Shown piece after piece: positions 1 to 64,000 of a stretch of 64,000 bases of DNA. The position numbers and the translations under genes are program-made. The notes below the pieces were generated by a model. It had not been told where the DNA came from, made no database searches, and worked only from the letters and a program-made list of their open reading frames with translations. Source of the stretch: an uncultured Myxococcaceae bacterium (GTDB taxonomy: Bacteria > Myxococcota > Myxococcia > Myxococcales > Myxococcaceae); NCBI GenBank assembly GCA_964511185.1, contig CAZEDU010000001.1, positions 1,741 to 65,740 of the forward strand. Direction: 5' to 3'. Positions within the stretch are counted from its first letter, which is position 1. Each line of letters opens with the position of its first letter.

Positions 1-91
1 CGTGCCATCGGTCGCCGCGAGCGAGGTGAAGGAGCTGAACCACGAGCTCCAGCACGGCGCGCGCGCCACCGCCGCGGAGGCGCCGCAATGA
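1..91 (+). CDS. 3' end of an ORF entering from the window edge, probably ActC (membrane subunit of alternative complex III); partial
   Basis: The frame is open from the window edge to TGA at 89-91, and the stop overlaps the next ATG (ATGA 88-91). Identity is inferred only from its position before actD-actE-actF. Confidence 0.4.
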   Translation, partial: VPSVAASEVKELNHELQHGARATAAEAPQ

Positions 92-612
92 GCGCCTACG
101 TGCTCGGACAGTTCGCCCACGCCGACGCCTGGCTGAAGGCCGCGCGCCGGCTCACCGAGGCGAAGCTCGGCGAGGTGGACCTCCACTCGCCGTACCCGGT
201 GCACGGCGTGGAGGACGCGCTCGGCCTCAAGCGCTCGCCGGTGCCGTTCTTCGCGGGCCTGGCCGCGTTGCTCGGCGTGCTGAGCGGCTACGCGCTGCAG
301 TACTACGCCAACGTCTACGACTACCCGCTGAACGTCGGCGGCCGCCCGCAGCACTCGCCGCCCACCTTCATTCCCATCACCTTCGAGGTGGGCATCCTCT
401 TCACCGCGCTCACTCTCTTCGGAGTGCTGCTCTGGCGCATGCGGCTGCCGCGGCCGCACCACCCGGTGTTCGAGGTCGACGCCTTCCGCCGCGCGCTCAC
501 CCACGAGCTGTGGCTGTCGGTCGCGACCGAGCCGACCCGGCTCGACGAGGCGAAGCGGCTCCTCTCCGAGGCGGGCGCGGATCAGGTCTCGGTGGTGGAG
601 GTGACGCCGTGA
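88..612 (+). CDS. actD: Alternative complex III subunit ActD (DUF3341-type)
   Basis: 174-aa ORF with two central hydrophobic helices (FFAGLAALLGVLSGYAL; ITFEVGILFTALTLFGVLLW) and a soluble C-terminal half. It has 4-nt overlaps on both sides and is followed by ActE and ActF. Confidence 0.75.
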   Translation: MSAYVLGQFAHADAWLKAARRLTEAKLGEVDLHSPYPVHGVEDALGLKRSPVPFFAGLAALLGVLSGYALQYYANVYDYPLNVGGRPQHSPPTFIPITFEVGILFTALTLFGVLLWRMRLPRPHHPVFEVDAFRRALTHELWLSVATEPTRLDEAKRLLSEAGADQVSVVEVTP

Positions 613-1229
613 GGCGCTGCGCCGTCGCCTGGGCCGCGCTGCTCCTGGGCTGCCAATGCCAGGACCAGGCGCTGCACCGCATGCAGGACCAGCCCAAGGG
701 GCTCTGGTACGAGGCGAGCGAGGTGTTCGCCGACGGGCGGGTGATGCGGCCGCCGCCGCCCGACACCGTGTCGCGCCAGTGGGTCGCGCGCGGCGGGCTG
801 CTCCCCAACGGCCGCGCCGCGGGGCCCGACGCCGGCTACGTCGACCAGCTGCCGGTGCCCTGGTCGATGCCGCTGCTCCAGACCGGGCGCAAGCACTTCG
901 ACATCTATTGCGCCGCCTGCCACGGCCTCGACGGCAGCGGCCACAGCCTGGCCTCGGAGAACATGGCGATCCGGCGGCCACCTTCGCTCATCGCCCCGGC
1001 GGCGGACGGCGGCACCGAGGGGCGCGACCCCACGCGCTTCAGCTTGGGCTACCTCTACGAAGTGGTGGCCGACGGCTACGGCGTGATGCCGCCGTTCGGT
1101 CCGTTCCTCACCCCCGAGGAGCGCTGGGCGGTCGCGGCGTACGTGCGGGTGCTGCAGCGCAGCCAGAACGCCTCGCTCGACGCGGTGCCGCGCGAGGAGC
1201 GTCAGCGGCTCGAAGGAGGCGGCCGATGA
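609..1229 (+). CDS. actE: Alternative complex III subunit ActE, monohaem cytochrome c lipoprotein
   Basis: GTG 609 overlaps the actD stop (GTGA). There is a lipobox-like signal (AALLLGC) and a single CAACH haem c motif. The ORF-track start at 510 adds only Arg/Gly-rich sequence overlapping actD. Confidence 0.75.
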   Translation: MRRCAVAWAALLLGCQCQDQALHRMQDQPKGLWYEASEVFADGRVMRPPPPDTVSRQWVARGGLLPNGRAAGPDAGYVDQLPVPWSMPLLQTGRKHFDIYCAACHGLDGSGHSLASENMAIRRPPSLIAPAADGGTEGRDPTRFSLGYLYEVVADGYGVMPPFGPFLTPEERWAVAAYVRVLQRSQNASLDAVPREERQRLEGGGR

Positions 1230-2413
1230 ACGCGCCCCTCGAACGCTTCACCGGCGGCGCGCGGCTGATGCGGTTCAGCGCGGGGGCGGCGCTGCTCGGC
1301 CTGGGGCTCTGGGGCCTGGGGCTGTGGCGCGAGCCGGCGCGCGCGCTCTTCGCCTACCTGTTCTCGTTCGTGTTCTGGGTCTCGCTCGCGCTCGGGGCGC
1401 TCTTCCTGCTCGCCATCTTCCACGCGTCGAAGGCGCGCTGGCCGGTGGTGCTGCGGCGGATGATCGAGACCCTCGCGCTCGGGTTGATTCCGCTCGCCGT
1501 GCTCTTCGTGCCCATCGGCCTGGGGCTTCCGCACCTCTACAGCTGGGTGAACCCCGAGGCGCGCTTCAGCGGCCACGCGCTGCACCTCCTTCACGAGAAG
1601 CACGGCTACCTGAACGTGCCGGGCTTCCTCGCGCGCGCCGCCCTCTACTTCGCGGTGTGGATCGCCGTGGGCGTGCTCCTGCATCGGCTCTCCGCGCGGC
1701 AAGACGAGCACGGCGAGCTGATCGCCACCCAGCGCCAGCGGCGCCTCGGCGCGGGCGCGCTGCCTTTCCTGGCCATCACGCTGACCTTCGCCGCGTTCGA
1801 CTGGCTGATGTCGCTGCACCCCAACTGGTTCTCCACCCTCTTCGGCGTCTACTACTTCGCGGGCGCGTTCCTGGGCGCCGTCTCGGTGCTCACCTTGGTG
1901 ACGCTGCTCGCGCGCGGCCCGAACCTCTACAGCGCGCTCGTCACGCCGGCGCACTGGCACAACCTGGGGAAGTTCCAGCTCGCGTTCGTCTCGTTCTGGG
2001 CCTACATCGCGTTCTCGCAGTACATGCTCATCTGGATCGCCAACCTCCCCGAGGAGGTGGTCTGGTTCCTCGAGCGCACGCGCGGCGGGTGGCGGTCCTA
2101 CAGCGTCGCGCTGGTGGTGGTGCACTTCGTCATCCCCTTCATCGTCCTGCTCTCGCGGCGCGTGAAGCTGCGGGCGCGCGCGCTGGCGCTCATCTCGACG
2201 TGGCTGCTCGTCGTCCACGCGCTCGACCTCTACTGGCTGGTGCTGCCGACGCTCCACCCGGATGGGCCGCGCCCGTCGTGGATGGACCTGGCCGCCTTCA
2301 TCGGCGTCGGCGGCGTCTGCGTCGCCTTCTGCACCTGGCGCCTGCGCGGCCAGTACACCGCGCCCATTCGCGATCCGTTCCTCGCCGACTCCCTCCACTA
2401 CGTGCAGCCATGA
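1226..2413 (+). CDS. actF: Alternative complex III subunit ActF (polytopic membrane subunit)
   Basis: ATG 1226 overlaps the actE stop (ATGA). The product is about 395 aa with many hydrophobic helices (MNAPLERFTGG...), in the position and size of ActF. Confidence 0.7.
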   Translation: MNAPLERFTGGARLMRFSAGAALLGLGLWGLGLWREPARALFAYLFSFVFWVSLALGALFLLAIFHASKARWPVVLRRMIETLALGLIPLAVLFVPIGLGLPHLYSWVNPEARFSGHALHLLHEKHGYLNVPGFLARAALYFAVWIAVGVLLHRLSARQDEHGELIATQRQRRLGAGALPFLAITLTFAAFDWLMSLHPNWFSTLFGVYYFAGAFLGAVSVLTLVTLLARGPNLYSALVTPAHWHNLGKFQLAFVSFWAYIAFSQYMLIWIANLPEEVVWFLERTRGGWRSYSVALVVVHFVIPFIVLLSRRVKLRARALALISTWLLVVHALDLYWLVLPTLHPDGPRPSWMDLAAFIGVGGVCVAFCTWRLRGQYTAPIRDPFLADSLHYVQP

Positions 2414-2793
2414 GTCAGCTCACCGAGCGAGATCCCAACAACCTCGACGCGACCGGCCCCGTGGCGCGCGAGATTCCAGCGCGCGAGGTGCTCGCCGGCG
2501 GGCTGATGACGCTCGGCCTGTTCGCCTTCATCGTGCTCGCCACCGAGCTGCTCCTCCACCAGCCCATCAAGCCCGGGCCGCGCGACGTGACGCCGCGCCC
2601 GGCGAAGCTGGGACAGCCGGAGATCGGCATCGTCAACCAGGAGCTCTTCGAGCAAGACACGCGCGCCGAGCAGACCCGTCAGGCGCAGCGCCAGCGCCTG
2701 TCGACCTACGGCTGGGTGGACCGCGCGCGCGGCACCGTGCACGTGCCCATCGAGCGCGCGATGGAGCGCGCGGTGGAGGAGCTCGGCCCATGA
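2410..2793 (+). CDS. Uncharacterised 127-aa single-pass membrane protein between actF and sco1
   Basis: ATG 2410 overlaps the actF stop and its own stop overlaps the sco1 ATG (ATGA both times). It has one TM helix (LAGGLMTLGLFAFIVLATELLL) and a C-terminal YGWVDRARGTVHVPIERAMERAV segment. Confidence 0.6.
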   Translation: MSQLTERDPNNLDATGPVAREIPAREVLAGGLMTLGLFAFIVLATELLLHQPIKPGPRDVTPRPAKLGQPEIGIVNQELFEQDTRAEQTRQAQRQRLSTYGWVDRARGTVHVPIERAMERAVEELGP

Positions 2794-3572
2794 CCGCCTT
2801 CGTCCTCGCGCTCGCGCTCGCGTCGAGCCCCGCGCCTCCTCCTGAAGCCGTGCTGAACGACGTCGACGTGATTGAACAGCTCGGCGCCCAGGTCCCGGGC
2901 GGCCTCACCTTCGTGGGGCCGGAAGGGCCGGTGCGGCTCGACTCGCTCTACGGCCGCGACAAGCCCATCCTGCTGCTGCTCACCTACGGCCGCTGCCCGT
3001 CGCTGTGCGGGCTCACCCTCAACGGCCTGGTGGGCTCGCTCAAGCGCACCTTCCTCTCGCTCGAGAAGGACTACCTGGCGCTCACGGTGAGCCTCGACCC
3101 GCGCGAGACGCCCGAGAGCGCGGCGAAGCGCCAGCGCGGCCACCTGCAGGCGCTCGGCCGGCCGGAGGCCACCGCCGCTTGGCCTTTCTGGACCGGCACC
3201 CGCGAGCGCATCGACGCGCTCGCCGACGCGGTGGGCATTCGCTACGTCTACGACGCCCAGAGCGACCAGTACGCGCACCCGTCGGTCGTGGTGCTGCTCT
3301 CGCCGGAAGGCCGCGTCGTCCGCTACCTGTACGGCATCCAGCTCGATCCGCGCGACCTGAAGCTCGCGCTCCTCGAGGCGGGAGAGGGCCGCGTCGGCAC
3401 CACGCTCGACCGCGTGCTGTTGCGCTGCTACCGCTACGACCCGAAGGCGCGCGGTTACCTGCCGTTCGTGCGGGCCTACCTGCAAGTCGGTGGGCTCTTG
3501 GTGTTCGCCGCGCTGGCCGTGGCGCTGGGCGTGTTCTGGCGGCGGGAGCTGCGCAAGGAGCGCGCGCCATGA
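2790..3572 (+). CDS. SCO1/SenC-family copper chaperone (thioredoxin fold) with C-terminal TM anchor
   Basis: It has a CPSLC (CxxxC) motif, a downstream conserved His (QYAHPSVVVLLSPEG) and a C-terminal helix (VGGLLVFAALAVALGVF). It sits directly before coxB with ATGA overlaps. Confidence 0.8.
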   Translation: MTAFVLALALASSPAPPPEAVLNDVDVIEQLGAQVPGGLTFVGPEGPVRLDSLYGRDKPILLLLTYGRCPSLCGLTLNGLVGSLKRTFLSLEKDYLALTVSLDPRETPESAAKRQRGHLQALGRPEATAAWPFWTGTRERIDALADAVGIRYVYDAQSDQYAHPSVVVLLSPEGRVVRYLYGIQLDPRDLKLALLEAGEGRVGTTLDRVLLRCYRYDPKARGYLPFVRAYLQVGGLLVFAALAVALGVFWRRELRKERAP

Positions 3573-4618
3573 ACGAGCTGCTCCGCCGCGTCCTGTTTCT
3601 GCCCGAGCAGGCGAGCCACTTCGCGCGCGAGCTCGATGGCCTGCATTACTTCGTCATCATCACCACGATGATCGCGTCGACCGCCATCGGCCTGACCGCG
3701 CTCGGGCTGTTCGTGCGGTTCCGCCGGCGCGACCCGATGCAGTCCACGCCGCCCATCTACCCGCGCTGGTGGATCGAAGCGCTCTTCATCGGCGTGCCGC
3801 TCGTCTTCTTCGTCGGCTGGTTCGCCATCGGCTACCGGCAGTTCGCCGCGCTGCGCGCACCGCCGCCCGACGCGATGGACGTCTACGTGATGGGCAAGCA
3901 GTGGATGTGGAAGTTCAGCTACCCCGACGGGCCGAGCGCCGTCGACGTGCTGCGCGTGCCCGAAGGCCGGCCGGTGCGGCTGCTCATCACCTCGCGCGAC
4001 GTCATCCACTCCTTCTTCGTGCCCGAGTTCCGCATCAAGCAGGACGCGATCCCCGGCCGCTACACCGAGATCTGGTTCACCGCGACCAAGCCTGGCCGCT
4101 ACCAGGTGCTCTGCGCCGAGTACTGCGGCACCAACCACTCGATGATGCGCGGCGCGGTCGAGGTGATGGCCCCCGAGGCGTACGACGCCTGGTGGCAGAA
4201 GGTCCGCCAGGGGCTGGTCGCGGCGCAGGACAGCGCCCGCTCGTTCGAAGAGGACGAGGCGCGCACCGAAGGCCTCGTCGCGCAGGGCCTGCGCGCCGCG
4301 AACGTCCACGGCTGCCTCAAGTGCCACACGCTCGACGGCACCGCGCACATCGGGCCCAGCTTCCTGAACCTGTACCTGCGGCGCACCCCGCTGCAGGACG
4401 GCCGCACCATCGTGGCCGACGAGGCCTACCTCACCGAGTCGATGATGGATCCGCTCGCCAAGATGGTGCGCGGCTACCAGCCCGTGATGCCGAGCTTCCA
4501 AGGCAAGCTCGCCGGCCCCGAGGCCGCGGCGCTGGTCGAGCTGATCAAGTCGCTGCAGAGCACGGACGCCGTGCGCATTGGCCCTCAGGAGCCCTTGTAT
4601 GAACCCGTCCGCCGATAG
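3569..4618 (+). CDS. coxB: Cytochrome c oxidase subunit II with fused C-terminal cytochrome c domain (caa3-type)
   Basis: Two N-terminal TM helices, the CuA motif CAEYCGTNHSMM and a C-terminal CLKCH haem c motif. Confidence 0.9.
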   Translation: MNELLRRVLFLPEQASHFARELDGLHYFVIITTMIASTAIGLTALGLFVRFRRRDPMQSTPPIYPRWWIEALFIGVPLVFFVGWFAIGYRQFAALRAPPPDAMDVYVMGKQWMWKFSYPDGPSAVDVLRVPEGRPVRLLITSRDVIHSFFVPEFRIKQDAIPGRYTEIWFTATKPGRYQVLCAEYCGTNHSMMRGAVEVMAPEAYDAWWQKVRQGLVAAQDSARSFEEDEARTEGLVAQGLRAANVHGCLKCHTLDGTAHIGPSFLNLYLRRTPLQDGRTIVADEAYLTESMMDPLAKMVRGYQPVMPSFQGKLAGPEAAALVELIKSLQSTDAVRIGPQEPLYEPVRR

Positions 4619-6221
4619 CCCGACGCACGCGAGCTACTTGACGGACGGCACCACCGTCCGGTCCTGGCTCCTCACCATCGACCACAAGCGCATCGGGCTC
4701 ATGTACCTGGTGCTGGTGGTGCTGTTCTTCTTCGTCGGCGGCCTGTTCGCGATGCTCTTGCGGCTCGAGCTCTTGACGCCCGGGCCCACCCTCATGAGCG
4801 CCAACGCCTACAACCGGGCGTTCACGCTGCACGGGGTGATCATGATCTTCCTGTTCATGATCCCCGCCATCCCCGCCGCCTTCGGCAACTTCATGCTGCC
4901 GCTGATGCTCGGGGCGAAGGACCTGGCCTTCCCCAAGCTCAACCTGCTCTCGGTCTACCTGTACCTGGCGGGGGCGCTGCTCGCCATCTGGGCGATGATT
5001 CACGGCGGCACCGACACCGGCTGGACCTTCTACACGCCCTACAGCGTGGTGACGCCGACGCGCGTCGCGCCCGTGCTGCTCGGGGCGTTCATCATCGGCT
5101 TCTCGAGCATCCTCACCGGGCTCAACTTCATCGTGACCATTCACACCTTGCGCGCGCCCGGGCTGCGCTTCATGCAGCTGCCGCTCTTCGTCTGGTCGCT
5201 CTACGGCACCAGCATCATTCAGCTGCTCGCCACGCCCGTGCTCGGGCTGGTGCTGCTGCTCATCGCGGTCGAGCACGTCTTCGGCTTCGGCCTGTTCGAC
5301 CCCGCGCGCGGCGGCGACCCGCTCCTGATGCAGCACCTGTTCTGGTTCTACTCGCACCCCGCCGTCTACATCATGGTGCTGCCCGCGATGGGGGTGGTGA
5401 GCGAGGTCATCTCCTGCTTCGCGCGCCGCCTCGTCTTCGGCTACCGCCTGGTCGCGCTCTCCAGCATCGGCATCGCCGTGGTCGGCTTCTTCGTCTGGGG
5501 ACACCACATGTTCGTCGCCGGCCAGTCGACCTTCAACGCCGGGGCGTTCGGCGTGCTGTCGATGTTCGTCGGCGTGTTCACCGCCATCAAGGTCTTCAAC
5601 TGGACCGCCACGCTCTACAAAGGCGCGGTGCGCTTCAGCACGCCGTTCGCTTACGTCTGCGGCTTCCTCTTCTTCCTCGTCTTCGGCGGCATGACCGGCG
5701 TCGCCGTCGCCACCGTGTCGCTCGACGTCCACTGGCACGACACCTACTTCGTCGTGGCGCACTTCCACTTCATCATGGTCGGCGCCGTGCTGATGGCGTT
5801 CCTCGCCGGGCTGCACTACTGGTTCCCGAAGATGTTCGGCCGCTGCTACCCCGAAGGCTGGGGCTTGGTGTCGGCGGTGTTGATCATCCTGGGGTTCAAC
5901 GCCACCTTCATTCCGCAGTTCCTGCTCGGCAACTTCGGCATGCCGCGGCGCTACTACTCGTACCCCGACCACTTCCAGGCGCTGAACGTCGCGTCGACCG
6001 CGGGCGCCTCGCTGCTCGCGTTCGGCTTCGTCCTCATCGCCATCTACCTCGCGCTGTCGCTGCGGTACGGGAAGGTCTCGGGCCCCAACCCGTTCCTGAG
6101 CGCCGGATACGAGTGGCAGACGTCGTCGCCGCCGCCCACCCACAACTTCGAACGACCGCCCGCGTTCGACCGGCCGCCGCACGACTACGGGGAGATGTCG
6201 GAGGTGGCCCATGCGCGCTGA
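4599..6221 (+). CDS. coxA: Cytochrome c oxidase subunit I
   Basis: Typical subunit I sequence (TIDHKRIGLMYL, WFYSHPAVYIMVLPAMG, HHMF, HFHFIM). Start taken at ATG 4599; ATG 4578 is also possible. Confidence 0.95.
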   Translation: MNPSADSPTHASYLTDGTTVRSWLLTIDHKRIGLMYLVLVVLFFFVGGLFAMLLRLELLTPGPTLMSANAYNRAFTLHGVIMIFLFMIPAIPAAFGNFMLPLMLGAKDLAFPKLNLLSVYLYLAGALLAIWAMIHGGTDTGWTFYTPYSVVTPTRVAPVLLGAFIIGFSSILTGLNFIVTIHTLRAPGLRFMQLPLFVWSLYGTSIIQLLATPVLGLVLLLIAVEHVFGFGLFDPARGGDPLLMQHLFWFYSHPAVYIMVLPAMGVVSEVISCFARRLVFGYRLVALSSIGIAVVGFFVWGHHMFVAGQSTFNAGAFGVLSMFVGVFTAIKVFNWTATLYKGAVRFSTPFAYVCGFLFFLVFGGMTGVAVATVSLDVHWHDTYFVVAHFHFIMVGAVLMAFLAGLHYWFPKMFGRCYPEGWGLVSAVLIILGFNATFIPQFLLGNFGMPRRYYSYPDHFQALNVASTAGASLLAFGFVLIAIYLALSLRYGKVSGPNPFLSAGYEWQTSSPPPTHNFERPPAFDRPPHDYGEMSEVAHAR

Positions 6222-6843
6222 CGCACCGCTGGCGCATCACTTCGACTCGCTCGAGACACAACAGACCGCCGCCCGGTTCGGCATGTGGCTGTTCCTGACG
6301 ACGGAAATCTTGCTCTTCGCGGGCCTCTTCGTCGCCTACGGCCTGTACCGCTACTTCTTCCCCGCCACGTTCATCGAAGGCAGCCACCACCTGCACACCG
6401 CCTATGGCGCGGTGAACACCGTGGTGCTGATCACCTCCAGCCTCACCGTGGCGATGGCCGTGCACTACGCGCGCACCGACCGCCCGCGGCTGACCGCGTG
6501 GATGCTCCTCTTGTCCATCGCCATGGGCTTCGCGTTCTTGGGCATCAAGGCCGTCGAGTACGGGCACCACATCCACGACGGCGCGCTGCCCGGGCCGTTC
6601 TTCCACCTCGAAGGCTTCCAAGCCCCGTACGGCGGCCTCTTCTTCTCGCTGTACTTCCTCGCGACCGGGCTGCACGCCATCCACGTCGTCATCGGCATGA
6701 GCATCCTCGCGTGGGCCGCGTGGCGCGCGTGGAAGGGCTCCTACTCGAGCGCGTACTACACGCCCATCGAGCTCTCCGGCATGTACTGGCACCTGGTCGA
6801 CCTGGTTTGGATTTACCTCTTCCCGCTCTTGTATTTGGCCTGA
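6211..6843 (+). CDS. coxC: Cytochrome c oxidase subunit III
   Basis: HHFDSLETQQTAARFGMWLFLTTEILLFAGLF and a C-terminal YWHLVDLVWIYLFPLLYL. The start overlaps the coxA stop by 11 nt. Confidence 0.9.
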   Translation: MRADAPLAHHFDSLETQQTAARFGMWLFLTTEILLFAGLFVAYGLYRYFFPATFIEGSHHLHTAYGAVNTVVLITSSLTVAMAVHYARTDRPRLTAWMLLLSIAMGFAFLGIKAVEYGHHIHDGALPGPFFHLEGFQAPYGGLFFSLYFLATGLHAIHVVIGMSILAWAAWRAWKGSYSSAYYTPIELSGMYWHLVDLVWIYLFPLLYLA

Positions 6844-6851
6844 GGAGAGAC

Positions 6852-7193
6852 ATGGCGCGCGAGGAACACGAGAGCCACTCCGCCGTGCCCTACGTCATCG
6901 TGTGGGCGCTGCTGTTGGTGTTGACCGCCGCGACGTACCTCTTGGCCAAGGCGCCGATCGGCGCGTGGCACATGCCCGTGGCCCTCACCATCGCGACGAC
7001 CAAAGCCGCGCTGGTGGTGCTCATCTTCATGCACCTCAAAGACCACTCGGTGGCCAACCGCATGGTGTTCGGGCTGAGCCTGGTGTTCGTCGTGCTGCTG
7101 CTCGGGTTGACGCTGTCCGACGGGATGACGCGCGTGCGTTGGACCAACCCGCCCGGCGCCGTCGGCAACCCGCTGGAAGCCGAGGCGGAGTGA
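6852..7193 (+). CDS. Small cytochrome oxidase subunit IV (prokaryotic COX4-like)
   Basis: 113 aa with three hydrophobic helices and a TKAALVVLIFMHLK motif, in the position after coxC. Confidence 0.7.
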   Translation: MAREEHESHSAVPYVIVWALLLVLTAATYLLAKAPIGAWHMPVALTIATTKAALVVLIFMHLKDHSVANRMVFGLSLVFVVLLLGLTLSDGMTRVRWTNPPGAVGNPLEAEAE

Positions 7194-7269
7194 GCGCGAA
7201 GCGCACGGGCTGAATGCCGCGCGGCAAGGCCCTGAAACGGAAAGCGGAAGATCTTCATCGGCCGTCCGA

Positions 7270-7355
7270 ACGAAAGCCCCTCAGCCGTGCCGAGCCACGA
7301 ACGGGGGGACTGACAGCCATTCGCCAACCTTGAAGCGTCTGACGTGTCCTGCCAC
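7270..7355 (-). repeat. Copy A of a dispersed intergenic repeat; the 26-nt core at 7330-7355 is the exact reverse complement of 27214-27239
   Basis: TTGAAGCGTCTGACGTGTCCTGCCAC here equals the reverse complement of GTGGCAGGACACGTCAGACGCTTCAA at 27214-27239. The flank on one side is still alignable (CCCCCGT..CTCGGCAC.GCTG..GGGC). It lies 3' of manB in sense orientation. Confidence 0.6.
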
Positions 7356-7491
7356 GTCGATTGCTTCAAAGTCGCCGTTTTCCAGCACAGCGCGCCGTGC
7401 GGCGGCCGCGTCTTGGCAGATGCTCGAACCATCCGGGCGTCAACCGGCCCGAGATCAGTCAGCACCTGCCCTTTGGGCGAAACACGGCGAG

Positions 7492-8859
7492 CTACGCGCC
7501 CAGCTCCTTCTTCACCCGGTCGACCGTCCCCTCGATGAGCGCCTGAATCTCCTTCAGCCGCTCCTGCGTCTTCGCCTCGAAGCGCAGCACCAGAATCGGC
7601 TGCGTGTTCGACGCGCGGATCAACCCCCAACCGTCCGGGAAGGTGACGCGCACGCCGTCGACGTCGATCAGCTTGTGGCCCGCCTGGCGCAGGTGCTCGG
7701 TGGCGCGCTGGACCAGCTCGAACTTCTTCTCTTCCTTCGTGTCCACGCGCAGCTCGGGCGAGGCGAAGGTCTTCGGCACGTCGGACAGCAGGTCCGACAG
7801 CTTCTTCGGCTCGTGGGTGAGAATCTCGAGCAGCCGGGCCGATGAATAAATCGCGTCGTCGAACCCGAAGTAACGGTTCTTGAAGAAGATGTGGCCGCTC
7901 ATCTCGCCTGCGAGCTCGGCGTGCTCCTCCTTCATCTTCGCCTTGATCAGCGAGTGGCCCGCCTTCCACATCACCGGCTTGCCGCCCTTGGCGGCGATGT
8001 CGTCGTAGAGCGTGTACGAGCACTTCACCTCGCCGACGATCGCCGCGCCGGGCGAGTCCTTCAGCACGTAGCGAGAGAAGAGGATCATCAGCTGATCTCC
8101 CCACAGCACGTTGCCCTTGTCGTCGATGACGCCGATGCGGTCCGAGTCGCCGTCGTACGCGATGCCGACCTCCGCGCGCTCCTTCTTCACCGCGGCGATC
8201 AAATCCTCCAGGTTCTCCATCACCGTCGGATCCGGGTGGTGGTTGGGGAACGTGGCGTCCATCTCGCAGAACAGCGGCACCACGTCGAAGCCCATCGACT
8301 GGAACAGCGGCACCGCCACCGCGCCACCCGTGCCATTGCCGGCGTCGATGACGATGCGCATGCCCTTCCTTCCCACCTTCACCGTCTGGCGGATGAAGTG
8401 GTTGTAAGGGGTGATGATGTCGAACTCGGTGACCTTGCCCGTCGGGCCTTTGTCGAAATCACCCGCTTCAATCATCTTCCGCAGCGCCTGAATCTCGTGG
8501 CCGTGGAAGGTGGTCTTGCCCACGCCCGTCTTGAAGCCGTTGTACTCGGGTGGGTTGTGGCTGCCGGTGATCATCGCCAGGCCATCGACCGGCAGCGTGT
8601 TCGCGGCGAAGTAGGTGAGCGGCGTCGGCACCACGCCGATGTCGATGGCGTTCAAGCCGGTCGAGGTGATTCCCTCGATGAGCGCGTGGCGAAAGCGCGT
8701 CGAGCTCTCGCGGCAGTCGCGACCGACCACGATGGTCTTCCCGCCCGCGCGCCTCACCGTCGTGCCCAAGCCCTTGCCGAGCTTCAAGACCACGTCGGCC
8801 GTGAGGTCTTTGTCGACCAAACCTCGAATGTCGTACTCGCGGAAGATGTGCGGGTTCAT
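7492..8859 (-). CDS. manB: Phosphomannomutase/phosphoglucomutase
   Basis: MNPHIFREYDIRGLV..., the active-site TGSHNPPEYNGFK and full-length alpha-D-phosphohexomutase architecture. Confidence 0.9.
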   Translation of the reverse strand: MNPHIFREYDIRGLVDKDLTADVVLKLGKGLGTTVRRAGGKTIVVGRDCRESSTRFRHALIEGITSTGLNAIDIGVVPTPLTYFAANTLPVDGLAMITGSHNPPEYNGFKTGVGKTTFHGHEIQALRKMIEAGDFDKGPTGKVTEFDIITPYNHFIRQTVKVGRKGMRIVIDAGNGTGGAVAVPLFQSMGFDVVPLFCEMDATFPNHHPDPTVMENLEDLIAAVKKERAEVGIAYDGDSDRIGVIDDKGNVLWGDQLMILFSRYVLKDSPGAAIVGEVKCSYTLYDDIAAKGGKPVMWKAGHSLIKAKMKEEHAELAGEMSGHIFFKNRYFGFDDAIYSSARLLEILTHEPKKLSDLLSDVPKTFASPELRVDTKEEKKFELVQRATEHLRQAGHKLIDVDGVRVTFPDGWGLIRASNTQPILVLRFEAKTQERLKEIQALIEGTVDRVKKELGA

Positions 8860-8956
8860 CGCGTCGCTCCGAAGGGGGACCTACGGCCGCGGGGCTTAGC
8901 ACGCACCTTCCCTGTTGAGGAGTGGCCAGGCTCGAGATGTCTTGGGCCGACGCTGC

Positions 8957-10336
8957 TTATTTCAGCGCGAGCGCGGTCGTCGCTTGACCAAACTTGGTGA
9001 CGGGGACGCCCAGCGCCTGCAGCAAGCCGAGCCACAGCCTCGAGTTGCTCTCTCCGTTCCCGCGCCAGTGGAAGTCGCCCGTCACGAGCGAGGGTCCGCC
9101 GGCCACCAAGTGCGGCATGTCGCGATCATCGTGGTAGTGCGAGTTGCCATTCTCACTGCAGAGCACGACCAGCGTGTGGTCGAGCAAAGTCCCCGCGCCT
9201 TCCGGAACGCTCGCCAGCGCTTGCACCAGGTAGGCATAAATCTCGACGTGCCACCTGGCGTACTTGGTCATGTTGGCGATGACGCCCGCATCGTTGCCGC
9301 TCCCCACCGTATGGGACATGTCATGGTACGTGCGGCTGAAGCCGAGCCAGGGCATCACCTCTTGGCTGTTGTTCTTCGTCAGCATGTAGCCGATGACGCG
9401 GGTCTGATCACACGCGAAGGCGATCTTCACCAGGTCGGCCATTTGCCGAGCGACGGTCGGCGCGTCCGACGTGGAGGCGGGCTGGTTCGGCTTGACGCAA
9501 CCCGATGAGGCGGGCGGCGTCGACGGCTGCGCCTGAAGGGACTTCTCGACCTCGCGAATCGCGGTGAGGTGCGCGTCGAGGGCGAGCTGATCCTGCGCGC
9601 TCAGCTGAGGCTTGAGCCGGTTCGCGTCCCACAGGACGAGATCGAGCACGGAGCGCTTGCGCTCGACCACCGGGTCGGGACCCGCCGGAGCCGGAGTGCC
9701 GCCCCCGCTCGGGGTGAAGCCGGTGAAGAGCTGGTTGAAGACCGCCTGCGGGCTGAACTGATACGAGACGCCGGTCCCCGCATCCGTGAAGGTGGCCGAG
9801 TTGTAGATGATGTCGCCGGCGCCCGCGGCCCGACAGACGCCCAGCTGCATCGAGCGGAACCGCGTGTCGTTGCCCAGGTGCTTGGCCGCGACGAAGTCCG
9901 CGGTCGGCCCACCGGTGCGCGACGCGCTGTTGTTGTTGCTGAGCCCGGTCATCGCTCCGCTGAAATTGCCCGCGTGCGTCTTGCCGCCGCTGATGATTCC
10001 CGGAGCCGGGTTGTTGAGCCCCGTCACCACGCGCACGTGCTTCTTCACCGACGCGAGCGAAGACAGGGCATCCGAGAGCGCGTAGCCCGCCCCGACCTTC
10101 GAAGGGTTCCAAGTGCCCGGCAGCTTCGAGTACCCCGTCAGAGGCGCGCCGTTGCCCATGTAGAACTGCACGTACCGCTTGGGCAGCGCGCCGCTCTGGG
10201 CGAGCGCCTCTCCATTGACGTCGAACATCGCCTCGAGCGGGCAGAGCCCGACGGCGACACCTGCGCGGGTGAGCCCGCGAAGCACGGTCCGTCGGCTGAG
10301 CTGAAGCTTCTTCTTCACGAGCGTGCTCCTAGACAT
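8957..10336 (-). CDS. DUF1552-family protein with twin-arginine signal
   Basis: The N-terminus SRRTVLRGLTRAGVAVGL is a Tat-type signal. The overall sequence is of the DUF1552 type that is paired with DUF1592/DUF1588 proteins. Confidence 0.8.
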   Translation of the reverse strand: MSRSTLVKKKLQLSRRTVLRGLTRAGVAVGLCPLEAMFDVNGEALAQSGALPKRYVQFYMGNGAPLTGYSKLPGTWNPSKVGAGYALSDALSSLASVKKHVRVVTGLNNPAPGIISGGKTHAGNFSGAMTGLSNNNSASRTGGPTADFVAAKHLGNDTRFRSMQLGVCRAAGAGDIIYNSATFTDAGTGVSYQFSPQAVFNQLFTGFTPSGGGTPAPAGPDPVVERKRSVLDLVLWDANRLKPQLSAQDQLALDAHLTAIREVEKSLQAQPSTPPASSGCVKPNQPASTSDAPTVARQMADLVKIAFACDQTRVIGYMLTKNNSQEVMPWLGFSRTYHDMSHTVGSGNDAGVIANMTKYARWHVEIYAYLVQALASVPEGAGTLLDHTLVVLCSENGNSHYHDDRDMPHLVAGGPSLVTGDFHWRGNGESNSRLWLGLLQALGVPVTKFGQATTALALK

Positions 10337-10348
10337 GAGAAAGCCGGT

Positions 10349-12070
10349 TCAGTTCGAGCGAAAGCGAAACGCGTCATGGCTGGCGAGCTCGACGAGCAGG
10401 CTCTGAAAGCGCCGCTCGTTCTTCTCGAGGGCGACGCCCAGCCCCAAGACCGTGTTCTCGTCCGCGCTCTCGAACCCTCGGCCGAGCGCCCACTGCAGCG
10501 CGTGCCGAACGAAGCAGTCGCCGGTGGTGGGCGTCTGCATGAGCACGGCCCCGAGCTCGGCGACACCGCGGAAGGGCGTCTCGGTGTTCCCGTTCACCAG
10601 GACGCCGCTGTCGTCGACCGGCGCGCCGTTCTCGGTGGTGCGAAACGCCCCGACGCCGTCGAAGGACTCGAGCCCGAAGCCGATGTTGTCCATCAGCTTG
10701 TGACAGCCGGAGCACGCCGCGTTCGTCGCGTGCTGCGAGTAGAGCTGCCGCGTCGTGACGGCCTGGCCGCCGGACGGCTCGAGCGTGGTGTCGACGTCGG
10801 GGGGCGGCTCCGGAACCGTCTGGCACAACATGCGCTTGCGCACGAAGAGGCCGCGAAAGGTGGGCGACGTCCCATCGGTTCGATGCCCGTTCGCCAGCAC
10901 GCTGCCGTGGCCGATGACGCCCCGCCGCGTGGCCGGCAGCTGCACCCGAGCGAAGCCGCTCCCGGGCGGTTGGAGGCCGTAGAGCTTGGCCAGCTCGGCG
11001 TTCACGAAGGTGTAGTCGGCGTCGAAGATGCCGAAGAGGTCGGCGTTCCGACTCCAGACCACGTCTTCGATGAGCCGGCGCGTCTCTTCCACCATCGCGC
11101 TCGCCAGCGTGCCCGTGAAGGTCGGGAACGTCGCGGGGTCCTTCTTCACCGACGGCAGGTCGGTCACCAGGAGCCACTCGTCGTAGAACCGCTGGGTCGC
11201 CTTTCGCGCGCGCGGGTCGCGCAGCAGCGCTTCGGACGCTGCCCGCACCTGCTCTCGGGTCTCGAGCCCGCCTTGCTCCGCCAGGGTGAGCAACGCATCG
11301 TCCGGAGCGGCGTTGATCAGCAAGAACGACAGCCGCGACGCGATGCTGTAGCCGTCGAGCTTGAGCAGGTCGGCCCGCGCGACGCTCGGGCTCGCCTGCT
11401 CGACGCGGTAGAGGAACGAGGGCGACTGGAGCAGCCCCTCGATGACCAGCCGCGCGCCCGCCCAGAAGTCGTTGGCCTTGGCGGCCGCTGCCAGCGCCGC
11501 TTGCGTGTAGTGCTCCAGCTGCTCGCTCGACAGCGGCCGGCGAAACGCCAGCCGCCCAAAGGCGCTGACGAAGGTCCGCATGCAGCTGGCGTCGTTCGCG
11601 CCGCTGGGCGTACAGGACACCAACCGGTTGCGGGCGGCGGTCGAGCCGTACCATTGATCCGCCACCGCCTTGGCGAGCTCGCTGTACGCATCGACCAAGA
11701 GCCGGTCCGTCGCCTGCGCGATCGCCTGATTGGTGTACCCGTTGTCGACGTACTCCTTGGGAAGGCCCGACGTCGAAACCGACAGGCCCAAGAGCGACTG
11801 AACGGTGTTCTCGAGCTGCTCGTACGTGATTCGACGCAGCGGCGCGCTCCCCGGCGTCGCGGGGCCGATGTCGATGGTGCCATCGCCATCGATGTCAATG
11901 CCCGCGCTCGGCCCCTCTTCACCCGCGGCGGCGCCCGTTGGACCTGGGCGCGTCGCGGTGAGGTCGAGAACGCTGGAGCCGTCGCACGCGGCGAAGAGAA
12001 ACGCCGCCGCGACGAAAGTCACACCTGGGAAGGAGTGTCGGGTGTTCACGGCGCTGTCCTGGAGCACCAA
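10349..12070 (-). CDS. DUF1592/DUF1588-type lipoprotein with a CXXCH motif
   Basis: Lipobox AAFLFAAC, the characteristic FRGLFVRKRMLCQTVPEPPPDVD and ACSGCHKLMDNIGFGLESFDGVGAFR. It ends 12 nt upstream of the DUF1552 start. Confidence 0.8.
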   Translation of the reverse strand: MVLQDSAVNTRHSFPGVTFVAAAFLFAACDGSSVLDLTATRPGPTGAAAGEEGPSAGIDIDGDGTIDIGPATPGSAPLRRITYEQLENTVQSLLGLSVSTSGLPKEYVDNGYTNQAIAQATDRLLVDAYSELAKAVADQWYGSTAARNRLVSCTPSGANDASCMRTFVSAFGRLAFRRPLSSEQLEHYTQAALAAAAKANDFWAGARLVIEGLLQSPSFLYRVEQASPSVARADLLKLDGYSIASRLSFLLINAAPDDALLTLAEQGGLETREQVRAASEALLRDPRARKATQRFYDEWLLVTDLPSVKKDPATFPTFTGTLASAMVEETRRLIEDVVWSRNADLFGIFDADYTFVNAELAKLYGLQPPGSGFARVQLPATRRGVIGHGSVLANGHRTDGTSPTFRGLFVRKRMLCQTVPEPPPDVDTTLEPSGGQAVTTRQLYSQHATNAACSGCHKLMDNIGFGLESFDGVGAFRTTENGAPVDDSGVLVNGNTETPFRGVAELGAVLMQTPTTGDCFVRHALQWALGRGFESADENTVLGLGVALEKNERRFQSLLVELASHDAFRFRSN

Positions 12071-12238
12071 GCGTGCCGTACGGAAGCGCGCGGACCGCCG
12101 TGGTTTTCCACTCGAAGAGAGCGCGATTGGGACGCACCAGGGTGACCACGCCAGGGCACCTCAAGAGAACTTCGTCGCAGCGGCTCGGCCCTGCTTTGCG
12201 CTAGGAAGGCCCATCCACTCGTTGTCGGGAGCCACCGC

Positions 12239-14362
<2,124 letters not shown>

Positions 14363-14372
14363 ACGGTGGAAG

Positions 14373-14400
14373 GGGGACCGTCCCCAACGGGACTGTCCCC
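14373..14400 (+). terminator. Twin GGGGACNGTCCCC hairpin directly after the S9 peptidase stop
   Basis: GGGGACCGTCCCC-AAC-GGGACTGTCCCC can form a roughly 12-bp stem with one mismatch. It is followed by GGATTTTCC and lies 11 nt after the stop codon. Confidence 0.5.
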
Positions 14401-14461
14401 GGATTTTCCAAGCGCCATCCCGCAGAAGACTTCCGAGCCGACCTCGCGGCTCGTCAACCCC

Positions 14462-14490
14462 GGGGACGGTCCCTGGCAGGGACAGTCCCC
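14462..14490 (-). terminator. Second twin GGGGACNGTCCCC hairpin, just after the manC stop on the minus strand
   Basis: GGGGACGGTCCC-TGGCA-GGGACAGTCCCC, the same family as 14373-14400 and 61099-61126. There is no clear U-tract. Confidence 0.45.
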
Positions 14491-14497
14491 GCCGCCT

Positions 14498-15583
14498 TCA
14501 CAAGTACTTCTGCCGCTTGAGCACCTTGAGGGCGTCGACCACCTTGCGCACGTCCTGGCTCTTGTCCTTGGGCAGCACCAGGACCGCGTCGCCGGCGTCC
14601 ACCACCACCGCGTCCCTCATGCCCACCACCGCGAGCGGCCGCTTGTTGGCGAGCACCACGCAACCGTCGGAGTCGATGAGAATCGCGCCGTCGCCGCTCA
14701 CCACGTTGCCGCGCGCGTCGGCCGGCCGCACCTCGGGCAGCGCATTGAACGAGCCCACGTCCGACCAGCCGAACGACCCCGGCACCACCGCGATGTTCTG
14801 CGCGCGCTCGGCCACCGCGTAGTCGATGGAGATGGCCGGCAGCGTGGGGAACACCTTCGCCAGCGTCTTCGCGTAGCTCGGCTTGCCGACCGCCGCGCGG
14901 ATCTTCTCCAAGCCCGGCATCAGCTCGGGCATGTGGCGCGCGAACGCCTCCAGCATCACGTCCGCGCGGAACACGAAGATGCCCGCGTTCCACAGGTACT
15001 CCCCCGACGAGAGGTAGCGGCGCGCGGTCTCCAAGTCCGGCTTCTCGACGAACGCCTGCACCACGCGCGCACCGTCGGGCCGCTTGTCGCCCACCCGGAT
15101 GTAGCCGTAGCCGGTCTCCGGTCGCGTGGGCTGAATCCCGAGCGTCACGATGTCGCCGCCGCGCGCGGCCTTCGCCGCGACCTGCAGCGCGGCCTGGAAG
15201 CCGGGCACGTCGGCGACGTGCTGATCCGCCGGCAGCACCACCAAGACACCTTCCGGGTCCTTGGCCGCCACGTGCGCCACCGCGAGCGCGATGGCGGGCG
15301 CGGTGTTGCGCGCCACCGGCTCGACCAGCACGTTCTTCGGCGGCAGGCCTTTCAAGTGCCGCCTCACCGCGCCGGCGTGCGCCTTGCCGCAGACGACGTA
15401 CGTGCGCCGGCGGTCGGCCAGGCCCGCCAGCCGCGCGGCCGTCTCGACGATGAGCGGCGACGACGAGGTGAGCGGCAAGAACTGCTTCGGCCGGCTCGAC
15501 CGCGAGAGCGGCCAGAACCGCGTGCCGGAGCCGCCGGCGATGATGACTGGATACAAAGCTGCTTCGCCCTTCGCCTGCTTCAT
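14498..15583 (-). CDS. manC: Mannose-1-phosphate guanylyltransferase (GDP-mannose pyrophosphorylase)
   Basis: The N-terminus VIIAGGSGTRFWPLSR is a nucleotidyltransferase motif. At 361 aa it has no fused isomerase domain. Confidence 0.9.
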   Translation of the reverse strand: MKQAKGEAALYPVIIAGGSGTRFWPLSRSSRPKQFLPLTSSSPLIVETAARLAGLADRRRTYVVCGKAHAGAVRRHLKGLPPKNVLVEPVARNTAPAIALAVAHVAAKDPEGVLVVLPADQHVADVPGFQAALQVAAKAARGGDIVTLGIQPTRPETGYGYIRVGDKRPDGARVVQAFVEKPDLETARRYLSSGEYLWNAGIFVFRADVMLEAFARHMPELMPGLEKIRAAVGKPSYAKTLAKVFPTLPAISIDYAVAERAQNIAVVPGSFGWSDVGSFNALPEVRPADARGNVVSGDGAILIDSDGCVVLANKRPLAVVGMRDAVVVDAGDAVLVLPKDKSQDVRKVVDALKVLKRQKYL

Positions 15584-15759
15584 CCGTCACCCCGGCTGTC
15601 GGCTGACGCGCACGCTACCCGAGGCGACTGGTACCAGCCAGTACCGGTCTGGCGCCAACTCGCGTTCACACTTCTGGGCGGACCAAGCCAATTCCGCGAC
15701 CTTGGCTTAGGAACAGGAGTTGCTTCGATGCGCTGAATCTCTCGCGGAGCGCGTCCAAC

Positions 15760-15899
15760 ATGCTGAGCCGATTGATCACCTTGGGTGGAGTCCTGCTGCT
15801 CGCTGCATGCGGGCCCGAGAGCGAGTGGAGCGAAGAAGGCCTGGGAACAGAAGCAGCGTTGGATCAAGCGCTCACTCTCGCCACGCTCCGGGAGAAGAC
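15760..15899 (+). other. Lipoprotein signal-peptide ORF, out of frame with the downstream CBM-like body (apparent frameshift)
   Basis: MLSRLITLGGVLLLAAC is a good lipobox and is followed by GPESEWSEEG...ATLRE. This frame runs into junk after about 15895, exactly where the other frame starts to look like protein. Confidence 0.5.
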
Positions 15900-17186
15900 A
15901 TGCGCCTGCCCGACGCGCTCGGGCGCGTGGAGCTCGACCCCGCGGCGAGCGGTGAGCGCGCGCTGTTGATTTGGGCGAACGGCACCGCGCGAGGCACGCT
16001 CTCTTCGCCGAGCGCCTTTCAAGAGCTGACAGTGCGCGTGCGCGGCTCGAGCTGCGAAGGCCCCGCGCGCTTCACCGTACGGCTCGACGGGCGCGCGGTG
16101 CTCGCGGCGGCGGCCTCGAACGGCTACACGACCTTTCGGGCTTCGGTGTCCGGCGCGGCCGGCAACCGCGAGCTCAGCGTCTCGTTCGACAACGACCGCT
16201 ACCGGAGCCGTACCTGCGACCGCAACATTTGGGTGGACCTGATCCGCATTCACACGTCCCGGAACGGCGACCCCGGCACCGCGCCAAGCCCAACCGAGCC
16301 GGCGCCGACACAACCCGCGCCGACGCAGCCCGCGCCCGCTTCGCACCCGCGGCTCTTCGCGGCGTCGTCCCTGTGGAACACCGACAAATCGAGTCAGTCG
16401 CTCACCTTCGCGACCGGCGCCGACAAGCTGCTCTCGTCGCTCTCGTACGGGCTCAACAACGGCGCGTTCTCGCGCCCGGTCTACTTCGCGACCGCGAACG
16501 ACCCGCTGGTGACCTTCCGGTTGGGGGCGGGCTGGGGCTTTCCCGCGGCGACCGTTCAGATTCGGCTCCCGAGCGGCGCCCGCCAGGCGTCGGGCTCGGA
16601 CGCGGTCATGAGCGTCCTCCAACCAGACGGCACGCTGTTCGACCTCTACGGAGTCTCGGGCGGAGGGACGAGCTGGAGCGCGCAGTTCTATGGCCGCTCG
16701 AACGGCATCACCGGCAGCGGCTTCGGAAATCCGCAGACGCTGCAGGCCGCTGGCACCACCGCGATCGGCAGCCCGCAGGCCGGCGGCGTCATCCTCGCGC
16801 GCGACATCGACGCGGTGAACGGCGGCGCGCTCGACTTCGGCCACGCCATCTCCATGGCGTTCGACTACATGCACTCGGGGGGCGCGGGCACGTCGGGCAA
16901 GCCTCAAGTCTTGCCGGCGGTGGCCAATGACGTCGGTGGTGGCCCCGGCCCGATTCCGCAAGGCGGCTTGATGGTGATTCCACCGGGCACGCCCATGCCG
17001 TCAGGGCTGTCCGTGGCGGGCAAGGCGCTGTGGCGGTCGCTCGCGACGTACGGCGCGTACAACACCGACAAACTCGGCGGGAATCCGATGTTCTACGGCG
17101 ACGGCTCGAGCAAAGTCGGGTCGGCGTTGAGCGCCAACGACCTGACGCTGTGCGGTCGAGCGCTCCGACTCGTTCGGACGTGGTAG
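15900..17186 (+). CDS. Secreted protein with an N-terminal CBM-like beta-sandwich, a Pro/Thr linker and a C-terminal domain of unknown function (body of the frameshifted gene)
   Basis: EDMRLPDALGRVELDPAASGERALLIWANG...SVSFDNDRYRSRTCDRNIWVDLIRIH resembles Ca-dependent CBM (CBM60/36-like) modules. PSPTEPAPTQPAPTQPAP is the linker, followed by about 270 aa that I do not recognise. Confidence 0.7.
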   Translation: MRLPDALGRVELDPAASGERALLIWANGTARGTLSSPSAFQELTVRVRGSSCEGPARFTVRLDGRAVLAAAASNGYTTFRASVSGAAGNRELSVSFDNDRYRSRTCDRNIWVDLIRIHTSRNGDPGTAPSPTEPAPTQPAPTQPAPASHPRLFAASSLWNTDKSSQSLTFATGADKLLSSLSYGLNNGAFSRPVYFATANDPLVTFRLGAGWGFPAATVQIRLPSGARQASGSDAVMSVLQPDGTLFDLYGVSGGGTSWSAQFYGRSNGITGSGFGNPQTLQAAGTTAIGSPQAGGVILARDIDAVNGGALDFGHAISMAFDYMHSGGAGTSGKPQVLPAVANDVGGGPGPIPQGGLMVIPPGTPMPSGLSVAGKALWRSLATYGAYNTDKLGGNPMFYGDGSSKVGSALSANDLTLCGRALRLVRTW

Positions 17187-17194
17187 CGCGCTCG

Positions 17195-17779
17195 TCAGCG
17201 CTCGTCCACCGCTTCGATTTCGGCGAGCAAGTCCCTCAAGATGTGCGCGGTGGCGCCCCAGATGGTGTGCGGCCCGTGCTCGTAGAAGTACACGTCCAGG
17301 TCTCTGTCGAAGATGCGCCGCCGCTCGGTGCGGCGCCGCGCGGGGTCGAGCAAGCTCGGCAGCGGCACCTCGAGCACCGACGCCACCTCGTCGGGGCTGG
17401 GGACGTAAGGGAATGCGGGCGGGATGACCCCGACGAACGGCGCGACCCGAAAGTGCGTGATGGTCGCGATCTCGTCCAGCATCCCCAGCACCTGGACCTG
17501 CTCGGGCGGAATGCCCAGCTCCTCGTGCGTCTCGCGCAGCGCGGTGTGCAGCGGCGTCAAGTCCTCGGGGTCGCGCGCGCCCCCCGGAAAGGCGATTTGC
17601 CCCGCGTGCTGCCGCAGGCTCTCGGGCCGCTGGGTGAACAGCACGTGCGGCACCCCGTCGCGCGTGAACAGCGGCACCAGCACCGCGGCCTCGCGCCACC
17701 CGTCCCCCGGGAGCTGGAGCGACTTGGGCGCCCGCGCGCTGAGCCGCGCCTGGAGCGCGCCGTACGGCACCGGCTTCAA
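17195..17779 (-). CDS. Nudix hydrolase, CoA pyrophosphatase-like
   Basis: Nudix box GGARDPEDLTPLHTALRETHEELGI. The start overlaps the uppP stop by 4 nt. Confidence 0.8.
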   Translation of the reverse strand: MKPVPYGALQARLSARAPKSLQLPGDGWREAAVLVPLFTRDGVPHVLFTQRPESLRQHAGQIAFPGGARDPEDLTPLHTALRETHEELGIPPEQVQVLGMLDEIATITHFRVAPFVGVIPPAFPYVPSPDEVASVLEVPLPSLLDPARRRTERRRIFDRDLDVYFYEHGPHTIWGATAHILRDLLAEIEAVDER

Positions 17780-18639
17780 CGCCGCCCCACCGCGCTCACC
17801 GGCTCGGCGACGCCGGTGTGAGGCTGGAGCACGCCGGCCCCGAGCAGCGCGAAGAGCAGCGCGCCCAGCGCCAACCGGTACACCACGAAGACCAGCGTGG
17901 TGCGGGTGCGCAGGTAGCGCAAGAGCGCGGCGATCGCGGCCATGCCGGTGAGGAACGAGACGCTGGTGCCCAAGACGAGCGCCATCGTCGACGGCCGGTC
18001 GTGCGCCTCGAGCAGGTGCTTGAGCTCGAACACCCCCGCGAGCGCGGTGGCCGGCACCGAGAGCAGAAACGAGAACCGCGCGGCGTCGTCACGCCGAAAG
18101 CCCAGCGTCAACCCGCCGGTCAGCGTGGTGCCCGAGCGCGACGAGCCGGGAATCAACGCCAGCGCCTGCCACAGCCCGATGATGATGCCGTCGCGCAGCC
18201 GCACGTCTTCGATGGTGCGCCGGTGCCGGGCGAACCGCTCGGCCAGGAACAGCACCACCGCCAAGCCCATCAGCGACGCGGCGATGACGTAGAGCGAGCG
18301 AAACGAAGTCTCAATCGACTTCTTGAGGAGCAGCCCTGCGACGCCGATGGGGAGCGTGCCCAGGAGCACGCACCAGGCGAGCCGCGCGTCGAGCTCGGCG
18401 AACGGCGCGCGCCGCCAAAGCCCCCGCACCCACGCCTGGGTCAGCCGCCACAGGTCCCTCCAGAAGTACAGGATGACCGCCGCCACCGTGCCGAGCTGAA
18501 TGACCGCCGAGTACGCCGCGCCCGGGTCCTTCCAGCCGAACAGCTCGGGAGCGATGCGCAGATGCGCGGTCGAGCTCACCGGCAAAAACTCGGTGAGTCC
18601 CTGCACCAACCCTAAGACCACCGCCTCCACCCAGCTCAT
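17776..18639 (-). CDS. uppP: Undecaprenyl-diphosphate phosphatase
   Basis: MSWVEAVVLGLVQGLTEFLPVSSTAHL is the BacA/UppP signature. The protein is polytopic and 287 aa. Confidence 0.95.
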   Translation of the reverse strand: MSWVEAVVLGLVQGLTEFLPVSSTAHLRIAPELFGWKDPGAAYSAVIQLGTVAAVILYFWRDLWRLTQAWVRGLWRRAPFAELDARLAWCVLLGTLPIGVAGLLLKKSIETSFRSLYVIAASLMGLAVVLFLAERFARHRRTIEDVRLRDGIIIGLWQALALIPGSSRSGTTLTGGLTLGFRRDDAARFSFLLSVPATALAGVFELKHLLEAHDRPSTMALVLGTSVSFLTGMAAIAALLRYLRTRTTLVFVVYRLALGALLFALLGAGVLQPHTGVAEPVSAVGRR

Positions 18640-18662
18640 GGGCGCTGAGCTTTATTTCAGAC

Positions 18663-18704
18663 AAAAAAAAGAGGCGAGCACCGCGTTCGTCTGCGGTGCC
18701 CGCC
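18663..18704 (-). terminator. Textbook intrinsic terminator on the minus strand, 23 nt upstream of the uppP ATG
   Basis: The minus strand reads GGCGGGCACCGC-AGACGAAC-GCGGUGCUCGCC-UC-UUUUUUUU: a 12-bp stem with one G.U pair, an 8-nt loop and a U8 run. The U8 run is exceptional in this GC-rich DNA. Confidence 0.8.
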
Positions 18705-18974
18705 TTCCAAGACCCGCCTCACACGCCCTCGCCTCCCCCTCGACGCGGCCCTTCCCCCAAGCGAGCCGAGCGGTCTTGCTTCACCCCCCCACGCCCTTTA
18801 GGCAAAGCAGCGCGTGTGCCAAGGCCAGCGGCCGCGCCGAAGGCCCCGTCATCACGCGGGAGGCGCCTCCCAGTGTCGAGCAGGCCCCATCCGCGGGAGG
18901 CGGAAGGCCGTCACATTTTCCGAACCGCGGGCTGGCTTCTTTACAGGCCGAGCGGGGCGGACTATCGAAAGCCA

Positions 18975-19304
18975 ATGCCGCCGTTCGTGCATGAACGAAA
19001 GTACCCGCGCGCCGTGGTCGAGCTTCCGGTGCTCGACAAGCGCGCCGAGGACGGCGAGCCGCCCGCCTGCACGCGCGACATCTCGGTCGGCGGCATGTTC
19101 ATCCGCACGGTGAAGCTCAAGCCGCTGGGCAGCCGGCACGTGTTCAACGTCACCTTCCCCGGCGACGAGGTGCCCATGGAGCTGGCCGCCGAGGTGATTC
19201 GGGTGGAGGCGCACCACAACCCCGGCATGGCGGTGCGCTTCATCTTCGGCAAGGAAGCCCAGCGCTCGCTGTTCGCCGCGCAGGTGCAGCGGCTGCTCGC
19301 CTGA
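18975..19304 (+). CDS. Single-domain PilZ protein (c-di-GMP receptor type)
   Basis: 109 aa with both canonical motifs, RKYPR (RxxxR) and DISVGG (D/NxSxxG). The ORF-track start at 18696 adds Pro/Ser-rich junk. Confidence 0.8.
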   Translation: MPPFVHERKYPRAVVELPVLDKRAEDGEPPACTRDISVGGMFIRTVKLKPLGSRHVFNVTFPGDEVPMELAAEVIRVEAHHNPGMAVRFIFGKEAQRSLFAAQVQRLLA

Positions 19305-19312
19305 CGTGGGCT

Positions 19313-19945
19313 TTAAGGCCCTTCGCCCGCCTGCGCCTTCTTCACCCACTCGGTCTCTTCCGCGGAGAAGAAGCTCATCTGCTTGATGCCGCCCGGGAGC
19401 ATCAAGCGAATGCAGAAGCGGCCGTCGGGTTCCTTCTGAATGTCGACCGACTCCGCCGTGCGCACCGACTCGATGAACCGGTCGAGCCGCGCGTTGCCGG
19501 TGGTCGGCTTGTAGAAGTAGCGCCGCTTCTGCCGGTGCAGCACCGCCACGTCGGTAAGCCCCAGCCGCTCGAGGGCCGTCTCCCCCTTCTTCGACAGGTC
19601 GACCCCCGACTCGCCTTTCTTCCCGCCCGGCAGCACCTCTTGCGTCCTGGCGCCCGATGGGCCCACCACCACCACGGTCAAGGCGCGCTTGAGCGCCTTC
19701 GCCATGGGCACGGCGATCATCCCCGGCAGCACCTCGCCCGACGCGCCCGGCACCGACAGGAACAGCCAGGTGCCGCGGCCTTCGTACTCCACCAGCTCCA
19801 TCTCCAGCTCGCGCGCGCTCTGCCCCTGCGCCGCGCGGTTCAAGCCCGCGAGCTTCGCGCTGCCCTCGAGCACCGAAGCCGCGGTGTTGTAGTGCAGGTC
19901 CGCCGCGCCGATGGCGGCGGAGTACGTCGGCACGGGTGGGTTCAT
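19313..19945 (-). CDS. Hypothetical 210-aa protein, translationally coupled to the upstream PilZ gene
   Basis: ATG 19945 overlaps the PilZ stop (ATGA 19942-19945). Composition is balanced (MNPPVPTYSAAIGAADLHYN...FCIRLMLPGGIKQMSFFSAEETEWVKK). I recognise no family. Confidence 0.65.
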   Translation of the reverse strand: MNPPVPTYSAAIGAADLHYNTAASVLEGSAKLAGLNRAAQGQSARELEMELVEYEGRGTWLFLSVPGASGEVLPGMIAVPMAKALKRALTVVVVGPSGARTQEVLPGGKKGESGVDLSKKGETALERLGLTDVAVLHRQKRRYFYKPTTGNARLDRFIESVRTAESVDIQKEPDGRFCIRLMLPGGIKQMSFFSAEETEWVKKAQAGEGP

Positions 19946-20481
19946 CGCGGGTTCGCTTTCTTGGGCTCGGCCTGTGTGCCGGCGAACAGCGGGCTGTGCG
20001 TGAGGCTCGACTTCTCCAGCTCCCACGCGGCGAGGACATCGGACAACAGCGCGACCGACTCGGCGGTCATCCGCATCTGCTGGGCGCGGGCGTAGCGGTC
20101 GAGGAACTCGCGCGCCACCGGCGCCAGGAAGTAGCTGGCGAGCCGCAGCTGGCTGTCGCCCGCGTAGCTGGTGAACTGCACCGCGAACCCGCTGCGGCCG
20201 CGGCCCTTGGCGTTGGGCTGCTCGTGGCGCACCACCTTGCCGTGCGCCTTGACCACGCGGCGCTCGGGCGGCAGCTCGAGCTCGACGTCGACCGCGGTGC
20301 CCAGCTTGAGGAAGTAGGTGCTCTCGAAGAAGCAGCCCCCGACGCTGATGTTGGCGGTCGGGAGCACGGCGTCGAACTGGCGCTTCGGGTGGCCGGAGAG
20401 CGACAGCCGGGCCTTCACCTTCAGCTCGGTGCGCGGGTAGCGGCGGCGGGCGCCGGGCAGTGGCGGTCGACGGTCAGACAC
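19942..20481 (-). CDS. PilZ-domain protein with C-terminal extension
   Basis: It has the RRYPR and NISVGG motifs plus about 70 aa of helical C-terminal extension. Confidence 0.8.
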   Translation of the reverse strand: MSDRRPPLPGARRRYPRTELKVKARLSLSGHPKRQFDAVLPTANISVGGCFFESTYFLKLGTAVDVELELPPERRVVKAHGKVVRHEQPNAKGRGRSGFAVQFTSYAGDSQLRLASYFLAPVAREFLDRYARAQQMRMTAESVALLSDVLAAWELEKSSLTHSPLFAGTQAEPKKANPR

Positions 20482-20529
20482 CTTGGGAAAGGAGCCTACC
20501 TCGACCGCCGCCTGGAAAGTGGGACGACG

Positions 20530-21711
20530 TTACGGGAGGGCCCGAAGACGCACCTTGGCGCCAATCGCCTCGCGCAGCGCATCCTTCTTGTCGGTGCGCT
20601 CCCAGGTGAAGTCCTTGTCGGTGCGGCCGAAGTGACCGTACGCGGCGGTCTTCTGGTAGATGGGCCGCAGCAGGTCGAGGTGCTCGATGATCTCGCGCGG
20701 CCTCAAGCCGAACGTCTGACGCACCGCCTGCGCGATGCGGTCTTCGTTCACCAGCGCGGTGCCGAAGGTGTCCACCAGCACGCTGACCGGCTCGGCGACG
20801 CCGATGGCGTAGGAGACCTGCACCTCGCAGCGCCGCGCCAGGCCGGCCGCCACCACGTTCTTGGCGATGTAGCGGCCCATGTACGCGGCCGAGCGGTCGA
20901 CCTTCGAGGGGTCCTTGCCCGAGAAGGCGCCGCCGCCGTGACGGCCCATGCCGCCGTAGGTGTCGACGATGATCTTCCGGCCGGTGAGCCCCGAGTCGCC
21001 CATCGGACCGCCGATGACGAAGCGGCCGGTCGGGTTGATGAAGAACTTGGTGCGCCGGTCGATGAGCTTCTTGGGCAGCGCCTTCAAGATGACGTCGTCC
21101 ATCACCGCGTCGTGGATCTTCTTGTTGGTGACGTCCTCCGAGTGCTGGGTCGAGACGACCACCGCGTCGATGCGCGCGGGGCGGCCTTCCTTGTACTCGA
21201 CGGTGACCTGGCTCTTGCCGTCCGGGCGCATCCACGGGTGCTGCTTGCGGCGGACCTCGGCGAGGCGGCGGGTGAGCAGGTGCGCGTACGAGATGGGCGC
21301 CGGCATCAGCTCGGGCGTCTCGTCGCACGCGTAGCCGAACATCATGCCCTGGTCGCCGGCGCCCTGGTCCTTCCTCGGCTTCGAGTCGACGCCGCGGGCG
21401 ATGTCCTGCGACTGGCCTTCGATGGCGACCATCACGCCGCAGGTGTGGCCGTCGTAGCCCATGGCGCTGTCGGTGTAGCCAATGCGGGTGATGGTGTTGC
21501 GGACGATCTTCGGGATGTCGACGTAGACCGAGGTGGTGACCTCGCCAGCGACGATGGCGAGCCCCGTCTTCACCAAGGTCTCGACCGCCACGCGGCCGTG
21601 CGGATCCTGCTCGATGATGGCGTCCAACACGCCGTCGGAGATCTGATCAGCGATCTTGTCCGGGTGACCCTCGGTCACCGACTCGGAGGTAAACAAAAAG
21701 TCACTGGGCAT
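20530..21711 (-). CDS. metK: S-adenosylmethionine synthetase
   Basis: [34 protein letters not shown] and overall MetK sequence, 393 aa. Confidence 0.97.
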
Positions 21712-21894
21712 GGGGTAAAAGATCCCTAAGGAAAAAAGTGAGCCACCGGGGTGTTTCGAAGGCGGCGCAACCTAACGATGCCCCAAACTCAGTGTCAAAC
21801 CCGCTCCTCGGACATCCAGGTGAATTTGCTGGGCGCGGCCGGGGTCGTTCGGTTATTCGCCACCCGTCTCCCCTTCCCCTTTTCAGGAGCCCGA

Positions 21895-22473
21895 ATGCAC
21901 CGCCCCACCTTGCTCGCAGTGACGTTGCTCGCCTCCAGCGCGGCGCTCGCCGCCTCGCCCAAGGACGAGGTGAGCAAGCCCCTCAAGACGGTCATCCAGG
22001 CGGTGCGGTTCGGCAAGGACCCGCTCGCCATCAAGAGCTTCGCGGGTGAGGAGCAAGGCAAGCGCCTGCTCGGCGATGCGTGGGGCAAGGGCACCGACGC
22101 GCAGCGCAAGGAGTTCGTCGCGCTCTTCCACGACCTGTTCGCGCGCATGGCGTTCCCGAAGATTCGCAAGAACTTCGAGCACCTCGACACCGTGCTGTAC
22201 GAGGACCCGAAGGTCGATGGCGGCCGCGCGGAGATCGGCTCGACCATCCTCATCAACCACCCGATGAAGAAGCAGGAGCTCAAGGTCCGCTACCAGCTGA
22301 TCAAAGACGGCGCCGCGTGGAAGGTGATCGACGTGTCGGTGCTGGGCGACTCGATGCTCACCGGCATCCGGGAGGATCAGATCATCCCCATCATGAAGGA
22401 AGGCGGCTGGGACAACCTGCTCAAGCTGATGAAGGACAAGCAGAAAGAGCTGAAAGAGAACCCGGTCCGCTGA
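21895..22473 (+). CDS. MlaC/Ttg2D-like periplasmic lipid-binding protein
   Basis: Signal peptide MHRPTLLAVTLLASSAALA, AGGAG at 21886-21890 and a body typical of toluene-tolerance Ttg2D/MlaC (KEFVALFHDLFARMAF..., VRYQLIKDGAAWKVIDVSV). Confidence 0.75.
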   Translation: MHRPTLLAVTLLASSAALAASPKDEVSKPLKTVIQAVRFGKDPLAIKSFAGEEQGKRLLGDAWGKGTDAQRKEFVALFHDLFARMAFPKIRKNFEHLDTVLYEDPKVDGGRAEIGSTILINHPMKKQELKVRYQLIKDGAAWKVIDVSVLGDSMLTGIREDQIIPIMKEGGWDNLLKLMKDKQKELKENPVR

Positions 22474-22481
22474 TCAGCGCG

Positions 22482-23537
22482 GTGACGGCCGAAGAGACCC
22501 TCCAGTCGGAGATAGAGGCGCAGCCTCTCGTCGTCGAGCGGCTGCTCGCCGACGCGGCGGCGGTGGAGAAGCTGGCGCGGGCGATGAGAGGCGCGGCGCC
22601 GCGCGCGGTGGTTTTGGTCGCGCGCGGCAGCTCGGACCACGCGGCCGTCTTCGGGCGCTACCTCTTCGAGGCGCGCAACGGCCTGCTCACCTCGCTCGCC
22701 GCGCCGTCGACGGTCACCCTGTACGGGCGCGGCCCCCAGCTGCGCGGCACCTGCGTGCTGGCGCTGTCGCAGTCCGGGCAAGGGCCCGACGTCATCGAGT
22801 ACCTCCAGCGCGCCCGCCGCGAAGGAGCGCTCACCGCCGCGCTGGTCAACGACCTGTCGTCGCCGCTCGCCGCCGAGGCCGAGCACGTGCTCGACCTCCA
22901 GGCGGGGCCAGAGCAATCGGTGCCGGCGACCAAGACCGTGCTCGCGCAGCTCACGCTCCTCGTCCAGCTGTCCTCGCTGCTCGACGGCGGCGCGGCGCCC
23001 CTCGACGCCCTGCCGGACGCGGTGCGGCAGGCCGTCGCCTCCCGCGCGCTGGCCGTCCCGCTCGCGCGTGCGCTGGCCGACAACGCCGCCGAGGACGCTG
23101 CGTCGGTGGTGGGCCGGGGCTTCGCGTACCCGGTGGCGCTGGAGCTGGCGCTCAAGCTCAAGGAGATGGCCCGCCTGCGCGCCGAGCCGTTCTCCGCGGC
23201 CGACTTCTTCCACGGCCCGGTCGCACTCTCGCAGCGCGGGCACCCGGTGGTGCTCGTCGACGTGGGCGGCCACTCGAGCCCGTCCGCCGCGCTCGCCGCC
23301 GACGAGGTGCGCGCGCGCGGAGGAGCGCCGCTGTGGCTGCGCTTCGGACGCTTGGAGGCGCCGCCCCCCGCCGCCGCCGGCGACTTGAGCCTCACGGTCG
23401 CGTGCGACGTGCCCGAGCCGCACGCCGCGATGGGCGCGCTGGTCTTGGGCCAGTGGCTCGCCTTCGAGGCCGCCCGGGCGCGTGGGGTGAACCCGGCCGA
23501 GCCGAGCGGGCTTCGGAAGGTGACGCGCACGCGGTAA
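22482..23537 (+). CDS. Double-SIS-domain sugar-phosphate isomerase/deaminase (GlmS C-terminal / AgaS / NagB-II-like)
   Basis: VVLVARGSSDHAA, VLALSQSGQGPDV and LKLKEMARLRAEPFSAADFFHGP. The GTG start lies 8 nt after the MlaC-like stop. Confidence 0.8.
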   Translation: MTAEETLQSEIEAQPLVVERLLADAAAVEKLARAMRGAAPRAVVLVARGSSDHAAVFGRYLFEARNGLLTSLAAPSTVTLYGRGPQLRGTCVLALSQSGQGPDVIEYLQRARREGALTAALVNDLSSPLAAEAEHVLDLQAGPEQSVPATKTVLAQLTLLVQLSSLLDGGAAPLDALPDAVRQAVASRALAVPLARALADNAAEDAASVVGRGFAYPVALELALKLKEMARLRAEPFSAADFFHGPVALSQRGHPVVLVDVGGHSSPSAALAADEVRARGGAPLWLRFGRLEAPPPAAAGDLSLTVACDVPEPHAAMGALVLGQWLAFEAARARGVNPAEPSGLRKVTRTR

Positions 23538-23548
23538 ACTAACAGGCC

Positions 23549-23890
23549 ATGCACCTTGCTCCCGCGCTCCTCTTGCTCGTCCCCCTGGCCCTGGTCGCGA
23601 GCGGCTGCAGCAGCCCGTGCGCCCGGGTCAACGCCGCCATCGACAACGTCAACCGCAAAGGACAAGCCTGCGACTCCAAGCCGCTCGAGGCGTGGCCCGC
23701 GCAGCGCTGCGAAGAGGGGCTCTCGAAGTGCAGCCCGGACGACCTCGAGCAGCTGGAGGCCTACGCGCAGTGCCTCGACAACGTGCCGACCTGCGTGAAG
23801 GGGCAGGAGTTCTCGTTCAACCTGGCGGTGTTCGGCTGCCTGCAGCCGCTCACCCAAGTGTCCTACAATTGCGCCAGCTCGACGCGGTAG
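23549..23890 (+). CDS. Small Cys-rich lipoprotein
   Basis: Lipobox LVASGC and 10 further Cys in 113 aa. It starts 11 nt after the SIS gene. Confidence 0.65.
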   Translation: MHLAPALLLLVPLALVASGCSSPCARVNAAIDNVNRKGQACDSKPLEAWPAQRCEEGLSKCSPDDLEQLEAYAQCLDNVPTCVKGQEFSFNLAVFGCLQPLTQVSYNCASSTR

Positions 23891-23968
23891 TGGGGCAAGC
23901 GCCCCGCCGGGCGGATGTTCAATTGCTGTGGAACTCGCCGGATTCTGACTAGCGTTCGACCCACCGAC

Positions 23969-26536
23969 ATGAGCGCCGACAAATCTGCGTTTTTGACCCG
24001 CGCCACGACTTGGTACGCCCGAATCATCGTCGGCCATCCCGGTCTGGTCCTCATCGCCTTGCTCGCCCTGGGCGTCGTCGCGTTCTGGGGCACCACGAAG
24101 CTGACCATCGAGTCGAACCAGCTCGACCTCATCTCGCAGGAGCTGCCCGAGGTGAAGGAGGTCAAGCGCGTCATCGACATGGTGGGCGGCGCCGGCTACC
24201 TGACGCTCGGGCTGCGCGGCGGGGATGAAGCGACGCTGAAGAAGACGTCGGACGAGCTGTACGAGATGTTGATCGCCGACAAGGAGCACGTGCGGTTCAT
24301 CACGTACAAAGTTCCGGTCGATTTCATTCAGCGCAACATGGTCCTCTTCGTGAAGACGGAGGACCTGCTCGAGGCGAAGAAGCGCATCAGCGCGTTCTTG
24401 AAAGACCAGCTGCGCCGCAACAACCCGTTCTTCATCGAGATCAAGAAGACCGAGCCGGTGAAGCTCGAGCTGCAGGACCTGATCGATAAGTACAGCCAGG
24501 TCGGCGACAAGAGCATTCGAGACGACTACTACATCTCGAACGACCGGAAGATGATCTTGATGCTGATCAAGCCCATGTGGAACAGCACCGAGCTTCCGCG
24601 CACCAAGGACTATCTCGAGAAGCTCCGGGCCCAGCTCGCGCAGTTCAAGGAGCGCTCCGGCGTCGCGCTGGTCGAGGACTACGCGAAGATCGGCGACGAC
24701 AAGACCATCTATTTCGGGTTCACCGGCTCGTACAAGACCGCCGTCGACGACTCGTACTCCATCGACGAGTCGCTGCCGCGCGTGTCGTGGTGGGCGTTCA
24801 TCGGCATCGCGCTCATCACCATCATCTTCTTCCGGAAGCTCGCCCCCAGCGTCATCGTCATCACCGGCATGGCGCTGGGCACGCTGCTCACCATGGGCTT
24901 CACCTACTTCACGGTGGGCCAGCTCAACATGGTGACCAGCGTGCTGGGCGGCATCTTGATGGGCTTCGGCGTCGACTACGGCATCCACTTCACCTTCCGA
25001 ACGCGCATCGAGCTGGGCTTGGGCAAGCCGTTCGACCAAGCCATCCGCGACGCCTTGGTGAACGCCGGCCGTCCCGCGATGGTGGCGGCGGTGGTGACCG
25101 CGGGCTCGTTCATGGTGCTGCTCGTCTCCGAGTTCCGCGGCTTCTCGCAGTTCGGCCTTTTGGCGGGCTTCGGCACCATCATCATCGGCGCCACCTGCTT
25201 CTCGTTCGCGCCCGCGGTGCTGGTGCTGCTCGGCCGGCGCTGGCCGGAGCTGCCCAAGAAGCTCATCGGCACCATGCCGCCGGCGAAGAGCATCAACGAG
25301 GGCGGCGAGATTCGCATCCCGCGCCCCAAGCTGATGCTCAGCCTGTGCGTCGCGGCGGTCGCCGTCACCTGCGCGTTCGCGATTCCGTGGGCGCCCCAGG
25401 ACTTCGCGAACGACCGCGTGCCGACGTTGCTCGAGCGGCTCAAGTCGGGCGTGCGATTCAACTACAACACGCGCGCGCTCATCGCGGAGGATCAGCCGTC
25501 GATCAAGCTCCAGGACGAGATCAACGAGCGGTTCAAGATCTCCTCGGATCCGATCGCCGTCTACACCAAGGACCTGGCGGAGGCGCGCGAGGTCTTCGAC
25601 GAGCTGACGCAGAACCCGAGCAAGTACCCGTCGATTCGGCAGGTGGTCTCGGTCTACTCGTTCGTCCCCCCCGCCGAGACCGCGGCCGCCAACGCGAAGA
25701 TCCTCGAGCAGTGGCAGGAAGAGCTGAAGGACCTCGACGTCAAGTCGCTGCCGCCGGAGGTCCAGGACAACGCCGAGCGCTTCATGGACATCCTCTCCGT
25801 GCGCCCGTTCGACGTCGACGGCGTCCCCGACGTCTACCGCTCGCTCTTCCAGAACCTGCCGACCTCGCAGAACAAGGGTTGGCTGACGTTCATCTACCCG
25901 GGCGTCGACCTGTGGGACGGCAAGAAGATGCTCGCGTTCGCCGATGAGACGCACACCATCACCACCGCGAGCGGCAAGAAGTTCATGTCGGCCGGGTTGC
26001 CCATCCTGTACGCCAAGCTCGCGCGCATCGTGCTGTGGGACGGGAAGCTGACCGTGCTGCTCGCCACGCTGTGGATCCTCGTCATGCACTACCTGGACTT
26101 CCGCTCGGTGAAGCTGGCGGCGGCCTCGGTGATTCCGCTCGGCGTCGGCCTGGTGGTGATGCTCGGCATCATGTCGATGACGAACGTGCGGCTGAACTTC
26201 ATGAACATCATCATCCTGCCCATCCTGCTCGGGTTCGGGGTGAGCCACGGTTTGTACCTGCTGCACCGCTTCCTCGAAGGGACCTCGCCGGTGGTCGCGC
26301 TGCGCTCGGTCGGCGCCGCGGTGGCCTCGTCCACCCTGACCGCGGTGACGGGCTTCGCCGCGCTGTTCGCCGCGAGCCACAACGGCCTGCAGTCGATGGG
26401 GCTGGTGGCGTGCCTGGGCTTGCTCACCACCCTCCTGGTGTCGTTCACCGTGCTCGCCGCGGTGATGCAGATCATCCACGACCAGCGGGACAAGCCGAAG
26501 AAGCCCGAAGAGCCGCCCGCCAAGTCCGCCGCGTAG
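23969..26536 (+). CDS. RND-superfamily exporter of the MMPL/HpnN (COG1033) type
   Basis: Two blocks of about six TM helices, each preceded by a large soluble loop, about 855 aa. Start taken at MSADKSAF... Confidence 0.85.
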   Translation: MSADKSAFLTRATTWYARIIVGHPGLVLIALLALGVVAFWGTTKLTIESNQLDLISQELPEVKEVKRVIDMVGGAGYLTLGLRGGDEATLKKTSDELYEMLIADKEHVRFITYKVPVDFIQRNMVLFVKTEDLLEAKKRISAFLKDQLRRNNPFFIEIKKTEPVKLELQDLIDKYSQVGDKSIRDDYYISNDRKMILMLIKPMWNSTELPRTKDYLEKLRAQLAQFKERSGVALVEDYAKIGDDKTIYFGFTGSYKTAVDDSYSIDESLPRVSWWAFIGIALITIIFFRKLAPSVIVITGMALGTLLTMGFTYFTVGQLNMVTSVLGGILMGFGVDYGIHFTFRTRIELGLGKPFDQAIRDALVNAGRPAMVAAVVTAGSFMVLLVSEFRGFSQFGLLAGFGTIIIGATCFSFAPAVLVLLGRRWPELPKKLIGTMPPAKSINEGGEIRIPRPKLMLSLCVAAVAVTCAFAIPWAPQDFANDRVPTLLERLKSGVRFNYNTRALIAEDQPSIKLQDEINERFKISSDPIAVYTKDLAEAREVFDELTQNPSKYPSIRQVVSVYSFVPPAETAAANAKILEQWQEELKDLDVKSLPPEVQDNAERFMDILSVRPFDVDGVPDVYRSLFQNLPTSQNKGWLTFIYPGVDLWDGKKMLAFADETHTITTASGKKFMSAGLPILYAKLARIVLWDGKLTVLLATLWILVMHYLDFRSVKLAAASVIPLGVGLVVMLGIMSMTNVRLNFMNIIILPILLGFGVSHGLYLLHRFLEGTSPVVALRSVGAAVASSTLTAVTGFAALFAASHNGLQSMGLVACLGLLTTLLVSFTVLAAVMQIIHDQRDKPKKPEEPPAKSAA

Positions 26537-26584
26537 AGCTCAAAACACTTGCGACCGTGCCGGCCCGCTCGCGAGACTTCGCGC

Positions 26585-27172
26585 ATGAGACCCGTGAGCC
26601 TCGCGGCCGCCGCGCTGCTTCTGTCGACCGGCTGTTCGGTGGTGAAGATGCACCGCGTCCGCCCTGACTACGCGCAGGCGGATCAGACCCAGACCAAGCG
26701 CCTGGTCGTCGTCACCCAGCCGCTGCCCGACGGACAGCAGAAGGCCGGCGAGCTGTTCAGCTTGGTCGCGCGCCGCTACGTCAATCAGAAGCGCGACTTC
26801 ATCGTGAAGGACCACCGCGCGCAGGCGGAGCCGGTCGACGTGAAGGGCGTCTGCGGCGAGGGCCTCGAGGGCGTGCTGTGGCTCAAGCCGGCGGTCCAGA
26901 AGAAGGGCGACGGCGTCGAGGGCGAAGTCGACGCGCAGCTGCTGCGCTGCCGCGACGGCGAAGAGGTGTGGGCGGCCAAGGTGGGCGGGTCGTTCGAGTC
27001 CGCCGACGGCCGGCTCAAGGAGGTCACCTCTCAGTACGTCGCCGAGCTGGGCGGAGAGGTGCAGCCCTACGTGGCCCCCGCGTTCCATCTGCTCCGGCCG
27101 ATGCTCGATACGCTGCCTCAGCCGAAGCTGAACGAGCAGGACGTGGACGAGAAGATTGAGCTGGGGGAGTAG
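26585..27172 (+). CDS. Lipoprotein of unknown function, last gene of the RND operon
   Basis: MRPVSLAAAALLLSTGC lipobox. It starts 48 nt after the RND stop. Confidence 0.65.
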   Translation: MRPVSLAAAALLLSTGCSVVKMHRVRPDYAQADQTQTKRLVVVTQPLPDGQQKAGELFSLVARRYVNQKRDFIVKDHRAQAEPVDVKGVCGEGLEGVLWLKPAVQKKGDGVEGEVDAQLLRCRDGEEVWAAKVGGSFESADGRLKEVTSQYVAELGGEVQPYVAPAFHLLRPMLDTLPQPKLNEQDVDEKIELGE

Positions 27173-27213
27173 CTCGTCTCGAGCTCGAGCGCGGACTTGC
27201 CCAGAGGAAGGCG

Positions 27214-27300
27214 GTGGCAGGACACGTCAGACGCTTCAAAGCCAACCCAAATGCAGTCGATTCCCCCGTGCGCGCCTCGGCACCGCTGGCGGGCGCTCGC
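27214..27300 (+). repeat. Copy B of the dispersed intergenic repeat (26-nt core 27214-27239)
   Basis: Exact 26-nt match to the reverse complement of 7330-7355, with alignable downstream flank. It lies 42 nt 3' of the lipoprotein gene in sense orientation. Confidence 0.6.
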
Positions 27301-27336
27301 CCGAACGAAGCGTCAAAAGCCCTTGGACGCCCCTCT

Positions 27337-28548
27337 TCAGGGCCCTGCCGCGTCTCGACGCGGCGCCACGCGCAGCAACTTCCCGTTCGATTCATCGGTG
27401 AGCAGGTAGAGCGCGCCGTCGGGCCCCTGCACCACCTCGCGAATGCGCGCCTGGCGCTCGGTGAGCAGCCGCTCCTCCCCCACGACTCGGTCGTCCTTCA
27501 TCGCCAGACGGACCAGCGCCTGGCTGGAGAGGCCGCCGATGAAGAAGCTCCCGCGCCACTCGGGGAAGAGCGCGCCCGTGTAGAAGACCATCCCGGATGG
27601 CGAGATGACCGGGTCCCAGTAGTACACGGGCTGCTCCATCCCGGGCCCGCGCGGCGACGCGTGAATCGCCTCTCCGGAGTACTCCTCGCCGTAGCCGATG
27701 GTGGGCCAGCCGTAGTCTTTCCCTTTCTCGATGAGGTTCAGCTCGTCGCCGCCCTTCGGCCCCATCTCCGCGACCCAGAGCCTGCCTTTGTCATCCAACA
27801 CCGCGGACAGGATGTTGCGGTGCCCCAACGTCCAAATCTCCGGCTTGGCGCCGCCGCGGCCGACGAACGGGTTGTCCTTCGGCACCGAGCCGTCGGGGCG
27901 AATTCGAACGATTTTCCCGAAGTGGCTCTTCAAGTCCCGCGCTTGAACGCGCCCCGCGAGGACCGACCGCTCGCCCAACGTGACGAAGAGAAAGCCGTCG
28001 GGCGTGAAGACCATTCTGCCGCCGGCGTGCAGCGTGGACTCGAGCGTGGGCTGCATCCGGAAGATGACCTCGACGTCCTCCACGCGCGGCTTGGCGCCAT
28101 CGACCAGTCGGGCGCGCGCGACCGCCAGTCCGTTCCCGCCTTCGCGCGGCTCGTAATAGGTCCAATAGATGCGGCGGCTGTCGGCGAAGTCCTGGGCCAC
28201 CTCGACGTCGAGCAGCCCGCCCTGGTTGCGCCCGTCGACCTTGGGCAACCCCGCGACCGGCGCGGACTTCTTCCCGTCCGGGCCCACGATGAAGAGCCGG
28301 CCGGTCGGCTTCTCCGTCACCAGCATGCGCCGGTCGGGCAGGAAGGCGATCGCCCACGGCTTGTCGAAGCCGGACGCGAGGGTCGTCACCTCGAGCGGCG
28401 TCTTCGACTGGACCTCGGGCGCGCGCGTCTGGCCCGCGAAGGCGGGCGCGAACTCCGGCACGTTCGGCGCCCCGGTCTGCGCGACGGACGCGGACGAGCA
28501 CAACAGCACGGGAACGAAGAGCACGGAGCGCATGCGCGCCAGATACAC
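27337..28548 (-). CDS. PQQ-dependent soluble sugar (glucose/sorbosone) dehydrogenase, YliI-like
   Basis: Signal peptide followed by GFDKPWAIAFLPDRRMLVTEKPTGRL, GGLLDV and HRNILS beta-propeller repeats. The start may instead be the second Met, at 28533. Confidence 0.85.
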   Translation of the reverse strand: MYLARMRSVLFVPVLLCSSASVAQTGAPNVPEFAPAFAGQTRAPEVQSKTPLEVTTLASGFDKPWAIAFLPDRRMLVTEKPTGRLFIVGPDGKKSAPVAGLPKVDGRNQGGLLDVEVAQDFADSRRIYWTYYEPREGGNGLAVARARLVDGAKPRVEDVEVIFRMQPTLESTLHAGGRMVFTPDGFLFVTLGERSVLAGRVQARDLKSHFGKIVRIRPDGSVPKDNPFVGRGGAKPEIWTLGHRNILSAVLDDKGRLWVAEMGPKGGDELNLIEKGKDYGWPTIGYGEEYSGEAIHASPRGPGMEQPVYYWDPVISPSGMVFYTGALFPEWRGSFFIGGLSSQALVRLAMKDDRVVGEERLLTERQARIREVVQGPDGALYLLTDESNGKLLRVAPRRDAAGP

Positions 28549-28625
28549 ACCGCGCCAAGCCCACGCTTCGAAGATGCGCCTGGGCTGTCGACTATTCCTC
28601 GAACGAGGACCGCTGGGTCCGGCGG

Positions 28626-29402
28626 CTACTGGCTCTGGCGATTCACCACGAGCTCGGCTTCGTTGCGACCCGACGTGGTCGCCAGCTCGACCTCGAGGTA
28701 GTACGCGCCGTCGACGATGGCGGGCCCGACCGTCGTGGGAAACTGGAGGCTCGAGACAGACGCCATCTCCTCGAGCTTTCCGGTCACCGGCTCATACCGA
28801 TGGAGGCGGAGCCTCACGGTGGGCGGCTTCGCGAAGCCGCCGGCGTCGGGCTTGGCCCAGTCGATGAGGAGCTGATCCTTCGCTTGGAGCGCCACCTCGA
28901 AGAACTCCTCGACGTTGTTGCAGAGCATGGGCTTGAAAGAGGTGGGGCTCATGGGCAGCGGGGCGGCGGTGAAGATGCTGTACGGCGCGCCATACCCGTC
29001 CACATCCGTCGGGCACCCGTCGACCAGGTACGACTGACACTCGAGCGTGTTGGTCGGGAGCGTCGCACACGCGGCGGCGCTCATCTGCTGCGCGCACGTC
29101 TGCGCGAGCGCCAGGTTGGCCATCGGGTAGTCCATGTAGCTCGCGCGGGTGTTCGCCCAGTCCTCGACGCACTTCTGCTGGGTGCTGCCGCACCAGCCCG
29201 GTGTGCACTCGCTCTGACAGTCGCTGAACAGGCGCGCGCAGTAGGCCTGGCCGACGACGCTGGCGGCGTTCACCACCTCGGATGAGCCGGGGACGTAGCT
29301 GCCCTTCGCCAAGGCGCCGCCGTCGGTGCTGCCGAGCGGCAAGGTGGTGTCACAGGCTTGGGTGATGCACATCAATCCCACACAGAACGCCTGCAGTCGC
29401 AT
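28626..29402 (-). CDS. Cys-rich lipoprotein with a C-terminal beta-sandwich-like domain
   Basis: Lipobox ITQAC, about 16 Cys in the first 130 aa and a C-terminal AYYLEVELATTSGRNEAELVV. Confidence 0.6.
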   Translation of the reverse strand: MRLQAFCVGLMCITQACDTTLPLGSTDGGALAKGSYVPGSSEVVNAASVVGQAYCARLFSDCQSECTPGWCGSTQQKCVEDWANTRASYMDYPMANLALAQTCAQQMSAAACATLPTNTLECQSYLVDGCPTDVDGYGAPYSIFTAAPLPMSPTSFKPMLCNNVEEFFEVALQAKDQLLIDWAKPDAGGFAKPPTVRLRLHRYEPVTGKLEEMASVSSLQFPTTVGPAIVDGAYYLEVELATTSGRNEAELVVNRQSQ

Positions 29403-29497
29403 GCCCGAACTCCCGTCGGATGAACCTACGCGAGTCCCGTTGGGCTCACCCTCCCGGCTCCATCAAAATTTCTCGCAACCCGAGGCGCTTTCGTCGC

Positions 29498-30550
29498 TCA
29501 CGTGCGCATGCGGAACCGGCGCTCGTCCTCGTGCGGCGGCGGCAACCCGCGGCTGGCGTGGTCGATGAGCCGCCACACCGCGGGCCCCAAGACGTCAATC
29601 TCCGTCGACGCGTAGTGCTCTCCGCCGAAGCGCCGCACGGTCTGGGTCTGCGCCTTCAGAATCCACACGTCCTGCCGCAGGATGCGCATCGCCACCGGCA
29701 TCACGAACGGCTTCACCAAGAAGTGCGGCAGCGGCAGCCGGAAGGTCACCACCGCGAACACCCGCAGCGAAAAGTCGTCGATCGGCGTGATGGCCGACGT
29801 GGTGATGAGGTGCGCTTGGCCCAGCCGGTACTCCACCTGGGCGATGCACGGCAGCAGGAACCGGTCGTAGTGCGTCACGGTGCCGCCCTGCGGAGCCAAT
29901 ATCTTCCCCACCAGCCCGCCCGGGCGCGGCTCGCCGACGTACTCGGCCTCGACCTCGGTCGGCCGCCTCCGCACCACCACCTCGATGTCGTTCTTCTTCT
30001 CCCGGGTGCGGAAGAGGCCGCCGTGCAGAAACGCGGTGTGCGGCACGTCGAGCGCGTTCTCCACGAACGCGTGCATCGTGCTCTCGGCGGTCAGCGTTCG
30101 CCGCACGCTGGAGTAGTCGGCGTCGCCGAGGTGCGGAAAGCGGTACGGCTCGTTCGCCGGCGCCTCCTCCGGCGTCGAGTAGACCCAGACGAAGCCTTCC
30201 TGCTCGCGCGTCGCGTACCGGGTCGCGCGGCGCGCCTTGCCGGCCGCCTCCGAGGTCAACCCCGGCACCGCGCGGCAGGCGCCGTCGGGGCCGAAGCGCC
30301 AGCCGTGGTACGCGCACTCGAGCTCGCCCTGGCGCACGGCGCCGAGCGACAACGGCACGTTCCGGTGCGGGCAGCGGTCCAAGAACGCCACCGGCGCGCC
30401 GGACGCGTCGCGAAAGAGCACCAGCGGCTCGCCCTGCACCGTTCGGGCGAGCGGCTCTCTTCCCAGCTGCGCGGAGGCGCACGCGATGAACCAGGCGCGA
30501 GGCAGCTTCGCGGTCGAGAAGCGACCGGTCGCTGGCCTCGCGTCGGTCAC
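29498..30550 (-). CDS. Rieske [2Fe-2S] non-haem iron oxygenase (PaO/KshA-like)
   Basis: Rieske motif CPHRNVPL...CAYHGWRF. The GTG start overlaps the upstream stop (GTGA 30547-30550). Confidence 0.85.
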   Translation of the reverse strand: MTDARPATGRFSTAKLPRAWFIACASAQLGREPLARTVQGEPLVLFRDASGAPVAFLDRCPHRNVPLSLGAVRQGELECAYHGWRFGPDGACRAVPGLTSEAAGKARRATRYATREQEGFVWVYSTPEEAPANEPYRFPHLGDADYSSVRRTLTAESTMHAFVENALDVPHTAFLHGGLFRTREKKNDIEVVVRRRPTEVEAEYVGEPRPGGLVGKILAPQGGTVTHYDRFLLPCIAQVEYRLGQAHLITTSAITPIDDFSLRVFAVVTFRLPLPHFLVKPFVMPVAMRILRQDVWILKAQTQTVRRFGGEHYASTEIDVLGPAVWRLIDHASRGLPPPHEDERRFRMRT

Positions 30551-30939
30551 GGCGCCACCAACCAGTCGAGCGCCTCGGCGCGCGTGCCGAACGTCCGGGT
30601 CTTGCCGCGCGCGCCGCTGCCGCGAAGCTCGGCGATGGCGATCGCGCTCGACACCACCATCCGCATGATGCCGTCGAGGCCCACCAGCGCCGCCTTGCGC
30701 ACGTGCGGATCCAGCGCGTTGCCGGCGTCGCGCCAGCGGTTGCCCAGCTCCCGGTCGTAGTGCGCGTTGGTCAAGTCGGTGAGCGTGAGCCCCTGGCCGG
30801 GCGGCTGCGACTTCACCAGCGCGACGTACTGCTCGAGGCAGCCCTCGACGTCCTGGCGCTCCTGCACGTTGCTCAAGTCGACCAGCACCACCGGTCGGTC
30901 CGCGTGGTGGATCAGCTGCACTCGTTCATGGGCGTTCAT
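30547..30939 (-). CDS. STAS/SpoIIAA-like small protein (tentative)
   Basis: 130 aa with alternating beta/alpha-like pattern (VVLVDLSNV..., KAALVGLDGIMRMVVSSAIAIA...FGTRAEALDWL). The family assignment is by resemblance only. Confidence 0.55.
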   Translation of the reverse strand: MNAHERVQLIHHADRPVVLVDLSNVQERQDVEGCLEQYVALVKSQPPGQGLTLTDLTNAHYDRELGNRWRDAGNALDPHVRKAALVGLDGIMRMVVSSAIAIAELRGSGARGKTRTFGTRAEALDWLVAP

Positions 30940-30964
30940 GGGAACTCCGGCGCGTGGTGTCGGC

Positions 30965-32722
30965 TCACTGCTCGAGCAGCATGTGCTCCATCTCGGTTCG
31001 GATGAACCGCTCGATCTCTTCGGCGGTCGAAAACTGCATGGCCTGGGTGAGCAGCTCGACCGCCTGGGTGCGCGTGACGCGGCGGATGATCTGCTTCACC
31101 ACCGGGATCTGCCCCGACGTCATCGACAGCTCCTCGAACCCCATCGCCAGGAGCACCAGGGAGTAGATGGGATCGCCGGCGACCTCGCCGCACATCGCGA
31201 CCGGGATGCGCGCGGCCTTCGCGGCCGAGACGATGTGCTGCAGCGTCCTGAGAATCGAAAGGTGGAGCGGCTTGTACAGGTACGCCACGTCCCGGTTCTG
31301 CCGGTCGATGGCCAACGAGTACTGCAAGAGGTCGTTGGTGCCGACCGAGAAGAAGTCCGCCTCGAGCGCCAGGCGGTCCGCCACCCAGGCGGCGGACGGG
31401 GTCTCGACCATGATGCCGATGGGGAAGCGCTTGCCGATCGGCACGCCCGCCCGGCCCAGCTCGCTGCGGCAGTGCTCGACCTCGCTGCGCGCCTCGCGCA
31501 GCTCCGACAGCCCCGAGATGAGCGGGAACATGATGCGCAGCTGCCCGTGCGCCGAGGCGCGCAGGAGCGCCCGCAGCTGAATGCGGAACAGCTCGCGGTG
31601 GTGCAGGCAGTAGCGAATCGCGCGGAGGCCGAGCGCCGGGTTCGGCTCCTTCTCGCCCTTCTTGCCCGGGATTTTGTCGCCGCCCAGGTCGAGCGTGCGG
31701 ATGGTCACCGGCCGGTCGCCCACCATCTCGAGCACCTGCCGGTAGTAGCGGTACTGCTCCTCCTCGGTCGGCGCCACCGGGCGGTCGAGGAAGAGGAACT
31801 CGGTGCGGAACAGGCCGATCCCCTCGGCGCCGTGGGCAAGCAGCGAGGGGATCTCCTCCGCGAACTCGATGTTGCCGTTGAGCTGGAGGCGAAAGCCGTC
31901 GAGCGACACGGCGGGCATGTCGCGCGTCTTGAGGGCGATCTCCTCGAACGCCTGGTGCTGGCGCATCGTCTCGCGGAAGAGCGCGAGCTGCTCCTCGGTG
32001 GGGTTGATCAACACCAGGCCCCGGGTGCCGTCGAGCGCGACCAGGTCGCCCGGGGAGATCTGCTCGGACGCGCGACCGGCGCCCACCACCGCCGGCGTCT
32101 CCCGCGCCCGCGCCACGATGGCGGTGTGGCTGGTCTGCCCGCCCAGGTCGGTGACGAAGCCGCGCACCCGCCCGGTCTTCACCAGCACCGCCGCGTCGGC
32201 CGGCGACAGCTCGTGCGCGACCACCACCGAGTCGACGGGCACCTCGACCTCCACGTCGACCGCCTGGCCCATCAGGTTGCGCACCACGCGGTCGGCCACG
32301 AAGTCGACGTCGGCCCGCCGCTCCCGGAAGTACTCGTCCGGGATGTTGTCGAACATGTGCTTGATCTTGCGCGCCACGCGGCGCACGGCCCACTCGGAGT
32401 TGATGTGGTCGCGCGAGATGAGCTTCTTCACCTCTTCGACGAACATCGGGTCGTGCAGCATGAGCCGGTGCGCCTCGAGGATGAGCGCGTGGTCGTGCCC
32501 GTCGCCCGAGGCGAGCCGGTCCTTGATGTCGACCAGCTGCGTGTCCGACAGCTCGAGGGCGGTCTGAAACCGCGCCAGCTCCTGCGTCGCCTCTTCGTCG
32601 GTGAGCCGCAGCTTGGGCGTGCGGACGCGCTTGCGGTCGATGACGAACGCGCGGCCCACCGCGACGCCGGGGCTGGCGCCGATGCCTTGAAACGACAGGG
32701 TGGGGGTCGCTTGTATGCTCAT
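30965..32722 (-). CDS. ptsI: PTS enzyme I (PEP-protein phosphotransferase)
   Basis: GIGASPGVAVG, GGQTSHTAIVARA, FFSVGTNDLLQY; 585 aa. Confidence 0.95.
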   Translation of the reverse strand: MSIQATPTLSFQGIGASPGVAVGRAFVIDRKRVRTPKLRLTDEEATQELARFQTALELSDTQLVDIKDRLASGDGHDHALILEAHRLMLHDPMFVEEVKKLISRDHINSEWAVRRVARKIKHMFDNIPDEYFRERRADVDFVADRVVRNLMGQAVDVEVEVPVDSVVVAHELSPADAAVLVKTGRVRGFVTDLGGQTSHTAIVARARETPAVVGAGRASEQISPGDLVALDGTRGLVLINPTEEQLALFRETMRQHQAFEEIALKTRDMPAVSLDGFRLQLNGNIEFAEEIPSLLAHGAEGIGLFRTEFLFLDRPVAPTEEEQYRYYRQVLEMVGDRPVTIRTLDLGGDKIPGKKGEKEPNPALGLRAIRYCLHHRELFRIQLRALLRASAHGQLRIMFPLISGLSELREARSEVEHCRSELGRAGVPIGKRFPIGIMVETPSAAWVADRLALEADFFSVGTNDLLQYSLAIDRQNRDVAYLYKPLHLSILRTLQHIVSAAKAARIPVAMCGEVAGDPIYSLVLLAMGFEELSMTSGQIPVVKQIIRRVTRTQAVELLTQAMQFSTAEEIERFIRTEMEHMLLEQ

Positions 32723-32726
32723 GCCG

Positions 32727-33005
32727 CTAGCTCGGCTCGCCGAAGCGGTTGGCGATCAACGCGGCCAGATCCTGCAAGCAGGCCTTCGCGTCGTCGCCTT
32801 CGCACCGAATCGTCACCCGCATGCCCTGGGCGGCCGCGAGCATCAGCACGCCCATGATGGACTTGCCGTTGACCTTCTGACCATCGCACGCCACCTGCAC
32901 GTCGCACTTGTACTGGTTGGCGACCTTCACCAGCTGGGCGGCCGCCCGGGCGTGCAGGCCCAAGGCATTGATGATGTCGTACTCCCCCTCCGCGACGTTG
33001 CCCAT
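32727..33005 (-). CDS. ptsH: Phosphocarrier protein HPr
   Basis: NALGLHARAAAQLV carries the His-15 equivalent and GKSIMGVLML the Ser-46 equivalent, which is the HprK target. Confidence 0.9.
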   Translation of the reverse strand: MGNVAEGEYDIINALGLHARAAAQLVKVANQYKCDVQVACDGQKVNGKSIMGVLMLAAAQGMRVTIRCEGDDAKACLQDLAALIANRFGEPS

Positions 33006-33018
33006 GCCATTGCCCCCG

Positions 33019-33786
33019 CTACAGAAACGCTCCGGCCACCCCCGCCAACAAGGCCGCTAGGTATATCAGCGCATAGCGGCTCACCCCGCGACCGACCAAG
33101 TAGTAGCTCAGCGCGCCCAGCGCCAAGCAACCGAACGCCAGCGCGGGGCCGATGATCCGCCCGCCCTCGTTCCGCCCGAACAACACCGCCAGGTACGCCG
33201 CCAGTCCCCCCGCGCAGGTGGCCGCCAGCGACCGCAGCCGGGCGCCCCGCTTGGGCAGCTCCGCCTTGGGCAGGACCTCCACCAGCCGATCGCCGAGCCG
33301 CAGGCCCAGGGAGAAGAGCCGCGCGCGCATCCAGAAGTGAACGGTGTTGTAGAGCGCCAGGAAGAGCAGCGCGGCCCAGGCGCCCAAGAAAGGCGTGAGC
33401 GCCGCGCACAGCGCGCCGACCGCGGGCTTGAGCGAGAGCCAGAAGAAGCCGTCGCCCAGCGCCGCCAGCGGCCCCATCAACGCCGCCTTGAACGCCGCCA
33501 CGCGCTCGGGCCCTTCCTCCCCGCGCGCGATGCGCACCTCGTGGAACAGCACGCCGCCGACGATGGCCGCCGCCGCGTAGGGGTGGGTGTTGAAGAAGGT
33601 CAGGTGCCTGGCCACCGCGCGCTGCTGCGCCTCGGGGCTTGGGTAGATGACCTTCAGCGCCGGGTACACGGCGTACGCGAGCCCCAGGCTCTGCATGTCG
33701 CGCGGGTTCCACGCCGCCTGCAGAAAGAGCGACCGCATGAAGACGCGCAGCAACAGCAAGCGCGGCAGCGTGCGGCGCGCGCTCAC
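33019..33786 (-). CDS. PTS mannose-family EIID component
   Basis: RVFMRSLFLQAAWNPRDMQSLGLAYA and FFNTHPYAAAAIVGGV. The GTG start overlaps the EIIC stop (GTGA). Confidence 0.85.
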   Translation of the reverse strand: MSARRTLPRLLLLRVFMRSLFLQAAWNPRDMQSLGLAYAVYPALKVIYPSPEAQQRAVARHLTFFNTHPYAAAAIVGGVLFHEVRIARGEEGPERVAAFKAALMGPLAALGDGFFWLSLKPAVGALCAALTPFLGAWAALLFLALYNTVHFWMRARLFSLGLRLGDRLVEVLPKAELPKRGARLRSLAATCAGGLAAYLAVLFGRNEGGRIIGPALAFGCLALGALSYYLVGRGVSRYALIYLAALLAGVAGAFL

Positions 33787-34499
33787 CACAGGGTGCCTCC
33801 GGTGTTCCACTGCAGCACGCTCAGGCCCGCCACCAGCCCGGCGGCGGCCAGCGCGAACCGGCCCGCGTGCTGCGCGTGCGAGCCCCGCACCGCCAGCGCC
33901 GCCGCCACCGACGCCATCGCGGGGTAGGCCCACGCGAGGCCGCGCAAGAGCACCCCAGGCAGCCGCGCCTCGTACGGCGCGAGCAGGTAGCCCAAGCCGG
34001 CGGCGAGCGCGCTCAGGCAGCCGAAGACGACGAAGTGCGGCCACATGCCGAAGAGGTTGAGCCGGAGCGCGTGCTTCAAGTCCCCGCGGCCCACCGACGC
34101 GATGGCCTGGCTGCCCAGGTGCGCGGTGTAGCGCTCGAGCCAGCGCTCCAACCTTCGGCCCAGCTGGCCGGCGGGGAGGAACAAGAGAATCGCGAGCGAC
34201 CAGATGGCGGGCGTGCCGCCTCCGGCGACGTTGGACATCGCCGCGGCGAAGGCGGCGCTCGAGGTCGCCGCGACGGTGTCGTTGTCCGGCAGCACCGCGC
34301 CCAGGCTCGCGACGCCCAGGTGGAACAACTCGAGCAGCAGGCCGATGTAGAGGCCGGATTCGACGTCCTCGAGCAGAAGGCCCATTCCGGTGGCGGCCAC
34401 CAGCGGGCGCGAGAACATGGCCTGCAGGAACGCGCGCCGCTCGAGCGACAGCAGGCCGCCCCAGACGCCGGCCAAGGCGACGTGAGCCCAGATGACCAT
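33783..34499 (-). CDS. PTS mannose-family EIIC component
   Basis: A polytopic 238-aa protein (LLSLERRAFLQAMFSRPLVAATGMGLLL...) in the position between EIIB and EIID. Confidence 0.85.
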   Translation of the reverse strand: MVIWAHVALAGVWGGLLSLERRAFLQAMFSRPLVAATGMGLLLEDVESGLYIGLLLELFHLGVASLGAVLPDNDTVAATSSAAFAAAMSNVAGGGTPAIWSLAILLFLPAGQLGRRLERWLERYTAHLGSQAIASVGRGDLKHALRLNLFGMWPHFVVFGCLSALAAGLGYLLAPYEARLPGVLLRGLAWAYPAMASVAAALAVRGSHAQHAGRFALAAAGLVAGLSVLQWNTGGTLW

Positions 34500-34556
34500 C
34501 GCGGGCTATCTTGTGCGCAATGGGGAGCGCTGGCGAGGAAAGGGTGGGCCTTCCCT

Positions 34557-35039
34557 TCACGCCCGCTCGAACCGGTTCTGCATCTCGCTCAAGTCGATCG
34601 GCCGGTCGCTCGGCACCGCGCGGGCCTCGACCTGCGCGCCCTCTTCTTTCATCCGCTTGAGCGACTCCATCTCGTCGGGCGAGAGGAACACCGACGGCGA
34701 CACCTGCTTCTTCCCGGTCCCGAAGTGCACGTTGCCCAAGTTGACCTGAGAGAGCTTGAGGCCGCGCTGCACCGCCGCGGTGAGGCTCGCCAGGTCTTTG
34801 ACGAGCAAGAGCGTCTTCTCCGAGTCGGCGGCGAGCTCCGAGAAGTCGGCGTCGCCCACCTTGAGCAGGGACACCCGCACGCTGGAAGGGACCGCCAGCC
34901 CCATCGCGGCGCGGATGAGCGGGCTCTGCGCGGCCTCGTCGTCCACCACCACCACCCGCGCCACCTTCAAGTGGGGCAGCCACGCCTCCACCACCTGTCC
35001 GTGGATCAGCCGGTTGTCGACGCGCACGAGAGAGATCAC
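34557..35039 (-). CDS. PTS mannose-family EIIB component
   Basis: VISLVRVDNRLIHGQVVEAW contains the phospho-His motif. The GTG start overlaps the EIIA stop (GTGA). Confidence 0.85.
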   Translation of the reverse strand: MISLVRVDNRLIHGQVVEAWLPHLKVARVVVVDDEAAQSPLIRAAMGLAVPSSVRVSLLKVGDADFSELAADSEKTLLLVKDLASLTAAVQRGLKLSQVNLGNVHFGTGKKQVSPSVFLSPDEMESLKRMKEEGAQVEARAVPSDRPIDLSEMQNRFERA

Positions 35040-35479
35040 GAGGAACGCCTTTTCGACGGGTGTGAGCGCGGTGGGGTCGCGTCCCGGAGCATGGCCGAGG
35101 CGCAACAGATGTTCTTCTGGGCGTACTGCATCAGCTCCTGGGCGAGCTGGGGCAGCGGCAACGACTCGCTGCGCAGGGCGTTGGCCTTGAGCAGCATCGG
35201 CAGGTTGACGCCGGTCAGCACCTCGAGCGGGAGGTTGTCGCACAGCGCGAGCGACTGGTTGCAGGGCGTTCCCCCGATGAGGTCGGCGAGGAGGATGACG
35301 CCGTCACCGGTCGACACGGCCTGCACGGCCTTCCTGACCTCATCGCGGATGAACTCGGCGGAGGCGCCGGGCGCGACGTGGCAGGTCGCGACCGAGGGCA
35401 TTTTTCCGACGATCTGCTCCGCGGTCGAGACCAGCTCGTCCGCGAGCCTTCCATGGGTGGCGACGACGATGCCGACCAT
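35036..35479 (-). CDS. PTS mannose-family EIIA component
   Basis: MVGIVVATHGRLADEL carries the active His, followed by LADLIGGTPCN. Confidence 0.85.
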   Translation of the reverse strand: MVGIVVATHGRLADELVSTAEQIVGKMPSVATCHVAPGASAEFIRDEVRKAVQAVSTGDGVILLADLIGGTPCNQSLALCDNLPLEVLTGVNLPMLLKANALRSESLPLPQLAQELMQYAQKNICCASAMLRDATPPRSHPSKRRSS

Positions 35480-35587
35480 GCTCCGTCCTCCTGCCCCCCG
35501 GAGAGACATTCCCTTCTCCGCCCAAGTATCCCCGTTCCCCTACCCGCGCAACCTTTGGGACCAGGGCTTGGAAAACAGCCGTCTCTA

Positions 35588-36447
35588 TCACTCCTTGTCG
35601 AGATCTCGGTGCCACACCTGCACCCGCCCCGTTGGCCCACTTAAGCGCCGACTGAGCGCCTCGGCGATCGCGACCGACCGGTGCTTGCCGCCGGTGCAGC
35701 CCAGGGCGACCGTCAGGTAGGCCTTTCCTTCCTTTTGGTACCGCGGAAAGAGGAACCCGCAGAGGTCGACGATGCGGTCCAGGAAATCCTGCGTGTCGGG
35801 CCGCTCGAGCACGTACGCGGCGACCTTCGGGTCCTGCCCGGTGAGCCCGCGCATCTCGGGCACGAAGTAGGGGTTGGGCAGGAAGCGGACGTCGAAGACC
35901 AAGTCCGCCTGCGGCGGCACGCCGTAGCGGTAGCCGAACGAGAGCACCGAGAGGCTGGGCGCGTTGGCGGGCTCGGTGGAGAAGCGCGCCTGCACCAGCC
36001 GCTTCAGGTCGTGCACGTTGAGCGCCGAGGTGTCGATGACCTGATCCGACAGCTCGCGCAGGTCGCGCAGCGCCTCGCGCTCGCGCTGGATGCCCTGGGC
36101 CACGCTCCCGTCGGGCGCGAGCGGGTGGCGGCGGCGCGTCTCGGAGAAGCGGCGGATCAGCGAGTCGTCGCTCGAGTCGAGGAAGAGCACCTCGACCTGG
36201 TGCCCCGCGCGGCGCGCCTCGTCGATGACCCGCGGCGCGTCTTTCAGGAACGCGCCTTCCCGCGCGTCGACCACCAGCGCGAGCCGGCCGTGCGCGCCCG
36301 ACCAGCCGACCAGCTCGGTCAGCTTCGGCAACAGGAGCACCGGCAGGTTGTCGATACAGAAGAAGCCGGCGTCTTCCAGCGCGCGGATGGCGGTCGACTT
36401 CCCCGAGCCCGACATGCCGGTGATGACCACGATTTGGCGCTCGGCGC

Positions 36448-36451
<4 letters not shown>
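35588..36451 (-). CDS. rapZ: RNase adapter / nucleotide-binding protein RapZ (YvcJ family)
   Basis: [30 protein letters not shown] and C-terminal [10 protein letters not shown]. Confidence 0.9.
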
Positions 36452-37413
<962 letters not shown>

Positions 37414-37450
37414 GCCAAGTGGAGGGGATATCACGTACAAGGCGGAGGCG

Positions 37451-38968
37451 ATGAGCGTTCCGGGCCAGGGCAGCGCGGCGAGCGAGCCGCAGACTCCGAC
37501 GGGTGAGCCAGCGGCGGCGTCCGCGCCGGCCAGCGGCCCGGCCACCGAGCTGCTCGAGCGCCGGGCGGGGCTGTGGCTGCTCGCCCTCTCCGTCGTGTTG
37601 GGCGCGGCGCTGCGCATTCAGCTCGCGCTGACCGACGACGGCATCTTCTGGCCCGACGAGATTTTCCAAAGCTTCGAGCCCGCCCACCGCGCGGTCTTCG
37701 GCTACGGGCTCATCCCCTGGGAGTTCATCGACGGCGCGCGCAACTGGACGCTGCCGGGGATCGTCGCGCTGCTCTTGAAGCTCTGCGCGCTGCTGGGGCT
37801 CGACCAGCCGGCGTTCTACGTGCGCGCGGTGAAGGTGTTCTTCGGGCTGACCGGCGCGCTCACCGCCTGGGCGGTCTACGTGCTCGCGCGGGCGCACAAC
37901 GTCAAAGAGCTGCCGTCGGCCGTGGGCGCCGCGCTCTTCGCGCTGGCCGGGCCGATGATCTACTTCGGCCCGCGGGTGATGAGCGAGACCGCCTGCGCGC
38001 TCCCCGTCGCGGCGGGCTTCGCGCTCGCGCTGCGCCGAAACCCGCGCATCACGCTGGGCGCCTCGCTGGTCGGCCTGGGCGTGTTGCTGCGGCTCCAGGC
38101 GGGCGTCTTCGCGCTCGGCCTGGTGATCATTCTCTTGCGCCGCCGGCAATGGAAGAACGCCGCGCGCGCGACGTGGACGCTCACGGTCTGGGCGCTGGTG
38201 TTCGGCGCGATGGACCGGCTGACCTGGGGCGGCTGGTTCCACTCCGCGGTGCAGTACGTGAACTTCAATCTCATCGAGGGCAAGGCGAGCGGCTGGGGCA
38301 CGGCGCCCTGGAGCTTCTACGCCGAGCACCTGTACCGCTCGATGCCGCTCGTCACCCTCGCGCTCCTGGTGCTCAGCCTGCTCGCGGTGCGGCGCGCGTG
38401 GGGCCTGTTCATCGCCGCGTTCGGTTTCATCGTGCTGCACGCGTTCGTGCCGCACAAAGAGCTGCGCTTCGTGTTGCCCGCGCTGCCGCTGGTGTGCGCG
38501 CTCGCGGGCATCGGGCTCGCGCAGCTGCCGCGCCGCTTCACGCGCTCCGCGGCGGCGGCGGTGGTCGTGGTGGCGCTCGTCTCGGGGCTCGGGGTCTCGC
38601 GGCTGACGTTCGGCGACTTGGGTCAGTACCCCGAGCGGCCGCAGGCGAGCGCGCTCGACGACTTCGGCCCGGTGAATCGGCTGCTGCTCGCCGCGCACGA
38701 ACAGGCGGACCTGTGCGGGCTGCGCATCGACGTCGCCCACCTGGCCTGGACCGGGGGCCACACGTATCTGCACCGGCGGGTGCCGCTCTACCATTTGGGT
38801 CAGCCGCCGTTCTCCGCCGGGACCTTCAACTACGTCCTCGCGGCGGTCGGCCCCGCGTATCCGGGAGAGGTGATCGCGCGCGACGTGAGGAACCCCGCCA
38901 TCGCGCTCGTTCGGCTCTCGCCTGGCCCCTGCAAGCCGGACTTGAGCTACTCCTGGCGGCTGCCTTGA
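37451..38968 (+). CDS. GT22-like (ALG9/PIG-B-type) polyprenyl-phosphate-mannose-dependent mannosyltransferase
   Basis: A polytopic protein with FWPDEIFQSFEPAH in the first loop and FVPHKELRF, which matches the HKExRF signature of GT22 enzymes. The start is uncertain (ATG 37412 or 37451). Confidence 0.75.
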   Translation: MSVPGQGSAASEPQTPTGEPAAASAPASGPATELLERRAGLWLLALSVVLGAALRIQLALTDDGIFWPDEIFQSFEPAHRAVFGYGLIPWEFIDGARNWTLPGIVALLLKLCALLGLDQPAFYVRAVKVFFGLTGALTAWAVYVLARAHNVKELPSAVGAALFALAGPMIYFGPRVMSETACALPVAAGFALALRRNPRITLGASLVGLGVLLRLQAGVFALGLVIILLRRRQWKNAARATWTLTVWALVFGAMDRLTWGGWFHSAVQYVNFNLIEGKASGWGTAPWSFYAEHLYRSMPLVTLALLVLSLLAVRRAWGLFIAAFGFIVLHAFVPHKELRFVLPALPLVCALAGIGLAQLPRRFTRSAAAAVVVVALVSGLGVSRLTFGDLGQYPERPQASALDDFGPVNRLLLAAHEQADLCGLRIDVAHLAWTGGHTYLHRRVPLYHLGQPPFSAGTFNYVLAAVGPAYPGEVIARDVRNPAIALVRLSPGPCKPDLSYSWRLP

Positions 38969-39019
38969 GGCGGTTGTTTCTCCTAGTCATGAAGCGCTGC
39001 GTCACTACAATGGCGGCGC

Positions 39020-39364
39020 ATGGCTGACTGTCTTTTTTGCAAGATTCGCGACGGGCAAATTCCAGCGAAAATCGTTCACCGCGATGAGCTGTGCCTGGGG
39101 TTCGAGGACATCAAGGCGCAGGCGCCGACGCACGTGCTCTTCATCCCCCACCGCCACATCGAGACGGTGAACGACCTGACCGCGGAGGACCGTGAGGTGG
39201 TCGGACAGCTCTACCTGGCCGCCGCGAAGGTGGCGAAACAGCGCGGCCACTCGGAGAGCGGCTACCGGCTGGTGATGAACACCAACCGCGACGCCGGACA
39301 GACGGTGTTTCACATTCATTTGCATTTGCTGGGCGGGCGGCAGCTGGGGTGGCCGCCGGGTTGA
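39020..39364 (+). CDS. HIT-family nucleotide hydrolase (HinT-like)
   Basis: CLFCKIRDGQIPAK and the histidine triad HIHLHLLGG. Confidence 0.9.
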   Translation: MADCLFCKIRDGQIPAKIVHRDELCLGFEDIKAQAPTHVLFIPHRHIETVNDLTAEDREVVGQLYLAAAKVAKQRGHSESGYRLVMNTNRDAGQTVFHIHLHLLGGRQLGWPPG

Positions 39365-39386
39365 GCGGGCTGAAGCCGTCGCCGTC

Positions 39387-39470
39387 GCCGTTCACGACAA
39401 CGACAACGACTACGTCGACGTAGTCGTGGACGTGGACGTGGACGTGGACGGCGTCGGCGACGTGAACGGC
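39387..39470. repeat. Long imperfect palindrome containing a perfect 20-bp palindrome and a (GTGGAC)x4 tandem repeat
   Basis: The outer arms GCCGTTCACG (39387-39396) and CGTGAACGGC (39461-39470) are complementary. The perfect palindrome CGACTACGTCGACGTAGTCG is at 39407-39426 and GTGGAC x4 at 39426-39449. It lies between the HIT stop and the EEP start. Confidence 0.7.
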
Positions 39471-39545
39471 TTCTAACGACGAGCTCCCTCCATCGGCTCG
39501 CCTCTCCAACAACTCGTCGACCCCATCTCCAGACAATGCCTAGAG

Positions 39546-40445
39546 ATGTTGGTCAGGACCTCGAGAAATCCAAAACACTTCAACCAGTGCCTGCAAAAGC
39601 CGCCGCCGATTCGGGTGGTGACCTTCAACACCGGTGAAGGCAACCGCGCGATTCGAACCGCCGCGCGCGACTACTTGAAGCTCCCGTTCTACCGCGAGGT
39701 GATCTCCGGTCGACCGGACGCGCCCATCGTCGCGCTGCAGGAAGTAAGCGGCGCGCAGGCCAACGCGCTGCTCCGCGAGGCCGCGCGCACGCGCCAGTTC
39801 GGCGTGGTGCGAAGCGGACCACTGGTGTTGCTGGTGCCCAAGCGCTTCGAGCTGCGGGCCGAAGACGCGCGCGGCGGTTCCTTGAAGCGCGCGCAGGTCA
39901 ACGGCGTGCTGCGGTCGGTCTGGCGCGCGGCGTCCCGCCTGAAGCTGCCGGATCGCGACGAGCTCGGGCAGTGGATCGAAATGCGGCCCTATCTACAGGT
40001 GCGTCTGGTCGACCGAATGTCAGGGCGCGGCTTCAGCGTGTTCAACGCGCACCTGTCGGGTCATCCGCCGCTCAAGGTGGAGCAGGCCGAGCAGCTGCTC
40101 TCGAAGGTGGGCCGGGCGCAGCGCGAGGCCCCTGTGATTCTCGCGGGGGACCTGAACGCGGTGATTCCGAACACGCCGCACCGGCAGCTGCCGTCGGACA
40201 AGGCGATGGAGCGGCTCGTCGGCGCGTACGGCCTGACCGAGATGAGCCTCATGCCGCTCCCCACCCCGCGCCGCCGCGATTTGGATTGGGTGCTCGCGCG
40301 CGGCTTCATCCCCGAGAAGACGCGCTACTACGCGGAGCAGTTCGAGTCGCTCCCGGGTGCGCCCGAGGCGCTCGAGGTGAGCGATCACCTCGCGAAGGAA
40401 ACGACGCTGCGCCTGGCGACCCGCTACCGCCCAAGACCGCACTGA
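39546..40445 (+). CDS. Endonuclease/exonuclease/phosphatase (EEP) family protein
   Basis: VVTFNTGEG, ALQEV, ILAGDLNA and EVSDH motifs in EEP order. Confidence 0.75.
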   Translation: MLVRTSRNPKHFNQCLQKPPPIRVVTFNTGEGNRAIRTAARDYLKLPFYREVISGRPDAPIVALQEVSGAQANALLREAARTRQFGVVRSGPLVLLVPKRFELRAEDARGGSLKRAQVNGVLRSVWRAASRLKLPDRDELGQWIEMRPYLQVRLVDRMSGRGFSVFNAHLSGHPPLKVEQAEQLLSKVGRAQREAPVILAGDLNAVIPNTPHRQLPSDKAMERLVGAYGLTEMSLMPLPTPRRRDLDWVLARGFIPEKTRYYAEQFESLPGAPEALEVSDHLAKETTLRLATRYRPRPH

Positions 40446-40460
40446 AATCGGTCGAGCCGC

Positions 40461-42140
40461 TCAGGCGGCGGGCGCGTTCTTCGGCGCGCCGGCGTTCCAG
40501 ACGCGCGCCGCGAACGCGAAGAGCGCCAACGCCAGCCCGAGCAGCACCAGACACACCACGCCGTTGATGCGCTGGACCACCTCGACCGGGCCGGACATCC
40601 AGAACGCGGCGCGGATCTGCATCCACAGCGAGCTCACGGTGACCAGCGAGACGAACACCATCGGCACGAGCGTGAACCAGTAGCGCTTGCCCGCGCGCTT
40701 GAGCCAAACGGTGATGCCGAGCAACGACAGCGCGGCGAGCAGCTGGTTGCTGGTCCCGAACAGCGTCCAGAACGCGCGCCAGCCGTCGGGAGGCGCGAGC
40801 AGGACGAAGGCGAGCGGCACCGCGACGGTCAAGAAGGTCGCCAGCGCGGCCAGCGCCCGGCTCTTCCAACCGAAGAGCTCCTGCAGCACGAAGCGGCCGA
40901 GCCGCGTCGAGACGTCGAGCGTGTCAAACACGAAGGTGGAGAAGGCCATCGCGCCGAAGGTGATGGCGAACGGCAGGTGCTGCTCGCCGATGAGGGTGGC
41001 GAGGAAACGGCCCAGCCCCAAGCTGTAGATGGTGCCTGGCGCCTTGCCGGCGAGCTCGGACTGGCTGAGGACCATCACCGTGGCGAGCGCGATGAGCGCG
41101 ACGAAGCCTTCGAGCAACATCGCGCCGTAGCCGACGGACTTGCAGTGCGTCTCCTTGGCAATCTGCTTGGAGGTGGTGCCAGAGCAGACCAGCCCGTGGA
41201 AGCCCGAGCACGCGCCGCACGCGATGGTGACGAAGAGGAAAGGAAAGAGCGCTCCCGCGGCCCCCGGCGCGGTGAAGCCCGTGAAGGCGGGCTGCTGAAT
41301 ATCGAAGCCGCCGAAGAACAGGCCCACCACGCCGATGGCCAGCGCCAAATACAGGACGAAGCCGCCCAAGTAGCCGCGCGGCTGCAAGAGCACCCACGCC
41401 GGCGCCAAGGACGCGACGAAGCAGTACGCGAGGATCAGCACGCCCCAAATGGCGGGGCCAAAGCTGAAGACGTGCGACAGCTGCGTGCCGGCCCACACCG
41501 CGCCGAGCGTCGCCGGCACGAAGAGGACGGTCTGCAGCCACAAGGGTGGCTTCAGCACCTTCTCCACCACGCCCATCACCAGGGCGAGCAGCAGGTAGAG
41601 AATCGACGCCATCGCCACCGCGCCGCCTTGGTGAAACGAAAAGGTGAGGCCCTTCAAGTCCGGGTCGCCCGCGACGAAGGTGCTCACCGTCACCTGGGTG
41701 AACGCGACGATGACGTAGATGAGCGCGACCCAGATGAAGATCAGCATCGCCGTGCCCGCGCCGGGACCTAGGTGCGCCTTGACGACTTCGGCGATCGACT
41801 TGCCTTCGTGGCGCACCGACGCGATGAGCGCGGACAAGTCGTGCACCGCGCCGATGAAGACGACGCCCAAGGCAATCCACAACAGCGCGGGCAACCAACC
41901 GAACTGCTGCGCGGCGAGGATGGGCCCCGCGATGGGGCCGGCCGCGGCGATGGCGGCGAAGTGCTGACCCAATAAGTAGAACGGGCGCGTGGGCACGAAG
42001 TCGACGCCGTCGTTCACGGTGACGGCCGGCGTCGGCGCGTCGGCGGAAAGTCGCCACTGTCGCGCGATGAACCCTCCATAGAAGTGGTAGCCGAGGGCGA
42101 GCGCGGCCAGCACGGCGAGGGCGATGAGCGGCAAGGCCAT
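40461..42140 (-). CDS. cstA: Carbon starvation protein CstA (peptide/pyruvate transporter family)
   Basis: FVPTRPFYLLGQHFAAIAAAGPIAGPILAAQ; a polytopic 559-aa protein. Confidence 0.9.
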   Translation of the reverse strand: MALPLIALAVLAALALGYHFYGGFIARQWRLSADAPTPAVTVNDGVDFVPTRPFYLLGQHFAAIAAAGPIAGPILAAQQFGWLPALLWIALGVVFIGAVHDLSALIASVRHEGKSIAEVVKAHLGPGAGTAMLIFIWVALIYVIVAFTQVTVSTFVAGDPDLKGLTFSFHQGGAVAMASILYLLLALVMGVVEKVLKPPLWLQTVLFVPATLGAVWAGTQLSHVFSFGPAIWGVLILAYCFVASLAPAWVLLQPRGYLGGFVLYLALAIGVVGLFFGGFDIQQPAFTGFTAPGAAGALFPFLFVTIACGACSGFHGLVCSGTTSKQIAKETHCKSVGYGAMLLEGFVALIALATVMVLSQSELAGKAPGTIYSLGLGRFLATLIGEQHLPFAITFGAMAFSTFVFDTLDVSTRLGRFVLQELFGWKSRALAALATFLTVAVPLAFVLLAPPDGWRAFWTLFGTSNQLLAALSLLGITVWLKRAGKRYWFTLVPMVFVSLVTVSSLWMQIRAAFWMSGPVEVVQRINGVVCLVLLGLALALFAFAARVWNAGAPKNAPAA

Positions 42141-42260
42141 GCGCTGCGCTTAGGCCAACGGGCGCGAGGGTTCAACGCCCGCAGGCTCGGGCTGCGGCCG
42201 GGCGAGCGGCCCTGCCCATCGTCGCGCGCGGTGGGCCGTCCCTACCTTTGCCGGGTCCAC

Positions 42261-42692
42261 ATGAAAGGGGGCGTCAACGGTATGGCGAGCAAGGCGAAGC
42301 GGTGGGTGGCGATGGGGTTGGTCGGCGCGGGCGCGCTGGGGGTCCTCGCATGTCGAGACGCGGACCGCACCGTGCCTGAGCCGCAGGTGTCGATGAACGC
42401 GACGCAAGACGAGGGGATGAACCCGCCGGGCTCCGAGGTCCCGATGCCGTCGGAGCAGACGGTGGAGAACCCGTCGACGGATCCAACCCAGGCCCCCACG
42501 TGGTCAGGTGAAGAAGGCGACGTGCTCGAGCGGCCCGTCGAGGAAGGGGTCGGCGGCGCGGGCATGGCCGGCAAGGCCGCGCAGGCCGACGGCGGGATGA
42601 AGATGGACGCCGGAATGGGCGGCGCGGGCTTCGACGACCAGGGCATGCCGTACCACGACAGCGCCGAGCCTCAGCCGCCGCAACAGCCGTGA
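42261..42692 (+). CDS. Low-complexity lipoprotein
   Basis: Lipobox GVLAC and an acidic Pro/Gly/Met-rich mature part. The start may be 42261 or 42282. Confidence 0.5.
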   Translation: MKGGVNGMASKAKRWVAMGLVGAGALGVLACRDADRTVPEPQVSMNATQDEGMNPPGSEVPMPSEQTVENPSTDPTQAPTWSGEEGDVLERPVEEGVGGAGMAGKAAQADGGMKMDAGMGGAGFDDQGMPYHDSAEPQPPQQP

Positions 42693-42696
42693 CGTC

Positions 42697-42954
42697 ATGC
42701 GCGCGAGCCATTGGACGATGCTGCTCGCGGGGGTGCTGCCGGTGGTGGGCTGCGTGAACGCGCCGTCCACCGCCGGCAAGCCGAGCGAGGCGCAGCGCGC
42801 GGCGCGGGCGCAGGAGAACGAGCCGGCGCGGCCGTCGCAGAGCACCACCGAGCGGGGGCCGTTCGAGATGACGCGCCAGCCGGAAGAGACGGAAGGCACC
42901 GGCGGCAGCGGCCCACCCGGCAACCCGGCGCTGTCTCCGCCCGACGCGGGGTGA
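42697..42954 (+). CDS. Small low-complexity lipoprotein
   Basis: Lipobox PVVGC; 85 aa, starting 4 nt after the previous stop. Confidence 0.5.
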   Translation: MRASHWTMLLAGVLPVVGCVNAPSTAGKPSEAQRAARAQENEPARPSQSTTERGPFEMTRQPEETEGTGGSGPPGNPALSPPDAG

Positions 42955-42960
42955 GGCGCC

Positions 42961-43593
42961 TCAGCGCTGAAACCGAACCGGCAGCCGGAAGCACTCGCTT
43001 CCGCGCGGCAGCGGCAGCGCGCCTGGAATCACGCAGTCGAGCGCGGCCTGGTCCAACAGGGTCGAGCCCGAGCTGTGCACCAGCTCGACGCCGGCCGCGG
43101 TGCCTTCGTGGGTCAAGCACAATCGAACGGCTGCCTCACCCGTGAGCCCATAGCGCTGCGCCGCCTTGGGGTAGCAGCGAAGGGCTGCGGCGGCGAGGCG
43201 CGCGTGCAGGGCGGACCCGTCGACTCCGGCCCCGGCCCCACCGCCCGCGCCTGCGCCTGCGTTCGCCGAGCCTCCCCCTTCTTCACCCGCGCCCACGTCG
43301 ACCGAGCCCTCCCCCGCCGCGTCATCGACCGGCACCCCCCGCGACGTGGCCATCCGCGCGGGCGCTCCCCGGGCGCGCGGCGGGCGCGTGCCTTTCGGCT
43401 CCGCGGGAGCAGCGGGCGCGCCGGAGGAGACCAGCCCGACGCGAAGAGACGTCTGCTGCGGCGCCGGCGGTTCGGCCGGCAAGCGCCTCGGCCGAGACGA
43501 GACCGCCAGCGCCAGCACCGCCGCATGCACCCCCACCGACACCGCGAGCGCGATGGTCCCAGCGCGGCGCTTCGGAGACAGCGGCAGCCCCAT
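42961..43593 (-). CDS. tonB: TonB-family energy transducer
   Basis: An N-terminal anchor (AGTIALAVSVGVHAAVLALAV), a Pro/Ala-rich spacer and a C-terminal TonB_C-like YPKAAQRYGLTGEAAVRLCL...LLDQAALDCV. Confidence 0.8.
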   Translation of the reverse strand: MGLPLSPKRRAGTIALAVSVGVHAAVLALAVSSRPRRLPAEPPAPQQTSLRVGLVSSGAPAAPAEPKGTRPPRARGAPARMATSRGVPVDDAAGEGSVDVGAGEEGGGSANAGAGAGGGAGAGVDGSALHARLAAAALRCYPKAAQRYGLTGEAAVRLCLTHEGTAAGVELVHSSGSTLLDQAALDCVIPGALPLPRGSECFRLPVRFQR

Positions 43594-43607
43594 AGGCCCC
43601 GCCGCTT

Positions 43608-44399
43608 CTAGCGGTTTTCCGAGCCGCGGTGGAGCGAGGGGACGAAGAACACCCTCCCGCCCGACAGCTCGGCGCGCTCCATCGGCAGGCCGTAGAGCGC
43701 CTCCAGCCGCTCGCGGGTGAGCACCTCGGCGGGCGCGCCTTGCGCCAGCACCCGGCCCTCCCGGAGCAAGACGACCTCGTCGGCGAACGCCGTCGCCAAG
43801 TTCACGTCGTGCAGCACCGCCACCGCGCTCGCCCCGGTCGCCACGTGCGCCCGCACCCGCTCGAGCGAGGCCACCTGGTGCTTCAAGTCCAGGAACGCCG
43901 TCGGCTCGTCGAGGAACAGCACCTTCGGCGCCTGCATCAGCGCGCGCGCGAGCAGCACCAGCCGCTTCTCGCCCCCCGACATCTGCGTCGCGGGCCGCTC
44001 GGCCAACGCGCCGATGCCCAGCGCCTCGAGCCGCGCGCGCGCCTTCGCCTCGTCGCCGCCCGACGGCAGCCCCCACGGGCCCAGGCGGGGCGAAAGCCCC
44101 ATCAGCACCAGCTCGAGCCCGGTGAAGCCCGCGCCCTCGTCGATGGTCTGCGGCACCCAGGCGAAGTCGCGCGCCAGCGCGGCGCGGCCGTACGCGCCCA
44201 CCGCCTGGCCCTTCCACTCGACCTTCCCCGCCGAGGGCGCCACGAGCCCCATCAACACGCGCAGGAGCGTGCTCTTGCCCGCGCCGTTGGGCCCCAGCAC
44301 CGCAGTCATCCGGCCGGGAGCCACGCGGAGCGCGATGCACTCGAGCACCGGGCGCGCGCCGTAGCCCGCGCTCATGCCCTCGACGACCAACCCGCTCAC
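43608..44399 (-). CDS. ABC transporter ATPase of the BtuD/FepC/FecE type
   Basis: Walker A motif GPNGAGKSTLL, signature MSGGEKRL and Walker B motif LFLDEP. The GTG start overlaps the kinase stop (GTGA 44396-44399). Confidence 0.9.
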   Translation of the reverse strand: MSGLVVEGMSAGYGARPVLECIALRVAPGRMTAVLGPNGAGKSTLLRVLMGLVAPSAGKVEWKGQAVGAYGRAALARDFAWVPQTIDEGAGFTGLELVLMGLSPRLGPWGLPSGGDEAKARARLEALGIGALAERPATQMSGGEKRLVLLARALMQAPKVLFLDEPTAFLDLKHQVASLERVRAHVATGASAVAVLHDVNLATAFADEVVLLREGRVLAQGAPAEVLTRERLEALYGLPMERAELSGGRVFFVPSLHRGSENR

Positions 44400-46255
44400 T
44401 TCTTGAGCGCCTTCGCTTCGAGGTCGCGCCGCAGCGCCTCGGCGGCCTTGAGGAACCCAGGCCCCTGGTCGGGCCGCGCCACCGCCTCGTAGTAGCTGTC
44501 GGTCAGGTTCGAGTACCGCTGGCACAGCGTCTTGATCACATCGCAGTTGTACCGGCGGCGAACCTGGTCATACGCCGCCCGCATGCGCTCGTACTCGCGC
44601 TCGAGCTGCGCCACCGGGACGGTCTTGCGGACGGGCTTGGCCGCGGGCCTGGGCTTGGAAGGCGCGGGGGCCTGCAGCGGCGCCAAGGTGAGCTCGTCGT
44701 CCTCGGCCTCCAACGCCTCGTCGTCGGGCGCCGCGAAAGAGTCGTCGGGCTCCAGCGCGTCGGCGGGGATGTCGGGCATCGCCGACTCCGGCTCCACCGG
44801 CTCGATGCGCACCGCCACCGCCGGCGCGGGCGCGGGCGGGCGCAGGAAGAGAACCGCCCCCGCGACGAGCGCGAACGAAATCAACGCCGCCCCGACGAAC
44901 CACGCCCAGCGCGGCACCGCGCGCGGCGCCCGCACCGGCCCGGTCCACTCGTCGGGGTCGGTCTGCGACTCCCGCGGCGGCGCGTCGAGGGTCTTGCGGC
45001 CGTGCGGCCCGCTCCCGCCGGGGTCGGTGTCCTCGGGCTCGCCCGGCGAGGTCTTCTCGAGCGACGCCGGGGGAAGAATCTCCGCGCTGGCCCACGGCAC
45101 GCTGTCCGCCGCGGTCGTCTCCATCGGCTCCGCCACCACCGGCGCGAGCTGGGTGGGCTGCTCGAGCAGGCTCCCCGGGATGGTCTCGTCGCGGCCGGGC
45201 ACCGCCTCGTCGAGCGTGGCGACGGGCCGCAACGGCGGCTGCGACTGCCCGCTGCGCGACGGCGACTTGAGCGAGCTGAGCAGCCTTCGCTCCTGCTGAA
45301 ACTCGGTCTCGAACATCTGCCGCATGCACTGGCCGGCCTTCTCCGCGCCGCCGGTGAGGCCCAGCTCGACTTGGCACTGGAGCAGCTGCGCGCGAAACGC
45401 ATCGGCGGTCTGAAAGCGCTCGGACGGCTCGACCGCCAGCGCCTTGTTCAGCACCGCCTCCAGCGAGGCCGGGCAGTCGGGCTTGAGCTCGCGCAGAGGC
45501 CGGAGCGCGCCGCGCCCGACCTCGGGGAGCAGCTGCGGCGTGGGGGTGTCCTCGAACGGGTTGCGCCCGGCGACGAGCTCGAAGAGCACCACCCCCACCG
45601 AGTACAAGTCGCTGCGCGCGTCGACCTGCGCCTGCCGCGCCTGCTCGGGCGACATGTAGAGGAACTTGCCCATCACGATGCTGGGGTTGGTCTTCGCGGC
45701 GTTGAGCGCGCTCTTGGCGAGCCCGAAGTCGATGACCTTCACCTCGCCTTCGTACGAGACGAGGATGTTCTGCGGCGAGATGTCGCGGTGGACGAGGCCC
45801 AGCTCGCGGTCCTGCTCGTCGCGCTTTCGGTGCACGTACGCCAGCGCCTCGAGCACCCGCATCACCAGGTGCACCGACACCTCGAGCTTGGGCGGGGTGG
45901 AGAGCTCGCGCGCGCGGTTGAGCAGCCTGCGCAGGTCCTTCCCGTCCACGTACTCGAGCGCCAAATACGGCTCGCCGTCCACCATGCCGACGTCGAGCAC
46001 CTGCGCGATGGCGCCGTGCTGCAGCTGCACCAGCGTCTTCGCCTCGTCGACGAAGCGGTTCAGAAAGCCCGGGTCCCGCGCCAACGCGGGCCGCACCCGC
46101 TTGACGACGCACAGCTTGCCGAACCCCCGCGTGCCCTCCAGCCGCGCGATGAACAGCTCGCCCATGCCGCCCGACGAGAGCGGCAACAAGAGCGTGTACC
46201 GGCCGAACGGCGTCGGGTGGAAGGGCCGCAGGCGGTTGGGGCTGGGGCTCGTCAT
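44396..46255 (-). CDS. Membrane-spanning Hanks-type Ser/Thr protein kinase
   Basis: GGMGELF, VVKRV, HRDISPQNIL, DFGLAK and SPEQ motifs. One TM helix (WAWFVGAALISFALVAGAVLFL) is followed by about 150 aa outside. Confidence 0.9.
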   Translation of the reverse strand: MTSPSPNRLRPFHPTPFGRYTLLLPLSSGGMGELFIARLEGTRGFGKLCVVKRVRPALARDPGFLNRFVDEAKTLVQLQHGAIAQVLDVGMVDGEPYLALEYVDGKDLRRLLNRARELSTPPKLEVSVHLVMRVLEALAYVHRKRDEQDRELGLVHRDISPQNILVSYEGEVKVIDFGLAKSALNAAKTNPSIVMGKFLYMSPEQARQAQVDARSDLYSVGVVLFELVAGRNPFEDTPTPQLLPEVGRGALRPLRELKPDCPASLEAVLNKALAVEPSERFQTADAFRAQLLQCQVELGLTGGAEKAGQCMRQMFETEFQQERRLLSSLKSPSRSGQSQPPLRPVATLDEAVPGRDETIPGSLLEQPTQLAPVVAEPMETTAADSVPWASAEILPPASLEKTSPGEPEDTDPGGSGPHGRKTLDAPPRESQTDPDEWTGPVRAPRAVPRWAWFVGAALISFALVAGAVLFLRPPAPAPAVAVRIEPVEPESAMPDIPADALEPDDSFAAPDDEALEAEDDELTLAPLQAPAPSKPRPAAKPVRKTVPVAQLEREYERMRAAYDQVRRRYNCDVIKTLCQRYSNLTDSYYEAVARPDQGPGFLKAAEALRRDLEAKALKK

Positions 46256-46315
46256 CGCTGCCCGGAGGCGGGCGAGGAATGTTCACCCGAAGGCGACGAC
46301 GGACGCCAGCGTTGT

Positions 46316-48022
46316 TCAGCTGGATTTCGAGCCGGGGTCGGTGACATGGCCGGCGTCTTCTTCGACCACCTCGAACACCGGCACCGGCGAAGTCCGGCCG
46401 CCCAGCATCCGCTCCCCGCGGGGGACGACCTCGAACTTGCCGCCGGTGGCCATCAAGGTGGGCTTGGTGACCAGGATTTGGCCGGGTTGCGCGGCGGACG
46501 CCAGCCACGACGTGAGGTTCACCGTCTCCCCGAAGGCCGTGTAGTCAAGCCGCGCCGGGCTGCCGACAGTGCCCACCAGCACCGGGCCCGTACACAGGGC
46601 GAGCTTCAGCTCGAGCTGCTCGGCTTCAGGCCGCTCGGCCATGGCCCGCGCCCACTCGGCCCTCAGCGCGAGCGCGGCCCGCACCGCGCGCAAGGCGTCG
46701 TTGCCGCGCGCCCACGGCGCCCCGAACATGGCCATCATCGCGTCGCCGACGAACTTGTCGACGGTGCCTTCGAAGCTGAAGACGATGCTGGTCATGCGCT
46801 TGTAGAACTCGTTGAGCAGCGCGGTCACCCGCTCGGGCGACGCGCGCTGCGCGAAGGCGGTGAAGCCGGCCAAGTCGGCCAGCAGCACGGTCACCTCGCG
46901 CTTCTCCAGTACGGTGACGGGAACGTCGCCCAGCTGGCGCATCTCGACCAGGCGCCGCTCGACGATGTTGGGCGCGTGGAAGCGCTCGAGCACCTCGCGC
47001 AGCCGGCCGTCGCCCGCGGTGGGCTGCTCGGACGAGAAGCGCTCGACGGCGTGAAAGAGCAGCCGGCCGACCTCGGTGCACAGCTCGAGCGTCTTCTCCA
47101 GCTGGTCCTTGCCTTCGCGCTGCGCGGCGCGGTTCAGGTACAGCACGCCGACGAACGGCGGCCGCGCGCCGATGGGCACGCACAGCACCTGGTCGACGCC
47201 GTACATCACCACGCTCTCGCGCGAGGCGAAGCGGGAGTCGTCGCGGACGTTGCGCACCGCCAGCGCCGCGCCCTGCTCGAGCGCCGCCTCGATGACCGCG
47301 TCGGACACCGGCGCCTCGCCCTCCGTCAGCTTGCCGCGGTGACGCACGGTGGCCGGCGCGAGCGCGCCCGACAGGTGCCGCAGCATCACCACCGCGGTGG
47401 TCGCGTTCACCGCCTGCATCAGCTTGTCGACGGTGTCGTCGAGGAAGCGCGTCAGCGAGGTCGCCGCGTGGAGGGCTTCGGAGACTTTGTAGAGGAACAG
47501 CAGCGACTCGTAGCGGATGGGCAGCGAGCCTTTCTCGACCGCGAGCGCGTTCATGTCGAGCGGCGGCTGGGTGGGCTCGAACGGCGCCACGTTGTCCAGC
47601 GCGCGCATGAGCGAGCTCTCCTTCACCCCGCGCGAGAGCACCACCTCGCGGGCGATGTCGACGCCTTGGCCGAAGCGCCGCACGCCCCCCGTCGAGATGT
47701 CCACCACCTCGGTGCGCACGTCCTCGCTCGCCTCGGGCTGGCGGATGAGCAGCGTGTTCTCGCCGACGGTGATGGTGTCGCCCGGCTTCAGGGCGATCGC
47801 CGCCTCCACCGCCAGGCCGTTCACCTTGGTGCCGTTTCGGCTCTCCAGGTCTTCGACCTCGACGCGGCCGTTCTGCACGCGCAGCCGCGCATGCTGGCGG
47901 GACACCATGTCCCCCGAGAGAACGATGTCGTTCTCATCGGCGCGGCCCAAGCTGGTATCGCCCTCCGGCAAGTCGTAGGAGGTGTCGAAGTAGCCCGGGC
48001 CATTGATGACGAGCTGCCACAT
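46316..48022 (-). CDS. FHA - GAF - class III nucleotidyl cyclase domain protein
   Basis: The N-terminus is FHA-like (LGRADENDIVLSGDMVSRQHARL...SRNGTKVNG). The central region is GAF-like. The cyclase motifs are VTVLLADLAGFT, DKFVGDAMMAMFG and FGETVNL. Confidence 0.85.
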   Translation of the reverse strand: MWQLVINGPGYFDTSYDLPEGDTSLGRADENDIVLSGDMVSRQHARLRVQNGRVEVEDLESRNGTKVNGLAVEAAIALKPGDTITVGENTLLIRQPEASEDVRTEVVDISTGGVRRFGQGVDIAREVVLSRGVKESSLMRALDNVAPFEPTQPPLDMNALAVEKGSLPIRYESLLFLYKVSEALHAATSLTRFLDDTVDKLMQAVNATTAVVMLRHLSGALAPATVRHRGKLTEGEAPVSDAVIEAALEQGAALAVRNVRDDSRFASRESVVMYGVDQVLCVPIGARPPFVGVLYLNRAAQREGKDQLEKTLELCTEVGRLLFHAVERFSSEQPTAGDGRLREVLERFHAPNIVERRLVEMRQLGDVPVTVLEKREVTVLLADLAGFTAFAQRASPERVTALLNEFYKRMTSIVFSFEGTVDKFVGDAMMAMFGAPWARGNDALRAVRAALALRAEWARAMAERPEAEQLELKLALCTGPVLVGTVGSPARLDYTAFGETVNLTSWLASAAQPGQILVTKPTLMATGGKFEVVPRGERMLGGRTSPVPVFEVVEEDAGHVTDPGSKSS

Positions 48023-48051
48023 GTGCGGAGCCCGCGAAGCGTAGCACGTCG

Positions 48052-49068
48052 TCAGGCGCGGCGAGCGAGCAAGAGCAGAAACAAAGGGCCGCCGATGAGC
48101 GCCGTCAGCGCACCCACCGGCGGCTCGGCGCCGAACCAGGGGAACAGCGAGCGCGCCGCCAGGTCCGCCAACACCAGGAAAGCCGCGCCGCCCAGCGCGC
48201 TGCCCGGGAGCAGCAAACGGTTGTCTGCACCGAGGCGCAGGCGAAGCAGATGTGGCACCACGAGCCCCACAAATCCCACCAGGCCGGCGAGCGCGACGGC
48301 CACCGCGACCGCCAGTGAGGCGAACAGCAGGATCAGGCCGCGCACCCGCCGCACCGGCGCGCCCAGCGACGCGGCGTCTTCGTCGCCCAGCGCGAGCAAG
48401 TTGAGCTGCCCGGAGAGCGCCCACAGCCCGCCCAGCGCCAGCGCCTGCAGCGCCGCGGCGAGGAGCAAGGTGCTTGAGCGCTCGTAACCGATGGCGCCCG
48501 CGAGCCAGTAGAGAATCTGACCGAGCTTGTCGGGCGCGGCGAGCGTCTTGATGAAGGTCACCGCCGCGAGCGCGAACGCGTTGACGATGACACCGGCGAG
48601 CAGCACCACGTGCGGCCCGCGGCCCCCCGCAAGCTCGCCCAGCGCGAAGACGAGCACGGTGGCGAGCAGCGCCCCGCCGAGCGCGAACGCCTGCGGCCCC
48701 AGGTCGCTCACCCAACCGGCCTGAAGCCCAATGCCGCCCAAGCCCAAGGCGAGCGCGAGGGTGGCGCCCAGCGCGGCGCCGCCGGAGACGCCCAAGAGCA
48801 GCGGCTCGGCGAGCGGGTTTCGGGTCAGCCCCTGCAGCGCGCAGCCGGAGGCGGCGAGCGCGGCGCCGACCAACGCCGCCAAGGCCGCGCGCGGCCAACG
48901 CAGCGACCAGAAGATGACCGCGTCGGGCGCCTCCCCTCCCAGCGCGCGAGAGAGCGAAATCGGCTGCTCGCCGAAGAGCACCGCGCAGCCGAGCGCGACG
49001 GCCAGCACGCACGAGAGCCCCACGAGCACCAGCGCCAGCCTCCAGGGGCGAACGCGGGCCGCGCTCAC
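48052..49068 (-). CDS. FecCD/BtuC-type ABC permease
   Basis: LRWPRAALAALVGAALAASGCALQGLTRNPLAEP and GALTALIGGPLFLLLL. The GTG start overlaps the upstream stop (GTGA 49065-49068). Confidence 0.9.
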   Translation of the reverse strand: MSAARVRPWRLALVLVGLSCVLAVALGCAVLFGEQPISLSRALGGEAPDAVIFWSLRWPRAALAALVGAALAASGCALQGLTRNPLAEPLLLGVSGGAALGATLALALGLGGIGLQAGWVSDLGPQAFALGGALLATVLVFALGELAGGRGPHVVLLAGVIVNAFALAAVTFIKTLAAPDKLGQILYWLAGAIGYERSSTLLLAAALQALALGGLWALSGQLNLLALGDEDAASLGAPVRRVRGLILLFASLAVAVAVALAGLVGFVGLVVPHLLRLRLGADNRLLLPGSALGGAAFLVLADLAARSLFPWFGAEPPVGALTALIGGPLFLLLLARRA

Positions 49069-49907
49069 GGGACGTCCTTGCCGTGCACCAGCGCGAACAG
49101 CTCGTGGAGCCCGCGCGCGAGCCTGGGGCCCGGGTGCAGCAGGTCCTGCGAGGCGGGCCGCACCCAGCGGGCGCGCTGAAGCCCTTCGAGCGCGCGCAGC
49201 GCCTGAACGCCGGTGCGCGAATCGGCGAGGTCGATGATGACGTCGGGCCGCGCGGCGAGCACGCGCTCCACCGAGTACACCGGGTAAGGCACGCGCGCGT
49301 CGGCCGCGACGTTGACGCCGCCGGCGTCCGCGAGCAGCTCGGCGCCGAACGAGCCGGGGCCCGCCACCACCAGCGGCGCGAAGCCGTAGACGATGAGGAC
49401 CTTCTTCTTCGAGAGCCCCGCGGACTTGCGCCGCACCTCCGCGCGCGCGGCCTGAATCCGCGCGACGAGCGCGGCCGCCTCCTGCTTCTTGTCGAGCGCG
49501 GCGCCCACCGCTTCGATGGCGGCCAGCGTCTGGGCCACGGTGTGGAGCGGCAGCGCGAGCACGGGGATGCCCAGCTCGGCCATCTTCTCCACCGGCGCGC
49601 GGTTGCCGGGCCCGGGCTGCACCAGCACCAAGTCGGGCGCGAGCTTCACCACCGCCTCGACGCTGGGGTCCGAGAAGCCGCCGACGCGGGGCAGGCGCTG
49701 GACCGCCTCGCCTTCGTCGTAGCGCGAGACGCCGACCAGCCGCTCCCCGGCGCCCAGCGCCTCCACCGTCTGCGTGAGCGACGGCGCGAGGGTCACCACG
49801 CGCCGCACCGGCCGGTCGAGCGGCGGGCCGTGGAAGGCAGGCGCGTCCGCCCACGCCAGCGCGCTCCAGCCGCACGCGGCGGCGCAGAGGATGGCAAAAA
49901 GCCGCAT
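49065..49907 (-). CDS. BtuF/FhuD-type periplasmic binding protein
   Basis: Signal peptide followed by RRVVTLAPSLTQTVEALGAGERLVGVS and PDLVLV, a class III substrate-binding protein pattern. Confidence 0.85.
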   Translation of the reverse strand: MRLFAILCAAACGWSALAWADAPAFHGPPLDRPVRRVVTLAPSLTQTVEALGAGERLVGVSRYDEGEAVQRLPRVGGFSDPSVEAVVKLAPDLVLVQPGPGNRAPVEKMAELGIPVLALPLHTVAQTLAAIEAVGAALDKKQEAAALVARIQAARAEVRRKSAGLSKKKVLIVYGFAPLVVAGPGSFGAELLADAGGVNVAADARVPYPVYSVERVLAARPDVIIDLADSRTGVQALRALEGLQRARWVRPASQDLLHPGPRLARGLHELFALVHGKDVP

Positions 49908-51502
49908 CACGGGAGCGCGAGCAGGTCGGCCACGTTCGACACGCCGGTGGTCGAGTCGACCGCGCACGCCTGAATCGGCCCGCCGGACTGGTAGCCGCGC
50001 CGCTCGACCAGGCCGCCGTCGGTGAAGCCGTAGACGAACACGCGGCCGCCGTTCTGGTCCGCCACGAAGACGTCGCCTCCGACCAGCGCGAACCGACCTG
50101 GGACGATGGGCGAGCAGTCGCCGGTGTGAGGGCAGGCGATGGGCGTGGCGGCCAGGCGCGTGCCGTCGGCCTGCACGACCACCAGCGCCGCCTTCTCGAC
50201 GCCGTTGGCGAGGAAGGTGGTCGGGTCGTAGCTCACCTTGCCCTGGCAGGTGACGAAGAGCCGCTGCCCGTCGGACGCCACCGAGACCGCGTTGAGGCAC
50301 ACGTCGTTGCCCAGGTCGATGGGCGTGACGTCGCCGCTCACCGGGTCGATGCGCGCCAACATGCCGTTGCCTTCGGGCACGTAGGTGTCGGGGTTCAAGT
50401 TGCTGAGCGCGACGAAGAGCTGGCCCTGGTGCGCGGTGATGGACCACGGCCGCGCGACCGGGTCGCCGTTGGGCAGCGGCTGGAGCGCGGCGCCTTGCGG
50501 CATGGGGTAGCTCGTCACCGCCGAAGGCGCCTCGGGTTGGGTGATGTCGACCTTCACCACGCGCTGGCCCGCGCTGGCCGCCGCGGCGCCGAAGCCGCCG
50601 TAGAGCGGCACGTACATCGCGTCGCCCAGCTTCACCGCGGCCTCGGGGAAGGTGTTCGCGCCGAAGGACACCTCGGCGACCGTGGCGAGCTGGAGCCCGC
50701 CGTCGACGGACGCGTAGCTCGCCGCGGTGGACGCGTTGCGCCGGAGGACCTGCAGCGTGCCGCTCGAGGCGTTCACCACGTACACGTACGGGTCGAACGC
50801 GAGCACCTGGTTGGGCACCGAGCCGGTGGTCGGCGCGCCCGAAACCTGCGCGAACGGCGCGCCGGTGGGCGCGAGCGAGGCCTGGTAGACGCGGTCGTCG
50901 ATGCCGTCGAGCGAGAGCAGCACGTCGGCGACGGCGGCGAGCGACTGCGGCGCGGTGCCGATCGCGGCGTTGGGCCCCTTCAAGCCCGTCTGAGCCTGCA
51001 GGCCGGTCACCTGGCCGTTGCTGAAGCAGGCGGCGACCACGTCGTACTGGCAGACGCCGTTCCTGCAGCTGCGCGCGTCCTGGCACGCGTTGCCGCACGC
51101 GCCGCAGTGGAGCGGGTCGCTCCCGAGCGCGACGCACGACTGGCCGCACAGAGTCGACGTGGTGAAGTTGCAGGCGGACTTGCACTGGCCGCCCTCACAC
51201 ACCAGCCCCGCGCCGCAGGCGTTGCCGCACGCGCCGCAGTTGAGCGGGTCGGTGGCGAGCACGGCGCAGCCGGTGCCGCACACCTCGGTGCCGGGGCCGC
51301 ACCGGCACGCGCTCTCCTGGCACACCTGGCCCGGCTGACAGGCGACGCCGCAGCCACCGCAGTTAAGCCGGTCGCTCGTCAGGTCCGCGCAGCCTTGGCC
51401 GCACGCCGCGAGCCCCTGGGTGCACAGCACGCGTTGCTCCGGACAGCCGAACGAGAAGAAGGCGAGCGCGAGCGCGCCCGCGGTGAGGAGATGGCGGTTC
51501 AT
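49907..51502 (-). CDS. Lipoprotein with three Stig1-like Cys-rich repeats followed by a YVTN/YncE-like beta-propeller
   Basis: Lipobox FFSFGC. Three repeats of about 44 aa follow the pattern C..C..L.(S/T)D..(N/H)CG(A/G)CG..C.....C..G.C. Recurring blade-like strands follow (YVYVVNASSGTLQVL, QLFVALSN, RLFVTCQGK, DVFVADQNGGRVFVY). The ATG overlaps the receptor stop (ATGA). Confidence 0.7.
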   Translation of the reverse strand: MNRHLLTAGALALAFFSFGCPEQRVLCTQGLAACGQGCADLTSDRLNCGGCGVACQPGQVCQESACRCGPGTEVCGTGCAVLATDPLNCGACGNACGAGLVCEGGQCKSACNFTTSTLCGQSCVALGSDPLHCGACGNACQDARSCRNGVCQYDVVAACFSNGQVTGLQAQTGLKGPNAAIGTAPQSLAAVADVLLSLDGIDDRVYQASLAPTGAPFAQVSGAPTTGSVPNQVLAFDPYVYVVNASSGTLQVLRRNASTAASYASVDGGLQLATVAEVSFGANTFPEAAVKLGDAMYVPLYGGFGAAAASAGQRVVKVDITQPEAPSAVTSYPMPQGAALQPLPNGDPVARPWSITAHQGQLFVALSNLNPDTYVPEGNGMLARIDPVSGDVTPIDLGNDVCLNAVSVASDGQRLFVTCQGKVSYDPTTFLANGVEKAALVVVQADGTRLAATPIACPHTGDCSPIVPGRFALVGGDVFVADQNGGRVFVYGFTDGGLVERRGYQSGGPIQACAVDSTTGVSNVADLLALP

Positions 51503-53439
51503 CGAAGAACGTCCTTTCGGGAAGCGGGAGAGGGAGACGATGCGAAGTCCCACGCGACGGCGGCGGTGACGTACGCGGCGCGGCCAGGCAGGGGGTAGCC
51601 GTCCAGGTCCTGGCTTTGGACGTCGAGCAGGTTCTTGAGCTCGCCGGCGACCTGGAGCTCGGGCCGCCGGGTCACGGTGGCGACGAGCCCCACGTTCACG
51701 AACGCGCGCTCTTCGAGGAAGAGCGTCTCGGTGCGGTTGGTGAACTGGCGCGACTGGAAGAGCAGCTCGGCGTGGCCGCGCAGCGTCGAGGGCCCCAGCT
51801 CGAGCCGGGCGGCGACCTTGTGGCGCGGGCGGTAGGGCAGCGTCTTCAAGTAGTAGCGCGGGTCGTCCTTCAGGTTCTGCGACGACAGGTACGTGTAGCT
51901 GCCGGTGGCGCCCAGCCAGTGCGTGGGCTCGAGCCGCGCCTCGGCCTCCAGCCCCGACACGCGCGCGGTGGCGAAGTTGTAGGGGCGCGCGAGCAGCGGC
52001 GGGTAGTACTCGTAGCTGATCAGGTCCTCGTAGAGGCTGTAGAAGCCGCCCACGCTCACCCGCGTGCGCTCGGTGCGGTGGGCCACCGCCACGTCGGCGA
52101 AGAGCGCCCGCTCGGGCCGGAGCTGAGGGTTGGGCAAGAGCGAGCCCTGCACCACGTACAGCTCGAGGAACGACGGCGCCCGATGCGCCTGGCCGGCGTT
52201 GGCCTTGAGCTCGAAGCCGGCGGGCAGCTGGAGCGCGGCGCCCAGCTTGGGGGAGATGCCGTTGAACGGCCCGGTGCGGTCGAAGCGCAAAGACGGCGTG
52301 AGCGCGAAGGCGCCGCCGGCGAAGAGCACCTCGTCGGCGGCCATCACCGCGAAGCGCACCCAGCCGGGGTTCACCTCGGTGGGCTCGAAGAGCGAATCGC
52401 CGGCGACCAGGAGCGTGGCCGACACCCCGTGCCGCTCGGCGAAGAGCTGCGCGTAGGTCGCGTCCACGCCGACGCTCTGGGTGGTTTGCCGGTGGCTCCC
52501 GAGCGAGGTCAGGCTGTGCAGCGCGAGCGCGTCGCGCTGGCCGAAGGCGAGGAACGAGAGCGCGCCCGCGGGAGAGAGGCTCCGCTCGACCCGCGCCGCG
52601 CCCAAGACGCGCTCGCCCCGCTGCCGCGACTCGAGCGTGGGGTTGGCTGCGGTGCCGGCGAGCCCGCGGTCATCGGCGTTGGCCTCGAGGAGCGCCTCGC
52701 CCTGCCAGGCCCCGGCCAGCGCGCGGCGAAACTTGAGCAGCGCCCCGCCGTGCGCGGCCTGGTTGTTCTGCCGCCGCACCGTCGACAGCGGGTTGCCTTC
52801 GAGGTTGGGCTGCGCATCGTGCGCGAAGGAGAAGTCGCCGGCGCTCTGGCCGCCGTGCAAGAGCACGAGCCCCTCGCCGCCGAGCAGCGCGCCCGTGGCC
52901 CCGGCGTGCAGCAGGCCCGTCCGGAAGCTGCCGTACGACGCCTCCGCGAACGCGCGCGCGCCGTCTCGGGCGCGCCGCGTCGACAGGTACACCGCCCCGC
53001 CCAGCCCGCCGCTGCCGTAGCGCGCGCCGGCGCCGCCGCGCTGCACCTGCGCCGCCTCGAGCGCCGCGGCCGGCACCCGGCTCAAGTCGACGTTGCCGCC
53101 GGCCGGGTTCAGCGGAACGCCGTCCAGGAAGACGAGCACCGCGTTCGGCGAGGCGCCGCGCACCGACAGGTTCTGGCGCTGGCCGAAGCCGCCCACGTCG
53201 TGCACCACCAGCCCCGGCGCGGGCGCGAGCCAGTCGGCGGTGCTCTTCACTTCGCTGGTGGCGGGCGGGCGCGTCACCTCGCTGATCGCCGCGGTCGGGT
53301 CGCGGCGGGCGGGCGCGTCGGGCGTGTCGATGGTGGGAGCGGGCGCGGGCACCACCACCGGCGGCAGCTCGCTCTCTTCTCCTCGCGCCGGGAGCGCGGA
53401 GGCGTGCACCGCCAGAAGAATGAGTGAGAGACGCCGCAT
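51499..53439 (-). CDS. TonB-dependent outer-membrane receptor, BtuB-like by riboswitch context
   Basis: Signal peptide and plug motifs (QNLSVRGASPNAVLVFLDGVPLN, VQRGGAGARYGSGGLGG) with a beta-barrel. A cobalamin riboswitch lies in its 5' leader. Confidence 0.9.
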   Translation of the reverse strand: MRRLSLILLAVHASALPARGEESELPPVVVPAPAPTIDTPDAPARRDPTAAISEVTRPPATSEVKSTADWLAPAPGLVVHDVGGFGQRQNLSVRGASPNAVLVFLDGVPLNPAGGNVDLSRVPAAALEAAQVQRGGAGARYGSGGLGGAVYLSTRRARDGARAFAEASYGSFRTGLLHAGATGALLGGEGLVLLHGGQSAGDFSFAHDAQPNLEGNPLSTVRRQNNQAAHGGALLKFRRALAGAWQGEALLEANADDRGLAGTAANPTLESRQRGERVLGAARVERSLSPAGALSFLAFGQRDALALHSLTSLGSHRQTTQSVGVDATYAQLFAERHGVSATLLVAGDSLFEPTEVNPGWVRFAVMAADEVLFAGGAFALTPSLRFDRTGPFNGISPKLGAALQLPAGFELKANAGQAHRAPSFLELYVVQGSLLPNPQLRPERALFADVAVAHRTERTRVSVGGFYSLYEDLISYEYYPPLLARPYNFATARVSGLEAEARLEPTHWLGATGSYTYLSSQNLKDDPRYYLKTLPYRPRHKVAARLELGPSTLRGHAELLFQSRQFTNRTETLFLEERAFVNVGLVATVTRRPELQVAGELKNLLDVQSQDLDGYPLPGRAAYVTAAVAWDFASSPSPASRKDVLR

Positions 53440-53522
53440 CGCTCCGCCTTCCGCTCCCTCCTGCGAAGAGAGAAGGCACTTCGCGGCGAAGCCCTCTTAA
53501 GAGGCGCTTCACCACACCCTCG

Positions 53523-53740
53523 GGCAGGTCTCCTGGCTTCTTCGGGCTCGAACCCAAGCGCACGATGCGCGGGTTCCGGATTCGGGGGCCTCCCACCTTC
53601 CCTCGCCCAACCCAGGCGAAGTGGCGACTGCGCTGGAGACCCCGCCTGGCCCCGAACGGGGGCCGCCCAAGTCACAGTGGCGGGACCGCGCCGGGCTTCC
53701 ACCGGCTTCCCTCTTTGAGCTGCCTCTTTGGCAACCCGAA
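53523..53740 (-). promoter_or_regulatory. Cobalamin (B12) riboswitch
   Basis: The minus strand reads ...AGAGGGAAGCCGGUGGAAGCCCGGCGCGGUCCCGCCACUGUGA... plus a second GCCACU...GGGAAGG. A B12 box GAAGCCAGGAGACCUGCC is at 53540-53523, about 84 nt upstream of the receptor ATG. Confidence 0.85.
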
Positions 53741-53860
53741 GGCGGCCCGGCTTGTACGCGGCGGTGTCGATGCCGGTCAAGCAGACCCATGCGTCTCGGA
53801 CCCGAGATGCCGTTGGCGAATCCGTACGACGCCGCCCCGCCGAGCGCCGCGGGCGGGCCA

Positions 53861-53876
53861 TGGCACAAGAGCTGCT
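53861..53876 (+). promoter_or_regulatory. Candidate sigma-54 (-24/-12) promoter
   Basis: TGGCAC-AAGAG-CTGCT has the correct GG-to-GC spacing of the TGGCAC-N5-TTGC consensus. It lies about 85 nt upstream of the 53962 ATG. Confidence 0.4.
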
Positions 53877-53961
53877 CAGGCTTTCAGTGCCGCCGGTGGG
53901 CGGTGGCGGAAGCGGCGAGCCAAACACGAGGCCGCTTCATTCGAGGAAGGAAGGTGACGAC

Positions 53962-54219
53962 ATGTTGGTGAGCGGGAAACGCCTTGCGGTGTTTTCGATC
54001 CGCAGCGGCAAGAACGGCAGCGTCTGGGTGAGGGCGGGCAGCGCGTGGGTCAACAAAGACGGTTCGATGAACGTCAGGCTCGACGTGCTTCCCATCGATG
54101 GTGTGTTGCACGTGCGCGAGGCGGGGGAGCGGCGGGCCGAAGCGGTCCCGAACGTCCCCGGCCCCTTCGACGCGACCGAGTCGGGCATGAACATGAACGT
54201 GGCAGCGGGAGGGCACTGA
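53962..54219 (+). CDS. Small hypothetical protein (85 aa)
   Basis: GGAAGGAAGG precedes the ATG, composition is balanced (MLVSGKRLAVFSIRSGKNGSVWVRAGSAWVNKDGSMNVRLDVLPIDG) and the stop is 2 nt before comEA. Confidence 0.5.
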   Translation: MLVSGKRLAVFSIRSGKNGSVWVRAGSAWVNKDGSMNVRLDVLPIDGVLHVREAGERRAEAVPNVPGPFDATESGMNMNVAAGGH

Positions 54220-54221
54220 AC

Positions 54222-54584
54222 ATGTCGATGAAGACGGGGTTGTGGCTGTCTGTTCTGACGGTGGCGTTGTCCTTCGCCGGCGCGGCGGAGGCGGCGAAGC
54301 AGAAGTCGGTGGTGCGCATGTCCGGGACGCTCAACCTGAACCAGGCGAGCGAAGCGCAGCTCGACGAGCTGCCCGGGATTGGCCAAAAGGCCGCGCGCAG
54401 CATCATCGCGTACCGCGAGAAGACGCCGTTCAAACGCATCGAAGACCTGGTCAAGGTGAAAGGCTTCGGCAAGAAGCGCTTCGAGAAGCTCAAGCCGCAC
54501 CTCACCGTGACCGGACCAACCAACCTGACGGTGCAGCGCGAAAAGCTCACCGCCCAAGGCCGCGCTGGGCCACCGGGCCGATGA
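54222..54584 (+). CDS. comEA: ComEA-like helix-hairpin-helix DNA-binding protein
   Basis: Signal peptide followed by LNLNQASEAQLDELPGIGQKAARSIIAYREKTPFKRIEDLVKVKGFGKKRFEKL. Confidence 0.8.
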   Translation: MSMKTGLWLSVLTVALSFAGAAEAAKQKSVVRMSGTLNLNQASEAQLDELPGIGQKAARSIIAYREKTPFKRIEDLVKVKGFGKKRFEKLKPHLTVTGPTNLTVQREKLTAQGRAGPPGR

Positions 54585-54650
54585 GCTGATGCAGCGAGTG
54601 GGGGCCGCTCGAGCGTTTCGAGCGGCTCCCGCCCCAACCGATGCGAGCGC

Positions 54651-55439
54651 TCACGCACGGCGGACAGTGTGAACGCTGACCCTCGTCGCGAGCTTCGACC
54701 CCAACCGCCTCAATGCCTGGCGAAGCAAACGCCCGAGCCGCGGGGCGGTGGGCAGGCGCTCGCCCGCGAGCAGGATGTGGTTCTCGAAGTCGAAGAGCCG
54801 CACCGCCCGCGCGTCGCGGTGCGGCTGCAGGTGGAACCAGAGCGACTCCTCCCAGAGGTAGCTGGGCGAGGGGATGGCGTTGATGACCACCAGCCCGCCG
54901 GGCCTGAGCGCCGCGGCCATCGGCTGAGGGAGGCGCTCGAGAGAGACGCTCGGCTTGAAGATGTCTCCGTCGATCTGCTCGGAGAGGTCATCGATGACGA
55001 CGTCGAAGCGGCCGCGCCGCCGGCTCACCCACGGCACCGCGTCGCCCTTCGTGACGTCGACCGCACCCGACCAGCTTCGGCTCAAGCGACGAAACCAAGG
55101 CACCGCCTCGACCGACAGGTCGACGGCGGAGACGCGCCCCCGAACGCCCAGCGCGCGCAGCGGCGCGACGATGCCGCCGCCCGCGAAGCCGAGCATGGCG
55201 ATGGCATCGGCGTATGGCTTCGCGACCGAGATGAGCGCCGCCATCACGTCGAACACGCTGTGCGTCGGCCCCGGGCGGGCGAGCACCTCGCTCAAGACGT
55301 ATTTGCCGTACATCACGCGCGCGCCGCGCCGGGTCCGCACCACCCGCCAGCGCTCCGAGTGGACTGGGGAAACCGGTCCCCCCTGGGAGGGGGACAACTT
55401 TCCCCGCTCTTCTCTGCGTCGCTTCGGGCGAGTGCTCAT
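54651..55439 (-). CDS. Class I SAM-dependent methyltransferase / spermidine-synthase-like protein
   Basis: LGFAGGGIVAPL (motif I), VSAVDLS and FDVVIDDL. The start is uncertain (55439 or 55460). Confidence 0.65.
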   Translation of the reverse strand: MSTRPKRRREERGKLSPSQGGPVSPVHSERWRVVRTRRGARVMYGKYVLSEVLARPGPTHSVFDVMAALISVAKPYADAIAMLGFAGGGIVAPLRALGVRGRVSAVDLSVEAVPWFRRLSRSWSGAVDVTKGDAVPWVSRRRGRFDVVIDDLSEQIDGDIFKPSVSLERLPQPMAAALRPGGLVVINAIPSPSYLWEESLWFHLQPHRDARAVRLFDFENHILLAGERLPTAPRLGRLLRQALRRLGSKLATRVSVHTVRRA

Positions 55440-55565
55440 GCGCCTCCAGTGTCTCAGCAATCCCTCGGTCGCCCCAACGCGTTGATTCCCCCCAACCTCT
55501 TCCTCCGGGCGCCTTCACCCGCGCGAGGGCTCCGCTCCGCGAAGCATTTGAAGTAGACCGTCGGC

Positions 55566-56120
55566 ATGCGCGGACTGCTGAACTACTTCCTCAAGGGCCT
55601 CGTCTTCGTCGCGCCGATTGCCATCACGCTGTGGGCGCTCATCTTCACCTTTCGCGAGGTGGACAGCTGGATAGGCGCGCCGGTGCCGGGCGTCGGGCTG
55701 CTCCTCGTCATCGGAATCATCACCGCCATCGGCTTTCTCCTCTCCAGCTTCTTCGCCGACCGGATCAACCAGTGGGCCGACGAGGTCTTCGGAAAGCTGC
55801 CGTTCATCAAGGTCCTCTACAGCGCGCTCAAGGACCTGATGAACGCCTTCGTCGGCGAGAAGAAGAAGTTCGACCGGCCCGTGCTCGTCGACCTGACGCC
55901 GGACGGCAGCGTGCGGGCGTTCGGCTTCATGACCCGCGAGTCGCTGGCCGACTTCGGGCTGCACGACGATTGCGCCGTCTACCTGCCGCAGTCGTACAAC
56001 TTCGCCGGCTTTCTGACGGTCGTGCCCAAGTCGCGGGTCAAGCCACTTCCGCACGACAGCGCCGAGCTGATGGCGTTCATCGTCTTCGGCGGCATCGGCC
56101 AGCCCTCCCCATCCAAATAG
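55566..56120 (+). CDS. DUF502-family membrane protein
   Basis: MRGLLNYFLKGLVFVAPIAITLW...PFIKVLYSALKDLMNAF...YLPQSYNFAGFLTVVP, typical of DUF502. Confidence 0.8.
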   Translation: MRGLLNYFLKGLVFVAPIAITLWALIFTFREVDSWIGAPVPGVGLLLVIGIITAIGFLLSSFFADRINQWADEVFGKLPFIKVLYSALKDLMNAFVGEKKKFDRPVLVDLTPDGSVRAFGFMTRESLADFGLHDDCAVYLPQSYNFAGFLTVVPKSRVKPLPHDSAELMAFIVFGGIGQPSPSK

Positions 56121-56226
56121 GCTCAGCCGCTTCACACACGGACGCACATGGACGGGCAATCGGCTCGCCCAAGCCCTACCTAAGAAGGAATACTGAACCC
56201 CACCTGCCGTTCGGCAGCCATTCACC

Positions 56227-59200
56227 GTGAACGTCGAGCCCCCGCGCACTTCCGAGCCACCCCCGCCCCTGCCCGTCGCGCCGCCCGATGCCAACCCGCC
56301 GCCCCCGGAGCGGCGTCCGCACGCACAGCTCATCGCGGCGTTCCAGGCGCAGCAGCGCCGGCAGCTCTGGGTCGAAGGCGCGCTCTACGGGCTCGCGGCC
56401 GCGCTGGTCCTCTTGGTCGCCGCCGGGTTCTTCGGGCAGCCGTTCCCTTGGCTGGGGCGTTGGCTGCTGCTCCTCGCGCCGGTCATCGCCGCGGCGGTCG
56501 CGGTCGCGCTCGGCGTCGTGCTCGCCGTCTCCCGCGTGGGGGACGAGCTCAAGGCCGCGCGCCTGCTCGGCGAGCGGCTCCCTTCGCTTCAGCTCGACGT
56601 GCTCGCCGCGGTGGAGCTCCTGCGCGAGGCGAAAGCCGGGCAACACTCCGAAGCGCTCGCCGCGGCCTTCGTGCAGCAGATCGACGAGCGGGCGAAGGGC
56701 GTCCGCGCCCAATCCGCGCTGGACGCTCGGCGGACCCGCCGGGCCGGGGCCGCGTTGGGGGCCGTGCTCCTGGTGAGCCTGGCCGTGGTCGGGGCGCTGC
56801 GCGTGCGGTGGTGGTCGGGCCTGGTGCACGCCACGCAGAGCGGCGCGCAGCTGGCGGGCCCGGTTCGGCTGGAGCCCGTCACCGGCGACATCGAGATCAC
56901 CTACCGGTACCCGGCGTACACCGGGCTTGCGCCCCGCACGCTCCCGGTGAGCACGGGCGAGGTGACCGCGCCCAAGGGCACTGAGGTGGCGCTGAAGACC
57001 CGGGCCGACCGCGACGTGACGAGAGCGGAGCTGGTGTTGGGCGACGAGCGCGTCCCGCTGCAGCTCGAGGGCACGCGCGACCTGAGCGGCACGTTCGTGC
57101 TCAAGCAGTCCGGCTCGTACCATTTCGAGCTCTTCCGCAAGAACAACCTCATCGCGCGCGGGCCCGAGGTGCCGGTGAACGCCGAGGCCGACACGCCGCC
57201 TCAGGTCCGGCTCACCTCCCCCGCCGAGGAGCTGGAGATCGACGAGGGCGCGAAGGTGACGCTCAAGTACGAGGCGTCGGATGACTACGGCCTCACCTCG
57301 CTGGAGCTGGTGTACCGGCTGCCGGGCAGCGCCGAGGCGCAGCGGGTGAAGCTCCGCCACGACGAAGGCCGCCGGTCCAAGGGCCAGTACGTCTGGGACC
57401 TGGCGGGCGTGAAGCTCAAGCCCGGGCAACGCGTGACGTACCACGTCGAAGCGCAAGACAACGACGAGGTGGAGGGCAAGAAGAAGGGCGTCTCGCGCAC
57501 GCAGGTCTTGAAGCTCTACAGCGCCGCCGAGCACCGCCGGGCCGCGGTCGAGCGGGTGCAGAAGCTGTGGGACCGCATGGTGACCCACCTGGCCGACCGC
57601 CTGGAGAGCAACGACCGCGCGAAGGAGAAGACCGCGGAGCTGGTGGCGCCCGGCCAGACGACCGACCAGTCCGGCACGCAGCTCGCCGCGGACCTGGTGG
57701 CCGCCGCGCGGGAGCTGGCGAAGGAGCGCGACGCGCCCCGCGAGCTGATCGGCGCGCTGGTGAACATCAGCGACTCGTTCCAGCGGCACGTGCTCTCCAC
57801 CGCCGACGCGCGCCGCACGTTCTTGCGCTACCAGCGCATGCAGAGCGACCTGGACATGGGGCGGCGGCTCACCGCGGTGGTCAGCGCGGAGATCTCCGAG
57901 GTCGAGAAGGACATCCTCTACCTGGAGTCGTTGCTCGACCGGCAGAAGCTGCTCGACTTGCAGGAGCTGGGGCGACAGCTGCAGGCCGACCGCCGCGAGC
58001 TGGCCTCGCTGCTCGAGCAGTTCCGCCAGACGAAGGACGAGGCGCTCCAGGACAACATCTTGCGCGAGGTGCAGGCGCTCCGAGAGCGCATGAACGAGCT
58101 GATGCGCCGCATGTCCGAGCTGGCCAAGGGCATCCGCGACGAGCACCTGAACCAAGAGGCGCTCCGGGAGCTGATGGAGGAGCGCGACTTCGCCTCCGCG
58201 CTCGACGAGGTCGAGAAGCTGGTGCGCGAAGGCAAGGCCGACGAGGCCTTGATGAAGCTGCAGCAGATGGCGATGGAGATGGACGAGATGGTCGAGAGCC
58301 TCGCGCAGGCCGAAGAGGGCATGGGCGACGAGGAGTACCGCGCGCTCGCCGAAAAGTTTCAGGAGTTCATGGACGATCTCGGCAAGACCACCGAGGCGCA
58401 GAAGCGGGTGAGCGACGAGACCAAGGCGCTGCGGGACCGCTACAAGCAGCAGATGCAGCAGCGGCTCAAGCAGCGCGGGCAGCAGCTCAAGGACGAGCTG
58501 CTCCGGAAGACCGAGCAGGCGACGAAGAGCTACCAGTCGCTCGAGCCGGACCAGCTGAGCATGCGTGCCGACCGTCCGCTGGAGGAGGTGCGCGCCGAGC
58601 TCGACAATCTGAAGAACGCGCTCAAGGTGGACGACTTCGACCTGGCGGCGGAGGCGGCGGCGCGGGCCGAGCGCGCCTCGCAGGAGCTCGCTGGCTACGC
58701 CGAGCTCGAGCGGCAGCGCGACGAGGCGTTCAAGAACCCCGAAGACGTCCGCCGGCGCTCCCGGGAGACGGCGGAGCGGCTGCGGCAGGACTCCGCGAAG
58801 GTCTCCGACATCAACCAGAAGCTGCAGCAGCTGTTCCCGCAGCCTGGCTCGATGCTCTCCGAGGCGGACAAGCAGCGGCTGCGCTCGCTCTCGCAGGAGC
58901 AGCGCCAGCTCGAGAAGCAGGCCGACGGGCTGCGCCGCAAGATGGAGGAGATGTCGCAGATGGCGCCGGTGTTCGGCCAAGAGGCCGAAGAGCAGATGGG
59001 GCAGATCGGCGAGCACATGGGCGGCGCGGCGCAGCGCATGGAGATGCGCGACGTGAGCCGCGGCTACGGTGAGCAGAAGGCCGCGCTCGAGCAGCTGCAG
59101 CAGTTCGAAAAGCAGATGAAGGAGAGCAGCCAGCGCAGCGGCAAGGGCAAAGGCATGCCGCTGCCGATGTTCTCCAGCCGCCGGCCCGGGCTCGACGGCC

Positions 59201-59349
59201 GCACGCAGGACAAGGTCGAAATCCCCGACGAGGAGCAGTTCCAGGCGCCCAAGGAGTTCCGCAAGGACCTGCTCGACGCGATGAAGCAGGGCGCGCCCGA
59301 CAAGTACAAGGAGCAGGTCAAGCGCTACTACGAGGAGCTGGTGAAATGA
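56227..59349 (+). CDS. DUF4175-like giant membrane-anchored coiled-coil protein
   Basis: GTG start, a Pro-rich N-terminus, several TM helices and Ig-like repeats (ITYRYPAYTG, LKYEASDDYGL). A coiled coil of about 500 aa rich in Glu/Lys/Gln/Arg ends in KEFRKDLLDAMKQGAPDKYKEQVKRYYEELVK. Confidence 0.75.
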   Translation: MNVEPPRTSEPPPPLPVAPPDANPPPPERRPHAQLIAAFQAQQRRQLWVEGALYGLAAALVLLVAAGFFGQPFPWLGRWLLLLAPVIAAAVAVALGVVLAVSRVGDELKAARLLGERLPSLQLDVLAAVELLREAKAGQHSEALAAAFVQQIDERAKGVRAQSALDARRTRRAGAALGAVLLVSLAVVGALRVRWWSGLVHATQSGAQLAGPVRLEPVTGDIEITYRYPAYTGLAPRTLPVSTGEVTAPKGTEVALKTRADRDVTRAELVLGDERVPLQLEGTRDLSGTFVLKQSGSYHFELFRKNNLIARGPEVPVNAEADTPPQVRLTSPAEELEIDEGAKVTLKYEASDDYGLTSLELVYRLPGSAEAQRVKLRHDEGRRSKGQYVWDLAGVKLKPGQRVTYHVEAQDNDEVEGKKKGVSRTQVLKLYSAAEHRRAAVERVQKLWDRMVTHLADRLESNDRAKEKTAELVAPGQTTDQSGTQLAADLVAAARELAKERDAPRELIGALVNISDSFQRHVLSTADARRTFLRYQRMQSDLDMGRRLTAVVSAEISEVEKDILYLESLLDRQKLLDLQELGRQLQADRRELASLLEQFRQTKDEALQDNILREVQALRERMNELMRRMSELAKGIRDEHLNQEALRELMEERDFASALDEVEKLVREGKADEALMKLQQMAMEMDEMVESLAQAEEGMGDEEYRALAEKFQEFMDDLGKTTEAQKRVSDETKALRDRYKQQMQQRLKQRGQQLKDELLRKTEQATKSYQSLEPDQLSMRADRPLEEVRAELDNLKNALKVDDFDLAAEAAARAERASQELAGYAELERQRDEAFKNPEDVRRRSRETAERLRQDSAKVSDINQKLQQLFPQPGSMLSEADKQRLRSLSQEQRQLEKQADGLRRKMEEMSQMAPVFGQEAEEQMGQIGEHMGGAAQRMEMRDVSRGYGEQKAALEQLQQFEKQMKESSQRSGKGKGMPLPMFSSRRPGLDGRTQDKVEIPDEEQFQAPKEFRKDLLDAMKQGAPDKYKEQVKRYYEELVK

Positions 59350-61094
59350 CCCGCACCGCGCCGCGCGTCGCCTTGGGCCTGCTCGCGCTGCTCGCGGTGG
59401 TGCCCGCGCGCGCCCAGACGCTCAAGGCCGAGGCGAAGGCGCAGCTGCAGAACATCGAACAGCTGCTCGAGGACTGGGACGTCGCGGGGGCGAAGGAAGA
59501 GCTCGAGGCGCTGCGGAAGCTGGTGCCGGAAGACGTCGAGCCGCTGCACTACTACGCCGGCCGGGTGGCGTTCGAGGAGGGCCGCTACGCCGAGGCGGTC
59601 GAGCACCTCTCCCGCGCCGGGCTGTCGGACAAGCCGGGCTCGTACCTGCGGCTCGCGAAGGACACGCTGCGGGTGACCGAGGGGCACCAGCGCGTGGAGA
59701 GCGAGAACTTCATCTTCCTCTACCCGCCGGGGAAGGACGAGGTGCTCGCGCCCTACGCGCTGGAGACGCTCGAGCACATCCGCCGCGCGCTGCTCGAGGA
59801 CCTGGGCCACGCGCCGGCGGGGAAGGTCCGCGTCGAGGTGGTGAACGACGCCACCGAGCTGTCGAAGCTGTCGACGTTGACCAAGGAGCAGATCAAGACC
59901 ACCGGCACCATCGCCATCTGCAAGTTCAACAAGCTGATGGTGACCAGCCCCAAGGCGGTGGTGCGCGGCTACGACTGGCAAGACACGCTGGCGCACGAGT
60001 ACGTGCACCTGGTCGTCTCGCAGAAGAGCCGCAACACGGTGCCCATCTGGCTGCACGAGGGGCTCGCCAAGTTCCTCGAGTCGCGGTGGCGCGGCCAGCC
60101 GGGCCTGGCGATGTCGCCGTCGACGCTCGCGCTGCTCGGCGACCGGGTGAAGCGCGACAAGCTGATCCCCTTCGAGAAGATGCACCCGTCGATCGCGCTT
60201 TTGCCGACCGCGGAGGACGCGGCGACCGCCTTCGCCGAGGTCTTCTTCGCCATCGACCTGATTCACCGCGAGAAGGGCACGCAGGCCTTCCGCGACATCA
60301 TCCGCGAGCTGTCCTCGGGGAAGACCGACAAGCGCGCGGTCGAGACGGCCTACGGCAAGCCCTTCGCCGCGTTCGAGCGCTCGTGGCTCGCGCACGTGAA
60401 GAAGCAGCCCTTCCCCAAGGACGTCCTTCCTCCCTCGACCGACGAGCGCAAGGAGCTCAAGGACGAGCGCGCGAAGGGCAAGGACCCGGGCAAGAAGGGC
60501 CGCGAGATTTCGTTCGGCGACTTCGACGAGGTGCGAGAGCCCGACGGGCGCCGGTTCGCGCACTTAGGCGAGCTGCTGCGCGAGCGGAACCGCATCCGCG
60601 CCGCGGCCGAGGAGTACGGCAAGGCGCACAAGGTGGTGGGCGACAAGTACGAGTCCATCTCCAACAAGTACGCGCTCGCGCTGCTCGAGCTGGGCCGGCT
60701 GGAGGAGGCGGAGAAGGTGTTGAAGGGCTCGCTCACGGTGCACCCCGGCTCGGCGCCGACACACGTGAAGCTCGGGCGCATTCACCTGCGCCGGCAAGAG
60801 TGGAGGGCGGCGCTCGACGCGTACCTGGCCGCGCTCGCCGCCAACCCGTTCGACGAGGAGATTCACGTCGCGCTCTACCGCGTGCACGAGGCGCTCGGGC
60901 AGCAGGCGCTGCGCGAGCGGGCGCGCAAGGCGGTGACGCTGCTCACCGGGGTGAAGCCCGACCTGGTGCCGCAGCTGGCCCGGGCGCTCGCCAAGGAAGG
61001 CGAGAACTTGGCCAACGTCGACCTGCCGACCGCGCCCGAGGCGCCCGCAAGCGGCGACGCCGGCGCGCGCGCAGAGCCCGCCCGCACCCGGTGA
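59346..61094 (+). CDS. Secreted MA-clan-like metallopeptidase domain fused to TPR repeats
   Basis: Signal peptide, then HEYVHLV (HExxH) with downstream WLHEGLAKFLE, and TPR-like repeats at both ends. The ATG overlaps the DUF4175 stop (ATGA). Confidence 0.75.
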   Translation: MTRTAPRVALGLLALLAVVPARAQTLKAEAKAQLQNIEQLLEDWDVAGAKEELEALRKLVPEDVEPLHYYAGRVAFEEGRYAEAVEHLSRAGLSDKPGSYLRLAKDTLRVTEGHQRVESENFIFLYPPGKDEVLAPYALETLEHIRRALLEDLGHAPAGKVRVEVVNDATELSKLSTLTKEQIKTTGTIAICKFNKLMVTSPKAVVRGYDWQDTLAHEYVHLVVSQKSRNTVPIWLHEGLAKFLESRWRGQPGLAMSPSTLALLGDRVKRDKLIPFEKMHPSIALLPTAEDAATAFAEVFFAIDLIHREKGTQAFRDIIRELSSGKTDKRAVETAYGKPFAAFERSWLAHVKKQPFPKDVLPPSTDERKELKDERAKGKDPGKKGREISFGDFDEVREPDGRRFAHLGELLRERNRIRAAAEEYGKAHKVVGDKYESISNKYALALLELGRLEEAEKVLKGSLTVHPGSAPTHVKLGRIHLRRQEWRAALDAYLAALAANPFDEEIHVALYRVHEALGQQALRERARKAVTLLTGVKPDLVPQLARALAKEGENLANVDLPTAPEAPASGDAGARAEPARTR

Positions 61095-61098
61095 AGAC

Positions 61099-61126
61099 GG
61101 GGACCGTCCCCGAAGGGGACTGCCCC
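61099..61126 (+). terminator. Third copy of the twin GGGGACNGTCCCC hairpin, 5 nt after the stop codon
   Basis: GGGGACCGTCCCC-GAA-GGGGACTGCCCC; no U-tract. Confidence 0.4.
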
Positions 61127-61286
61127 GGCGGTTCCAGGCCCTGAAGCCAGCACACGCCTCGCGACACCCCGCAGTCCGCCATTCGACACCGTGTCGCCCT
61201 CGGGTTCCGTGTTGGCGCGCGCGCGTTTGCGACCCAAGTTGATCAGCCCGTACAAGGCGCCCCGCTTTCACCCGAGGTTTCGCCGT

Positions 61287-61688
61287 ATGTCGTTCCGCGC
61301 ATTCGTTGTCGCGTCCCTCTTCTTCCTCGCCGGCTGCGCCGCGGGCCGCGACGCGCAAGGCCCTCGCCGCTCCACCACGGACACGCCCGGCGCGCTCGAG
61401 TCCCTGCACTGCGAGAGCGACGCGAAGGCGCTGGCCACGCCGGTCTCGTACCGCGACGAGCTGGCGTGCGGAGACATCCTCGCCTTGAGCGGCGACCCTT
61501 CGGGCGCGGTGGCGCGGTGGAAGCGCGCGTTCGAGCGGGCCACCAGCACCGACCAGCGCTGCGAGGCGCTCGACCGAATTCGCACCGACGGCCGCTACCT
61601 GGTGTCGGCGAACAGCGAGTTCCGCAACCAGTGTCGCGAGCGCATCGAGAAGGCGAGCGCGGCGATGCCGGCGCGCGCCGCCGAGTAA
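61287..61688 (+). CDS. Lipoprotein of unknown function
   Basis: MSFRAFVVASLFFLAGC lipobox; 133 aa. Confidence 0.55.
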   Translation: MSFRAFVVASLFFLAGCAAGRDAQGPRRSTTDTPGALESLHCESDAKALATPVSYRDELACGDILALSGDPSGAVARWKRAFERATSTDQRCEALDRIRTDGRYLVSANSEFRNQCRERIEKASAAMPARAAE

Positions 61689-61693
61689 CGCCT

Positions 61694-62635
61694 TCAGGCC
61701 CGCGCGGCCGGCCCGCGCTGCACCTGCTGAATCGCCTGCAGGAGCCGCCGCAGGTCCACCGGCGCGGTGATGTAGCTGCGCGCCCCCATCGCGCGCGCCT
61801 TCTCCACGTCCGCCTCGGGGTTCTTGCCGGCCACCACCAGCGAGGCGTTGCACCGGACGCCGGCCTTGATCAGCGCCTCCGCCGACGGCAGCGGCATCAC
61901 CGCCACGTCCTTCGCGCGCGCGCCGACCAGCTTGTCGTGCGCCACGACTTGGGCGGCGACGTTCTGCGCCTGCAGCGCCTGCGCCATCGCCTGACCCACC
62001 CCTTCGGGCCAGCCATAGAGGAAGACCGAGCCGTTCGCGTCGCTCGCCGGTTGCGGCGCGGTGGCTGGCGGGTTCGGGGCCTGCGTGCGCAGCGACTCGG
62101 GGTCGAACTCCTGCTCGTCGGCCTTGAGGCCCGCACCGGTGCCGATGGGGGAAGCGGCCGCCTGCAGCTCGACGTTCTCGCCCGAATACACCCAGCGAAT
62201 CGCCCGCTCGATGGCCTCGTCCCACGCCAGAATCGGCTCGACGCGCGACTTCTTCGAGACCGCGCGCACCGCGTCGAGCGCGCTCAAGTCGGCGGGCGCG
62301 GCGATCGCGACGACCAGCGTCTCCTGGCGCGCGCCCTCCAGCCGCAGGGGAACCACCCGGTGCTGCTCGGCGACGCGCTGGCTGATCAGCACACCCAGGT
62401 CGGGGTCGAGCGGGACCTGATCCAGATCAATCCACGGCAGCCCGGTCTGCTTCGCGAGGGCCTCCAGCACCTGCTCGGGGCGCACGAAGCCCTTCTCCAC
62501 GAGCGCGCGGCCGAGCGGCATGCCCCATTGTTGGTGGTGAGCGATGGCGGACTGCAGCTGCAGCTCGTCGATGAGCTTGAGCTGCTTGAGAATCTCACCG
62601 AGCTTGAGCTTCTTCAGCGCGACCACCCCCCCCAA
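61694..62635 (-). CDS. MshEN (T2SSE_N)-domain protein fused to a degenerate receiver-like domain
   Basis: The N-terminus is KLGEILKQLKLIDELQLQSAIAHH-QQWGM-PLGRALVEKGFVRPEQVLEALAKQ followed by a GspE-N fold. The C-terminal CheY-like pattern lacks the acidic pair and the conserved Lys (YITAPV). Confidence 0.75.
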   Translation of the reverse strand: MGGVVALKKLKLGEILKQLKLIDELQLQSAIAHHQQWGMPLGRALVEKGFVRPEQVLEALAKQTGLPWIDLDQVPLDPDLGVLISQRVAEQHRVVPLRLEGARQETLVVAIAAPADLSALDAVRAVSKKSRVEPILAWDEAIERAIRWVYSGENVELQAAASPIGTGAGLKADEQEFDPESLRTQAPNPPATAPQPASDANGSVFLYGWPEGVGQAMAQALQAQNVAAQVVAHDKLVGARAKDVAVMPLPSAEALIKAGVRCNASLVVAGKNPEADVEKARAMGARSYITAPVDLRRLLQAIQQVQRGPAARA

Positions 62636-62749
62636 TGAACGGCTCGTGCTGCCTCACATTCTCGATCAACTTCGCTGGCCAGCGACAATGCCGTCCGTCT
62701 TTTCGCCGCGGAAGGTCGGGACCCTCCGCACCCGACCGCACCTTTCCGC

Positions 62750-64000
62750 TCAGCGCACGAGGTCGTGCTGGTACGACAGCCGCAACGTCAGCTCGCGGTC
62801 GAGGCCCGGCAGCGGCCGGTGTCCTCCGTCGTAAGGCTGGAGGAAGTCGTACCGCGCGCCGAGCAGGTTGTGTAGGCCGCCGGCGAGCTCGAGCCCCTGA
62901 GCGCCGAACAGGTCGGTCTGCCGGACGAACAGGTCGAGCAGCACGGTGTCCCCGCTGCCCACCACCAGCGGATTCCCCGCCGCGTCGACGCCGCGCCAGC
63001 CGTAGCGGCTCGAGAGCCAGAGGAGCGACGGCGTCACCCACAGCCCGCGGAGCACACGAACGCTTCCGCTCGCGGCGACCTTGTGGAGCGGAAAGCCCAA
63101 GAGCAGCGCGCCGCGCGACGGCACCCGGTACGAATCGACCTGGTTCTTCCCGGCGGTGGTCGCGAACGAGTAGCTCGCCTTCAGCCAACCTCGGGCGTGC
63201 TGGACGCGGTACTCGAGCTCGAGCCCGCGTGAGCCGGTGCGCGGGAAGTTCGCGTAGCCCTCGGTGTCGGTCGCCGCGTCGTAGCCGTAGACGATGGGGC
63301 GGCGCACGGTGATGTCGAAGCCGTTGAGCGCCAGGTACATCGCGTCGGTCAGCTGGTAGCCCGCCTCGCCTTCGAACACCCGGGTGCGCTCGGGCAGCAC
63401 GTCGAGCCCCAGCGAGGCGTTCTCGATGCCCGGCGTGCGGAACGCGTCTGCGAAGAGCAGCTTGAAGTGAAAGCGGCCGAACGTCTTCGTCACGCCGGCG
63501 CGCGGCACGAAGGAAGGGCCGAACTCGCTGTGGAGCTCGTAGCGCACGCCGCCGGTCAGGTTCAGCCACGGCGTGTCCCAGAGCACCTGCGTGAACGCCG
63601 CCAGGTTCCGGTGTTGCAGCGACGCCTCGCTGCCGAAGAAGAACGACTGCGAGCCGGTCTCGAGCAGCTGGTTGAGCCGCGCGTCGTCGACGTAGCCTTC
63701 CAGCCCGACCAGCGCGTTGAGCGCGTCGGTCACGTCGTAGGAGAAGGTGGCGCCGAGCAGGTAGTGGTCGACGGTCTTGTCGTAGAAGAGATCCGACGCG
63801 GAATCCGTGACGCGCCAGGGCTGCTGCCGCTTCCACTGAAAGCGCGGAGCGAGCACTGCGTCGCCCAGCGCCCAGTCGTAGCGCAGCTCGGCGAAGGTGG
63901 AGCGGAAGGCCACCACGTCCGCCCGGGGCAGCACGTCGCCGTAGCCGTCGCGCGTCTCCACCTCGTGGTCGTGGTGCACGAAGCGCAGGCGCGCGCCGCG
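62750..64000 (-). CDS. TonB-dependent receptor, C-terminal beta-barrel part (5' end lies beyond the window)
   Basis: Alternating beta-strand pattern with a C-terminus ...LTLRLSYQHDLVR. The frame stays open to the window edge upstream of the GTG at 63979. Confidence 0.8.
   Translation of the reverse strand, partial: RGARLRFVHHDHEVETRDGYGDVLPRADVVAFRSTFAELRYDWALGDAVLAPRFQWKRQQPWRVTDSASDLFYDKTVDHYLLGATFSYDVTDALNALVGLEGYVDDARLNQLLETGSQSFFFGSEASLQHRNLAAFTQVLWDTPWLNLTGGVRYELHSEFGPSFVPRAGVTKTFGRFHFKLLFADAFRTPGIENASLGLDVLPERTRVFEGEAGYQLTDAMYLALNGFDITVRRPIVYGYDAATDTEGYANFPRTGSRGLELEYRVQHARGWLKASYSFATTAGKNQVDSYRVPSRGALLLGFPLHKVAASGSVRVLRGLWVTPSLLWLSSRYGWRGVDAAGNPLVVGSGDTVLLDLFVRQTDLFGAQGLELAGGLHNLLGARYDFLQPYDGGHRPLPGLDRELTLRLSYQHDLVR

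Follow-up and report, generated by a model that had tools for sequence, protein, structure and literature searches.

What role a Ser/Thr kinase and an FHA-GAF-cyclase-homology protein might play among the genes of a vitamin B12 importer is the question raised by a gene cluster in the window, a 64,000-nt stretch of DNA from an uncultured Myxococcaceae bacterium. On balance, we lean toward reading this region as a vertically inherited B12-acquisition cluster of Myxococcia that carries the two proteins as a conserved accessory signalling pair.

A Riboswitch-Headed B12-Acquisition Cluster

The cluster runs in the order cobalamin riboswitch, BtuB-like receptor, BtuG-like propeller lipoprotein, BtuF, BtuC, signalling pair, BtuD and TonB. 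Its features are:

53751..53780, minus strand: TTGACC-N18-TACAAG, candidate cluster promoter directly 5' of the aptamer, read from the sequence
53506..53754, minus strand: cobalamin riboswitch aptamer, RF00174, Rfam model matched over its full length
53440..53513, minus strand: expression platform, a hairpin and then a CCUUCUCUCUUC pyrimidine tract pairing with the GGAGGGAGCGGAAGG Shine-Dalgarno (SD) region of the first gene
51499..53439, minus strand: TonB-dependent receptor (TBDR), BtuB-like (Pfam Plug and TonB_dep_Rec_b-barrel)
49907..51502, minus strand: lipoprotein with N-terminal Cys-rich (Stig1-like) repeat region and C-terminal beta-propeller (NF041328, AF2)
49065..49907, minus strand: periplasmic binding protein, BtuF-like (Pfam Peripla_BP_2, 110 bits)
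48052..49068, minus strand: ABC permease, BtuC-like (Pfam FecCD, 263 bits)
48038..48047, minus strand: extended -10-like element GTGCTACGCT (TGnTAnnnT) / TGCTACGCT between btuC and the cyclase gene, 15 nt from the ATG of the latter
46316..48022, minus strand: FHA, GAF and cyclase-homology protein, 568 aa (Pfam FHA, GAF, Guanylate_cyc)
46256..46315, minus strand: cyclase-kinase gap, 60 nt, without the GGTTCAAT motif that most relatives have
44396..46255, minus strand: single-pass membrane Hanks-type kinase (STK; Pfam Pkinase, 121 bits; one TM)
43608..44399, minus strand: ABC ATPase, BtuD-like (Pfam ABC_tran), GTG start overlapping the kinase stop
42961..43593, minus strand: TonB-family protein (TonB_C, TIGR01352, N-terminal TM)

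The initial annotation had described this layout from the sequence, and its structural claims held. All eight co-directional genes downstream of the riboswitch are intact ORFs with the domains assigned to them, and direct reading gave identical junctions (ATGA, TGATG, GTGA, 29 nt, 60 nt, GTGA and 14 nt). The ATPase start codon does overlap the kinase stop codon (GTGA), and the signalling pair does lie inside the transporter cluster, between btuC and btuD. The riboswitch, placed there at 53523-53740 on the minus strand, was found by an Rfam scan at 53506-53754 (-), with a score of 61.3 bits (gathering score 31.5; E=9.9e-13). As also claimed, the 29-nt and 60-nt gaps contain no hairpin plus U-tract; neither terminator-like nor sigma70-consensus sites occurred within them. 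Over the whole region, 8 terminator-like sites were observed, compared to 5.4 expected from shuffles.

The possible cluster promoter at 53751..53780 was not called by a consensus promoter scan. The expression platform looks translational. The stretch 53440..53513 contains no U-tract terminator. Its fold z-score (-0.34) is not significant, so SD sequestration by an anti-SD/SD helix is inferred from the apparent pairing. With such a platform, the riboswitch could affect genes 5-10 kb downstream only indirectly.

The uptake genes resemble B12 transport components to varying degrees. The best NCBIfam match of the TBDR is TIGR01779 TonB-B12, at 117 far below the equivalog cut-off of 600. The binding protein best matches BtuF (PRK03379) and the two best matches of the permease are BtuC models, all under their equivalog cut-offs, while the top NCBIfam matches of the ATPase are heme, corrinoid and F420-0 ATPases. 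The TonB-family protein scores above cut-off for Pfam TonB_C (36.5 bits). The lipoprotein belongs to NCBIfam NF041328 'MXAN_6577-like' (137.7 bits, cut-off 100), and its AlphaFold (AF2) model is an all-beta propeller (pLDDT 93.4, pTM 0.91). Among PDB entries, the top Foldseek matches of this model are cobalamin-bound BtuG-family lipoproteins of Bacteroides (8okv, 8bmx, 8ptf, 8p97), with E about 1e-10 and TM to target of 0.6-0.68, values that generic propellers reach similarly. The predicted fold makes this protein a candidate BtuG-like B12-capturing surface protein.

The Kinase and Its FHA-GAF Partner

In the kinase, a kinase domain (18-297) is followed by a Pro-rich linker, a TM segment at about aa 450-475 by hydropathy scan, and a C-terminal extracytoplasmic helical segment of about 70 aa with two conserved Cys. 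Alignment to Mtb PknB revealed a catalytic loop reading HRDISPQN (Lys to Ser) and a P+1 loop reading GKFLYMSPE (Thr to Lys). These non-canonical motifs are invariant in 10 orthologues, save for conservative I/V and Q/P changes in HRDxSPxN, and the orthologue group is tight. Without the canonical catalytic-loop Lys, the STK may be a pseudokinase. Among the flanking genes scanned, no cognate PP2C phosphatase turned up.

The partner protein consists of an FHA domain, a disordered linker, a GAF domain, a helical pre-cyclase segment and a cyclase-homology domain (CHD), with AF2 boundaries at 1-95 (FHA), about 171-330 (GAF) and 373-555 (CHD). Its FHA phospho-Thr pocket (G26, R27, S41, R42, H44, N63) is invariant in 120/120 family members, while the transition-state Arg of class III cyclases (N-x-x-x-R) is Trp in 116 of 120 homologues, including the window protein (Trp506). 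We checked this register against CyaB (3r5g) and Cya2 (2w01), the best PDB sequence matches. Orthologues have sporadically lost the metal-binding Asp, substrate Lys and Asn as well. These further losses extend to btu-linked members such as L011, L020 and Pyxidicoccus, which has E/G/G in place of the metal, Lys and Asn residues, and catalysis is therefore not the conserved property. The substitution of the Arg and the losses of metal Asp, set against the invariant FHA pocket, make cyclic-nucleotide output appear doubtful, and we regard the protein as a probable pseudo-cyclase or atypical cyclase. Cyanobacterial GAF-cyclases (CyaB1/CyaB2) share the succession of GAF, helical transducer and class III cyclase-homology domain; the window protein differs from them in these catalytic positions and in its additional N-terminal FHA domain.

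These patterns weaken the class III cyclase assignment in the initial annotation, and with it the proposal of a single riboswitch-controlled eight-gene operon in which B12 limitation acts through the kinase on a phospho-Thr-docked FHA-GAF-cyclase, so that cAMP or cGMP serves as a B12-starvation messenger. We consider this scenario unlikely. In mammalian AC, the transition-state Arg is reported to be essential (Yan 1997, as cited in PMC4215837), although Ma1120 shows that activity can be compatible with a non-canonical residue at this position (PMC4215837). The window protein itself retains both metal Asp, the substrate Lys/Thr pair and the Asn, and the pre-cyclase helical segment (L345, R347, H349, P351, R357) and CHD are well conserved, all of which fits a working cyclase; the additional losses in btu-linked relatives do not. 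At the level of expression, the riboswitch and the terminator-free gaps agree with one operon, whereas the translational appearance of the platform and the internal promoter-like elements described below speak against it.

Promoter-Like Elements Within the Cluster

The extended -10-like element ahead of the cyclase gene lies in a gap in which we found no Shine-Dalgarno sequence before the cyclase ATG. In 39 of 63 loci, its TAnnnT core is found 5-30 nt ahead of the cyclase ATG, as compared to 7.3% of random 40-mers, and most of the remaining loci (chiefly an unlinked clade) have CATACT instead. An equivalent element occupies this site at almost every one of the 63 loci, stand-alone copies included. 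Ahead of the kinase gene, the -10-like motif GGTTCAAT is conserved in about 21 of 24 aligned gaps, the window being an exception.

These conserved elements point to a pair that is at least partly independent of the riboswitch, and both genes may have promoters of their own besides riboswitch control, which may therefore act on them only by read-through. The single eight-gene transcription unit initially proposed is accordingly weakened: internal promoters, which the initial annotation had itself counted against its model, are predicted, although the 29-nt and 60-nt gaps are free of terminators and read-through may occur.

Conservation of Gene Order in Relatives

The gene order is no peculiarity of one genome; it is widely conserved across myxobacteria. 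The cyclase-homologue-kinase(-btuD) unit lies in B12-uptake clusters at 36 of 51 informative loci from genomes and metagenomes, and in 7/7 isolate genomes (two Pyxidicoccus, Hyalangium, Myxococcus stipitatus, Corallococcus macrosporus, Archangium gephyra and Cystobacter fuscus). Cyclase stop and STK start are at most 110 nt apart in 24 loci, and separated by an insertion of 1.7-9 kb in 7 more. In 19 other loci, the estimated distance from STK to btuD is -4 to +26 nt; gene calls in L025-L029 give 4-nt overlaps or 4-nt gaps.

The association of the pair with a cobalamin riboswitch, first claimed for the window, is kept in two operon layouts. In the first, riboswitch #1 precedes the TBDR, as in the window and 8 relatives. 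In the second, riboswitch #2 (81.5-99.8 bits) heads a sub-operon of two unknowns, a Rieske gene, the cyclase homologue and the STK in nine loci (L027, L028, L046, L052, L062, L092, L093, L094, L095). In M. stipitatus and C. fuscus, btuFCD is gone from the cluster, and the pair is kept behind riboswitch #2 alongside the TBDR and lipoprotein.

Such synteny could also arise without function, if an unrelated signalling pair with its own promoters and no B12 role had landed between btuC and btuD in the Myxococcia ancestor and stayed by inertia. The functionally unrelated chromosomal neighbourhood (CLC, HIT, Glyco_transf_22, PTS) is equally syntenic across Myxococcia, so adjacency by itself supports a functional link less strongly than it may seem. 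The promoter-like elements ahead of both genes point the same way, as does a large clade of unlinked homologues. A cyclase homologue with neither a btu nor an STK neighbour is present in 15 loci whose downstream flank spans 8 kb or more. Opposite-strand defence-like insertions split cyclase from STK in L025 and btuC from cyclase in L029, and operon continuity is therefore not essential. We nevertheless find this account quite improbable. Across lineages at about 50-60% identity, the STK stop and the btuD start continue to overlap or nearly abut. The cluster has undergone repeated rearrangement (a three-gene plus riboswitch insertion, tRNAs, an ankyrin gene, defence islands, btuFCD loss), yet the pair stays co-directional and 3' of a cobalamin riboswitch in the nine layout-2 loci and the contiguous layout-1 loci. 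Its retention in the two genomes without btuFCD argues likewise.

The insertions, with bona fide defence candidates (PDC-M56A/B in L025, a ThsA-like SIR2 in L029), raise the idea that the pair is itself an anti-phage module, a PD-T4-6-like kinase with a Pycsar-like cyclase in a defence-island hotspot. PADLOC matches the STK to PD-T4-6 models (up to 236 bits) and the CHD to PycC (81 bits), matches that reflect generic kinase and class III cyclase homology. We disfavour this idea as very improbable: a Pycsar effector gene is absent, FHA and GAF are foreign to both systems, and the pair is riboswitch-associated and, unlike mobile defence genes, vertically inherited at a fixed chromosomal position across the whole class.

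Table S1 of PMC4103005 lists common fruiting-body and sporulation defects for M. xanthus strains with insertions in the ABC genes MXAN_6569, 6575 and 6576. The five-gene gap separating these genes fits the window layout.

Comparison With Known Systems

Two FHA domains are fused to the exporter Rv1747 of M. tuberculosis, and phospho-Thr/FHA interactions control this transporter. As in the window, a Hanks kinase gene (pknF) adjoins an ABC-transporter gene, with FHA as the presumed phospho-Thr reader. PknF / Rv1747 provides a precedent for an ABC transporter tuned by Ser/Thr phosphorylation (PMC8339232). The window system differs in having a type II importer (BtuCD-F), an FHA domain on a separate GAF/CHD protein, a kinase predicted to be translationally coupled to the ATPase subunit, and a cobalamin riboswitch governing the whole locus.

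In Actinobacteria, PknG is a soluble kinase, and GarA/OdhI, which consists of FHA alone, inhibits metabolic enzymes. By comparison, the window kinase is itself membrane-anchored and its FHA partner carries GAF and CHD. The GlnH-GlnX-PknG-GarA/OdhI relay senses nutrients (PMC9769921); there too an STK and an FHA effector are co-encoded with a periplasmic solute-binding protein and a membrane component, and the set reports nutrient availability. Transporter subunits and a riboswitch are absent from that relay.

With canonical btuB / btuFCD systems the window shares the cobalamin riboswitch, TonB-dependent receptor and BtuF/C/D-like ABC importer. With Bacteroides BtuB-BtuG it shares a propeller lipoprotein gene right after the receptor; the predicted fold is closest to BtuG structures, at 12-14% identity and with an extra N-terminal Cys-rich repeat region. 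We know of no Btu locus with an STK and FHA protein between btuC and btuD, and our literature search found none described. Nor did it find a description of a kinase-FHA pair in a myxobacterial B12-acquisition locus, and the arrangement is apparently undescribed so far.

A Proposed Role for the Signalling Pair

The initial annotation is thus supported as to the setting, a pair inside a conserved riboswitch-linked cluster, and weakened as to the cyclic-nucleotide output and the single transcription unit. Our preferred reading, an accessory signalling pair of a B12-acquisition cluster, builds on the observed gene content, conserved order, recurrent riboswitch association and residue conservation patterns. 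The pair's transcription, phosphorylation, docking, target and output might then run as follows. Under B12 scarcity, the riboswitch would permit cluster expression, and read-through would raise expression of the pair above a basal level set by its own promoter-like elements. The kinase would be synthesized along with BtuD through translational coupling and anchored in the inner membrane beside BtuCD, where it may phosphorylate itself or a transport component on Thr. The phospho-Thr would be bound by the invariant FHA pocket of its partner, whose GAF and CHD dimer would chiefly be a regulated scaffold or bind nucleotides, with weak cyclase activity at best, and would not be a canonical generator of cyclic nucleotides. 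In this way the pair may adjust B12 uptake, report B12 supply to the cell, or both.

The Kinase and Cyclase Homologue Recur Within the B12-Uptake Cluster

The cluster discussed here lies on the minus strand. A cobalamin riboswitch is followed by genes for a TonB-dependent receptor (TBDR), a Cys-rich lipoprotein, BtuF, BtuC, a protein with FHA, GAF and cyclase-homology domains (CHD; the protein is hereafter the cyclase homologue), a Ser/Thr kinase (STK), BtuD and TonB. We refer to the cyclase homologue and the kinase together as the pair.

Principal features of the cluster
53506-53754, minus strand: cobalamin riboswitch
49907-51502, minus strand: Cys-rich propeller lipoprotein
46316-48022, minus strand: cyclase homologue
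44396-46255, minus strand: kinase

The initial annotation had placed the pair inside the transporter cluster, and this order recurs across relatives rather than being a one-off. The eight window proteins were placed by tblastn on 24 genome loci, 61 metagenome loci and 11 annotated neighbourhoods. In 36 of the 51 loci with enough flank, btu genes and/or an orthologous kinase lie beside the cyclase homologue. The kinase starts at most ~110 nt past the cyclase homologue's stop in 24 loci, and an insertion of 1.7-9 kb separates the two in seven more. Wherever kinase and btuD are both present (19 loci), their estimated spacing is -4 to +26 nt. In each of the seven isolates inspected, the B12 cluster contains the kinase and the cyclase homologue: Pyxidicoccus parkwayensis (CP071090), P. 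xibeiensis, Hyalangium gracile, Myxococcus stipitatus (CP102770), Corallococcus macrosporus (CP022203), Archangium gephyra (CP102578) and Cystobacter fuscus (CP043491). The genes around the cluster are also syntenic with the window (CstA or CLC, HIT, Glyco_transf_22, PTS), and thus the locus is old and vertically inherited.

Genes surveyed in the downstream flank (window 30965-42140)
40461-42140, minus strand: CstA, beside the cluster also in two relatives (L028, L092)
39546-40445, plus strand: Exo_endo_phos-family gene
39020-39364, plus strand: gene resembling HIT at its N-terminus; HIT recurs beside the cluster in relatives
37412-38968, plus strand: Glyco_transf_22 gene, recurring beside the cluster in relatives
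~30965-33005, minus strand: HPr and PTS enzyme I-like ORFs, with N-termini recognized by eye; PTS genes recur in relatives

In 15 loci whose downstream flank extends 8 kb or more, the homologue has neither a btu nor a kinase neighbour. Most of these fall in one clade of a neighbour-joining tree, together with loci in which 3-5 kb is inserted between cyclase homologue and kinase. The unlinked homologues may be either drifted orthologues (>10 kb away) or paralogues. The A. gephyra isolate has a linked copy, and a MAG labelled A. gephyra an unlinked one.

In relatives the B12 cluster is an insertion hotspot. An opposite-strand insertion of PDC-M56A/B, a candidate defence pair (E=3e-118), splits cyclase homologue from kinase in L025 (11713-13337, minus strand). 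A response-regulator gene and a ThsA-like SIR2 gene (7556-9889, plus strand) split btuC from the cyclase homologue in Hyalangium (L029), and four tRNA genes and an ankyrin-repeat gene follow btuC in A. gephyra (L094, 3779-5118). Given the insertions in L025 and L029, uninterrupted co-transcription is not universally required. An anti-phage defence reading of the pair itself was considered and rejected. In a 1.5-Mb MAG contig (L026, 6072-8883), two more signalling genes lie within the cluster, between btuF and btuC, encoding a 545-aa protein with weak HATPase_c_2/STAS similarity and a FIST-domain protein.

A Second Riboswitch and Two Cluster Layouts

The pair is recurrently placed downstream of a cobalamin riboswitch, in two layouts. 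In the first (the window and L025, L026, L043 and L071), a single riboswitch lies upstream of the receptor gene and the pair directly follows btuC. In the second, found in nine loci of Myxococcaceae and Archangiaceae (L027, L028, L046, L052, L062, L092-L095), a second cobalamin riboswitch (81.5-99.8 bits) follows btuC or the lipoprotein gene and heads a sub-operon. This encodes a protein of ~430-500 aa that matched no Pfam or NCBIfam model, a LIC_13355-like lipoprotein (~235-250 aa), a small Rieske protein, the cyclase homologue, the kinase and, in some cases, BtuD. The first three genes, which are absent from the window, are conserved in both families and uncharacterised; by their position they would be regulated by B12.

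Second riboswitch and three extra genes in relatives
L027, 6867-9854
L028, 4463-9846
L092 (M. stipitatus), 11831-14907
L093 (C. macrosporus), 13636-16612
L094 (A. gephyra), 5247-8105
L095 (C. fuscus), 5339-8168

The clusters of M. stipitatus and C. fuscus lack btuF, btuC and btuD, yet keep the receptor, lipoprotein, second riboswitch, three extra genes and the pair. What the pair is tied to is thus the B12-regulated cluster itself and not btuD alone, and its retention here is, in our view, the best case for selection on the association.

A gene for a small stand-alone FHA protein (159-188 aa) was observed immediately upstream of the first riboswitch and the TBDR gene in four relatives (L029, 1-169; L092, 7079-7603; L093, 6994-7473; L095, 1113-1679), where it adds a second FHA protein to the cluster. 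We looked for such a gene upstream of the window riboswitch and found none.

The Riboswitch and the Uptake Genes

The proposed cobalamin riboswitch was recovered as an RF00174 match spanning the full model (positions 1-189), with 61.3 bits against a gathering threshold of 31.5 (E=9.9e-13), and relatives carry RF00174 at the corresponding position too. Downstream of the window's aptamer, the expression platform consists of a hairpin and then an anti-SD/SD helix, with no U-tract. This architecture points to regulation of the first gene at translation, through a plausible SD-sequestering helix, in which case genes farther downstream would be affected only indirectly.

All eight ORFs are intact and carry the domains first assigned to them (Pfam, NCBIfam), and the junctions read from the sequence agree as well (ATGA, TGATG, GTGA, 29 nt, 60 nt, GTGA and 14 nt). 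Receptor, binding protein, permease, ATPase and TonB form a complete uptake set, co-directional behind RF00174. The receptor, BtuF and BtuC each score best in NCBIfam against B12 models, and the ATPase has a corrinoid model in its top three. Scores stay far below the NCBIfam equivalog cut-offs (BtuB 117 of 600, BtuF 96 of 234, BtuC 213 of 461, BtuD 211 of 537), so the B12 assignment of these genes rests on the riboswitch context and not on HMM thresholds.

The lipoprotein, described initially as a Cys-rich beta-propeller, scores above the cut-off for NCBIfam NF041328 (MXAN_6577-like cysteine-rich protein). It has a signal peptide and Cys, and its gene overlaps the TBDR stop. The AlphaFold model (35 homologues; pLDDT 93.4, pTM 0.91) agrees, with a Cys-rich region followed by an all-beta propeller. 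No PDB match was obtained by sequence. In Foldseek the best PDB folds were the B12-binding surface lipoproteins BtuG1/2/3 of Bacteroides; identity was 12-14%, and unrelated 7- and 8-bladed propellers scored almost equally. From the modelled fold, this protein could be an analogue of BtuG from outside Bacteroidota that carries an additional Cys-rich repeat module at its N-terminus.

Promoter-Like Elements Within the Cluster

As the initial annotation stated, the 29-nt and 60-nt gaps flanking the cyclase homologue gene contain no terminator-like site in a consensus scan, and no sigma70 promoter was called in either gap by such a scan. The scan also flagged as terminator-like a GC-rich hairpin with a stem of 15 bp and CCTTTGTTTC after it (48088-48124, minus strand), within the 3' end of btuC and ~35 nt ahead of its stop. 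Because terminator-like sites across the whole region are at chance level (8 against 5.4 expected), this hairpin is probably a coincidence of coding sequence.

A -10-like element, on which the consensus scan made no call, emerged only from comparison across loci. From 63 non-redundant loci we aligned the 120 nt that precede the ATG of the cyclase homologue. A -10-like hexamer has its 3' end mostly 10-15 nt from the ATG; among linked loci it reads TGnTAnnnT or GTGTAATGT, and the unlinked loci have GCATACT. TAnnnT occurs 5-30 nt from the ATG in 39 of the 63 loci, compared to 7.3% of random 40-mers. The window's element, of the extended -10 type, is GTGCTACGCT at 48047-48038 (minus strand), and the same position is occupied in ~60 loci. 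No Shine-Dalgarno sequence precedes this ATG. The arrangement suggests a promoter giving a very short leader or a near-leaderless transcript. Stand-alone copies of the cyclase homologue, which must have their own promoter, share the element.

A second motif, G[GCT]TT[CG]AAT, is present in ~21 of 24 gaps between the pair, 17-38 nt ahead of the kinase ATG; over all loci its frequency is just ~0.1 per kb. Myxococcaceae have CCGGTTGAC(G/C)GGTTGA upstream of it, and the two together would read TTGAnG-N18-TTCAAT. The motif may be a promoter or an operator; it is absent from the window's own 60-nt gap (46256-46315). Its reading as an RNA hairpin (CCGGTTGACCGG) was set aside for poor support, with a stem of 3-4 bp, and we handled it as a DNA element.

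Examples of the motif before the kinase gene
L028, ~11737
L092 (M. stipitatus), ~16791
L093 (C. macrosporus), ~18491

Features of the Cyclase Homologue and the Kinase

The family of the cyclase homologue gave 554 matches at E<=1e-20, the closest non-self ones being 57-58% identical, and judged by source names it appears essentially restricted to Myxococcota. In the AlphaFold model, FHA (1-95), GAF (~171-330) and CHD (373-555) are well folded, and a disordered linker and a helical pre-cyclase segment connect them. The FHA domain (PF00498, 68.5 bits) has a pocket (G26, R27, S41, R42, H44, N63) that is invariant in 120 of 120 homologues.

The CHD belongs to the fold-level family PF00211. It keeps D383, D427, K423, T495 and N502, and the position of the transition-state Arg is Trp506. 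The register is clear from VN(L/x)xxR: VNLTSWLAS in the window, compared to VNLASRLES in Pseudomonas aeruginosa CyaB (3r5g) and VNLTYRIES in Synechocystis Cya2 (2w01), both solved class III cyclases. Across homologues this position is Trp in 116 of 120 and Arg in none, with the other catalytic positions less conserved (metal Asp1 102/120, Asp2 109/120, Lys 97/120, Asn 85/120). Further catalytic residues are gone in btu-linked orthologues, including those of Pyxidicoccus, L011 and L020. Lacking the Arg, the window protein does not have the full set of a catalytically competent class III cyclase (two metal Asp, substrate pair and Asn/Arg pair). According to PMC4215837, the Asn-Arg pair acts in the transition state in the majority of class III cyclases, and mammalian adenylyl cyclase requires it. 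One mycobacterial enzyme is active even though the residue in place of the Asn is non-canonical (PMC4215837). Canonical cyclase activity is doubtful on these residues, because the change from Arg to Trp is family-wide and additional catalytic residues are lost; the active Asn-variant enzyme keeps this judgement short of exclusion.

The kinase, of Hanks type (PF00069, 121 bits), aligns with Mycobacterium tuberculosis PknB over the entire domain and has the motifs GGMGE, VVK, HRD, DFG and SPE. Its catalytic loop departs from the canonical HRDxKxxN (HRDISPQN against HRDVKPAN in PknB), and its P+1 loop reads GKFLYMSPE against GTAQYLSPE. This paired swap at residues ~150-200, Lys to Ser in the catalytic loop and Thr to Lys in the P+1 loop, is invariant in 10 orthologues; the catalytic Lys could have moved to a new site, or the swap could mark a pseudokinase. 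Start/stop coupling of the kinase gene with btuD was observed. FHA-binding pT-x-x-(I/L/V/D) sites in the kinase juxtamembrane region (LSFAPTPR, DGETxP in relatives) were dropped as candidates, the window showing no conservation of them.

A Proposed Phospho-Signalling Module of the B12 Locus

Given these patterns, the pair is most likely a conserved module for Ser/Thr phospho-signalling, accessory to the B12-acquisition locus of myxobacteria. The initial annotation had read it as a relay to cyclic nucleotides on a single B12-controlled transcript. Its linkage and B12 context stand, while the residues of the CHD and the kinase, the internal promoter-like elements, the riboswitch platform and the insertions in relatives make cyclic-nucleotide output and single-transcript control doubtful. 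At low B12, the pair would be induced by read-through on top of basal expression from its own promoters. The membrane kinase would then phosphorylate a Thr of itself or of a transport component, on which the FHA domain would dock. GAF and CHD would act mainly non-catalytically, in scaffolding, dimerisation or ligand binding, and the output would be uptake or a B12-status response. A more tentative and rather improbable extension is that the pair is a protein-level sensor and regulator of B12 status. The kinase's small extracytoplasmic domain or BtuCD-F coupling would read flux, or GAF an intracellular ligand, and docking of FHA on phospho-Thr would gate uptake or link prey-derived B12 to development.

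The closest precedents are PknF/Rv1747, where an STK and an FHA domain control an ABC transporter, and GlnH-GlnX-PknG-GarA, where a binding protein, an STK and an FHA protein report a nutrient. The pair belongs to neither architecture. In PknF/Rv1747 the FHA domain is fused to the transporter, whereas here BtuC, BtuD and BtuF have none and FHA is on a separate protein. Each part is of a known kind; the combination is a kinase and FHA protein in a riboswitch-controlled vitamin transporter cluster, class-wide, with an Arg-to-Trp CHD and a Lys/Thr-swapped kinase. We found it undescribed in the literature searched (Myxococcus B12, riboswitch, STK, FHA, cyclase; MXAN_6568-6579), a search thin in subscription journals.

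Myxobacteria such as M. xanthus need external B12 for growth, and B12 is the chromophore of the CarH light sensor. B12 uptake is thought to be controlled almost entirely by riboswitches, and we know of no protein phospho-signalling layer. In M. xanthus the locus is probably MXAN_6569-6579. PMC4103005 and PMC3222651 give MXAN_6579 as a TBDR and MXAN_6568, 6569, 6575 and 6576 as ABC components. MXAN_6577 is the namesake of lipoprotein family NF041328, and the five-gene gap between MXAN_6576/6575 and MXAN_6569 fits the second layout. We infer that MXAN_6571 and MXAN_6570 are the pair; the supplements searched contained nothing on their annotations. Insertion mutants of MXAN_6569, 6575 and 6576 in DK1622 were all significantly changed in fruiting-body circularity, grayness and sporulation (adjusted p=0.000; PMC4103005, Table S1), which may involve polar effects on intervening genes. 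Targeted gene disruption is routine in M. xanthus (PMC4103005). With the locus in cultured, sequenced species, and probably in M. xanthus, the idea is thus directly testable.

A conserved kinase/FHA module in the B12 cluster would newly link vitamin supply, transport control and possibly development. Should the pair sense B12 status, it would work alongside the riboswitch, as the first Ser/Thr phosphorelay devoted to a vitamin. The large and mostly uncharacterised myxobacterial kinome would gain one member with a clear physiological context.
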